From contig JAKMXF010000343.1 of assembly GCA_024704765.1 (NCBI GenBank), positions 845,151 to 909,150 of the forward strand: a stretch of DNA of 64,000 bases, written 5' to 3'. The stretch comes from Oopsacas minuta (taxonomy: Eukaryota; Animalia; Porifera). The notes below the pieces were generated by a model. It did not search any database and was not told the DNA's origin. It was given only the letters and a program-made list of their open reading frames with translations. The position numbers and the translations under genes are program-made. Shown here in pieces: positions 1-64,000 of this stretch. The stretch's first letter is position 1, and each line of letters opens with the position of its first letter.

Positions 1-551
1 TGTGAGAATTGGCAGTTGGGAACCAGGTTCATACTTTGGAATCAACTGACTGGGAGACTGAACTTCACTCATATATTAATGATCAGGCCATCACACTAGA
101 TGAGACTTCCCAGGATTTACCAGAACCTTCAGTGCTTTCCGACGAGGATGTTTACAGTGCCATAGAGGAGCTCAAGTTATATGCAATTCACAATCTAGTG
201 TCCTAGGGTCAATCATCAGTACTGAGAGTGTCGTTCATAAGACATATTATAGGAAAGCGTTGCCACATGTCTGAGAAATGTATCACAGAATTTTTTCAAA
301 GTTTAATCAATTGGATTACTTAATGACATGTGTTATACTGAAAATGGTTAATAAAACACATAAAATGAGGTTATTTGATCAAAGTTCATTACTTACAGTA
401 GTAATCTTGCACAAGTTTACAAATAACATTTATACACCTCATAAAGTTTATGATATGGCACTAAAAGGCAAACCTATTATCAAGGGATACCTGCATATTA
501 GGAACACTTTTCAGCAGTCCCAAAAGTGTTCACTAATTGGAGGTTTCACTG
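1..551 (+). mobile_element. Right end of a pogo/Tigger-like DNA transposon (left part outside window)
   Basis: Ends in ...AAAAGTGTTCACTAATTGGAGGTTTCACTG (reverse complement CAGTGAAACCTCCAATTAGTGAACAC, typical pogo/Tigger terminus) followed by TA at 552-553. ORF 9-206 is an acidic tail resembling pogo transposase C-termini (weak). Confidence 0.55.
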
Positions 552-1454
552 TATAGACGAACTCGCTTGCGAGGATGGATACGATATTGATATACCAATA
601 CTAAGTATTCGATTAAAGATGTTTTTTACAATAATACAAAAATAGATACAGCAACTAAAAAATATCAAGAGAAGACACTGATAGTGCTCCGTGTCCTGCG
701 TGTGATACATAATCCCTTAAAGTCTGAGGAATTATGAATAAATGGTTAGAAACGATTCTATTTGATTTAACGAATATATTATTTCCTAACATTTAACTGA
801 ATCCAGCTTTGGTTCATATAGTAAATAATAACTTATTGTAAACAGATGCTGCGCTTTTTCTCAGCAAACCGGTTCAGTATATCTTCATAGATGAGAGTAA
901 CTATGTTCGATTAACATGAGCAACACCAAATCGCTACCCAGCTCTAAGAACATTGTCGAGCGAAGGTAGGGTTTCACCCGTTTCAGTCCACTGAATAACA
1001 TTACCACGTGGAGTTGGTAAAAGGAACTGTCGCAGCAATTTTGGATTAGCATGAAATACGTTGAGAAGAGTCACAATTCCGTTGTGCACCTTAAGCTAAT
1101 TATCCATGAAGCTTCGATCGAACTCTTTCGACAGGGCGGGACACAGTGACAGAAACAATCGGTATCAAGAGTCATCTGGCCCTAGAAGTTACATACATGC
1201 CTTCCTTCGGCGCGAACGCTGCGAACACGATAGACTGGAAGTACAGCTAAGGCCATATAAATAATATACTAGTTTATCATCCCCGCCCGCCCCATTTAAT
1301 CTCCCCCCTCGGCAATTTTTTCACTTCAATACACATCTTTATTTAATACAAATATTCGCAGATGAGCATCTTTGAAACAAACTAACTATTTAACACTAGC
1401 GCCCTTCGCTTGCTAGGTCACTGAGCAGTGTGACTAGTCATGTGATTTTTGAAA

Positions 1455-1575
1455 ATCCAAAAAAGGTGGCACTGGCATCATAATTTCGTCAGGTGCGAAT
1501 TTTCGTCCAAGACTCAAACCTGTCCGAGTCAGGCCCAAATACCCCTGCCTGTATGGCAAAAATCAGCTCTTTGGT
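1455..1575 (+). repeat. Dispersed repeat, homologous to about 54948-55062 on the minus strand
   Basis: Both contain TCCAAAA.GGTG.CA....C.TC.TAATTTCGTCA....GAATTTTCGTCCAAGACTC.AAC.T.TCCGA...AGGCCCA.A...CCCTG.....GCAAAAATCAGC; probably a subterminal segment of an unidentified element. Confidence 0.6.
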
Positions 1576-1589
1576 GTGCACTAAATTTT

Positions 1590-1608
1590 TATTATTATTA
1601 TTATTATT
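1590..1608. repeat. (TAT)n microsatellite
   Basis: TATTATTATTATTATTATT read directly. Confidence 0.9.
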
Positions 1609-1792
1609 TATCATCATTATTTAAATTGTGCAATAATTCAGATTATAGAGAGGAACTGAATATTAGTTTTCTCATATACAGTGTAAGCTTAATACGAATA
1701 CTAACGGTCGGTACGGTTAAAATTTATTCGCCTTTCCGGAGTTCATAAACCGGAGTAATATCCATTGAAGTACGATTGTAGGGACCTGATTA

Positions 1793-3080
1793 CAGGTTTA
1801 GGCATAAGTTCTGCAACCAGTATAAACTGGTATATTTCTTATTTTACCACAATAGTAGTTGAAATTCGTAATGACTTAGTGAATATACATACTAAGGATA
1901 CGAAATTAATCTAGCTCTTCGAATGTATTGCCCTCTGCTGCGATACATAGGCTCAATCGCTTATAGAAATTATCGACAGCAGCACGCAACACATCCTCAC
2001 TGATTAAATCCCACTCTCTTCTCAAGGAAGACTTCAGACTTTCGACATTCTTGTGAGGCTTTGCACATGCCCTGGACACTAAGATGACCATATACAGAAT
2101 TCCATAGGGTTTAGATCTGGAGAAGAGGCCGGCCATTCTTCAGTTGAATTCAATTCCGGTACATTAAGTTTCAACCACTCAGATGTCATTTTGGCTTTGT
2201 AGAAGGGAGCTGAATCTTGCTGGAACACCCAATGCGCGCCATTGAAGTGCCGCCAGCCCAAGGCTTCAATGCGTTCTCTAAAATGCTCTCTACATACACC
2301 TCTTTGTTAATTTTCACCCCTTTGTCAATGAACACCAGAGGTAATAGCTAACCAAACCATGACCGATGCAGGTTTCTGAGTCCTTATGATTGTGCCTATT
2401 GATGACGATATAGACTTTTGATCTGGAGTAAGAATTAGACTGTTTTGGCGATTATATGCCATTTCTATGGTAAAAATCTACTCATCGGAGAAGACAATAC
2501 TCTGGTGCGTACCACCAGTGAACCTTTTTCTCAGAATCAGACATTTTTCATGCCTACTCCTCTCATTCACCTCAGAAAGTAACTGTACCTCTCGAAATTT
2601 GTAGCATTTCAAGCCTAAATCCTCTTTTACTATCCTCCCATACTTCTGGTCGAAATATTGAAGTCTTTTGCCATGCCTTGGATGCTTCTGACAGGATTCT
2701 TCCTGACCCTCTCCCGGACGAGCGTCCTAACAACAGGAGTAGGAACAGAACGAGGTCTAGCTTTTCTGAACCTGTCCTGGGTACTGCCTGTCTCCTTGTA
2801 ACGTTTCATTATACGGTAGACTATCCATCTGTTTATGGACAGTATTTTTGATATTACGGAAGCTGACTTGCCTTCATTATGATACAAGATTATCAATGAC
2901 CGTTTTGCTTCTTTGTCCATAAATCAGAAAAATTTTTCTAGTAGGACTCAATACTCTAAATATTGTTTAAAAAGATATTGAAGCATAAAGGTAATATATG
3001 ATAAATAAATACTCACCTAAAACCATTCGCAGAACCTCTAGCTTATTTTAAATTTGTTACAGAACTTATGGCTAACCCTA
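1793..3080 (-). mobile_element. Tc1/mariner element, maT (DD37D)-like, decayed
   Basis: About 25-bp imperfect TIRs (CAGGTTTAGGCATAAGTTCTGCAAC / TAGGGTTAGCCATAAGTTCTGTAAC), TA at 1791-1792 and 3081-3082, 1288 bp. Confidence 0.85.
1906..2920 (-). pseudogene. maT-like transposase pseudogene
   Basis: N-terminal paired-type HTH (MDKEAKRSLIIL...), IVFSDE*IFTIE..YNRQN, VFQQDSAP, WPASSPDLNPME; stops and frameshifts. Confidence 0.85.
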
Positions 3081-3671
3081 TATGTACGAATATTGCTCGT
3101 CTTATCAGAAATTCGTATTAACGAGATAGTTTAAATAGATCAGTGAAATTACGCTAAGCAAAAAATAAAAATAAAATGTCACCCCTGCCCCTATTTCACA
3201 GAAAAAAATGGATGAGAAACAAGTAATTTATTTTACATGGCCTAACTCAGAATGAGTAGTCAATCTATACAGTATGAGGGTGCTCGAAGCGATTTGAAAC
3301 GATGTCACTTAGAGAATTCACAGTCTGGAAGACATCCATCATAGTCTCTGCTTTGCCATGAAGTATCTCAGTAGCCACCGAGCATATGTGCAGCAACCAA
3401 CGCATTGTCAAGAGGTGAACCACCAAACAAGAAGCTATAATTGGAAATTGCAGGGCTTAGCACCGCAACTCCACTTTCTTCCGCAAACTCGCCGATAACG
3501 TCTCTCACAGCGGCAAGATTTGCAGACAGCTTAAATAAAATCTATACTGGCAGACTCATTGAGTCTCAGAAATCCTGGGAATCTGGCGCCTCTGAAGCTC
3601 TGGGCAGAGTTCATTTTGAATAACAACATAACTGGAATGCACTACGCTGCTGGTAGAGAGTGGCTGTAGAG

Positions 3672-5841
3672 CAGGCATGTACAACCCCCGGCCCGCATAG
3701 GACAAAACTTATGGAATATATAATCGCCCACATCCTTATTTTATTAACCCATAATTGATATTTTCAATTTCTATATTAGATATTTTGGATATTTAATCAA
3801 TTTCCTGAATATCCATATTACATGACTGATATGGCTGCTAAGCGAAGAAAAATTGACTTTGAATGTCGTGCATTCAATGATAAATGGACTGAAGAATATT
3901 TTTTATTTTTCAAGAAGACAGACCATTTGTCTTATTTGTCCTCAATCAGTAGCTGTAATCAAGGAACACAACATTAAGCGACACTATATGCTAAAACATG
4001 CTGATAAATATGACAGATTCACGCTTAATTTACGAAAGGAAAAAGTTGAAAGTCTCAAAATATCTCCTCCAGGCACAGCAAGCTATATTTACAAAGGTTA
4101 ACAGAGATGAAGAAGGCGTAGTAAGAGCTAGCTACGCCGTAAGTGAAATTATTGCTAAAAATCTCAAGTGTTTCACAGATGGAGAATTTGTTGTGGACTG
4201 TATTAAGACTGTCACTGAGATTTCGTGTCCTGAGAGAAGAACTAATTTCCTAAATCAGTCTGTCCCGTATTACAGAACCTCGAAGGCTAGATGACTTGGC
4301 AGAAAATTTAGAAGCATTGTCGATAAAATGTTCAGAAAATTCCAGTGTCTATTCCATTTGTCTCGATGAATCTACTGATGTGGGTGATACTGCACAGCTT
4401 GCAGTATTTGTCCGAGGTTTATACACTGATTTTAATATCACAGAGGATCTATTAGAGTTATGTAGTATGAGAGGTACAACTACTGGAGAATAACTGTTTG
4501 CTGAACTGAAAAATTCGTTGCTGAAATATAATTTAACTTTCTCGAAACTCATTGGATTAACTACGAACGGTGCTCCCTGTATGTTGGGAAAGAGAAAGGG
4601 CGTAGTTACGCTTGCATTGAGAGAGAGCTATCGATATTAGGTTTAGAATCCGATCTAATAATATCCATTGCATAATTCACCAGGAAAACATATGCGCTAA
4701 ACGTCTCCATATGAATAATGTAATGTCTGTTGTTGTAAATACAATAAACTTCACCCGATCAAAAGCTCTAAATCATAGACAGTTTAAAGAATTCCTGATT
4801 GATTAAATGCTGAATATGGCGATGTGACTTATTACAGCGAGGTTCGCTGGTTAAGTAGGGGAAATTGTTTGAAGAGATTCTACAATCTTTTACATGAAAT
4901 CCAACTTTTCGCCGAAATGAAAGATCACCATGTGCCTGAATTACAAGATGAGTCTTGGCAGATGGACTTAACATTTTTGGTGGACATAACAACACACCTT
5001 AATGAATTGAATACAAAGCTCCAGGGAAAAAATCAACTTGTCACCCAACTCTAGGAACATATCAAGGCATTTCAACTTAAACTTCGAATTTGGGAGAGGC
5101 AGCTGCTGGAAAATAAGGCTAGTCATTTCCCTTGCCTGGATAAACTTACTGTAAATGGGACAGCATCAATCAATTTGACCAAATATGCTGAAGAAATAAC
5201 AATACTTAAAACTGAATTTTCTCATAGGATGGCGAGTTTTGATGTCCACGAGCAAGATTTCAAAATATTTTCGTCTCCATTCGATATTGATGTTGATCTA
5301 GTTCCAGAAAGATACCAAATTGAACTAATAGAACCACAATGTACATCACATCTAAGAGAAAAGTTTAGAGATGCTCCCTTAATAGATTTTTTACAAGCAA
5401 TATTTTCGAAGACAACATTCCCAAAACTTTATTACCATGCACTTAAGATGGCATGTGTCTTTGGCAGTACCTACATCTGCGAACAATTTTTCTCGAAAAT
5501 GAAGCTTACTTAAACCAAAACTAGAACCAACCTTACTGACAGACATCTCCTAAATCAGCTTCGAGTTGCAACATCAACAATCAGACCTGATATTTCAATG
5601 ATAGTTCACTCCAAGCAGTGTCAAGTATCTCACTAGTTATCATAATTTAGTTTTTTTACTATAACATTAGGAGCTCTTAATTTATCCTTGTAAGTTGCAA
5701 GATAATTTCTAAACATCGACAAGTAATTTAATCTGATAAATATATAGTTATTACAAATTGTGAATAAAAATTAACACCCGGCCCGCAACATAGTTTGAAT
5801 ATCGTATTATGGCCCACTTCTCGAAAGGTTGTACATGCCTG
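3672..5841 (+). mobile_element. hAT element, Buster/SPIN/GTF2IRD2-like
   Basis: Perfect 15-bp TIR CAGGCATGTACAACC at 3672-3686 and 5827-5841. Flanking 8-mers CTGTAGAG and GTCTATAT both fit nnnTAnnn but differ from each other. Confidence 0.92.
3831..5636 (+). pseudogene. Buster-type hAT transposase pseudogene
   Basis: MAAKRRKID start, CLIC..NIKRHY zinc finger, SICLDESTDVGDTAQL, CIIHQ, YYSEVRWLSRG, FGSTYICEQFFSKMK; many frameshifts and stops. Confidence 0.92.
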
Positions 5842-7430
5842 GTCTATATGGTAATTCAAAGAACTAACTAATATTATTATTACAGTATTATAAATAATGA
5901 TATCTATAAATCCTTATATATATCATAAATGAGGATGCTTTGACCAATCTGGTTTGCTTTAGCCCAAATATTGAACATTTCAAAAGTTTTTATTTGATTC
6001 AGGATTAATTTCAAATAAATTTTTAGATGATTACACAAAAATTGGAGAATTAAAAACTGTATATTTTTTGAAATTTGGATATTAATCAAGGCAAGAATTG
6101 ACAGATTCACTAAGAAAAGCTGCATAGCTCTAAGAGAAGAAGCTCTAATAATTTGGATAGATAATATATTCATACACTTCTGCTATCCTTTTGAATACGA
6201 AGAATTTAGTGCTGAAGATATCAGCACTAAATTGAACATCGAATAGCGAACATAGGTCTATCGTAATTTCATATACAATTAAATCAATTGGTGAGTATGT
6301 TGTTAGCGTTGCGCAGCGACATAGAAAGCTGAGATTCATATACAATGGGCTAATAGGACAAAATGACGATTTAAAATTCAAACCAGATGCTATTCTGCAC
6401 ACCTAGCAAGTTCACAGGCTTGTCAGTCAGCCACCCACCTTTAGAATGCTTGAAGGACGTGGAACATTGTCAATCTTGAGAAAGCTAGTATGATTACAAA
6501 TAAGATATAACAGAAAACAATACAAATTGATGATGTACCTGTCACATTGTATCGTTGTTGGCTCCTAGAAAAATAAGAGATAAATATACAAAGAATGAAT
6601 CAGGTGAATGCCATAGGAGAAATGGAACGCATTTGGAATTGTCGATTTCCTTCTCTATGAACCAGGTTGCATTGCAATCAGGGTATTATCTAAGCGGGTG
6701 CGGCGCGGCTATAGTAGCATGAAGGAAGTAGATCTATAGGTGTACGAAAATTGGACAAGATACCTATGTAGAAAGTCATGATAATTATATCGTTAAGACA
6801 TATAGTCAGGTGGTAGAACTTTTTAGAAGGTGAGTAACTTCATCGAAGTTCAGGGCTGTGATGTGCACTCAGTTCATGTGTCAATTTTGGACACAATTTC
6901 AAGGTGTTAAATGAATATAAGTCAACGAGTTTGAATCGAAACAGATGTATACTCGTAATCAGTGAAAGATTTCACGTCGTTTGAATGGCCACTTGAAAAT
7001 GTTAAATAGTTTGTCACAGCAACACAGAACTATCTCATGGATGTGACAACATTCCATCCCCCAATTTTGTGAAAAAATAATCGATTTACCCATTATTCGA
7101 AGCAGCAGGGTTAGTTGAGCTAATTATGCATATATCTACACCATAAATCAGGAGGCCCCAAACTGCAGCCCGCAAAAGCCTAATATGCGTCCCGCCAAAG
7201 AATATTGGCCAATTGAAATATTTAGCTCTTCGTCCATTTACACTTTTGTTGGAAGCTAATCTATAGTTGACTGATAGAAATAATTATTTGTTTTCGACGC
7301 TTTTAAGCTGACAATATCATATTAGAAGCCTAAAACTTATTAGAAAGGATTCTGTTCTTTCAATTTCATATTTATATCTAATTGCTATCAATTTTCTGAT
7401 TCCACAAAATTTAGAAAGTACAAATATAGA

Positions 7431-9496
7431 ATGTCAATCCCGAAAAAGTGAAAAATCGAGGAAGAACATCGAGGATTTAAAGATAGATGGACAGAAACTT
7501 ATTTTTGTATACAAAATAGAGATAAAAGTGTCTTGTTTGATTTGCAATGAGGCAATTTCGGTTTTTAAAGAGCGTAACATTCGTAAGCATTACGATACAA
7601 AGCTTAAAGTAGATTACGAGCAATTTACAGAAAACCTACGTGCAGGTAATATTACAACACATTTTATCAGTACAGAGGTAGCGGAAACAGTTCAAATGTT
7701 TTTGTTCATGCTTGTCTGACCTTTCAGTGTGCACCGCCCCTGTAGTAGATATCGGATAAATGTGCACCGCTTCTAGCGTGGAATTAGTACATAGTAAAGT
7801 AGTAACTTAATGTCTGAGTGCAATATATTATAACCGACTTTCCCTCTCTACTCTGAGTGTTTTAGTTTAAAGTACAATGTTTTATCAATTTTCTTTCTTA
7901 GACAAACTCGAATATTTAAAAAGGAATCGATTATCTCAAATGAACTTATTCAAAAAGAAAGTGAATGAAGATTCTGCCACTATTTTTGCGACATATTATG
8001 TGTCACAGATTATTGCACAAAGTAGTAAACCGTTTTGCGATGGCGAATATGTTGAAAAATGCTTACTCAAAGTGGTGGATTGTATATGTCCTGACAAAAT
8101 GAATTTGTTCGAGGCTGTAAGTTTGTCTGCTAGCATTGTTACACGACGTATGGAAGAAATAAGTGACAATCTACGATCACAGTTGTTGAACGTTAAAGAT
8201 AAATTTGAACGTTTTTCAATTGGGTTAGACGAAAGTTGTGATGTGAGTGATACAAGTCAACTTCTAGTTTTTATACGTGGTATTGACAAAGACTTCCATA
8301 TAACTGAAGAATTAGCTGCTCTACATAGCTTGAAAGGGACTACAACAGGACATGATGTTTTCGAAAAACTTCATGAAACATTACGATCCCTGAATCTAGA
8401 TTGGAAGAAACTCACATCCATTACAACAGATGGGGCCAAAAGTATGGTTGGAAGGAAGATTGGATTAATTGGACGAATAAATAATCATATGGAGGATGTT
8501 GGTACGAATTTTCCCATCGCCCTTCACTGTCTCATTCACCAACAAGCGCTTTGTGCAAAATCACTTGACTTGGACTGTGTGATGAAGACAGTATTTAAAA
8601 CAGTAAATTATATCCGTGCACATGCTCTGAACCATCGTCAATTTCAGAGTTTTTCGAAGGAGGTAGACACAGATTATGACGATGTAATCTACCACAGTGA
8701 AGTACGTTGGCTTAGCCGTGGTAAAGTTTGAAGCGATTCTTTGAGCTACGTAAAGAAAGAGATTATTTCATGACTACAAAGGGGCGTCCAGTAGGTGAAC
8801 TGTCTGATGGCAAATGGGTATGGCAGCTTGCATTTCTAGCGGATGTCACACAGCACCTTAATGATCTCAACTTACGGCTTCAGGGGAAAGGGAAGCTAGT
8901 CAATCAAATGTTTTATGACGTTAAATCCTTTGATTCAAAATTATGCCTTTTTGAAAAAGAACTTTCAACAAGCAATTTGACGCTTTTTAAACTATGCCAA
9001 TTGTCAAGAATGATGTATCAGTTACCATACCATTTCCCGAATCATGGGCAAAGATTGCCATTGAATCACTCAAAGAACAGTTCAAACGACGATTTGAAGA
9101 TTTTTATGCATACTCAAAGGATATTTTAATGTTTGCAGATCCATTTATTGTTGATGTGGAGGGACTTTGGGAGGATCTGCAATTAGAAATCATAGATCTG
9201 CAGTCAAATAACGATCTTAGGTAAAAACTTAGAGAGTTGTTCGCACTGCAATTTTATCATACTCTGCCTTCAAGTATTTTCCCGAATGTTTGTGCCCTTG
9301 CCATGCGAATGGCTGCTTTATTCGGCAGTACTTATATTTGCGAACAAACCTTTCCAGAATGAAAATCGTGAAATCCAAAACTCAGTCACGATTGACTGAT
9401 GGACACCTACATGATTTGCTTCGCCTCAGTGTTTCAAATTTGATTGTAGAAATAGACCAATTGGTGAAAAGTAAACAGGCTCAGATCGCCAAATGA
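7431..9496 (+). pseudogene. Intron-containing Buster-type hAT transposase pseudogene (copy A)
   Basis: MSIPKK*KIEEEHRGF start, CLIC..NIRKHY, SIGLDESCD, ITTDGAKSM, HCLIHQQALC, HSEVRWLSRG, hAT dimerisation-like C-terminus; premature stop and several frameshifts. Confidence 0.92.
7646..7901 (+). other. Predicted 256-nt phase-1 spliceosomal intron in the hAT transposase (mirror copy 13213-13468 on minus strand)
   Basis: GCAG|GTAATA donor and TTTTCTTTCTTAG|AC acceptor. Splicing joins the 7528 and 7877 frames as ...QFTENLRA-D-KLEYLKRN.... Confidence 0.75.
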
Positions 9497-9900
9497 TACT
9501 CAACATATAGTTATAATTACAATGGTGTGTCTTGTAATTGATAATAGTCAATTAAAATTAGATTATTTAAAGCTGGGTTAAAAAGAAAATGTATATCTAT
9601 CTGCAGTTGAAATATTATATTATTAGTGTTGCGACCGCGAACAAGTTCATATAACTAATGTGGCCCTCGATTGAGAAAGGTTGGGGACCCCTGCCCTATA
9701 CAAGGTCACCTGTACAAAACGGGCACTTAAAACATTCCCCTTCGAATTTCTATTTTTTACAGTGTTCCCAAATTCCTGACCTCATTACTTTGAACTATTG
9801 CAAACCCATCATGACTGTCCAAAACCTCAAAATTCTCAATATTTCGGGATATTTTTTCTAATTTCTTAATACCAGAAGTTAGAATTTCTTAATGACACGA

Positions 9901-9927
9901 TGTATGTATGTATGTATGTGTGTATAT
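9901..9927. repeat. (TGTA)n/(TG)n microsatellite within the spacer between the hAT copies
   Basis: TGTATGTATGTATGTATGTGTGTATAT. Confidence 0.85.
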
Positions 9928-10235
9928 AATTCCAGAATTGAATGAAGAAACTGAAAACCCGCAGGGCTGATTTTGTATAAAGGAGATATAATTGAAATAT
10001 TGACCACCGAGCACTATCAAATGAAATTGTACCTTATGTTCATTTATGGCAGGGGTCCCCAACCTTTCTCAATCGAGGGCCACATTAGTTATATGAACTT
10101 GTTCGCGGTCGCAACACTAATAATATAATATTTCAACTGCAGATAGATATACATTTTCTTTTTAACCCAGCTTTAAATAATCTAATTTTAATTGACTATT
10201 ATCAATTACAATACACACCATTGTAATTATAACTA

Positions 10236-11604
10236 CAGTATGTCCAATAATTATTGCAACACTAGGGAGATTTCTTAGCGTAACCCAGAAACAATAAATA
10301 TGAAAGTATATGATCTAATTTTATGTCTACTTGTTGAGAATACACTAAAGATTAATATTTGATCTTATTTCCATCGTTTTCTACGACCATCTGACATCTA
10401 CGCTTCATAGACTTCCAATAGGGTTCCAAAAATTCGGGTGTGAGAGAATCCCAAATTGTTTGGATACACTTTTCAAGCTCAGCTAGTGATTTGGCATGTT
10501 GTTTTACAACTTGATTTTTCAACCAGCCGAATAGATTTTCTATCGGATTAAGGTCTGGTGATTGACTGAGCCATTGAAATACATTATTTGGCATTTTTTC
10601 TGAGATCCATTGTTGGGCTAATTTTGAACGGTGCTTTGGATCATTATCCTGAACGAGAAACCATCTATTTCCGTGGAAAGCCTCAGCCTGCGAAAGAAGA
10701 TGCCATTCAAGGATCTTAACAAAGAATTGTGCATCCAAATTCTGACGAAATATGCACAATGGGAAGGTACCGAAAGACGAAAATGCAGCCCATATGTGTA
10801 TTTTCGGTGAGTGTTTGGTAGTTTTTTGTGATCGTTTTTTTCCAGATTTTGTCCACATTCGAACCTTCCCACGATTAAGCCAGAAAGAGGCTTCATCTGC
10901 AAACACAGCTCTACACCACAGTTTAAATTTGTTTTTCTGTGCCCATTCAATTCTGAAGAGACGATTTTTTTTCAGATAGCAATGGAATCTGGACAGGAAA
11001 TGGCTTAGAGTATTTCAGTTTCTGAAGAGTAAGATGGACTGTACTTTTACTGACAGTCAGTTTCTTTGTTTTAGTTATCCTGGTTGTAAGTTTACGTACA
11101 CTAGTCTCTGGATCCGATTTGATGAACTGAGTAGCTGTATATTTTATTGAATTGCCGAGTAAATTTGGTCTACCACCGCCTCTTTTGTGTTTAAGGGTCA
11201 TATTTGTTTGGAGCCTTTTTTTAACCCTGTAAACTGTCCCTCGATCAACATCTAAAATGCGTGAGATTTCAGTAGGTGTATGTTTATCGCCAATCAATAG
11301 AGTTTTGATCTTTTCTCTCATCACCTCTTGAGCCATATCAACGCTAAATGCTAAATTATTCAGCTAAAAGGTAAGAGAATTTTCTAATTTATGATGAAAG
11401 GTACTAAATGATGACGTCATGGTAAATAATGACGTCATCCTCATTAGCAAAAAATATAATCCCATTGTGTTTACTCAGATTTATCTTCAAATAGATACCA
11501 ATTAACTTTCAATATTAGTACAGTAACTACTACTTATCAACTAGAACTATAGCAGTGGTTGAAATAGAAATAATGATGTGTTGCAATAATTATTGGACAT
11601 ACTG
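10236..11604 (-). mobile_element. Tc1 element inserted in the 3' non-coding part of hAT copy B
   Basis: Perfect 27-bp TIR CAGTATGTCCAATAATTATTGCAACAC. TA duplicated (10234-10235, 11605-11606); copy A shows the empty site with a single TA. Confidence 0.97.
10352..11336 (-). pseudogene. Tc1 transposase split by one extra base in an A8 run
   Basis: 129-aa HTH ORF plus 184-aa ORF with VFADEASFW, LVQDNDPKH, SQSPDLNPIENLF. Removing one A at 10965-10972 gives a 327-aa protein; D-to-E spacing is 35. Confidence 0.9.
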
Positions 11605-11617
11605 TATATGTTGAGTA

Positions 11618-13683
11618 TCATTTGGCGATCTGAGCCTGTTTACTTTTCACCAATTGGTCTATTTCTACAATCAAATTTGAAACACTGAGGCGAAGCAAAT
11701 CATGTAGGTGTCCATCAGTCAATCGTGACTGAGTTTTGGATTTCACGATTTTCATTCTGGAAAGGTTTGTTCGCAAATATAAGTACTGCCGAATAAAGCA
11801 GCCATTCGCATGGCAAGGGCACAAACATTCGGGAAAATACTTGAAGGCAGAGTATGATAAAATTGCAGTGCGAACAACTCTCTAAGTTTTTACCTAAGAT
11901 CGTTATTTGACTGCAGATCTATGATTTCTAATTGCAGATCCTCCCAAAGTCCCTCCACATCAACAATAAATGGATCTGCAAACATTAAAATATCCTTTGA
12001 GTATGCATAAAAATCTTCAAATCGTCGTTTGAACTGTTCTTTGAGTGATTCAATGGCAATCTTTGCCCATGATTCGGGAAATGGTATGGTAACTGATACA
12101 TCATTCTTGACAATTGGCATAGTTTAAAAAGCGTCAAATTGCTTGTTGAAAGTTCTTTTTCAAAAAGGCATAATTTTGAATCAAAGGATTTAACGTCATA
12201 AAACATTTGATTGACTAGCTTCCCTTTCCCCTGAAGCCGTAAGTTGAGATCATTAAGGTGCTGTGTGACATCCGCTAGAAATGCAAGCTGCCATACCCAT
12301 TTGCCATCAGACAGTTCACCTACTGGACGCCCCTTTGTAGTCATGAAATAATCTCTTTCTTTACGTAGCTCAAAGAATCGCTTCAAACTTTACCACGGCT
12401 AAGCCAACGTACTTCACTGTGGTAGATTACATCGTCATAATCTGTGTCTACCTCCTTCGAAAAACTCTGAAATTGACGATGGTTCAGAGCATGTGCACGG
12501 ATATAATTTACTGTTTTAAATACTGTCTTCATCACACAGTCCAAGTCAAGTGATTTTGCACAAAGCGCTTGTTGGTGAATGAGACAGTGAAGGGCGATGG
12601 GAAAATTCGTACCAACATCCTCCATATGATTATTTATTCGTCCAATTAATCCAATCTTCCTTCCAACCATACTTTTGGCCCCATCTGTTGTAATGGATGT
12701 GAGTTTCTTCCAATCTAGATTCAGGGATCGTAATGTTTCATGAAGTTTTTCGAAAACATCATGTCCTGTTGTAGTCCCTTTCAAGCTATGTAGAGCAGCT
12801 AATTCTTCAGTTATATGGAAGTCTTTGTCAATACCACGTATAAAAACTAGAAGTTGACTTGTATCACTCACATCACAACTTTCGTCTAACCCAATTGAAA
12901 AACGTTCAAATTTATCTTTAACGTTCAACAACTGTGATCGTAGATTGTCACTTATTTCTTCCATACGTCGTGTAACAATGCTAGCAGACAAACTTACAGC
13001 CTCGAACAAATTCATTTTGTCAGGACATATACAATCCACCACTTTGAGTAAGCATTTTTCAACATATTCGCCATCGCAAAACGGTTTACTACTTTGTGCA
13101 ATAATCTGTGACACATAATATGTCGCAAAAATAGTGGCAGAATCTTCATTCACTTTCTTTTTGAATAAGTTCATTTGAGATAATCGATTCCTTTTTAAAT
13201 ATTCGAGTTTGTCTAAGAAAGAAAATTGATAAAACATTGTACTTTAAACTAAAACACTCAGAGTAGAGAGGGAAAGTCGGTTATAATATATTGCACTCAG
13301 ACATTAAGTTACTACTTTACTATGTACTAATTCCACGCTAGAAGCGGTGCACATTTATCCGATATCTACTACAGGGGCGGTGCACACTGAAAGGTCAGAC
13401 AAGCATGAACAAAAACATTTGAACTGTTTCCGCTACCTCTGTACTGATAAAATGTGTTGTAATATTACCTGCACGTAGGTTTTCTGTAAATTGCTCGTAA
13501 TCTACTTTAAGCTTTGTATCGTAATGCTTACGAATGTTACGCTCTTTAAAAACCGAAATTGCCTCATTGCAAATCAAACAAGACACTTTTATCTCTATTT
13601 TGTATACAAAAATAAGTTTCTGTCCATCTATCTTTAAATCCTCGATGTTCTTCCTCGATTTTTCACTTTTTCGGGATTGACAT
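11618..13683 (-). pseudogene. Buster-type hAT transposase pseudogene (copy B)
   Basis: Same ORF fragments, intron and lesions as copy A. Confidence 0.92.
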
Positions 13684-14152
13684 TCTATATTTGTACTTTC
13701 TAAATTTTGTGGAATCAGAAAATTGATAGCAATTAGATATAAATATGAAATTGAAAGAACAGAATCCTTTCTAATAAGTTTTAGGCTTCTAATATGATAT
13801 TGTCAGCTTAAAAGCGTCGAAAACAAATAATTATTTCTATCAGTCAACTATAGATTAGCTTCCAACAAAAGTGTAAATGGACGAAGAGCTAAATATTTCA
13901 ATTGGCCAATATTCTTTGGCGGGACGCATATTAGGCTTTTGCGGGCTGCAGTTTGGGGACCCCTGGTATAGGGGGTGGCCGTTAGGCAGGTTTGGTAGTA
14001 TACACACATACCCACAGATTAAATGTGTTCAAATAGCTTTTGAGTCGTATTGCTTCAAGTTCTGTTTACCTAAATTTGTCCTCCGAAAAATGAATTTATG
14101 AATTTATGAATTTAGCGCATTATTTGGACTGTAGCATCTCTTTGATATACAT

Positions 14153-17100
14153 TAGGCCGGATCGAGAAAAGTATAAATCGTCGGTTCAACTTCTACCTAT
14201 GGGAATTGTTGCCTTTACCATTTTCTAGGAAAATGCGAGACTTAAATTTGAAAAATATTTCGATTTGACCCTTGCGGTTTTATATTTTTGCTGTGTCACT
14301 TTCGAAAATTGATTTTATATTGTCCGAATTTTCAAATTCCTTTGACTTAGCCCCTTTATATATATTATTTGGTAATAGTAAGTCGCATATTTGCTATTGA
14401 ATGGTATATTAATCGAATTTCTATGTCCAAGGATACTTAAGTTATCAAGATTTCTTTTGCATATTCTATCATACCCCAATATTATTACCCACCCCCCTTT
14501 TTTCCGATTATTTGAAAATTATTAGCTTTTTTATCTATCGTGGTATATGATTCAATTATGTTATATCAAGTATATTTAACATGCATAATCTTTCTTTGAC
14601 TCAAATGCGGGCATTTTTTCTCTTGATGTTAGGGTTGAAAGAATTAATCCATGTCTCGCATCTTCTCCTGTTACTGAACACGAACTTTTAGTGACTAATT
14701 GAATAGTTCTTTCAACAGCTTGTGTATGATATGGATATGCTTGAATTTCTAGTGGAGTACGTACACAATTAATTAGTACTTCTTTTGAGAGGTATCTTGT
14801 AAAAGCGGTTCTGTGATAAAAGAGGTTTCCCAATCAATCATATCCACATATGTTTCAGCAGTGAACCTAATTGAAGGAAGATTAAATGGGCGAATTTCAA
14901 TCGGTCTAAATGATGAACTGTTAATTCGGATATCTAAAATAGTCTTCACTGCCTTTTGTCTAATTTGTTCATCATTATCTGCAAGCATCGATAACAGGAG
15001 ATTTTCTGGATGACAAAAATATGAGTTTCTCTGTATCACATCGCAAATTACTTCTTGGTCAGACTCCGGTAGATCTGGTAGCAAAGATATCGCAAAAAAC
15101 ATATTTTTAGGTCCATCTGTGCAAATCGGGTTACTCTTGATTCTAAACCAAACTGGTGCATAATAATTGACAATAAAATTGACAAGTCGGGATAATTCAG
15201 GTGTGGGATGTATCGTAGAAATGTACGACCTAAGTAATCTGTTGACCAGTGTTGTCCATCTAGCATGATGTATAGGACCAGGTTGCATCGATGCCAGTTC
15301 AGATGAGCAAATACCAGTCTGAACTGCATGGCAGATATTATATAGATATTTCTGATCTTTATTTAAATTCTTGAGACTATCGTAATCAATAAGTTGAGTT
15401 TTACCGCATAAAGGATGATACGCTGCAATTGGTTTGCAAGTAAAATCACAATTAAGTTCTTTACCAATTACTCCTTTAAAAGAATTGGGTCCACTGGTTT
15501 TTCCATCTATTATTTGAAAGAGATGCCTCAATGGAAGTTCATTACCATGTAATTGGCAAATAAACCAGTGGAGTGGTTTTGCGAACTCTAGTTCAAGTAA
15601 TCTAATACACCCATTGTAGATTCCAGTGTTAACACGAGCTCCATCAGCTCCAACCGCCATTAAATTTGAATTACGCTCCCTGCAAAGATCAGTCAATTCC
15701 TTTGCTATATCTTTGGCTTTACCAGAACTTGGTGTTATATGGCCAACATACTGATTCTCCGGTTCAGATAAGACAGTATAATGTTCTTCATTTGCAGTAT
15801 CCTGATGCAAATGTCCATCTTCTCTTTCTACCAGTACTCGAGTTTTGATCTTTACGGCCATCAAAATATGTTGCAGATATATCATTGATAGTTTCGTGAG
15901 CCTCATTAGCCAATTCCTTTCTCACAGAGAATCTAGATCTATGGAGTTTGTTTCTATCAATAATTTGACTATCTTCTTCCTGTGTGATACTACCGTAATC
16001 TTGCAGTACTGCGTTAGCTATAGCTGCGCCTGCCCGATCGCTAATTTGATATCTATCACACATTATGGCTAAATTTCGTAATTGATTATGATTACGTGTA
16101 TACTTGTGAGTATTAGATATGCTCGAGTCAAAAGATTCAAACTCTTCAAAGTCACATTCTATAAATTCTTGCGAAGGTTGAACTGCATGTAATCTCTTCA
16201 TTTCCCTTTCTTCTCTTTCATATTGTGCCTCTTTTCTTTTTTGTTTAACAAAATTTTTAGAGGTTGTCATGCAGTCCAAGCTGGATATAAATAATTTTCG
16301 AGCGTTTCGCTGATCAAAGAGAAATGGCCACTCACGGCGTGGTATCTTTTTATCGAGAGAGCAAAAACATTTACCTTCCTGAATTAGGCATTTGCAACTT
16401 GAGACATCGAACAAGACATTGAATTCGGAAATAATAGGCTGTATACGGTCAGGTTGTTGCTTGTTTTGGATACTTTTTCCATAGTATTTAGCTCTCTCAA
16501 TAATATCAGAATTGATGTACTGTTTTATTTTGAGTTCTGATATAGTGGGTATGGAAGCCAAATTATAGATACGCACTAATACTTCAGTTAGTTCTTTCGC
16601 TATATCATCTCTAGTTGATTTAGAATCTTCATTTCTAAGCATTCTATAATGATTGTATAGATCTAGTTTTGTTGGAATTTGATTTTCTGGAATGGGTCCT
16701 GGATAGCCAAAAATAGGATGAAATACTTTACTACGCGTGTTTTCTGCCATTTCAAAAATAAATATATTTTAGGAATATGATCACTCAATAATATGAATGA
16801 TTTGATCGAGCATTGATATAGATACTATAATTGACCATAAATTCCATGCTAGATAAATGGTAACTAAGTTAGAACAAGAGATAAGGAATGTTGGCAAAAT
16901 TTCTTTGTGGTAACCTATTGAGGAATTTGGATCTAGATAAAGAAATATACTAAGTTTGGTGATTATATAGCTAGTTTTACTAAGAATATAGAATTTTCAA
17001 ATAATCGGAAAAAAGGGGGGTAATAATATTAGGGTATGATAGAATATGCAAAAGAAATCTTGATAACTTAAGTATCCTTGGACATAGAAATTCGATTAAT

Positions 17101-17355
17101 ATACCATTCAATAGCAAATATGCGACTTACTATTACCAAATAATATATATAAAGGGGCTAAGTCAAAGGAATTTGAAAATTCGGACAATATAAAATCAAT
17201 TTTCGAAAGTGACACAGCAAAAATATAAAACCGCAAGGGTCAAATCGAAATATTTTTCAAATTTAAGTCTCGCATTTTCCTAGAAAATGGTAAAGGCAAC
17301 TTTTCCCATAGGTAGAAGTTGAACCGACGATTTATACTTTTCTCGATCCGGCCTA
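14153..17355 (-). mobile_element. hATm-like element with long TIRs, copy 1
   Basis: TAGG...CCTA termini, perfect 8-bp TSD ATATACAT (14145-14152, 17356-17363), near-identical TIRs of about 365 bp. The hATm subfamily name is from recalled termini and protein motifs, not a search. Confidence 0.85.
14576..16750 (-). pseudogene. hATm-like transposase, two frameshifts
   Basis: ORFs of 320, 377 and 85 aa in register: YFDGRKD, VGADGARVNTG, ICQLHGNELPLRH, HARW, YPYHTQAVER. Confidence 0.8.
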
Positions 17356-17977
17356 ATATACATATACATATTGAATATAGTAAGATGTGCATATAGAATA
17401 TACAGATAGCTATATACAAGATACTAATAACCCAAATTTAGCAAAGTCCCAGATCCTCATAGAGCAACACAGATATATATTCTTGACAACATATGGAAGG
17501 GGTTACAACGATTGAGTTATATAACACTTGAGAAAAGATGTATACCGCATAGTAACAAGGAAAATACTAATCCATAAATAATTTGTCCATCACTGAACTT
17601 AAAATGAATTCATTAGACACATTATTTCCCAAGTTTCATCAATTTATAGGTTTGATGTAGATTTAGCTAAAATTATTCTTCTGGTGTATTATTGACCCAG
17701 GGTCATTGGTAGGGGCGTCACAATGATCACAATTGTGACAAGACCCGGGTCATAAAGGGTCCAGTGTCAGCTTAATTCATAACGAATTTCAAAATAATGT
17801 GGCCAAACTGTGCGGAATGTCGTGCATACCAATCCAGTCATTCAAACCTCTCCTTAGTTATAAACTGACAATTTGACGGAGACAAGGACTAATCAAGCAG
17901 TACGTCCTGCCTTAACTCATTCAACCTAGACCTTGCATTTTCATCTTGGATTGCTGTCGCATAAAACTTGGTAACTA

Positions 17978-20447
17978 CACAGGGCTGCATAAATATATAT
18001 TTCAGTACACAATCTAAGTCATCCAATTTTTCTAATACAACTTTTCGTGCTGAGTTTGAAAACGCATCCATTTATGGCCATCACGTCAGGATTTTATAGT
18101 ATAGAACAAGGCTTGTATTCGAATAGTCATTTTAACATCAATATATATGGTTAAATAAAATGTTCCCAACCTCAAATTTTCATGTGTAAATATGCTTAAA
18201 TAATATATTTCTTGTTCACTACATACTTCTACATATGAAAGGACATATACCATGTGTTATTCTATAAATTTTCTTAAGAACCTAGATTAGGACTCCAAGA
18301 ACTTCCTTTTATGAGATTTTCTCGCGTAATGTATGCCACACAATCTCGCTTCAGGCTCCAACAGTAGTCCGCCCTCATTTTAATGTCATACCTTCCTTGG
18401 TAACGCTCTTCCATCATTTGAACGTCCTGATGAAACAGTTCACCCTGCTCATCCGATATGTCTCCAAGGTTTGTTGGGAAGTCATCCAAGTGGCTATGTA
18501 AAAAATGAATTTTGATGCTCATATTACATCCCAACTTATGAAAGCTTTCGAGCAAACGATTGATTAAATTCACATAATTATAGTCTCTTATATTTCCTAA
18601 GAAGCCTTACACAACCGATACAAAGGCTTGCTATGTACTCAGTATTCAACATATGAGCAGTGAAATTGGGATTTTTCATCAATTTTGGGATGTCTGGCCC
18701 ATTAAAGATACCAGATTTGACTTTTTCATCGCTCAGCCGGTGGAATCGTGAGCCAAGGTATTTAAAACAATCCCTATCCCTGTTAAGAGCTCTTACGAAT
18801 TGCTTAATTAACCCGAGTTTAATATGCAAAGGTGGAAAACAATCTTTTCCCGACCAGTGCTTCGTTGATCACATTAGCACAACCAACAATTAAATTTTCT
18901 CTTTTTGGCCACTCCTTTCTGATCCAATGTTCATTCTTCGCTCTACTATCCCACATACACAAAGAACAAGGATATTTTGTGTACCCACTTTGTTGCCCGA
19001 GAAGGAAGCAAAGCATTTTTAGATCTAGACAAGATGATCCACTTATGAAAATCGTATCTAATTAATTGTAAAACCAGATTGGCATTTTCATATTTTTCAC
19101 TTAATGTAACAGAATGAACAAGGGATATTGAGCCAAACTGATTGCCATTGTGAAGTAAACAACTTTTAAACTCCTTTTTGAGCAATCAATAAAAAGTCTC
19201 CATTCATTAGCATCATATGTTTTCAGACCAAGTTCTTTTAACAGGCCCTCAATGTCACGACAGTAAACACAATTTTCACGTTGAGCAAAAGATCGTAAGA
19301 ACTCCTGTTCTCTATGACGATAATATGAAATCCTAGTGTATGGACCCAACAAATTCTTTTGATTAAGCCTAGATGCTAGTAGTTTGGAAGCAGCTTTTGA
19401 CAAACCAGATCACGAACCAAGTCATTTAACTCTTCTTGGTTAAATGTTTGCAGTGGTTTAGATTTGATAAATTCTTCATCTCTACTCTCATCAGGCGACT
19501 CCACATCATCAATTTTCTGGTTCTGGATAAGGTAAAAATTGATGACAATCAGTAATTACAGGTCCAAGTTCAGGATTTTTCCAAATGAAACCGGAATTTC
19601 ATCACTATTTTGAACCGGCCTTATTGCGGAAGGTATAGAGGGATACTGTATTCTTTATTTGTTCCTTCTGATTGAAACCTAGTGTTTTGACCATACAGAA
19701 GTAGCAATCATCAAAATGATTTGTCGGTTCTCTCCATATCATAGGAATTCCAAATTGCATTGACATTAGTTTGCTACGTGACCAGTTAATAAATTCATCA
19801 AGCATTTCTGAAAACTATATGTGGTGACCACTCTTTGTCTTGGTCGCCCAATTGCATCCCAAAATATGCATGGTATAAATTGCGTACTACATCATCTATC
19901 ACCCGTTTCTGTGTTGGAAATGTTAGCTCTCCACAAATAGAGCAGAAAATATTGGGATCATTAGAACATTTCCTCCTTGAAGATGCCATAAAACAATTCG
20001 CTAAAATACAAATAAGTGTTAATATCTTACTATAACTCTCTCTATACATAGTGACTATAAGCCTACTAAATAGCATGCATAAGAATAACACTATTCTATT
20101 AATATCTCAGCTAAAGTTAGGATTCCTTATACTATGAATGAAATTTCCACGATAAAATGTGCCTGACTCCGAATAAACAGAGTTTTGGAACACCCAAATA
20201 TCTAGTAATAGAAAACACAATAGCAAGGAATATGATGTGTTCTAGAAACACCGTTAAACAACAAATCACATAATTAAAACTTGGGAAGACTAGGCCTAGA
20301 TGAAACTGCGCCAAAAATTACGAAACATCAACATCAAAAAATCTGGACGTGATGGGCACAAATGAATGGCGTTTTTGGCCTCAGAGGCTAAAAGTTAGTT
20401 AGAAATAATCAATGGGATAGTTTGTGTAAAAATACTATTGCCCAGTG
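17978..20447 (-). mobile_element. Chapaev3-like (CMC group) element, family 1
   Basis: CAC...GTG termini (CACAGGGC / CACTGGGC), 3-bp TSD CTA (17975-17977, 20448-20450), imperfect TIRs extending about 110 bp (shared CCATCACGTC.GATTT). Confidence 0.8.
18274..19989 (-). pseudogene. Chapaev3-like transposase pseudogene
   Basis: MASSRRKC..FCSICG..GDQDKEWSPH..WREPTNHFDDCYFC zinc finger, WRLFID, LLGQQSGYTKYPC.LC.WDSR, HIKLGL, SDEQGELFHQD; many frameshifts. Confidence 0.85.
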
Positions 20448-21618
20448 CTATATGTCAGGCTAGATAGCTAAAGTTTCAAGGACACCCGAAACAAGACAGG
20501 GCCAGTACGCATTGTCGACGGCTCTGTATTGATCCATAATTATAAAATCGGAACAAGTGCCTGGGATTACGTCATAGGTAAATTCGCAGATATGTTATAG
20601 AAAATGCAATTGTATATTGAAATCTAAGTTGTCTATTTATACATGTGAAAACTACATGATGCTTATTCCAAATTTTATGTGATTGGCTTAGTCCAGATTT
20701 CTCTATAATTGCTATTTTTCAACACTGTGTAGTATTGTTATCAGCATTTGCAAATATTTGCTGTTACTTAGATATTTATAGTAAAAATTTCTAAATATTG
20801 TAATAATGCTGTTTTACTTGGGTGATCGAATAAGCTGATTTCGAATTTAGCGCTTTAAATACCTTACATTTAAGAAATTATTGTTCATATAAAGTAATTC
20901 GATGCACGAAGTGCCAAGGTATATGCGAACACAGAGTGTTCGCAAGCTGCAAGGTGAGAGCAAATGAAGTGGCTAGTAATTATACATATTAGAAAGCACC
21001 AGTTACCCTGTTGTTTGAAAACAGAAATACTATTAAGACCAAATTATGACGCATTTGTCACTAGTAAATCGAATAAGCACATCAATCTAGTATGGTGTGG
21101 CGGACAAAATTAAAATGAATTCGATAGCAAACCAGTAAATTTGAATAGGTTGAAAGAATTGGTACGATCAACTTTAATGAATTGAAAGATTTGGATCCAA
21201 GAAAAATGACTTGGTAAACCAGCACTGAGTTTTGTTGTAAATTCGAATAAATTGCATCTCCGTAGCAAAATTACAAAAATTAGCCTATCGATCTGAAGTT
21301 ATAAATGCATTATCTCAGCATTGTCAGTCATAAATAGTAGACATTAGTAAAAGAGTAATCGAAAGTTAGCAAATACATAGGATGCAAATCGGTTATTGGA
21401 CAGTAGGTAACGGCAATGAGACAAATATATCTCGTAATGCCTTTTGGTGATTAATCATAATTTCACACCTTTCTATCTCAAAAGATTGCTCGAGAATAGG
21501 TTTCAACATTTTGTAATGGGTAATTGGGTGCGTAGAGTCCAAGATCTTCAGAGCCTAATAGCAACAAATTCACATATTAATCACTCGATTAATCATATTT
21601 TTAATCCTTTTAAAGTTA

Positions 21619-22923
21619 CGAGGGGCACTCGAAAAGTTTTGTCGTTTATATACTTAAATAATAGGTATTACATATTATATGGTCACATTTTTCAAAATAC
21701 TCGCCCTAACACTCTATACACCTTTTCATGCGTTTAAACCCGGTATCAAAGCACTTTTCCATTCTTCTTTAGGTATCTCCACAATTGCTAAGAAAAGTGC
21801 CCGGGCAACTCTTCATTGCTGAAAAATCTCCTCCCACGAAGTTGATCTTTCAACTTTGGGAATAACCAAAAATCGCAAGGGGGTAGATCTAGACTGTAGG
21901 GTGGGTGGGGTAGCGTTCCGATCCTATAATTCCCTAAAAATTCACGAGTTCTTAGTGCTGTATGCGATGAAGCATTATCGTGGTGAAGCAGGATTCCTCG
22001 GACACCTGACTTCTCACGTTGTTTTTCGATAGCACTGAATACTTTCGGAAGACATAGTGTGGTATACCAATCAGCGGTGACTGTCTCCCTATCCTCAAAT
22101 GCAATTCTTTCAACAAATCCATTACGTCTAAAGAAAATCACCCACATCTGCTTTCGACTGATCTAATTCTCCGGACCTTTGTTGGAGGTAAACCACCTTC
22201 TTCGACCCACTCCTTAGAATGTCTCTTCGTTTCTAGATCATAGTGGTATATCCATGTCTCATCGCCTGTGAGTATTTCAGAAACAGCTCTAGAAGTTCCA
22301 TTAACAAATCTTTTAAGCATAATTTTGCAAAAGTCCACTCGGCACTTTTTCTGATCGGACGACAAAGAATGCGGGATCCAACGTGCACATAACTTTCTAA
22401 GACCGAGCTCTTTATGTAAGATGACGTTTATACTCCCCGATGACAATTTGGTTTCATGTTCTAACTGAGCGTAAGTAACATGAGGGTCTTTTGTTACTTC
22501 GTCCAACACCAGCTCTACATTTTCGACCGTGTGTGTAATACTGGGCCTACCAGGACGGGGACCATCTTCAAGAATACAATTTCCATGCATAAACTCTGAG
22601 TACCATCGCTCTACTGTTCTCAAACAAGGAGCTATATTTGGGAAGCGCTTCTGCAAAGTTTAGTGTATTTCCAAACGGCTTTTCTCAAGTTTGAACAAAA
22701 TTAAAATCATCGCTCTAAAATCGCGTTTTGTGAGGTCAGATTCTGGTTGAGGAATCATACAAGCTATAGCTTTTAGAAATCAAGCAATTCGAAAAGTACA
22801 AAAGATAAACTGATGAAATTTGTTGTGACGTAAATAATATGCGTCTAAATATATATAAAATAATTTTATTAGAAAATACTTGTGGTTTAATAACAAACGA
22901 CAAAACTTTTCGAGTGCCCTTCG
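21619..22923 (-). mobile_element. mariner element (DD34D), decayed
   Basis: 29-bp TIR CGAGGGGCACTCGAAAAGTTTTGTCGTTT with one mismatch, TA on both sides, 1305 bp. Confidence 0.95.
21683..22758 (-). pseudogene. mariner transposase pseudogene
   Basis: RWIPHSL, ILTGDETWI, LHHDNASSH, HPPYSLDLPPCD (34 residues between the Asp residues); frameshifts. Confidence 0.92.
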
Positions 22924-25360
22924 TATTTCAAAAGGATGCTAGAAATTTGGTTTCACCAACAGGTAAGGGTAATTTAAGTATTATTTACCAATTGTTACAT
23001 TTTCAAAATCTGTATCTATCCTAATAATCATATTTAATTACTTTATGAGAAAAATTTGGAAAAAATAGGACTCAGATGCCCGAGCAGCTAACCAAGTCTG
23101 TCAGCTGGACATTATTGCTTATGAAAACATAGGAAGGCTATGGATATTCATTGTTACTAATCATATTTATTGATTTTCCCAATTGTAAACTATATAGCAT
23201 ATCCACAAAATTCTCTCTAACGGTCGGTAACGAAGTACTCTCAACCAATTTATGAGAGTAGCTTGCCTTGACAAAACTGTTTACGTTCATCAATTATCTT
23301 TCTACATATCAAATTATGAGAATTTTTCATTAAATAATGGAATATCAGGTTAAATGTAGAAAAAATAGGTCAAATCGGGATATTATAACTACTGACGGTA
23401 CTAGAGTCGGGATAATGTAACAAAATAGGGAGAATCTCGACAAAGTCTGCTGGATTGGGTGCTATGCTCTTATAACTTATTCAGTATTCAAATTCACAAG
23501 AGAATTATACAAGCAGGCTTTCATGCAGAAAATCGAGTAAGCTAGATAGCAACGTTGAACACTGACTAGGGATCCCTAGTCAGTGTGGAATTGACCATAC
23601 CCATAGATTAGTAGAAGGATAAATTATATTACGTTAAAATTAGAATACACCGTCTCAAATCCGAACAACACTGTCACAATTGTAATATTGCATGGGGAAT
23701 AGCAATTGCATAAACCAATACTATATGATATTTTCTCCAATATTCCGATTCCTCGCATCCTTCGTATATCCCGTCGTGTAGGAATCGAATTATCAAGTCA
23801 AAAATATATGCAATACAGAAAAATTAGAAGTGGACTATTCCCCATTTAATTTAGAGATAAATCGAGATAAGAAGTGGAGATGATATACAATAGTCGCGAA
23901 GTAGTCAGACTGTAGAGTAAATTAGGTTCTAAAATACGTACGGTGAATGTATAATTCAATATGTAGCAACCAATCAAACAGATACATAATGTTCGAGTGT
24001 GAATTGAGAAAAGACAAGTTCTGCAAAAGTAGGTGTGTCAAAATGTGAAGGTTGTTTGTTGGGACAATGAAGTCAATGTCTCAGGCAAAGCACATAAGTG
24101 CTCTATTAAAAGCGCTTAGAAGTCAAAAGAGGCACTTTGTTCTACTAATTCAAGCTATCCCAGTGCTCTAAGAAAAAGAAATACCTGGGTAGATGTATTA
24201 TCTGTTGCTTCGTAAATTATCTCTGGCTCAGCTCGAGTACTTCTAAAAGAAAAATATGCATGAAACAAAACATACGTGGTAGTAACAAAAGACAGCCTAC
24301 CTGGAAATTACTGAAGAATCACAAATATTGCTGCGGATATCATCTTCATACTGGAAATTTGAAAAATCCTACATGAGAAATCTTGAGTTATGCAATGAAG
24401 AACAATGTTTGATAACTATTATCAATTCATGACAAATTAAAAGTTGTAGACTCAAAGTTAAATAATAAAATCGTAAAATCGAAAACAAAATAATTTTAGC
24501 AGGAGGATAATTCGGAAAAGCTTTTGATAACAAATATGAAGAACATAAGTTTGTGTATCTAAATATAGAAGAGATTGACCTATGTAGGGCAGTCTTGAAA
24601 AGGCAAAAATATGAGCAGTTAATTTTATATTTTTACCGTATATACTCGATGACTACTGTGTTGAATATTTAATCAAATGTGTTAGATATTTCGCAGGATT
24701 GGTTCTCCCCCTTGCTATTCGATTTGACACCTATTGTCACTTTTTGACTGTCAAACTTATGTCTGTACTCTTGTAAAAGTATGAAAAAAGGACAATAAAT
24801 TTAGATCATTTGAAAGAGAATAATGTGAATTTCATAGTGCCTACGATGAATAAAGCCAATTTAAACAAAAGGAATTAATGGACTAAGCTGTCTGCACAGA
24901 TTGTAAATTTAGATATTTGCTAGCTACGCTCACAGTAATATTTCGAATTTTATACAATAATTTGTATTTGTATAATCTTGGATTTACCAATTATTGAATA
25001 TTTTGCTGCGTCATCACCATTCCACAATGAATATGTAATCATTATGGTTGGCAATGTGTCTGTCTAAACAGTACTACACTTAGTCAACTGAAACTCTGCA
25101 AGAACCATTCAATCTCATAGAAAAACGAATTATGAGCACCCCAGTATTCAGTAACGTAATTTTTGTGCGTGTGTGCAAACACCAGAATTAAAGGACAGCG
25201 TTTCAAAGAGCGGCGCTCCGATTTTGAGGGGCGGGACCAGGAGCGTGCGGCAATTATGATTCAGGAGCGAGGGATTTTGATACGATATCCTTGAAGTTCA
25301 TTGCGTAATGTACAAAATTACCATAGATGAGCACATTCACGTTGTACGGGAAGTTGGGTA

Positions 25361-25858
25361 CAGTGGAAGCCACTTGATCGGGACTCGGATAATCGGGATA
25401 TCCGCTTAAACGGGACAATGATTTGGGAACAGATTTTTACATAGAAAAATAACCGGATAATTGGGACATCAAATCGGTTAATCGGGATTTTTAATCCCGA
25501 TTAACCAAATATGAACATTATATTCGCTTAATTGGGATTCCATCCCAATTGAACGATTGCATATTTATTCAAAATCATTGTAATATGGTTTGTTATTAAA
25601 ACTAGGAATATTAATATTCTAAACCATAACAATACAACATCGATGCAAATGCAATACAAAAACTAAGATTATCAACTTTGCTCACTCCCTATACAACCAG
25701 GATTTAGTAGTAGTGTAATAAGATATGTCTGGTTATGTTCTGAGCCGTGAAAACTAGTTTTGAATACTTAAATATATTCTAATCGGTTAATTGGGACAAT
25801 CGATTAATCGGGACAAAACATTGACTCCTGAGCTGTCCCTATTAAACGGTTTCCACTG
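25361..25858. mobile_element. pogo/Tigger-like MITE, 498 bp
   Basis: 24-bp imperfect TIRs (CAGTGGAAGCCACTTGATCGGGAC / CAGTGGAAACCGTTTAATAGGGAC), TA flanks, repeated internal AAT(C/T)GGGA(C/T) motifs, no ORF. Confidence 0.8.
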
Positions 25859-27989
25859 TACTTACCACAAAATGCCTATTCTGATTTGATAATAATTTTC
25901 ATGAATATCGAGTCATAATTGTATATTAATAAAAATGTGTCATCCTTGCCCTCTACTCTAACTCGAGAAACAAATAACTTTTGTATTGCAATTTTCAAAA
26001 TTTAGTATAAAAGTAACTATAGATCATTTCTCATAATCACTTATACATAGATGAAAAGTATAATATTCAATGTTTGATTTGTATAGTTTAATAAATAAAT
26101 GCTTACTAAACACATATTTTGATAGATTCATGAAATTATTTAGCATAGAATAGTTTCAACATTTGTTGCTCCACAACTATGTAATACATTTATTAGGCGA
26201 AACTACTTAGCAGTATCGGATAACGTATCCTTACTCTAAAATCGATAAGTCACTGTTAGGCCTTACGTATGGTAGGCTGTTTATAATTCCTCATATAATA
26301 TCTTATCCAACTATATAATACACAAGAGGGCCGCTGGGGCAGGTAGGTCAGGTGCGGCGCTCGCCTCACTAAGAAGTATCAATTCCATTGATACAGATGA
26401 TGAAATCTGAGAATTAAGTACCGAACATTACTCCAAGCTAAAGCTAGAATTTTTAGTTTCAACGACGCTGCACTATGAATTTGCTTGTCTCGGGGAATCC
26501 CTAGAAATATAAAATGTAACTAGCAAAAGAATAATACAAGTTTGAGTAGCGGTTAGTTAACATGTTTAATATTGTCGCCAGTGGAGTGTGGTCTAAAAGG
26601 GTGGGTCCATATTAGGAAAACTTTTCCTAAGAAACACTGCTAAAAACAGCCTCAAAAGAAATAGCCATCAATTGAACCCCTTGATCGGCTCAAAAGATTC
26701 ACTTGTTTTCGGAACGACAAGGTATCCTCATCTGGGTTTTTGGAAATTGTCATTTCAATTATTGCTATGATTTGCAATTTTTCAAATTTTTACCTTAGAG
26801 CTTCAGGAATTGATATTTACCTTCATATACTCATTCAATGATAATTCTTGCGTCAAGTATGCGTTAACTGCTACATTTCTGAATTTTTCCACAAGTGATT
26901 GGTCCAACGGTATTCAACTATTGGGGATTTTAAAGTCAGCACAAACATAAATCGTCCTAATTCTTCTAACCAGCTATATCTCGAAATCACAGCTTCTAAT
27001 TGTTGCAATTCCAATATTTTAAATTATATCACATATAAAGTTCCAGATTTATGATTCATTTTCGGTAATTGCATTAAGCTAAAAGTATTTCTATGAGTAT
27101 CTTTTAACTAATAAAATTCATGTTGCGTAATACATAATGAATTGATAATGATAACACTATACAGTTGAACTTGGATATATATACTTCGGTTAATACGTAT
27201 AATTTACTAATTCCCAACGGGTACGTCTTATCCGGGTTCCAAAGTAATATTGAAGATTCACCAAAGGAATTTCAATATCAGTGAAATATTTATTAAAGTG
27301 ATGTACTCATTCATTAATTCAATGTAAATAATAAGATTTCATGAAATGAAAATGTATAGGTACTCTTCCATAATTTCAAATTCATTGAAGAGAATAATAA
27401 ACGTGTAAATAGGAAACTAAATAACTTATCAGTATCATACAGTGGAATAAATAAGATGATAAACCATTATCTTAGATACAAACTAAAAAATATCATAAGA
27501 TAGCAATATTGATATATTCAAGCAACCTAGGTAAGTCACTTAAGATATTAAATCTTAGTGAGTAACATAATTAGTGAATAACACTTAAGTTCGAAATTAA
27601 TACTTAAATATTAAATCGAAATTAACCTCTGAGTGAATACGGCGGATCTAGATAGAATATTTTTCATTTTATGGATATGATAGAGGTACCAATTTTCGAA
27701 AAAGAATAGTTAAAAGATAAGCTAAGAAAATTGGAACATGTCAAAAATAGTTCGGACATGCCCTATACACGATTCGCTAAGCAAAGAATTGCCAACTTAA
27801 TATCAGGCCATTGATTACACTGGTCAACACGTAATTTGGTGCCTTTGGAGTTTGACTTTTTAGGTATATTTTGTACGTATATGAGAAATATTGCCCTCAG
27901 TTTTGATCAATCAGCTCATATTTTTGAAATATATCCGCGATTGACTTAAACTAATTAATTACTATAATATATACACATACGAATATATA

Positions 27990-29361
27990 CAGTGCGTTCG
28001 GAAATTATTGGCAGTAAATACTATTTTCATTATCCTTTATAAATATTCAAAACAACCTTATTTACGACGTCTAAGTTATAGCAACATATAATATACTCGA
28101 AATATAATGTATAGATCCACTGACATTCTAATTTTCTGCCTTATCTATCCCAAATGATCTTTGACATTAAATATGTGCTTATTATTTTTGTTCACACATT
28201 TTAGACCCATATTTTCCGACTTTCACTAACAATATTTTTCCGCAATTTTGGTATGAAGGCTCAGGAAAAGAATAGAATCAGGATAAAGGAACTCTTTGAT
28301 GCTGGGATAACAAAAGCGACTGAAATATCGAGACGACTAGCTATACCAGAGCGGACAGTATATCGTGTTTTGAAGTCTATTTCTGACAAAAAGAGCTTGA
28401 CTCATAAGAAAGGAGCAGGTCGACCTCAAATATTGCACAAGTCTGATAGGAATAGGATTATGGCACTCGTTCAACACAATCCAAGGATCACTCTGAATGA
28501 ATGTCGAGCAAAATTGAGTACTCCAGTTGCCAAAAGCACACTATCAGAGGAAATGAAGAGGAGAGGCTTACAATATCGCCAGGCAGTAAGAATTCCAGCC
28601 TTGTCACAACTCCATATTACTAAACGAATGGAATGGTGTAAACGAATGAGGGGTCAGAACTGGTCTAAAGTGTTCTTTACTGATGAATGCTCCATATGGA
28701 TGAATTCAGGCAAGATACATGTATGGACAAAGAAAGGACAGCCCATTAACCTGCCAACTTTCAAACATCCATCGAAGCTCCATATTTGGGGTGGTATTTC
28801 GGTAATGGGCAAAACAAACCTCAAAGTTTTCACCGAAAACTTCAACCAGGAACGATACAAAACAGTTCTAAATGAGTGTCTTATACAAGAAGCTAATGCT
28901 TTATACGGAAATAAATGGGTATTGCAGGAAGATAACAGTCCTATACATACAGGAAATGCAGCAAAGGCTTGGAAACAGGAATTTGTCCCACATCAGATCG
29001 ACTGGCCCTCCAATAGCCCCGATCTGAACCCAATTGAAAATCTTTGGGCTGTACTAAAGAAGAGACTCCTCAAAAAGAGATTTACTAGCTCAAATGAGTT
29101 GAAAGAAGCTATTTTGGAGATATGGAACACATTTGACCCTGAATTTTTAAAGCCATTTTGTCTATCAATGGACAAAAGAATTCGGTTATGCATCAAAGGT
29201 GGAGGTAAGAAGATAAATTATTAGCTATATGTTAGTTACTCATGTATATTCTATTTGAGAGAGTACCGAATTATTAGAAATCATATGATTTTGATCATTC
29301 TTAACATAGATATTGCATGGAACCAAATCAAATTCACTGCCAATAATTTCCGAACGCACTG
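27990..29361 (+). mobile_element. Full-length Tc1 element, apparently autonomous
   Basis: Perfect 26-bp TIR CAGTGCGTTCGGAAATTATTGGCAGT, TA at 27988-27989 and 29362-29363, 1372 bp. Confidence 0.97.
28253..29224 (+). CDS. Tc1 transposase, intact, DD34E, 323 aa
   Basis: Uninterrupted ORF: HTH, GAGRP linker, VFFTDECS, LQEDNSPIH, WPSNSPDLNPIENLW, with 34 residues between the second D and E. Confidence 0.96.
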   Translation: MKAQEKNRIRIKELFDAGITKATEISRRLAIPERTVYRVLKSISDKKSLTHKKGAGRPQILHKSDRNRIMALVQHNPRITLNECRAKLSTPVAKSTLSEEMKRRGLQYRQAVRIPALSQLHITKRMEWCKRMRGQNWSKVFFTDECSIWMNSGKIHVWTKKGQPINLPTFKHPSKLHIWGGISVMGKTNLKVFTENFNQERYKTVLNECLIQEANALYGNKWVLQEDNSPIHTGNAAKAWKQEFVPHQIDWPSNSPDLNPIENLWAVLKKRLLKKRFTSSNELKEAILEIWNTFDPEFLKPFCLSMDKRIRLCIKGGGKKINY

Positions 29362-29445
29362 TACGTTAAGAATTTTTACCATTGGCATAAACGTTATCAA
29401 AAGAGTAATAATGTATACAGAAAATTCCATGAAGAGTAGAAACAA

Positions 29446-30992
29446 TCAATCAACGTCTAAAAAGCGCCTTTTCCGGGATACCCTTGAGTGAGATTTGCCT
29501 GGACAATCTCGCTGAAGACTCCATGAGTAATCCCCCATCATGTGAATATCCCACCTTCCCTGGTACCTTTCTTGCATTACCCTGCTGTCTTGATGGATCC
29601 TTTCTCCTTGTTCTTCACTTAGGTCACCAAAGTTTTCAGAGAAATGATCTAAATGGTTATGGAGGTAATGAACCTTGATGCTCATCTTACAGCCAAGATT
29701 ATTGAATTTCGAGAGCATGTTGCCTACTAATTCAGCATAATTTTCTGCTTTGTAGTTGCTCAAAAAATTTTGTGTAACTAATACAAATGTGGACCAAGCT
29801 CCAGATTCAGTGTCATTCATGGAAGTAATAAAACATGTGCCTTTAATGAGCTTTCTGATCTTGGGGCCATCAAATATTTTAGCTTTGAGCTTTTCGGTGC
29901 TAAGTTCAGGAAATGAACTGCATTGATAAGGGAAGCAGGACCATCTTTATTCAGAGCTTTAACGAATTGTTTCATGAGGCCAAGTTTGTTATGCAGTGGT
30001 GGAAGAATGATCTTTTCCCTGTTTGTAATCAGAGGTTTGTTAATTATGTTCATTTCTCCCACTACAATATTCTTCCCAAGGGCCAATCTTTTCTCGTCCA
30101 GTGGTCAGTTCTTGCTCGACTATCCCAAAGACAAAGGAAGCATGGATATTTTGTGTAGTCACAATGCTGCCAAGGAGGAAATTAACCATCTTTAAGTCAA
30201 CACAAATTACCCGTTGATGACCTGGATATTTCAGTTTCTCCAAAACCAGTTTGATTGACTCATACTCCTCCTTCATACTGATTGAGTGACCAATTGGAAT
30301 GGACGCATATTTGTTCCCATTATGGAGCAAAACACATTTCAAACTCCTAGTAGAACTGTCTGATAAAAAGGCGCCATTCATTTGGCCTGTATTCTGGTAC
30401 CCCCATTTCTCCTAAAAGACTGCTCTCTGTTACGATAATATGTAATCTTGGTTCCAGGATGAAGTAAATTTTTGTTATTCAACCTGGATGCCAGTACTTC
30501 AGAGGATCCTTTCAAGAGGTCGAGATCCCTGATCAGATCATTCAGCTTCATGAAGAATGTCTGAATCATTTACATGAAGGTTCGAAGCAGGAATGGGCAC
30601 CTGATCTGAGTGTGGAACAGGTCGTCTCGCTGACTCTGGGTCAGGATATGTCCAATTACTCTTATTCTTACAATTGATGCCCTTGAAGTTGACAATACAG
30701 GAGTAACAATCATCATAATGGGTTTTGGCTCCCTCCAAACCATTGGTATACCGAACTTCAGACTTCTCCTCTTACAAACTGTCCATTGCAGCAGATGCTC
30801 CGTACAAGCTTTACATACTATGGGCTGTGCCCATAATTTATCTTGTTCTCCAAGCCTGACTCCAAAATAAGAAAGATATGCCTTTTTAACAAAGTCAGAA
30901 ATAGGTTTTCGCTGTTTTCTTATAGTATGGCTACCAAAAATATAGCAGAATACATTTGGGTTATTCAAGCAACTTCTTCGTGACGAAGCCAT
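29446..30992 (-). pseudogene. Chapaev3-like transposase pseudogene
   Basis: MASSRRSCLNNPNVFCYI.., GIPMVWREP, LNDLIRDLDL, LKCVLLHNGN, ICVDLKMVNFLLG, PPLHNKLGL, LSEEQGERIHQD. Confidence 0.88.
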
Positions 30993-33900
30993 GTAATACA
31001 ACAATAACTACTTAGTATTTGAAATGGAATCAATATTATATGATAACAATTATATCCAAAAATTAGGCCTGCATGATATCGTTCTAGAATAAAAGAAAGA
31101 TGCAATATTTCAAGACTTAAGTTAGGCACAAAATAGATTTGATTTACTAAAGAAACATGATTGAATTAGGATAATATCCCTAATTACGCCCACATTAATG
31201 GCGAATCAGTATTTAAGGAAATATATCCAAACTCAAAAACAAGAGCTGATGGAGGAAATCCAATGGCAGTATTGAAGTCAGCAAATCAAGTATACTCTAA
31301 AAATAGGGCTAAATTCTGAGGCACCAAAAATGTGTTTCATTTCTGTTGGGCTGTGTTATATTCTCTATGATCATGAAGAATTGAAATTATTAGTATAAAT
31401 TCTACCATAAATAGGTTTACATATAAGGTGAAGACTTCTAGAATACTTTGGAACCTGCATTTCAGGTTATGTTACCCACAATGACGAAATCAAAGTTTTC
31501 ATGTGCTAAATTTTGAAATCCTGAAAATATTCCTCAGCATCAAAATATCTTCTACTGATTTTATGTTAGTTTAAGTAACCAAAAGATGATCTTCATTTTC
31601 ATAAACACTCGTTAAATATTCATATTCAATGATATTCACTCTGAAAACAACGTTAAAAAGTCAACCCTAGAAAATAGAAGAAATTCGATATAAACATGTA
31701 CGGATTACCAACTATGTGATAATTGTTAACCATTTTATAAGTTTATTTAAGACAGTCTTTCTAATGTGTTTGTGCCAAGTTAACATGAATCACGTTACAT
31801 TTCATGAGATGTGGTTTTTCGACAATATTGGTATTTATAAGTAAATCATTACCATAATTGAAGGTGAATTTGATTGCTTCATTGTCGTTAAATAACCTGA
31901 AGAGCCGGTTCAAAAATATTCTAGATGTCTCCGTTGTATGTGGAATCCTATTCATAGTAGAATTTGTAATAATAACTGCAATTCTTCGTGATCAAAGAGA
32001 ATATAATCAATGGCCTGGATATTAAGTTGGAAATTCTTTGCTTAGCGAATCGTGTATACAGTAGGCCAGGGTTCGGATTTATGGTTGAAGGCATGCTTGT
32101 TAAATATTATGTAATACATAAATCTGGATAAAATGCATAGATTCTGTAATATAGGTGATACAATTTAACTAGTCGGACTGACGACATATCCTTTGCCTAT
32201 TAGTCTGAACCTATGTCATCGCTAAATAAACATAGTATACCATACGATTAATATGTGAGGGAAAAAGTTAAAGAAAAATATTGCATATGCAATATAAAAT
32301 ACTCACGAATCTTTCATCTTGTTCATTAACAATTTCATTGTCATCCTCACTAATCTCTTGGTCCGAATCTGGGGCGTAAGCAGGTCTAAAATAATAAGTA
32401 AATGGAAAATGTAAGCCCTATATAGATAAAAATAGCATAGTATCCAGAATATTGATAAGATAAAAGGTAAAATCAACAATAGATAAATTTGATATTTCTC
32501 CGAGTATGCATACCCTTTAAATACGTAATATAAGGACTGGAAACGACAATAATTTTCAGGAACAGGGATAGATTATAATTTAGGAAACATACTAAAGCTA
32601 TCATCAAGTATTGCGAAGATGATGTAATGAATTACACATTGCAAATATAGAAACTATCATGCAATCGCCTAATATGCTGATAAAATGGGAAAATGCTCTA
32701 ACTTTGAAACATCATACCCAAGGCTGATTTTTGACTTCGATTTTCGAGTGCAATTGGGAGACATTGAATCATTTGTGTACAAAATATAAATAAATTGTGA
32801 TTATAAAGTTAGCTAGTTGTTGAGTTAATGCTGAGACCTTGGATTGAATTGTTTGTAAATTCACCTATAAATCGAGAACTGTTACAATTATGGAAAAATC
32901 AAAATAGAAAATATATAGTATATACCCAGCGCGCAATACTTTAACTTTTAGCATATTCTAGCATATTTGCTGAAATACTAGCATAATTCGTATTATTTTT
33001 GGTATAATTCTAGCACAATTATTTTGTCAATTAGGCATAATTTATAATCTTTCATCTGGCAACACCTACTCGTTTACATGGAGATAAACGATATTATATA
33101 AGCCAAGTAGGAAGTAGTTGTCTCAAACTATAACATGTATCCATTTGCGCAATCAACCGACTTCACACTGTATAGAATATCGTTATTCTAATGTGAAAGA
33201 CATATATTGCAAGACAACAATTTCTAATCATTTAGCATAATATTTGGGCTAGTTACGTGCAAGAATATCAACAATACGATAAATGAACCAATTTATAGCT
33301 ACTTACTATTAACATAACAACGATAACATCATATAATTATGTTAATTATGTAAGAAATATGAAGTAAATAGTTGTCCCTATGGATGTCAATCTAATAAAA
33401 TTGTCGCTTTTAAAGATTATTTAGAGGCTCGATATGTGCATAACCATACAACTTGCCTAGCGGACTAAGCACATCATATTACATCTTTGTACACAATTTG
33501 TGGAGATTATCCCCTGGTACGGTTTCTGCGGTTATAGCCCTGACTATAATTAGTTACATAATGGACTGAATAACTCCATGGACAGTCAACTCGCATTTGC
33601 ACCATCTCAAGTAGGTCAGTGTTGCATTATGATATACCGTAAACTATTAGTTCTATTGGTGGTAATATATTCTTGTTGAATAGAAAGTCATGTATGTACA
33701 ATCCATTGGCCATATTGGCATACTTGTAATGTTTGTGGTTTGAGAGTTTTCGCGGTTTCAACACTTTTTCATGTCCATATAGTAATAATTCCAATTATTC
33801 TGAAACAGTTAAAGTAGATATGAAATATATATCAAGATTAAATGGTAGTTGAACATGGGGATCCGGGAGTCAATTGGCCGTATTGGCTCAAACATATCAG

Positions 33901-36871
33901 TACTATAAGGTAATGGTACTAATTGATGCACTAGGACCGGAACATGATAAGTATATTGGACACTTTGGCTCGAATATACATGTAAAACTAATTTTAAGCG
34001 AAATGACGTTATCCGATCGTTATTTGGCAAATTAGTAAACAAATCGCACCTAATAATTGACTATACATAAAGTGTTTAAAATTCTGTCAAGAGTCAATAA
34101 ATACACTATTACCCCCAATAATAGCTCTCCCACCGAAAGTGCATGTGCACTAATTTATGTTAATCTGACGCCTAGATTTCGCAACGCTACAGGGACGGAC
34201 GGACTTCGCACATCATCGATGCCATTAGGTAATCTCCCTAAGGAGGTGCACTAAAAAATTTTTCACAATGATGTGTTTGGTAATTAGTTTCTAAGTTTAC
34301 ACCAGCTACGCTCACTCCTTATCCACCTTAGATTAAATACAACCTACGCCCTTGAAGGGTCTTACAGAGATGAATATTCAAAACAAATGTAACCAATAGT
34401 ATGTACTCCGTCAAAAAAATATAATCGTGCGTCACAATGTACATTGGATAATATGTGAACGAGTTGCACTTCGTGGCAATGATTGGTAATTATAAACGAA
34501 AAGGAGATATCAGAAGTGAAATATTCTGCAATGGACATTTCTAATATATAGAATCCAAATCTGAATCAAAAGTAAAATATCTCATATTAATTGAACTCAT
34601 TAATGTTAAATATTTAAATTAGGTCATTAGAGTTTTCAATGGATATATTCAGGTAAACAAATACTTTTGGTAGGGGAGGGCATGAAATTTAGGGTGAAGA
34701 GAAAAACATCAGTTATTTCGGATCATGCTCGGTATTAGAAATGTTGTTTGACATATTGAGATGTGGCTAGATGTCAAAAATGATATCTTTTGGGGGAGAA
34801 TCTGAGATCTCGGAACAATTTTGATATTTCCTATGGAAAATGAATTCATATATTTTGCCTAGCCACTTCTTCAAAGAAAAAATCAAATTTTGCTTCTTAT
34901 TGCGTTATTCTTATCCAAAGTAAATTATGGCTGAAAAACTGACAATTTTCTAAAGCAACCTTTCAATAGCAACTGATGACACAGTTTTAAGTTTTTGGAA
35001 AAGCTCAAAAATGGACTTAAGATAAAATCTTACCGCTGAAGAAGAATAAAGCACTATCAAGAATATCTGACTATTTCCTTAACGAGGTACAATATACAAA
35101 ATATACTAATTCATTCCCAAATTAAATGTCAACATTCTTGGGGACGTCAGATTATGGCTCAATTGATTTGAATTTTGACCTCTAACCACATCTAAACAAG
35201 TGAAACAAGTGAAACAACATGTCCAAAATCGGGAATAATGTGGAAGAAATAATTCTTTAACGCCAACCTAATAAGTATGGATAGGTATCACGCTACAACC
35301 AATCAAAAGTGGTACAAAAAAAAACAGCTATGAACCCATTACAGAAATGGTACAAATTCTTAGTAAAAGAATATCTGAGGGATATCATTGAAACTGATTT
35401 TGCAATAATGAAGACAGGAATCATAGTTTAGGGGATCACGATGGGCTTTAACAAGCTAACACAAAATTAGAAGGGTCAGATTGTATAACTATATTTGGTA
35501 TATTGAATTGTCATTATTTATAAATGTTAGTTACACTTTAAATAAGCACTAAATTTTTCGGAATAAAAAGTGATAGAAGTTTGATTATAGATACATTTTG
35601 TTGTGAATAAAATCATAAGTGATTGGTTTAACAATCCTAGAAAAATGATGATATCATTTGATTGAGTTTAGTAGAAAGAATTTCATAAAGATTTTGATGT
35701 AAACTCAAAATCAATGATTCATGTCATGCTCTGCTGATTCGGTAATTAACTAGACATTCACAATTAACTAGGGTAGTGGTTTCTTTGCTACTAACTAATC
35801 CATTTTGGATTTGTGAATTTGAAATGAAATATTGAACTATGGGGTCATAATAAAAAGTTACTAGTGTTTCAAGAATAGATTATTGTTGTTGGTACGATTC
35901 AATTAATCATGTGCAAATATAATTGAAATTTTCAGAAAGTAACTTGCACAACTTTAGGAAGAAGTATAATAGCTTACGAATAATTACGATAAATGGACAA
36001 ACAAAATTCAAACCAATTATAAATTAAGATAACATGAGTATACAGAAATGAATAGTTTATTGTTGAATATCACGATTCCATTAACCAAGGGTGAATATCC
36101 TATTGAATCAACCCTCCAGAAAGTTTTATTCATTAATTCTAAATCAGTGTTACCGAGATACAGATTATGTGATTATTAATAATAATACATACGAACCGAG
36201 AAGGTATCTACTGTAACTCAATAACTAGCCAACTTGTGTATTACTAATGATTGAAATTTTGTGAAAATCTAGAGATCATTTCATATATCACCTGTTTAAT
36301 GAAAGACACAATATTTTACAAGAGATCAAAAAATGACATAATTTACCAAATAAATACTTACCAGTCACATATTCTGGAACGTTCCTACATTTTTAGAACA
36401 TAATGGATAATTTGTTGCTCTACAAACATGCAAAACATTTATTCGTGCAAAAGTGCCAGTTCCTGCAATATTGAACTTACATAGAATATGCTCTATTGGT
36501 TAAAGTCCAGAGTCAAGTAGTTACTGTTAGGCCTAATGTATAGTAGGCTATGGACAAGGTTATTTCAGTATATGTTGATTATTAGATTCCTTTCAGGAAT
36601 TTAAAGTGACTTGTAACTTGGTTTATAATAAGAGATTTCCTCATAGTAAGCCACCTCAAATGACGAACTTTGGGTATGATTATTAACTGTACAAATATTT
36701 CAGTGGAGAATTCAAATCAGTGATAATACACACTGATATTTTTAATACAACACAAGGATTTGGAGAAAAGTTACAGTAAAGTGAATACCATATGAGCATA
36801 CGTAAATGATATTGTTTAGACATGATTACTCACGAAATTTCGGTCTTGGTCAGTGGTCAACTAAACTATTT

Positions 36872-37345
36872 CTACACTTTCCCCATTGTGACATCTAGAT
36901 TACAACAATTTTTCCTTTTCATACATGCACATCTCACCTTATGACAATTCTTGAATTCACATGTGTATTGCAAAAGCGAAGCATCATGAATTGCTTTAGC
37001 GTATAAAATGCTTGTTTCAGGCATATCATTTAATTTTTGCAGACGTGTTATCGAATTGATACCTGGAGGATGGAGCATGATTTTTCCTCGATTAGGAACA
37101 ATTGTACATAATTCATCTTGCTATAGAGCGATGACTCCCACCATATTCATGCTACCCAATGTTTCCATTACATCTGGTTTCGATATGGGCAAAATCAAAT
37201 TGTCCCCCACATTTCCTGACGGTAGTTTCTTTGCGCTAGACTTAAGCATTCGGGATAGCACCTGCTCTTGCTTTAGTTTAATGTTAATCCTTGTACGTTC
37301 CACACTCTTTAGAGAAGGGGTTTTAACCAGTGAGTCGCCAGCCAC
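36872..37345 (-). pseudogene. C-terminal fragment of a Ginger-like (KRBA2/SCAND3-type) integrase-family transposase
   Basis: RMLKSS..LPSGNVGDNLILPI..D..G..N..GVI and a Cys-rich tail (C..KNC..VRCACMK..CCN) match the recalled C-terminus of this family. No termini found. Confidence 0.5.
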
Positions 37346-37479
37346 TGTTGGGGTGCGAGAGATATGTTAATGAGTCGCGGCAGGTAGAACATATTTCTGA
37401 ACTTCAGTGGATATATCGATACTCGTCGTCACAAAATTCATTTTCTTCAGGAACGAAAAGTTTAATCAGTCATTAAGGG

Positions 37480-40400
37480 CAGGGACGACTGGCTCAAATA
37501 TTCGGCCCGGGAAAATATTATTAAACCGGCCCACTCTACTAAAAACAGATTTATTTTTTATACAAAATTCTATATGATGTTTTCAAACCTAAAACTGTAA
37601 AAGCTTTGACAATTCCTGACTTTTATTCGCACATGATTGATTATTTCTCGGGGTCTACTTGGACTAAAATGTCCTTTTCTACACACATCATCATGAATCC
37701 CTCCAGATATTCTTGTGCTAGAAGATTGCGATATTTTGTTTTGATGTGCTTCAATTTAGAGAACGATCGTTCACATGCAACTTGTGTAACTGATATTGTC
37801 AATAGAAACTTGTAAGCTGCAAAAAGTGTAGGGTATGATCTTACATACATATTGTATCTTAATAGACACGTGTAAACACATGTCATACAGTTCTTGCAGC
37901 TCTTTTCGTGTCCCGTTTCCAGATCATCACTTTCATTTTCAACTAGTGTTTGATAGTTTTCAGGCAGAACTTTCTGGAATGCTGACCAATTATTAGCAAG
38001 AGAAATGAGTTCATCTCTTAAATCATCCACTTTGATTTCTAGAAAATGTTGCTTAAGTAAAGTAGACACTTTTCTAGTGCGGAATCCGGCAAGGTATTTT
38101 GTAACTTTATCTTGTCAAAATTGCGAGGATCAAAGTAAGAAATCGAAGCATAGAGATCTTCATGTATTCGAAACCTTCTTTCTATACTTGTATAGTTGTA
38201 TCTATAATTACATTAAAAGTTTCAATGTTAAATCTTTCCAGTGCATCAGTTGGTGACTCATCTGGTGCTTCATCACCTGGCATTATATTTTTCTTTCTGT
38301 ATCTTCTAAGAGGAAGTGAATTATCAAGAAAAATATCACAGTCTAATAATTCTAGCTTTTCAGTTTGAGATTCAATGAATTTGTTAGCAGTAAGTATAAT
38401 GGACTCAATTCATCTTTCATTCTCCTAAGGGATTCCATAGTTGTTACAGTCATTCCTTGAGCTTGTATAAAGTCGAGACCAGAAGTTTGAAGGTATTCAG
38501 AAAGTGGAGTAGTCACTTGAAATAATCTAGGGTAAATATGTGCAACCAAAATTGTTTCATATTTTATTAGGCCACTCAGTAATGCCTGAGCATCAACCTT
38601 GCCTTTGCGTTCATTTCAGCTGCTTTGGAGATTGAATCCAAACTTCAATAAGATTTACAAATAATGCATTGAAAGGATCCTTCCAATTCCCAAAATATCT
38701 TTTAGTGCTCTGTCTTTTGACCACCAACGAGTAGTTCCTATTGCCTGAAGTTGTTTCAGCTTATGTGATCCTTTTGATTCACTGAGATTGCCTTTCCAGG
38801 CGTTCATTCTCAAGTAGGAATTAGAGAAAGAGTAGCGCAGGAGTTCAGTAATCCCTAAAGAGAAATAGAAGCTGAATTTGAGGATGTGGCTTCTGTGATG
38901 ACCAGATTTAATACATGTGCATAACACCATACATGAATATGATTAGGCGATGCTTGTTTTATCCATGCATTGAGGCCATTATATTGCCCAGCCATGTTGG
39001 CTGCACCATCGGTACTGTCAGAAACGCAATGAGAAATCTTCAAATTATTGGTTTTCAAAATAGTGTGAAGCATTTCGAATAACCTTGACCCCTTACCTGA
39101 GTTACTGGCTACGAAAGCAAGAAGACGTTCATGTACTTGATCAGTTACATAACGAATAATTACTGAACACTGATCTGTAGTTGTAATATCTTGAGTTGTA
39201 TCGATCTGAATGGAATAGATCCCGGCTTTTTCACTTCTTGAACTATTAAATCAAGCTGTAACTGATGGATTGCCTCAAGAATATAGTTTAACGTAGTTTT
39301 GGAAATAAGGGTGATGAGAGATCCACGGCCTTTTTGACCTTCACAAAGCGAACTGTGTCTCTTCTTGCTCTCACATATGACTTTGTCAAGATGAACTCTT
39401 AGTATTTCATCGTATTTTGACAGTAACAATAAAAGTTCTAAAAAATTACCATGATCAATTAACGGATCATCCAAAAGAAAGGCACTTTCAGCCTTATTAC
39501 CTCTGTAACTCAGACCACGCTTTCCTATGAACATAAGTATATCAATAATTCGTTCCATAACTTTGCGTTTTTGAATAACCTGTGATTTGCGTATATTTGT
39601 AGCGTTCCTTACCAAAAGAAATGAAATATCACATTCAGAAGAGTGTATTAAGAAAGCATCTGTATTTTGCTTGTGATATTGAGAACTTTCATGTTCTTCA
39701 ATTCTTTGATAAACATGCTTCCAAGTACTCATTCCAAGAGTAAATTTGTTGGACTCAGACGGTTTGCTAAATGCCAGACAGACAGAACAAAATAAAGCCT
39801 CTTTAGATTCAGAATATGTTAACCAATGACGTGAAAAACCACCCCTCTTATATGCTTTTTCTGGATTGAATGGAATCTTAGTAAGTGGTTGTTGTGGGTG
39901 GTAATGGAAAAAGGAATTTCTCTCATTTTCTGTAGGTTTGGTGAAATATGCATCTACACATTCTGGTAAGCCAACATTATGTGCTTCTTCCCTATATTCC
40001 TGGGATTGCTCCATAGTCAATTCATCTACATATAATGTTGTCCCGATTTCAGCTCTGAGTACATTAGTCGGGACAGCAACATGAGCTTCTGAAGTGTAGT
40101 CATCCATCTGTTCTCCACTGGAATCAGTATCAGATCCTTGACATTCTATACTACATTTTTGTATTTGTTCACTACCTGTTTTGGTAATTGAGGACTCAGC
40201 TACAGCAATACAGACCCCGATTTGCACAGGTATATCGGATTCAGATGAAGTTCTCGATCCAATTCTCTGCTGTCCAGGTTGATTAGCAGCATCTTTGAGC
40301 TGTAACCTCTTTTTTTCCCGAATTTTTTCAGCTCCTCCTTTCCTTTTCTGCTTGTTATATCCATCTGACATAACGTTATTTGTAGTAATAATATTAAATA

Positions 40401-40636
40401 ATCTAAGAATTGAGAACTGAATAGTATAATTAAATTGAAAACTAATGTTAGGGGCTGACACTAAAAATCTCCATATTTTCGATCGCTCAACAGTATTTAC
40501 ATGGTACAGGTGTGGACCCAGTTCTGATATTGTGTTTGAAAGGTTTTGCGTAGGGGGTGTCAGAAGCTCACCGGCCCATCTACCTATCGGCCCACCAGGA
40601 AATCTCCCGGTCTCCCCGTAGGCCAGTCCGTCCCTG
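37480..40636 (-). mobile_element. hAT element, Tip100/ZMYM1-like
   Basis: TIR CAGGGACG(G)ACTGGC, perfect 8-bp TSD ATTAAGGG (37472-37479, 40637-40644). Confidence 0.93.
37641..40371 (-). pseudogene. Tip100/ZMYM1-like hAT transposase pseudogene
   Basis: WLTYS..ALFCSVCLAF..HESSQYH zinc finger, GNFLELL, STDGAANMAG, HVWCYAHVLNL, TRW, LTISVTQVACERSFSKLK; several frameshifts. Confidence 0.9.
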
Positions 40637-40993
40637 ATTAAGGGTACAATACTGTGAAAAGTTTGTAGAAACTTCTCTTGACCATTAGCCATCCTTTTGC
40701 AGCAAAGTTTGTTTCCACTAGTTTCCACCCTGACTTTTAGTATGTATTCCTGTCACGTAATATAAGCATTATATTATAAGTATAAATAGCTTTTCATTGC
40801 GAAACATTAAATTTTGTCTATTTCCATTCTCACATCTACGTTGCTATGGTACAAAATAATGTAATTACATGATAATTTTACACCAATTTAACGCAGTAAG
40901 TATTTCTATATACTGCATATTAGAGGTATTATACAAGCTCATTAACTTGATAACCTATAGAACCTCTACTTACTAATATATAAATGGCTAAAG

Positions 40994-41273
40994 TAGTGCC
41001 GGATTTAGGTATGTGGAAGCCCTGTTCGAGGGCAATCACGTGGCCTTCTGAGCCAATTCAAAGCCGTCACAGTTCGCCCACCTGTCCCATTCTTCAATTT
41101 AGAATGCTTGTGTTTATTGTATTCATGCGAAGGTCATGTTCTAGTATTTCTAGTATAAGATTTATAGTGATTAAAAAGTAGACTTACAGAGTGTATAAAA
41201 TGGATGACGTTGAGTTGTGGGGCACCCAAATGTGAGGCCCCTGTTCGGCCGAGCACTCCTCAATCCGGTACTA
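40994..41273. mobile_element. hAT-type MITE, 280 bp
   Basis: TIR TAGTGCCGGATTTA / TAGTACCGGATTGA, 8-bp TSD GGCTAAAG / GGCTGAAG (7 of 8 match). Confidence 0.8.
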
Positions 41274-41299
41274 GGCTGAAGCAACAATATTATCTGAAA

Positions 41300-43400
41300 G
41301 CCCGAAAATACGTCCTGACTGGGATATCATACTGAAAGTTCATGACTATGATATCTATCAAGCAGCAGGGAAGACAAAAGATATTATGTATGCTCTCTAA
41401 TGTCTGAAATTTCATATAACGTCAGAAAGAGTAAGAAATCAATTGAAAGTTTAGATGGTGAGTGATGGAGTGCAAGTATTCCATGGATCCTTGTTAAACG
41501 GAAGATCATCCAATCACTTCATTCTGTTTCGGTCTATGATATAGAAAACGGTGTTATATTGGTTACAAATGTAGAGAGAAGAAATCAATTGATGACATTC
41601 AAGTTGGTGTAAAAAGATAAAGCTTGATCAGCCTGGGATACTTACTTTCATCCGTCAGTTAGCAGAAATTTTGAAAATATTTCTGTTATTCGCTATGTTG
41701 CTCTTCTCCTGTATATTGTAGCTGAAGAACAAATTGGTTTTAAAGGCATCGCAAATATTGCATGGAAAATCTATAACGAAGAATCAATACTAACTATCAG
41801 TGACATAGTTTCACCAGAAAAATCAACATTCTTAGCATATCAACTTAAGCTCAGAAAAGGAAAATGGAGAGATCTTAAATATTATCTCCAATCAGAAAGC
41901 CTCGTTTTGTCAACTTGAGAAATACTTATTGAAATTAGAAAGTCAATTGTTCCAACATTTAACTGGTATCCAAATGTTTCCAATCCTATAGGGGTCTATA
42001 TATCTTACTCATCACATGTAATTTCTATCTTTGACCGGTTGCTAAAAGAATGGGTGCTAAATTTTCTTGCACCACACTTCTATCCATTAACACTCAAAAT
42101 CAAGCATGAACTTGATGGTTCTGGATCTCATACTTCTCCTGGGTTATTATCAGACTCGAATATAGACCGATCAAATTATATTGTCTTCATGGTTTCTCCC
42201 ATTCAGGTGATAGATCGATTCGGAATGTTCTGTGGGATAATAGACATCCTAACTCATGTTTTCCAACCAATTAGTAGCACTTATTTGCCAAAAGGAGACT
42301 ACATTTTTTAGCTCAAAAGGAAAACAAGAAAATATACAATTTCTAATGGACAGCATTATTGACTCCGAAGTTGATTCAATTACACAAGAGGGTATTCTAC
42401 TTCCAAAAGGACTTTTAAATGTGACATTTCACCGTACCATGATAGATGGTAAGATGTCAGAGAATCTAAGTGGAGCAGGTGGCGCCCATTGCCAACTATG
42501 TACAGCCAATAAATCTGGAGTAAAAGACTTAGAAATTGTAAGGTCAGGAGTTCCAATAAACAGAAGCATTACCACTGCTAAAAAAATCTTTTCTATAGTT
42601 GATGAAGAAGAATATCCCTTGCTCCCTTCTTTAAGTTATAGCTTGGCACATCCAGAACTATCAAGCATAGACATAATTCCTGTATCTACTCTACATACAT
42701 ACGTTGTGCCTTCCATTGGTACTTGAATTAAATATATCACAAACATTCAGGCACGTATAAATGGTCACCTTCATCCAGAGTTATAGTTGATTCTATGAAA
42801 TTTGCTCGCGAGCAATTATATGAAAAGACTAGTTTGAGAAAAGATCAACAAAGCACTGACGGGGGACACTTCCTTAGGGAATGTTGCTAGATCTTGTTTT
42901 CTCAATAAGAAAAACATCATCTATTAGCTATGTACCATGATCCCAGCAGATCTGAGTGAACCAATACGTACTCTACAACCAATCTTACTGTATTGTTACG
43001 GGTCTTTAATTCTAATCAAGCATTGACACAAACAAATTGGATTCGCTTGGCAAAGAGACCTATGAATCAATACTCATCGATTTGCCGAGGGCAAGTATAA
43101 CTCATTCACTTCACAGACTACTAGATCATTCTGCAGAATTAATTCGAGATTGTAACAATGGTTTCGGACTGAAGGACTTTTCTGAGGAAGCAGTGGAGGG
43201 ATGCAATAAATTGATTAGAAAAACCGTGAACATCTTGACAGAAAGATGCCATTTACATCAAATGCAAAGGATGTGTTTGTACGTCCCCTCAGTCAAAGTA
43301 ACCCTGTTCAAACGAGTTACCGACAACAAACAAAGTGTAAATAATGTTGAGTATTTGGTCATACTTGTCGCTTGAGATGTAGTCTGCACAGCTAGCACCC
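41300..43400 (+). pseudogene. Transib/RAG1-like transposase remnant, locus 1
   Basis: IKHELDGSGSH (first Asp), TMIDGK (second Asp), CQLC, LHT, THSLHRLLDH (Zn ligands), FSEEAVEGCNKLIR (catalytic Glu), C-terminal C..C..FGH knuckle. The 5' boundary is approximate. Confidence 0.8.
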
Positions 43401-45789
43401 CAGGAACAAGATGCACTATTCCAGTCATTAGTCATTGATAATTAAAGTATAATTTATGTTCCCTTCTAGGAGATCAAAGAATATACAAGCTAGAATATGT
43501 ATCAATTAGACTTACAGGGCAGTTATCAATTATCATAGCAAAATTGATGAATTAAGCATATTGGAGATTGAAACAATTTCCAAAATTCACATCATATGGG
43601 TGATATTATTAAAGTTCATGGGTTACTAAAAATAAAAATATTCAACGATAATGATTTTTTTGCCAAACTTTAGAATACCTGAAAATACACATAATGCGAA
43701 ATCCTACATAAATTCTGATAGTTGCAATAAATTCGCGAACACTGATTTCCTATACATCAATAGTATAATTCAAATAGCTAAGTAGTAAACTAATACCTAT
43801 TTCCAATAAGTTCCAAATTAAAGCTACTGTGAGTTTCATTATGAGTATGAACTATAATAACGAATATTATTTTTAGTTTTAGAAATTCACATTTACTTCC
43901 CAAATAAGTATTTGAGTCGAGATAATAATCTTTTACATAAATGCTCGATGAAAATTCAGGTATGAATTTAAAATGGTGCAAATTAAGCAATTATTTTGAA
44001 ATGACTTAGATCTACTTAATATAGCAGTTCTTAGGTTTTCGGAATAATTGACGTTGTAATGAGATCAGTAGTATCAAAGAAAAACCCAGTAGTGGTAGAT
44101 AAATGAATATTCTAACATAAACGATTTCTGGTGCATTTTCAGAGTGCATCAAAAAAGACGCATATTTTGGAATCAATCAACTGTAGTGATGAAAAGATTT
44201 GGTAGTTTGAGAAGAATGCTACTCTCAAAATTACCGAATCTAATCCATAAATCGAACCGCAATAAATCTTATGGACTGTAGTGGTGTTAACATGGTTTAG
44301 AGCCCCAAACAATGATAAAGGGTAACCGGAAATTCGTTACCCAAAAGGTGAGAGCGACAATACAGGCCAAGGGTAGAAGATTTGAGCAGGACTTGTGCAC
44401 AATCAAGATTTATTTCAACATATTGATATTCTGTTAGATATTGGTACCTACTTAGTATGTTTATTCGAAGATTTTCGTTGACAATTGAGATAGTTATAAT
44501 ATAAAGTGGTAGCCACCTATTAGCAAATCGATTGCGGGACAACAAATCAACGCCCGATTATATTGGAATTTTCACAGGAATGCTTTTACATTAAGGAACA
44601 AAAAGAAGAAATTGGTCATCAACTTTGTAAAAATTACTATATTTGAACCGCCTAGGCTCACTCACTCCAGAACGCTGAGGTACCCAAACTTGGCTCCTAT
44701 GGTTGTACTCCCCAAAATGACATCCTATAAGACAAAAATACATTATCAGTGCATAGGACTAGCAGATTACGGGATATCAAGGAGTTCATGATATCGTTTT
44801 AGGCCTATGCAAACATTACCATAAAAAGTTGAAAGTCCGTGTGTTCACAAAGTCCAAGGGAAAAAGCACGAAAGGTATTTGGCTAGGGTCATTTTGCGTG
44901 GACACGTGTACACCCAGTATTGACTCCATCATAATACTTCTGGTGCAAGTTACACCAATATGTCCAAGTAATATAGGTTTAAAATACCGTTTATTGAAAC
45001 CTACCTTTTACCAGTTATATAGCGCTGAACTTTAACTTTTTGCATTGATACATCCCCTAAGGAAGCGAAAAAATATAGGTAAATGAAGTATATAACTGGT
45101 TTCAATAGATATATTCCTATATCACTGCGATTTAGGTATCCAAGTAACCCTAAAAGCCTGCGGGAAATTATTTATAATATAAGAAACGCTGGCCTGATGA
45201 CATGACAAACATTATAGCAGGAAGGGTAAGGTTTTACTTCATTTGGTCCCCAACTAGGACCGCCACTGGCTAATAGGAGTAATGGATAGCAACATAATAT
45301 TGAGAGGGATAATGATGTGAATAAGGTTGGGAAACACTGCATAACATTTATAACCCGTAGGGGTGCAACTCCAAAACTAACATACCAAGACTAGGGCTGA
45401 AACTTACACAGTGCATAGACATTTGCCGTGCGGTGTGCACGGGCCACGGAGTATGACGAATTTTATCAGATACAATATTATACTATAAACAAAATATTGG
45501 AGGTTATGTAAAGTAGACATTAATTAGTATAATTGTTGCAATGTATACGTTAGATTGGTGTTTAGTGCTAGGGTGCCTCAATTGCCACTTTTGTGTAAAA
45601 CTTGATTCGTTCGGCACTTCTTATGTCCTCTATAGGGTATTGAATGCTAAAGATAAGGGCTGATCATTAAGCCAATTTTTACTGAACTAGGGATACAAAG
45701 AAGTGAATATATTGAGAAGAAATTCTTTAATTGTCAATAAAATGAAACCCATACATTTTCACCAATAAATATATAATTGACTGTAAGAA

Positions 45790-45900
45790 TCCACAAAAGC
45801 CACATTTGTGAAGAAAAACAGATCGAAGTGACGTCATCTATAGCATAATTGGCAAATGTGCACCAAAAGATGTTCCCATTTGAAACCATGTATAACGAAA
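45790..45900 (+). repeat. Dispersed subterminal-like repeat, also at about 55760-55855 (+) and 56580-56640 (-)
   Basis: Shared CATTTG.GAA....CAGATCGA.GTGACG.CAT....AGC.TAATTGGCAAAT...TTGAAACCATG. The two copies at 55.8 and 56.6 kb are inverted, as in a MITE. Confidence 0.55.
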
Positions 45901-48299
45901 ATTATTAATGGATGTATCCAAGGATATTTTCATACAAAATATCAAAGAATTGCCATAAGATTGTCATCAGGGTCCAGCGACATTAATATGGCTGGTAATT
46001 CAATAAATTAGAAAGTGGTAGAAATAGAGGAAGTAAAGTTCGTGTTTCACAGTTATGGTAGTGACCATGGGTGGGTGACATATTTTTGACCATTATTCAC
46101 CCATAACTTGACAACCTTCAATGTTATGGCCAAATCAACTTAAACAATTATAGTATATACCTGACTTCCTATACCCTGACATACATTATATACGATAGCT
46201 TTAAAGAATATTGTAAAGTCATCAAACGCCGTTCGCAGTTTCGACTATTCGCGGGTGAAATTTTGTGCCTTATTTAGTTGTTCGCGACTCATTCCCCTAG
46301 AATATTTGCCGTTTTCAATACACACATCAGCCCTTCAATAAAAAATTGAACAGTTTGTATCCTTGGAATACATGTATATTCATCTCAAGAATATAACCAT
46401 CAGAGATATAATAAGGAAATGAATTTAACTCTGAAATGCTATTTTTATCATAAGAAATTTTTTCTATTTTGAGCGGCAACACCCTCAGGTGCCAGGGTAA
46501 TAAATTTGAAACAATAAGTACGTTATCAATTTACTCATTAATTATTTAGTTTCAACATTGGTGAATTTATTTGACATAATTAATAAGTAAGCAGGTAGAT
46601 GACGATATTCTGGGCCTGGAAACACTATGTATAGACTATGTGTATTGTCAAATATCAATATCACATTCATTCGGGCCAAAAAGGCATCATTTACTTTTAT
46701 CGCGACAAATAGAATTTCCATGTGTAAATATTGAGGTAATCAAACGATCCCTGGTCCAAAATTTTTCGAAACCATAAAGCCTCTGTGTATAGAATGCTAT
46801 ACATAAACATTAATGTAAAGAATGCTATACATAAACATTAAGGTTCATGAATTAAAGAAATATAGATATAACAAACCTTTGTCGTTTATAAAAGGGACAG
46901 CCCCTGCAGTTGAATGAATGATGTTGCTAACATCCATAATAGCGTATGTTTTGGCGAATAAATTAGAATGTGATCTAGACAAATGTCGATAAAAGATAGT
47001 AAACAACATCACTATATGGATTCATGGAGTATATAAGTATAAATATAAACTAAAACAAAGTACAGTAGGCTCGGATAAGTCGTACCACTTAGAGAGTCAT
47101 GAAAAATCAGGACGTAAAACCAAAAACGTCTTATCCGAATATTATTCCAATACAAGTAATACAAACTTGATAATCCGTTGTGGGAAAAGTACGTACTAAC
47201 CGAGAGTATGTTTTAAGTTGAGTAAATATTCATCGAGTTCAACTGGATTATAAATAAATGTGAAGCATCGTTTGTAACATTTTGGACAAATGGCATCGAA
47301 AAGAAGTATAATAATATTACATTTTGGCGCCACATATAGTGATACTTTTAAAGTGCCACTTTGGGGCAAATTATATACGTAACTCATTCAGTTTGATAAG
47401 ATTATTTAGAGGATCAATTTTTGTGTAGCTAGACCCAGCTAGCCTACCTTTGTCAACCAAGGGGGAAATAGATAAGGTTGGGAGAAATTTGAGAATGGAT
47501 TTGAGTTCTGTACAATTATAGATCGGATATGTAATTAGCTCATAATATATTTAAAGAGCAAAATGTGACTAAAATATCTAGGTAGAAAACTTTCATGGCT
47601 TTAGTCAGGATATTGTTAACTAACTGTCATATAGTTCTCTAATGTATATTATATACGGAATTTCGGTACAATTGCAGAATCTTACACCCCCCAACTTTTT
47701 TAATGTGGTCAAAAATCCCTATATGCACCGTTCAAGAACTCGTTGAGAGAAGTTGATAGAGCTAAAGAACTCCAAAATCGGATTAAAATCGACAAAGTTA
47801 CGAAAAATTTACTCCCTAAGCCAAATCCTATGGGGAAAATTGGGTACAATTGCAGAATCTTACACCCCCCAACTTTTTTAATGTGGTCAAAAATCCCTAT
47901 ATGCATCGTTCAAGAACTCGTTGAGAGAAGTTGATAGAGCTAAAGAAATCCAAAATCAGATTAAAATTGACAAAGTTACGAAAAATTTACTCCCTAAGCC
48001 AAATCCTATGGGGAAAATTGTATTACTCACTATAGTCAAATTGTATTCATTTATACATTACAATTACCATAGGAATGCTCATACTGTTGATATTGCGGTT
48101 ATACACGCTTGTTACTCTACTCTTTCATGCTCATTTGTTTGCTATTCAGTGTATTTCACTGCAGGTAATTCTTGTTACTTTAAAGGAAAGCTGGTTACTA
48201 CATAATTCTGTCTGCAACACTAAATATACAATGCAACATTTCATTTCATATTATGCTTGCAATTAAATTGCATCCTGTATGTGAAGTCGTTCAAACGTA

Positions 48300-48525
48300 C
48301 CATACTTGCCAACTGTTACGTTGGTTGGCGGGACACCACGATTACTCGCCCCGAATATGCGTTGACTGCCAATGAGGCTAATGTCCAGCCAAAACTTGAC
48401 AAAACCCTTAATTGTCCCTATATTTTGTAGTCCAGTCTAATACAAATATGCTGCATCCGACGATGTCCCACTCAATTAGCCCCTTCTGTCCCACATTTTA
48501 TCTTCACTCATGTTGGCAAGTATGG
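48300..48525. mobile_element. 226-bp MITE-like segment carried inside Merlin (second copy 51719-51944)
   Basis: 14-bp perfect inverted repeat CCATACTTGCCAAC...GTTGGCAAGTATGG. No TSD discernible. Confidence 0.45.
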
Positions 48526-49642
48526 GGTTGACACTTGCCCTGTAATACCCCGATAATGTTTAGCCAGTGCAGAGCAAAAGTATCAAGTTTTGGATAGCTA
48601 ATATAATACAGGTGGTATTTCTTGCCTGAACCAAATGTGTGGGGTCAAATGTCTATTATAGATAAACTTGAGCAAGTGTAGTCAGTTTGTAACTGCAACA
48701 CATTCTCATTATAACGAAGTGTTCTGGACTGGTACGGAACCCGGTTACATTTCGTGATCTGCAGAATTAGGATATATGCGGAGTAAGATCAATACTTTCA
48801 AGCTGGAGGGGGTTTGTGAATCACTTTGTTATAGAGTGAGTTTAGCCATATAATTGATGTTAGCTTATAACGAAAGTTTACAGTACAGGACCTTATGAGG
48901 TGGTGTAACAGGTTCGGCGGTCGCTCCGAACCAATAATTAGCAATGTATATTAATGGTGAGATGTGATGAATGCTGCAACAGTAAGTTTGTGATTCCTGC
49001 GTTCCTACAATACCAGTATTATTAGACAGTCAACTCCGCTTAATTAGGACAAATTTAGGTAATCGAGTGAAAATTAATAACTCACTCAAGAGGATTTCTC
49101 TTGATTTAGGAAATTGTAATAAGCTACGTACTAGGTACATCGCCTAATTTGGGATAAATATGGCCAAATCAAATTCTATTTACTACTTATTGTTATCGGA
49201 AGACAATATAACGATCCGAATGAGAAATTTATTTGATTATGGGATTATTTACATAAATTTTCTTTACAACCAACAATCACCTAAAATATGGTAAATATGC
49301 TTGAGATTAAACATGAGAAGTGTGGTAAAAATATGTGGTTTCAGATGTAATTTCTATTGTATAGATTTGTTGATGTGTTCATAGTTCTACCAGTATCTAT
49401 TACATACGAAATTTAGTATAATTGGAATTCTGTTTGTCAGGTTACTGAGTTGAACAACAAATGGTTTAGGAAAGTGGCATGCAAACCACATGTAATTATT
49501 ACCTATACTTAAAGAATACATTCCAAACGATCATACAATGTATTTCGATCAATCTTAAGTCAAGTATAAAAGGAATATCAGGGAAATAGAACTAACAAAT
49601 CCTAATTATTCGAGTTGTGATATTTCTATTATAAAACCCTTA

Positions 49643-50586
49643 ATGGCAGTTGCTCCATCGTTTCAACCTCTGCTGGTTCCTACAATATTTCCAGTTATTG
49701 AAGAAATTACCTTAAAACAACTTTTTCGTAATATCACTATTGATAAAGATACTTGTATAGCATGGCTCAAAAGTAACGGACTTTTAGTTACCGGGATGAT
49801 GTGCAAATGCGGTAGAATTATGAGACCCGGAACATTTTCAGGTTTTGAGGATGGAAAGGGGTGGAGGTGCCCGGAAAAGTCATGCAAGAAATTCGCTTCG
49901 ATGAGGATTGCTCATTCTTTGAAGGTGCTCATATACCCTTAACTGAGTTGGTAGAATTTCTCTATTTCTGGGCCGATAATCTGCAAACTACTGCCTTTTT
50001 AAACAAGAATCTAGGGTGGGGAGAGCATACTATAACAGACTGGAAGAACTTCCTCAGAGACCTATGTGTTGAGGAATTTTTAGTCAATCCTCAACCAATT
50101 GGAGGGCCTGGGCATATTGTAGAAATAGATGAATCAAAGTTTGGACATCGAAAGTATTCATGAGCTCGTATGCTATCAGGTCAATGGGTATTTGGAGGAA
50201 TAGATAGAGAGACAAAAGATATCTTTATGATACCTGTTCAAGACAGGTCGGCTGCAACATTAGTCCCTCTCATCCAGAGATATATTCTTCCGGGCACTAC
50301 CATACTTTCTGACGAATGGGCATCGTATAATTCTATCCCCGCTGCAAGTTTTCAGCATCTCACCGTCAACCATAGTCTCAATTTTGTTGACCCTACTACA
50401 GGTGTACATACGCAAACAGTTGAGAGTACATGGGGTGGTGCGAAGAAACGGCTGAGGAATTGCATGACTACTAACCCTATACTTTTAGATACCCACTTAT
50501 CTGAAGTTTGTTGGCAGAAGAAATATGGAGAAGCTAGTTTCTCCAACCTTATCATGGAAATAAGGAAACAATATCCAGTTGTCTAA
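49643..50586 (+). pseudogene. Merlin transposase pseudogene, unit 1
   Basis: MMCKCG..WRCPEKSC zinc finger, VEIDESKF, WVFGGIDR, ILSDEWASY, VNHS..FVDP..VHTQTVESTW. One frameshift near 49905 and a TGA at 50161. Confidence 0.93.
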
Positions 50587-53057
50587 CAGTACCATACTTC
50601 TGCTTTGGTGTTTCTTTTGTAGCACTACTTGTTATATTGTAGATTTGTAGTTAAAGTAGTGCATAGAAAGCTCAATACTAATTAGTTACTTCAAATATAA
50701 CGACCACCCATAGTATTATATCCAGCTATGGGGGTGTCATATATTTAATATTCTGTCCACTATCATAAGTAGAAACCCATGAAAACTTTGTTCCAACATT
50801 ACTAACGCACCTGGAGAGAAGCTGGATCATAACTATGCGATTAAATAGTACATGAATTGTTTCTAACATTGACACGAACACAAACGAACGATCAAAATTG
50901 GTTTGCCTTGACCGGAGTAATACAAATTAAACTACCATTTTAGGAAACAGAATATATGCAAATATATGTGTCATATCGGGAATTCCATTAACTAGGTCGA
51001 ATTATCGAGGTGCCACTGTATAAAATATGAAATGAAATGTTGCATTGTATATTTAGTGTTGCAAACAGAATTATGTAATAACCAGCTTTCCTTTAAAGTA
51101 ACAAGAATTACCTGCAGTGAAATACACTGAATAACAAACAAATGAACATGAAAGAGTAGAGTAACACGCGTGTATAACCGCAATATCAACAGTATGCGCA
51201 TTCCTATGGTAATTGTAATGTATAAATCAATACAATTTGACCATAGTGAGTAATACAATTTTCGGTACAATTGCAGAATCTTGCACTCCCAACTTTTTTA
51301 ATGTGGTCAAAAATCCCTATATGCACCGTTCAAGAACTCGTTGAGAGAAGTTGATAGAGCTAAAGAAATCCAAAATCAGATTAAAATTGACAAAGTTACG
51401 AAAAATTTACTCCCTAAGCCAAATCCTATGGGGAAAATTGTATACTCACTATAGTCAAATTGTATTCATTTATACATTACAATTACCATAGGAATGCTCA
51501 TACTGTTGATATTGCGGTTATATACGCTTGTTACTCTACTCTTTCATGCTCATTTGTTTGCTATTCAGTGTATTTCACTGCAGGTAATTCTTGTTACTTT
51601 AAAGGAAAGCTGGTTATTACATAATTCTGTCTACAATACTAAATATACAATGCAACATTTCATTTCATATTATGCTTGCAATTAAATTGCATCCTGTATA
51701 TGAAGTCGTTCAAACGTACCATACTTGCCAACTGTTACGTTGGTTGGCGGGACACCACGATTACTCGCCCCGAATATGTGTTGACTGCCAATGAGGCTAA
51801 TGTCTAGCCAAAACTTGACAAAACCCTTAATTACCCCTCTATTTTGTAGTCCAGTCTAATACAAATATGCTGCATCCGACGATGTCCCGCTCAATTAGTC
51901 CCTTCTGTCCCACATTTTATCTTCACTCATGTTGGCAAGTATGGGGTTGACACTTGCCCTGTAATACCCCGATAATGTTTAGCCAGTGCAGAGCAAAAGT
52001 ATCAAGTTTTGGATAGCTAATATAATACAGGTGGTATTTCTGCCTGAACCAAATGTGTGGGGTCAAATGTCTATTATAGATAAACTTGAGCAAGTGTAGT
52101 CAGTTTGTAACTGCAACACATTCTCATTATAACGAAGTGTTCTGGACTGGTACGGAACCCGGTTACATTTCGTGATCTGCAGCATTAGGATATATGCGGA
52201 GTAAGATCAATACTTTCAAGCTGGAGGGGGTTTGTGAATCACTTTGTTATAGAGTGAGTTTAGCCATATAATTGATGTTAGCTTATAACGAAAGTTTACA
52301 GTACAGGACCTTATGAGGTGGTGTAACAGGTTCGGCGGTCGCTCCGAACCAATAATTAGCAATGTATATTAATGGTGAGATGTGATGAATGCTGCAACAG
52401 TAAGTTTGTGATTCCTGCGTTCCTACAATACCAGTATTATTAGACAGTCAACTCCGCTTAATTAGGACAAATTTAGGTAATCGAGTGAAAATTAATAACT
52501 CACTCAAGAGGATTTCTCTTGATTTAGGAAATTGTAATAAGCTACGTACTAGGTACATCGCCTAATTTGGGATAAATATGGCCAAATCAAATTCTATTTA
52601 CTACTTATTGTTATCGGAAGACAATATAACGATCCGAATGAGAAATTTATTTGATTATGGGATTATTTACATAAATTTTCTTTACAACCAACAATCACCT
52701 AAAATATGGTAAATATGCTTGAGATTAAACATGAGAAGTGTGGTAAAAATGTGTGGTTTCAGATGCAATTTTCTATTGTATAGATTTGTTGATGTGTTCA
52801 TAGTTATACCAGTATCTATTACATACAAAATTTAGTATAATTGGAATTCTGTTTGTCTGGTTACTGAGTTGAACAACAAATGGTTTAGGAAAGTGGCATG
52901 CAAACCACATGTAATTATTACCTATCATTAAAGAATACATTAAACGATCATACAATGCATTTCGATCAATCTTAAGTCAAGTACAAAAGGAATATCAGGG
53001 AAATATAACTAACAAATTCTAATTATTCGAGTTGTGATTTCTATAATAGAATCCATA

Positions 53058-53994
53058 ATGGCAGTTGCTCCATCGTTTCAACCTCTGCTGGTTCCTACAA
53101 TATTTTCAGTTATTGAAGAAATTACCTTAATACAACTTTTCGCAATATCACTATTGATGAAGATACTTGCATAGCATGGCTCAAAAGTAACGGACTTTTA
53201 GCTACAGGGATGATGTGCAAATGCGGTAGAATTATGCGACCAGGAACATTTTCAGGTATTGCAGATGGAAAGGGATGGAGGTGCCCGGAAAAGTCATGCA
53301 AGAAATTCGCTTCGATGAGGATTGCTCATTCTTTGAAGGTGCTCATATACCCTTAACTGAGTTGGTAGAATTTCTCTATTTCTGGGCCGATAATCTGCAA
53401 ACTACTGCCTTTTTACACAAGAATCTAGGGTGGGGAGAGCATACTATAACTGACTGGAAGAACTTCCTCAGAGACCTATGTGTTGAGGAATTTTTAGTCA
53501 ATCCTCAACCAATTGGAGGGCCTGGGCATATTGTAGAAATAGATGAATCAAAGTTTGTACATCGAAAGTATTCAGGAGCTCGTATGCTATCAGGTCAATG
53601 GGTATTTGGAGGAATAGATTGAGAGACAAAAGTTATGGTACCTGTTCAAGACAGGTCGGCTGCAACATTAGTCCCTTTCATCCAAAGATATATTCTTCCG
53701 GGCACTACCATACTTTCTGACGAATGGGCATCGTATAATTCTATCCCCGCTGCAAGTTTTCAGCATCTCACCGCCAACCATAGTCTCAATTTTGTTGACC
53801 CTACTACAGGTGTACATACGCAAACAGTTGAGAGTACATGGGGTGATGCGAAGAAACGGCTGAGGAATTGCATGACTACTAACCCTATACTTTTAGATAC
53901 CCACTTATCTGAAGTTTGTTGGCAGAAGAAATATGGAGAAGCTAGTTTCTCCAACCTTATCATGGAAATAAGGAAACAATATCCAGTTGTCTAA
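53058..53994 (+). pseudogene. Merlin transposase pseudogene, unit 2
   Basis: Same motifs; shares the frameshift of unit 1, lacks its stop, and has private lesions near 53110 and 53620-53640. Confidence 0.92.
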
Positions 53995-56053
53995 CAGTAC
54001 CATACTTCTGCTTTGGTGTTTCTTTTTTAGCAGTACTTGTTATATTATAGATTTGTAGTTAAAGTAGTGTATAGAAGCTCAATACTAATTAGTTACTCCA
54101 AATATAACTACTACCCATAGTAATATATCCAGCCATGGGGTGTCATATATTTAATATTCTGCCCACTATCATAAGTAGAAACCCATGAAAACTTTGTTCC
54201 AACATTACTAACGCACCTGGAGAGAAGCTGGATCATAACTATACGATTAAATAGTACATGAATTGTTTCTAACATTGATACGAACACAAACGAACGATCA
54301 AAATTGGTTTGCCTTGGCCTGAGTAATACAAATTAAACTACCATTTTAGGAAACAGAATATATGCAAATATATGTGTCATATCGGGAATTCGATTAACTA
54401 GGTCGAATTGTCGAGGTGCCATAGTATAAAATATGAAATGAAATGTTGCATTGTATATTTAGTGTTGTAGACAGAATTATGTAATAACCAGCTTTCCTTT
54501 AAAGTAACAAGAATTACCTGCAGTGAAATACACTGAATAGCAAACAAATGAACATGAAAGAATAGAGTAACAAGCGTGTATAACCGCAATATCAACAGTA
54601 TGCGCATTCCTATGGTAATTGTAATGTATAAATCAACACAATTTTCCCCATAGGATTTGGCTTAGGGAGTAAATTTTTGTAACTTTGTCAATTTTAATCC
54701 GATTTTGGAGTTCTTTAGCTCTATCAACTTCTCTCAACGAGTTCTTGAACGGTGCATATAGGGATTTTTGGCCACATTAAAAAAGTTGGGGGGTGTAAGA
54801 TTCTGCAATTGTACCGGAATTTCAAATATTCGCAGTAGCCAGGATATATAACTGTACATTTAGTAGTTTTGAAATAATTATGCTCGGTTAGTGTATAACT
54901 ATATATGTTTGTATGTGCAGAATTGGTTGAAGAAACTGGAGGACCCCAGGGCTGATTTTTGGCAAACAGGGGAATTCTGGGCCTGGGTCGGAGAAGTTCG
55001 AGTCTTGGACGAAAATTCAAACCAATGACGAAATTACGACGTTATTGTCACCATTTTGGATTTTGCTCAAGAAAATTGAAAAAATTGGTTTAGACTATAT
55101 GTAATTGTGGTCAATAAGAGCAATATTATCAAAAAAATAAAATCTCATACTTGAAACAAGATTTACATGCAAAGACTAGTTTTAAGGGTAATTCCGTCCA
55201 TACTAAAATAGTTAGAATTGCAAATACCCGAAATAGTTCAACTGTTATGGTAATGGCATAATATATTACCTATTTACGTATTTCGAACCTTTCTCTAGAA
55301 ATGGGGGAGATACCAAAACATCATAGTTTAAATGTTAGTTCAATAGTCGAATAATTCTCATTTATGCATTCACACCAATCCTAAAAATGATTCTAGATGC
55401 AAAATAGGAACGGTTTTATCAACATAATTGGATGAATATTCTTGAGGATATCTGAATATAAGTGACCTTAGGGCTGGGAACGCAAAGAAACAATGTTCTG
55501 AGCTGTCTTGTCTACGATTCTTACTATAGTCAAACCTCTGTAAAGCGAACAGACTCGGGCCAGAGGTTTTTGTTCACTCTATCTAGGTGCCATTAAGTAG
55601 AGGTTCCAATAAATGATTGGGCATAGACTACTAAAGATAAGACCTGATCACTTCTTCGGACCAGGGATAAGAGGAAGTGGATATATTTTGATGGGAAAAT
55701 CTTGAATCGCAGATAATAAGAAAGTAGCATATTTTCACCCGAATAAATGATTTGATATTTATGACATTTGCGAAAAATTTTCAGATCGAGGTGACGCCAT
55801 TTGTTAGCGTAATTGGCAAATATATACTTAAAACAGCTCCAACTTGAAACCATGTGGAACATTAATTATTAATCTATGTTCAACATATTGAAACACCACA
55901 GGGCTGGATTTGGTTAACCGCCGCTATATCCGTAAACTGCAGTAGGAAAAGTATTTTCAGTTAACAGAACAGCATCATTTCAAACAATTTATTCATAATT
56001 CCTAAGGCTAAAGAGGTAGAATATCTAAATACCCCAATTCTGGAATATTATGA

Positions 56054-56420
56054 GTTATCGTACAAACTATGGATGTCACATGTTTTACAAATATCCACTC
56101 ATAACTCGATAATCGTGGAAATTATGGTCAAATCAGGGTAGCCATTTTATAGTATACGCACACCTTCCAATATCCTTGTAATATTTTTTGATATGATATG
56201 CCTAAAGTTTATTGCGGAATCTCAAAAATGACCATATATGGGCATATTCATGATTACGTCATATGGGTGAGAGATATCATTTCAAATTGTATCACAAGGG
56301 TATGGGAAGCTGGGTGTATACTATAAAATGGCTATCCCGGTCTGACCATAATTTCCACAATTATCGAGTAATAAGTGAATATTGGTAAATACATATGACA
56401 TCCATGGTCTGTGCGATAAC
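56054..56420. repeat. Foldback/MITE-like element with about 130-bp inverted arms
   Basis: 56054-56190 is the inverse of about 56290-56420 (e.g. ACTCGATAAT.GTGGAAATTATGGTCA, TAGCCATTTTATAGTATAC). Exact termini unclear. Confidence 0.75.
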
Positions 56421-56959
56421 TTAGATACGTGAGAACTTTATCAAGAAAATATTCCTATATTTTGTCGGATATCATTTTAGATCATTTGGTATTTCAACAT
56501 TTTAAACATATTATAGAAATTAACGTACTCCATGGTTTCAAAGATGGAGTTATTTTTAATATATGTTTGCCAATTACGCTAATAACGACGTCACTTCGAT
56601 CTGCAAATTTTCACAAATGTAGCTTTTCGAATTCATACTTATCAATATTACATTTATTCTTATTAGGATCGGTGAGGAGAGTATCCAGGTTACTGAGAAT
56701 ATATACTTGTTTTTCATAGTTGTATCTATGATATGGTGCGAATCGTGTCTAGAAGTAGTTAGAATAATGAGGTAGGATGTACCTGGATTTGAGCTGCACA
56801 GTAGGCTACTAGGGTGTATTATGCACAAATTCTAACCTACAATTTATACCATTTTAAATTATGAAATAGATTCTAGATATGGTATATTCAATGAGCAATA
56901 TGTAAAGTATCAGATGAAATAGTTAAGTATTTCTATTTTGTGGTCAATCAAATGTCGCT

Positions 56960-58560
56960 TGGAAAATCAATAACGAAGAATCGATACTAACCATCAGTGA
57001 CATAGTTTCACCAGAAAAATCAACATTCTTAGCATATCAACTTAAGCTCAGAAAAGGAAAATGGAGAGATCTTAAAGATAATCTCCAATCAGAAGGCCTC
57101 GTTTTGTCAACTTGAGAAATACTTATTGAAATTAGAAAGTCAATTGTTCCAACATTTAACTGGTATCCAAATGTTTCCAATCCTATAGGGGTCTATATAT
57201 CTTACTCATCACATGTAATTTCTCTCTTTGACCGATTGTTAAAAGAATGGGTGCTAAATTTTCTTGCACCACACTTCTATCAATTAACACTCAAAGTCAA
57301 GCATGGACTTGATGGTTTTAGATCTCATACTTCTCCTGGGTTATTATCAGACTCGAATATAGACCGATCAAATTATATTGTCTTCATGGTTTCTCCCATT
57401 CAGGTGATAGATCGATTCGGAATGTTCTGTGGGATAATTGGCATCCTAACTCGTGTTTTCCAACCAGCCAGTAGCACTTATTTTCCAAATGGAGACTATT
57501 GACACTGTTATAGATTTGAGCATATTATTAAACCCGGAAATTGTTTCAATTAATGATAATGGTTTTAATCACCCAAATGGCCATGTTAAAGTAGAAGTCA
57601 AAGCTTCAATGTTTGACAGCAAAACCTTAGCAACAATGAGAGGTAAAGGAGGAGCGCCATGTATTGCCTGCAAAGCAACCCGAAGTGATTTATATAGTAT
57701 TACGAATGTTGTTTGCGGGTTTCCTTTGGATTGTTCGATAGAAGATATCAAAGAGACAATCCGTCAGTTAACCTCTGATGGAGGAGAGCTGATGAGCTGC
57801 AATACAAACAACGGTGTGGGATTACACACGCACCTGCAAGTGGCATTGATGTTTTCCTGCACGACCTTTACATTCAATCTAAGGATTTTAGATTGGTTCT
57901 TGAACATCATCTACCGAGTTGCAGCAGGAAAGTCCAAGTCGACTGAGGATCAAATGGTGCGAGATTATCGAGGTTTAATATGCAAGCGTATCCATGAGCT
58001 TACGAACCTATTATTCGACCAACCAGGAAGTGGGAACACAAGCACTGGTAACATGGCAGAACATTTTTCATATAAAAAACCGTGTTTTAGGATCGCTTTA
58101 TCGTTTGTACCAAATGTTTATAGAAATACTCTAACAGAGATTCACAGGAATTTATCTGTATTACTCAGAGTTGCTAATAGTAGTGAAGTTGTCGATGTGG
58201 ACAGATTTCGTGTGTAAAGTCAAGAAACCTACTTGCTAATCTTAAAACCTTTCCTGGGTAACTATTAGCATACACTCCGTAAATTTTTGGTTCATGCCCA
58301 TCAGTTTATTGAGAGAAATGACAGGTGGGATTGTGGTCTTTCTGAAGGAGGGTTAGAACAAGGACATAAGTTAACCCGAGAGTTCTCAACATATTTGAGC
58401 AGGAAATCAGATTTTCTAAGTGGCTTAACTAATGTGCAATGAGGCTTACATCTATGGTTGTCCAATTCTGAATGAAAAATTCAGAAGGATCATCATTTGT
58501 TCCACCTGTGGTCAAGTAGGCGATCAAAAGAATTGTGTAAAAAAGAGCGAAAAGCTGAAA
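56960..58560 (+). pseudogene. Transib/RAG1-like transposase remnant, locus 2
   Basis: VKHGLDG.RSH, SMFDSK, CIAC, STGNMA, NLSVLLRV, HTLRKFLVH, LSEGGLEQGHK, CSTCG knuckle. 56960-57498 duplicates 41763-42301. Confidence 0.78.
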
Positions 58561-58895
58561 ATGTGACAACTAATATTTATAATGAAGATTCTCTTCTTTA
58601 AAATTCCTTCGATGAACCCTTCTTGTATTTTAAATTAATTCATCAATAAGAAACTCATGTGTTAGTTATTCTTCAGTTACCATAATATATTCATATGTTC
58701 AATGTTCTTCAATAACAACTAAGTTAAGTAAATATCTAGATTCCTGTATTACTCTACATGTGGTAATTAAGATTACGTCATTTATTGAAAACCTGATGTG
58801 ATACAACAAATTGAAATCAACAAACAAACCGCATAGTCGACTTACAATACAGTAATAATGCATTGTATAAGCCTATGTTTGCGTAAACCCTATTA

Positions 58896-59200
58896 CTAGT
58901 AATTCGCAAAAATAGCCCACTGTGGAACTGTGAATATGAATTTCCGAATTTGGAGCTTAGCACACCTTTGCATATGAGAGTATGACACAATTTCCAATTC
59001 CGATGCTATACTATGTCTCTCAAAAATATCAAATCTATGATGAACTTCATTTGTAGCCTTTTCTAAACAACTGATGGCCCTTTTCATTCTTTCATTTCCT
59101 TCAAATGCAAGATTTTGGATCCACTTTCTGATTTTTAAGTGAACAAAATTTTGTATGAAAGCTGGTTTCAGTTGGAATCGAAATTGTTTCAACTAAATCA
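58896..59200 (-). pseudogene. Probable C-terminal remnant of the Harbinger accessory (MADF/Myb-like) gene
   Basis: RFDIF..H.IASEL....YSHMQR.AKLQI resembles the helical C-termini of MADF-type partners; adjacent to the Harbinger nuclease remnant. Confidence 0.45.
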
Positions 59201-59320
59201 TCGTCATCATATACAGTATTATAGTTGTATTTTCATCATTCTTACTTTCCTAGAAAAGTATTTAAAGCTTATTAATATTGATACTTACTAATATAATGAC
59301 TATGAATATATTTTGACTAG

Positions 59321-60115
59321 GTACCCATTACACAAATCGAGTGGAGGACTGTTGCCCAAACTTTTATTGAAAAGTGGAATTTTCCAAGTTTTTTGGAGCA
59401 ATGGACGGGAAGCACATTACAATTAAACCTCCACCCAACAGTGGGTCATATTAAGAGATTGAGCATCGTTTTGCTGGCTCTAGTAGATACAGATTGAGGA
59501 TTCCTGTCTTGGATATTGGTTGCAATGGTAGAATTTCAGATGGCTGTGTATTTAGAAATTCTAAATTTATCAAGCTCGTGAGAATAATCCCTCAGATATA
59601 CTAAAGTGATTTTCTTCCTGGTACTGAACAATTATTTCCATATGTACTAGTAGAAGAGGCGTTTAAACTAAGAGAAGATCTTCTATAGCCATATAGTCAA
59701 GGAGGTTTGATACCAGTGAGAAGAATGTCAATTATAGGCTAAGTCGAGTCGTAGGGCGGTAGAAAATGCTTTTGGTATCTATCCAATCGTTTTCGGAAAT
59801 TTGAATCTCCTATAAATCTCATTCCAGAGAAAGCAGAGGCCCTAACCTTTGCCTGTTGTGCTTTCATAATTTCATCTCACGCAATGAAGCACGTGAAATA
59901 TATATACCATACGGATATGTGGACTTGGAAAACCTGAAACACACGCCATACAATTGGGAGAATTGCAAAATGGACAAATTTCTACAGTTTTAGAGCCATT
60001 GAACAGAGTAGAATCAAATTTTCACAGTAAGAGCCCGAAATATATTCGAGAAAAGGTATGTGATTAGTTTTCGTTTAAGAATAGAGAGATACCTTGGCAG
60101 TGGAATATTGTATAG
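59321..60115 (+). pseudogene. PIF/Harbinger (HARBI1-like) transposase remnant
   Basis: TTTTGACTAG|VPITQIEWRTVAQTFIEKWNFP, GAMDGKHI, SIVLLALVD, DIGCNGRISDG, RLSR..VENAFG, HNF; frameshifted. Confidence 0.85.
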
Positions 60116-60341
60116 CACATTCAATCCGACAGGCTTATGTAAATTTTAGTAACTATACTCGTTAAAGTTTCACTAAGCATTCCACTTGTAATGTAACATG
60201 TAGTAGATATTTATTTACTAACTAGTATATTAATGTAACCGTACACAGGTCGCTTACATTCATATTCGAAATACTCGTCTTGGAAAGAATACATTAAGTG
60301 TGAAACTGTAGGCGATTTAATAGTATCCATATTTGAAACAT

Positions 60342-62025
60342 TAGGCCGGATCGAGAAAAGTATAAATCGTCGGTTCAACTTCTACCTAAGGGAAAAGTTG
60401 CCATTACGATTTTCTAGGAAAATGTGAGACTTAAATTTGAAAATATTTCGATTTGATCCTTGCGGTTTATATTTTTGCTGTGTCACTTTCGCAAAATTGA
60501 TTTTATATTGTCCGAATTTTCAAATTCCTTTGACTTAGCCCCTTTATATATATTATTTGGTAATAGTAAGTCGCATATTTGCTATTGAATGGTATATTAA
60601 TCGAATTTCTATGTCCAAGGATACTCAAGTTATCAAGATTATTTTTTGCATATTCTATCATACCCTAATAACATTACCCACCCCCCCTTTATTTCCGATT
60701 ATTTGAAAATTACTAGCCTTTTTGTCTATCGTAGTATATGATTCAATTATGTTATATCAAGTATATTTAACATGCATAATCTTTCTTTGACTCAAATGCG
60801 GGCATTTTTTCTCTTGATGTTAGGGTTGAAAGAATTAATCCATGTCTCGCATCTTCTCCTGTTACTGAACACAAACTTTTAGTGACTAATTGAATAGTTC
60901 TTTCAACAGCTTGTGTATAGAATGGATATGGTGGAATTTCTAGTGGCGCACGTACACAATTAATTAGTACTTCTTTTGAGAGATATCTTGTAAGGAGGTT
61001 CTGTGACAAAAAAAGGTTTCCAAATCAATCATATCCACATATGTTTCAGCAGTGAACCTTATTGAAAGAAGATTAAATGGGCGAATTTCAATCCGTCTAA
61101 ATGATGAACTGTTAATTCGGATATCTAAAATAATCTTCACAGCCTTTTGTCTAATTTGTTCATCATTATCTGCAAGCATCGATAACAGGAGATTTTCTGG
61201 ATGACAAAAATATGAGTTTCTCTGTATCACATCGCAAATTACTTCTTGGTCAGACTCCGATAGATCTCGCAGCAAAGATATCGTAAAAAACATATTTTTA
61301 GGTCCATCTGTGCAAATCGTGTTACTCTTGATTCTAAACCATACTGGTACATAATAATTGACAACAAAATTGATAATTCGGGATAATTCAGGTGTAGGAT
61401 GTATCGTAGAAATGTACGACCAGGTTGCATCGATGCCAGTTCAGATGAGCAAATTCCAGTCTGAACTGCATGACAGATATTATATAGATATTTCTGATCT
61501 TATTTAAATTCTTGAGAATATCGCAATCAATAAATTGAGTTTTACCGCAAAAAAGATGATACGCTGCAATTGGTTTGCAAGTAAAATCACAATTAAGTTC
61601 TTTACCAATTACTCCTTTAAAAGAATTGGGTCCGCTGGTTTTCCATCTATTATTTGAAAGAGATGCCTCAATGGAAGTTCATTACCATGTAATTGGCAAA
61701 TAAACCAGTGGAGTGGTTTTGCGAACTCTAGTTCAAGTAATCTAATACGCCCATTGTAGATTCCAGTGTTAACACGAACTCCATCAGCTCCAACCGCCAT
61801 TTAATTTGAACTACACTCTCTGCAAAGATCAGTCAACTCCCTTGCTATATCTTTGGCTTTACCAGAACTTGGTGTTATATGGCCAACATCCTAATTCCCC
61901 GGTTCAGATAAAACAGTATAATGTTCTTCATTGCAGTATCCTGATGCAAATGTCCATCTTCTCTTTCTACCAGTACTCGAGTTTTGATCTTTACGGCCAT
62001 CAAAATATATTGCAGATATATCATT
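60342..62025 (-). mobile_element. hATm-like element copy 2 (one TIR plus 3' two-thirds of the transposase), interrupted by a MULE
   Basis: Colinear with 14153 to about 15886 of copy 1; left flank TGAAACAT; 49-bp deletion at GACC microhomology near 61420; homology stops at 62025. Confidence 0.9.
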
Positions 62026-62152
62026 GGGAAGTCCGACAAAACGTTCCACGACAAAATGTTCCACGACAAAATGTTCCAGACAAAACGTTCCACGACAAAA
62101 TGTTCCACGACAAAATGTTCCACGACAAAACGTTCCACAACATTTCGCTCCA
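62026..62152 (+). mobile_element. Left terminus of a Mutator/MULE-like element with 15-bp subterminal tandem repeats
   Basis: Starts GGGAAGTC exactly at the break in hATm homology, then 7 copies of CGACAAAA(T/C)GTTCCA (one 14 bp) at 62034-62137 and one degenerate copy. Confidence 0.7.
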
Positions 62153-62559
62153 CTTTTGATTGGTCAATTTTTGTTAACAATTTAACAGGTTTTAAATGGC
62201 TAAATAATTGAACTAATTTCTTGTTCTGAATTCGTTGGTTAATTCTAACTTAAATAAAATTGGTTTACCAGTTGCTTTGTATAATTTGCTAATTAGATTA
62301 ACCAAGTATCTTGTATAGATTCATTTAGATTGTGGTCGAAAATATACATAGTTTATTATTAGAGGATGACAGATATAATTACGTAGTAGTTATTACAAAC
62401 TGGTATAGCTTCAAGAGCAGTTGACTAGATCTTATTGCATTTATTTCAATCAATCTTAGCGTCCTGGCGGATTCAGTCGGTGCTAAAACCTGTTTTTCGG
62501 AGCCCGCTTCTTTGAGCTTATTTGTCTCGGTTGAATTCCAAATTTCCAATAGACATTAA

Positions 62560-62697
62560 CATTAATTTATTTCAGAATTACAGACACCCAATAATTCCGA
62601 CTTCCTGCCATTTATTAGTACCAAATTATATTGATAACCCCGAAATTACGGCCATTTACCTGAATCCAAGGGTGACCGTAATTCAGATGTTCCACTG
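62560..62697. mobile_element. Solo pogo/Tigger-like terminus
   Basis: Reverse complement CAGTGGAACATCTGAATTACGGTCACCC followed by TA at 62698-62699. Partner end not found. Confidence 0.4.
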
Positions 62698-63355
62698 TAT
62701 ATATATGTGTGTGTTCACTTGAAATTACTTCCTTGTTCACACCTTTGGACTTTGGAGGGGTTAAGACCAGATTTGGCATGTATACTCTCAATGAGATCTA
62801 GATGTGCACGGTTATCGAAGTGCTGTGCAGCACGCCCTGTGTTGGTTTTGCCCCTTTTGACTAAAAACATTGTTTATTGATTATATATGTATACCGCCCA
62901 CCGGAACCACATACGATTCAACCAAGCTGCGTATTGTAATGTTTGCTTTATTTATGTTCGAAATATTTTATATAAACGAGGGAGTTCCGCTTGCGGTTTA
63001 CGATCACGCTATTAGGGGGAAACCAGGCCTGACTAAGCCAATGTACAGATGGCCAATTAGAAATGTTTTAAGTTTAATTTTCATTGCTTTTGTTGAGATT
63101 ACTGAACCAAAGCTCTTTATAAATCCTAGTTTCCCAGTTTAAATATGACTACTTGTATTATTAATAAGTAACTTGTAAGAAATATAATTAATTAATTAAA
63201 CATTTATCTGATAACAATAGGAAACTAAACAAAACAAATAGAAACTAAAAACTAAACTATATTCTACTTGGGTGCAGCTACCACATCTCGACCACTGTCC
63301 ACTTCAATTGGTAGCTGCACCGTCAGGAATGAGGAGGAGATCCAGAGAGAGGTAG

Positions 63356-64000
63356 GAGAGAGGAGATTTGACAGATTGGCATGGAGAGAGAGGGAAAGAG
63401 AAAGCAAGGGTTCATACGAAGGGAATAGAGATAGTGAAGCGTACGAATGAGCATCTGCATGTACCTGATGTGCAGGCTACGGCCTGCTGTGAGATAAAGG
63501 CCAGCATCAAGAGGAAAGCACGAGACACACAGGATAACTCACACCACATAATCGGTGAGGGTATGCTAACAGCATCAGAGGGTACTGCCGCTAAACTACC
63601 TAAGCTGGACAGCCTGAAGCGGACGATACAGCGTCAGCGTGCAAGTGTATTATCAGCTCCAGTGCAGCCTACCGCCCTAGCAGAGTTGGTTCTACCTGCA
63701 GAATACCAGCGGACAGCCAAGGGGGAACAGTTCCTACTCTATGACTCTGGGGAAGACGATGCACATAGATTCCTCATCTTCGGGACACAACGCAACCTCG
63801 GGATGCTACAGCAAAGCAAGATCTGGCTAGCTGATGGCACCTTCAAGACGGCGCCTCCCCTCTTCGCCCAGGTGTATGTGGTGCATGGACTCCGAGGAGG
63901 AGACGATCCTATGAAGACTGGTCATCTGTTGCCGAGTCTGTTCGTGCTGCTGCCCAACAAGACAGAGGATACCTACCGTAGGATGTGGGAGCAGATCCGC
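63356..64000 (+). CDS. MULE transposase, partial, open to the window edge
   Basis: Stop-free frame after TAG at 63353-63355: KARVHT..NEHLH (FLYWCH-like tail), SLKRTIQRQR, FLLYDSG, FLIFGT, IWLADGTFKTAPPLFAQVYVVHG, LFVLLPNKTEDTYRRMW. Start codon and 5' exon not identified. Confidence 0.88.

Follow-up and report, generated by a model that had tools for sequence, protein, structure and literature searches.

Two Merlin transposons in the sponge Oopsacas minuta carry chimeric terminal repeats that point to probable nesting followed by a small inversion

Introduction

The closest described counterparts of the locus reported here are Galileo transposons. At Galileo inversions in Drosophila buzzatii, terminal inverted repeats (TIRs) resemble each other within a copy but have diverged from those of other copies, and chimeras with exchanged target-site duplications (TSDs) are found after ectopic recombination (PMC2775673), while in D. 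mojavensis chimeric long-TIR Galileo elements lack matching TSDs (PMC3573991). For Merlin, the superfamily concerned here, TIRs of 24–462 bp with a terminal 5'-GG have been described (PMC8101967).

We analysed a window of 64,000 nucleotides from Oopsacas minuta (contig JAKMXF010000343.1, positions 845,151 to 909,150), in which two Merlin units and a detached TIR stub occupy positions 47657–54823. The locus is an ordinary kind of transposon rearrangement, cleanly resolved, and calls for no new mechanism. We read it as a base-resolved case of long TIRs making DNA transposons recombine with one another: a nested insertion would have made a quasi-palindrome, and a small inversion would then have swapped termini between the two copies.

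Results

From left to right the locus consists of GGAATTTC, a 178-bp TIR stub, unit 1 (47843–51263), unit 2 (complete; 51264–54815) and GGAATTTC again. The coordinates and sequences that an earlier note had given for it hold to the base. We refer to the two TIR and body lineages found at the locus as alpha and beta; its parts are as follows.

47657–47664, plus strand: left copy of the outer 8-bp TSD, GGAATTTC, assigned to the resident beta insertion; identical to the 8-mer at 54816–54823
47665–47842, plus strand: stub, TIR 1–178, which reads as part of beta's split left TIR
47835–47842: first copy of the internal TSD, GAAAATTG, closing the stub and equal to TIR bases 171–178
47843–48252, plus strand: left TIR of unit 1 (alpha), complete, 410 bp
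48253–51023, plus strand: body of unit 1 (alpha lineage, C39-like), with rare alleles common to copy C39
51024–51263, minus strand: right TIR of unit 1, truncated (TIR 410 to 171), chimeric
51256–51263: inverted TSD copy, CAATTTTC, at the end of the right TIR of unit 1
51264–51671, plus strand: left TIR of unit 2, complete to the tip, chimeric
51672–54429, plus strand: body of unit 2 (beta lineage, like copies C330 and C44a)
54430–54815, minus strand: right TIR of unit 2 (beta), 386 bp, with an intact tip
54816–54823, plus strand: right copy of the outer TSD, GGAATTTC, directly outside the element tip
51064–51633, no strand assigned: putative inverted segment, delimited by haplotype switches and holding the tip-to-171 junction 51263/51264

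The stub is 98% identical to TIR 1–178, and element tips (GGTACAATTGCAG...) begin exactly at 47843 and 51264. The right TIR of unit 2 is short because it has lost 23 bp between direct repeats of AAATTGT (TIR 176–198) and a further 1 bp elsewhere.

The element is a true Merlin, as the earlier note had named it, by a domain-level transposase match, its TIRs and its TSDs. Pfam PF12762 (DDE_Tnp_IS1595) matched the transposase fragments of unit 1 (E = 9e-17) and unit 2 (E = 2.5e-14) and the intact 329-aa open reading frame of copy C44a (E = 1.7e-16); the transposase is about 306 aa from the first methionine, with stop-to-stop lengths of 334, 329 and 323 aa in copies C39, C44a and C325. Both genes at the locus are broken, that of unit 1 (49643–50586) by the loss of 1 bp at 49909/49910 and by a TGA stop of its own at 50161–50163, and that of unit 2 (53058–53994) by 1-bp deletions near 53141 and 53323, a stop near 53620 and a 6-bp deletion near 53632; the deletions at 49909/49910 and near 53323 are the same shared lesion. 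The 410-bp TIR starts 5'-GG, and at least 77 Merlin termini are present in the 61-Mb genome, where GGTACAATTGCAG was matched 56 times exactly and 20 times with one mismatch. With a TSD criterion of 8 or 9 bp, and with flank windows of 63 bp only for 23 of the tips, 8-bp TSDs were exact at 10 same-locus pairs (nine other loci and the outer pair here) and matched at 7 of 8 positions at two more; 6 of the 18 pairs examined had no TSD match. As assembled, copy C39 is surrounded by a 339-bp inverted duplication of its flank.

Across the 77 tips, exact reverse-complement 8-mer flank pairs comprised the 10 ordinary same-locus TSDs and, beyond these, the inner pair alone, which is also the sole pair whose two tips point in one direction. 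Because the inner pair is unique in this set, the structure of the locus exceeds chance. The insertion into TIR bases 171–178 with an 8-bp TSD that had been proposed is thus borne out, with GAAAATTG and the inverted CAATTTTC each lying directly outside a tip, and the inverted copies and same-facing tips bear out the proposed need for an inversion as well. The tips at 47843 and 51264 were the only two of the 77 to adjoin Merlin-internal sequence; with no second TIR-in-TIR insertion in this set, the suggested self-targeting hotspot at TIR 171–178 is not supported. Partial TIRs in copies C37 (TIR 1–166), C39 (1–130) and C360 (1–285) were rejected as further insertions, their ends being single-N scaffold joins, and the insertions within TIRs of other copies (C244 near 315–325, C333 near 334–336, C199 near both 301 and 210) had no match to the Merlin reference. 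A microhomology join and abortive gap repair were likewise rejected for the two junctions at the locus, both of which keep complete tips and the complete 8-mer. No exact partner for TSDs exchanged between dispersed TSD-less Merlin copies was found among the 77 tips.

At TIR 106 and 116 the stub and the far right TIR read C and G, respectively, and both internal left TIRs read A at each; the C and G variants had been taken as specific to right ends. We aligned 40 TIRs, including 18 left and 13 right TIRs from other loci. Position 106 was polymorphic at both ends, with C in 4 of the 18 left and 5 of the 13 right TIRs, and at 116 G was the consensus at both ends, A being found in none of the 31 other TIRs and thus private to 47843–48252 and 51264–51549. 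No position within TIR 1–410 separated left from right ends among these 18 and 13 TIRs. On this alignment the variants mark two sublineages and not left versus right ends. The beta haplotype (106C/116G/206G/237G/288T) runs across the stub, 51146–51263 and the far right TIR at the sites that each covers, and the alpha haplotype (106A/116A/206C/237T/288C) across both internal left TIRs. TIR 372 groups the other way, both TIRs of unit 1 having G and both of unit 2 having A, and the rare 370T is common to the inner right TIR of unit 1 and the right TIR of C39, whose right end also agrees with unit 1 at the neighbouring body alleles.

The two central TIRs are therefore chimeric. The right TIR of unit 1 is alpha-like on its inner side, to about 51064 (TIR 370), and beta-like on its outer side, 51146–51263 (TIR 288–171); the left TIR of unit 2 is alpha-like over 51264–51549 (TIR 1–288) and beta-like over 51633–51671 (TIR 372–410). 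The earlier proposal that the stub and 51024–51263 were once a single right TIR thus stands for TIR 171–288 and fails for the alpha-like inner part; with the switches central, moreover, the split TIR reads as the left TIR of the element of unit 2, and not as a right TIR. Within elements, TIRs were concordant across the family, with 39 shared non-consensus sites in 8 elements against 0.7 expected from TIRs of different elements. An inverted TSD together with seemingly 'end-specific' variants is open to misreading; here the variants track sublineages in which TIR pairs would evolve in concert.

Units 1 and 2 differ at 119 alignment columns; of 36 informative sites, 35 place unit 1 with C39 and unit 2 with C330 and C44a. 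By these affinities the units belong to different sublineages and are not sister copies, which speaks against the insertion of an element into 'its own' TIR as first described. The family is mosaic: the right half of unit 1 shares rare alleles with C39 and then with C111, C299 and C99, and in copy C99b a beta-like right TIR adjoins a unit-1-like body. Because of this mosaicism, the linkage of TIR and body lineages is imperfect in this Merlin family.

Arms at 51024–51252 and 51443–51671 (229 nt, 190 nt apart) are 96% complementary, and the 648 nt of 51024–51671 are predicted to fold as a single long hairpin (−245 kcal/mol, z = −37).

We infer the order of events and the mechanism of recombination from this anatomy. 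Probably, an alpha copy nested in the left TIR of beta, and recombination between the resulting arms then flipped about 0.4–0.57 kb. The beta copy would have inserted first, at GGAATTTC. The alpha copy would then have entered beta's left 410-bp TIR in the same orientation, an 8-bp staggered cut at TIR 171–178 duplicating GAAAATTG, so that the right TIR of alpha came to abut the 240-bp remainder of beta's left TIR, the two pointing opposite ways. The result would have been a 96–97% identical inverted repeat with a 170-bp spacer, a hairpin-prone quasi-palindrome. Recombination between the arms, either as a crossover within one chromatid or through template switching in replication, with exchange at TIR 289–371, would have flipped 0.4–0.57 kb, turning the second TSD copy into CAATTTTC and leaving unit 1 with a right TIR that stops at 171 and unit 2 with a complete, chimeric left end; 51264–51549 would originally have been part of alpha's right TIR. 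Patchy gene conversion between the tandem bodies may have followed.

The left crossover most likely lay within 51064–51146 and the right within 51549–51633, with 404–569 bp flipped. The reciprocal-switch sites (206, 237 and 288 versus 372), 370T and the body alleles fit an exchange at TIR 289–371, with few sites and in a mosaic family; since the 240-bp arms offer just four informative sites of the '2+2' kind (206, 237 and 288 versus 372), the crossover interval rests on one site and the rare 370T. Unit 1 is also beta-like at the TIR-adjacent positions 415 and 421, for which a small inversion would need an extra conversion tract.

Discussion

The first alternative to nesting followed by a small flip is an assembly artefact, in which a plain nested insertion had the segment between its 240-bp inverted arms assembled in the wrong orientation. 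Either orientation gives the same 171-to-tip junction, on one strand or the other, so that the choice depends solely on linkage through the arms. The published assembly is a hybrid one (SPAdes with k to 99, SSPACE, Pilon and GapFiller; 365 scaffolds, 61 Mb) built from different, non-clonal animals, in which other Merlin TIRs stop at single-N scaffold joins, and the same 64-kb window holds a perfect 2372-nt inverted repeat at 7138–13976. Against this, the window is without any N, and the arms differ every 10–70 bp. As the longest identical stretch (TIR 301–369) is 69 bp, shorter than the final k of 99, k-mers joining the private 300T to 288T and 370T must have been in the reads; we infer that the chimeric arm probably existed as a molecule and that the assembled orientation is real, and hold an artefact to be unlikely.

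Nor do we favour the larger inversion originally suggested, which we consider distinctly improbable. Here the right TIR of one copy would have received the other copy in inverted orientation, and the block of about 7 kb at 47843–54815 would have flipped through the outermost TIRs (47843–48252 and 54430–54815), with a crossover near TIR 289–371. This history is topologically equivalent to the observed order and fits all six informative TIR sites (106, 116, 206, 237, 288 and 372) equally well. It would, however, require a C39-like body to have been paired with C44a-like TIRs and vice versa, whereas at the locus each outer TIR agrees with the body beside it and the central arms alone are recombinant. 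Inverted repeats with close spacing, such as the 170-bp spacer here, recombine far more often than those 6.3 kb apart, which further disfavours a 7-kb flip. With the lineage switches in the central and not the outer TIR copies, an inversion of about 0.4–0.57 kb is most likely, and not one of 7 kb.

That transposase itself made the arrangement, by sister-chromatid or hybrid-element insertion, reversed-ends transposition, inverted re-ligation at the tips or an autointegration circle, is very improbable: each of the two inner junctions joins a tip exactly to its target, with an 8-bp duplication, and several such schemes give the TIR order on paper, but the sister-chromatid, hybrid-element, two-left-ends and autointegration-circle schemes each fail on body orientation, flanks or the non-sister units (sister-copy models need duplicate units; two left ends predict that the right flank recurs inverted on the left, where the flanks differ and the TSD is direct; hybrid insertion predicts a unit 1 body inverted relative to unit 2, where the bodies are direct repeats), and breakpoints at the tips would not yield chimeric arms with switches 120–200 bp inside.

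If nesting and a small flip did occur, the interrupted resident (unit 2) would have regained a complete, chimeric left end, and the incoming copy would have been crippled. Tentatively, TIR-to-TIR recombination after nesting might, if common, be a regular terminus swap behind TSD-less chimeras, mosaicism and TIR concordance; it would then be a source of the TSD-less chimeric Merlin copies (the 6 of 18 pairs), of mosaic lineages and of the concordance of TIRs within elements. For annotation, TSD-less or chimeric Merlin copies in O. minuta may thus stem from recombination and not from odd transposition, and assembly segments between inverted transposon copies need read-level checks.

Set against the Merlin superfamily, which is related to bacterial IS1016/IS1595, the transposase, TIR length, GG start and 8-bp TSD all agree, with no difference at family level; both copies at the locus have broken transposase genes. 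Alternative transposition of P and Ac/Ds elements resembles the locus in its exact tip-to-target junctions and reordered transposon ends, but predicts identical copies, flank duplication or deletion and an inverted body, none of which was seen here. As with the Galileo chimeras of D. mojavensis (PMC3573991), unit 2 taken alone is a complete element that combines two TIR lineages and has flanks that do not match (CAATTTTC and GGAATTTC), and six other Merlin pairs in the genome are also without TSDs. The Galileo inversions of D. buzzatii (PMC2775673) share with this locus homologous copies in opposite orientation, an exchanged or inverted TSD and TIRs that are alike within an element, and probably also chimeric recombinants with a mappable crossover interval. 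They differ in that the recombining repeats here would be two TIRs set tip-to-middle by a nested insertion, and in that about 0.5 kb of transposon DNA would have been flipped, with no host sequence inverted.

Structure and identity of the composite

The sequence at 47657–54823 contains two direct units of 3.4–3.55 kb with inverted arms of about 410 nt, as revealed by repeat finding, and a 178-nt unit that occurs three times in direct order, at 47665, 47843 and 51264 (the repeat-finding listing showed them with the register shifted). When the whole assembly was searched by pattern, the four tips (outermost element ends) fell at exactly the positions read from the sequence. The arrangement described in an earlier note, a TIR stub followed by two full units, was confirmed, with correct coordinates, by repeats, sequence reading and the assembly-wide search.

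Features of the composite, by window position
47657–47664 and 54816–54823: outer TSD, GGAATTTC (sequence reading)
47665–47842: stub, TIR bases 1–178, ending in GAAAATTG (sequence reading)
47843–51263: unit 1, starting at tip GGTACAATTGCAG and ending in CAATTTTC, the complement of TIR 171–178
51264–54815: unit 2, with the second tip at 51264

We infer that unit 2 has two complete tips, a chimeric left TIR and non-matching flanks (CAATTTTC and GGAATTTC), that the right end of unit 1 lacks its outer 170 bp, and that the 7.15-kb composite as a whole keeps two tips and a matching TSD. The far right TIR has lost 23 bp between AAATTGT direct repeats (window 54638–54660; TIR 176–198), sequence that adjoined the 171–178 target site.

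The window (scaffold C343:845151–909150) belongs to an assembly of 61.46 Mb in 365 scaffolds with ~35% GC; the published Oopsacas minuta assembly has 365 scaffolds, about 61 Mb and 36% GC (PMC10280926). Both units encode an IS1595-type DDE transposase (Pfam DDE_Tnp_IS1595, E = 9e-17 and 2.5e-14 on fragments), and the same family is matched by an intact ORF of 329 aa in another copy (E = 1.7e-16). The TIRs are 410 bp long with a 5′ GG start, the 8-bp TSDs are exact at 10 loci (this one counted) with a 7/8 match at 2 more, and at least 77 tips of the family are present in the genome. Such a transposase, GG-starting TIRs and 8-bp TSDs are the defining features of Merlin (PMC8101967), of which the element is an ordinary member. 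The transposase is broken in both units, which have a 1-bp deletion in common (about 49909 and 53323); a TGA at 50161–50163 is private to unit 1, and unit 2 has another 1-bp deletion, one stop and a 6-bp deletion. Frames are open in copies C39, C44a and C325, named by scaffold, with 334, 329 and 323 codons between stops.

Probable insertion of one lineage into the TIR of another

We aligned 40 TIRs, including the five pieces here and 18 left and 13 right TIRs from other copies. Haplotype beta (106C, 116G, 206G, 237G, 288T) was found in the stub, the outer part of the truncated right TIR of unit 1 and the far right TIR, and haplotype alpha (106A, 116A, 206C, 237T, 288C) in both internal left TIRs. 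The variants at 106 and 116 had been read as specific to right ends, which the alignment refutes: TIR 106 varies between A and C at left ends (14 A, 4 C) and right ends (8 A, 5 C) alike, 116G is the consensus on both (18/18 left, 12/13 right), 116A is confined to the internal left TIRs of this locus, and no position within TIR 1–410 separates left from right among the 40. The left and right TIRs of one element instead have lineage-specific variants in common (39 shared non-consensus sites in 8 complete elements), compared with a mean of 0.7 and a maximum of 3 when a left TIR was paired with the right TIR of another element. This comparison implies that the 410-bp TIRs undergo concerted evolution within elements.

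If TIRs are concordant within each element, the alpha element ends in the tips at 47843 and 51264; exactly these two abut the split beta TIR, at its bases 178 and 171 respectively. Such a pattern is the signature that an alpha copy would leave by integrating into a beta TIR through an 8-bp staggered cut. Alignment of units 1 and 2 shows 119 differing columns; where C39 and C330/C44a have different states, unit 1 was C39-like and unit 2 C330/C44a-like at 35 sites, with the opposite at 1, and C39 has alpha-type TIR states while C330/C44a have 237G/288T. These counts indicate that the units did not arise by duplication of a single element, and leave self-insertion into an ‘own’ TIR unsupported.

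Merlin sequence abutted none of the other 73 tips (0/73), and no self-targeting hotspot was found. Other short TIR pieces stop at single-N scaffold joins rather than at insertions; partial TIRs of this kind lie at C37:35458–35623, C39:16244–16373 and C360:86976–87259 (loci L031, L032 and L059), and the assembly repeatedly broke inside the Merlin repeat. Sequences of 1.3–3.2 kb without a match to the Merlin reference are inserted in Merlin TIRs at L050 (C244), L058 (C333) and L048–L049 (C199), at TIR positions of about 315–325, 334–336, 301–302 and 210–213.

A 570-bp run is identical between the units (48765–49333 versus 52183–52751), and unit 1 is beta-like at positions 415/421. Together with the shared private 1-bp frameshift, these states suggest that gene conversion later occurred between the two tandem units.

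Extent of the proposed inversion

Plain nested insertion would give the stub, a complete alpha element and then beta from TIR 171 on; what we observed differs only in the orientation of a piece carrying the alpha right tip and the beta TIR 171 end. The main remaining doubt is whether this piece was wrongly oriented in assembly, as the junction of base 171 with the tip reads the same on either strand, so that orientation hangs on linkage through the arms, and the published assembly was a hybrid SPAdes build (k up to 99) with SSPACE scaffolding followed by Pilon and GapFiller, from Illumina and PacBio DNA of different animals. Against this, there is no N anywhere in the window, and the longest identity shared by the arms is 69 bases (TIR 301–369), so the reads must have contained k-mers that link the private 300T with 288T on one side and with 370T on the other.

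Two single inversions yield the observed order, a small flip between the central arms (the truncated right TIR of unit 1 and the left TIR of unit 2) or a 7-kb flip between the outermost TIRs, as the earlier note had proposed. Unit 1 is alpha-like at its left tip, in its body and in its inner right TIR, where it has a rare 370T and adjacent alleles in common only with the right end of C39, before turning beta-like at 288, 237 and 206. In unit 2 the alpha states run from the left tip as far as 288; beyond that, through its body and right TIR, the unit is beta-like, with 372A matching that right TIR. Each outer TIR thus agrees with the body next to it, and the chimerism appears to be reciprocal between the two central arms, which disfavours the 7-kb flip. 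The switch maps to the interval from TIR 289 to 369/371 (window 51064–51146 and 51549–51633), giving a flipped piece of 404–569 bp, and we consider that these sequence states favour the small flip; a size of 7 kb is unsupported. The earlier interpretation was partly right overall, failing on own-TIR insertion, right-end variants, inversion size and hotspot.

For the small flip, an alpha right TIR beside the beta remainder would have made the pre-flip junction a 240-bp inverted repeat with a 170-bp spacer, and recombination between the central arms would have inverted the piece. Inverted repeats that lie close together are highly prone to intrachromatid recombination and replication template switching. 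The present 648-nt region folds as a single long hairpin (−245 kcal/mol, z = −37).

Under sister-chromatid or hybrid-element insertion, the unit 1 body would be inverted or the units would be sister copies, and neither was seen; a two-left-ends reaction predicts an inverted right-flank duplicate on the left, where the flanks are unrelated except for the direct TSD, and tip cutting with re-ligation would not make switches inside the arms.

Other copies and repeats

On scaffold C39, the full-length Merlin copy has no TSD; instead, 339 bp of its left flank are duplicated perfectly in inverted orientation (G000:C39:23896–24234 and 27781–28119; L002:1162–1500 and L007). The flank is part of a different repeat family, which runs without interruption at four other loci, and the duplication is either real (an inverted flank duplication or TIR extension) or an assembly palindrome. 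Matching TSDs are missing from six apparent Merlin end pairs (C325, C330, C44 at 537557–541144, C301, C337 and C332 at 144272–147816), and no exchanged TSD partners for them were found among the 77 tips. The C330 copy has, immediately beyond its left tip (L018, G000:C330:302363–302716), a fragment of ~130 bp that looks by eye as if it codes for a diverged Merlin-like transposase motif; a partial TIR (bases 7–231) comes next. Two tips 21.6 kb apart, at C363:177167 and 198761, have identical outside 20-bp flanks, which suggests segmental or assembly duplication.

The window also holds a 2372-nt perfect inverted repeat (7138–9509 and 11605–13976; spacer 2095 nt) and copies of another repeat family at 14132–17363 and 60321–62026 that are 89–99% identical, the first with an internal 349-nt inverted repeat (14145–14493 and 17015–17363).

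Comparison with known systems

The likeness of TIRs within a copy and their divergence between copies, seen here in Merlin, is the same property that diagnosed recombinant Galileo elements in Drosophila (PMC2775673). Recombination between inverted Galileo copies, with inverted or exchanged TSDs and chimeric copies, is documented (PMC2775673), as are chimeric TSD-less copies (PMC3573991). By analogy, the rearrangement described here would be the known footprint of recombining inverted transposon copies, with inverted or exchanged TSDs and chimeric copies. It is a well-resolved new instance of a kind already known, the same as in Galileo, here on a miniature scale and set off by TIR-in-TIR nesting.
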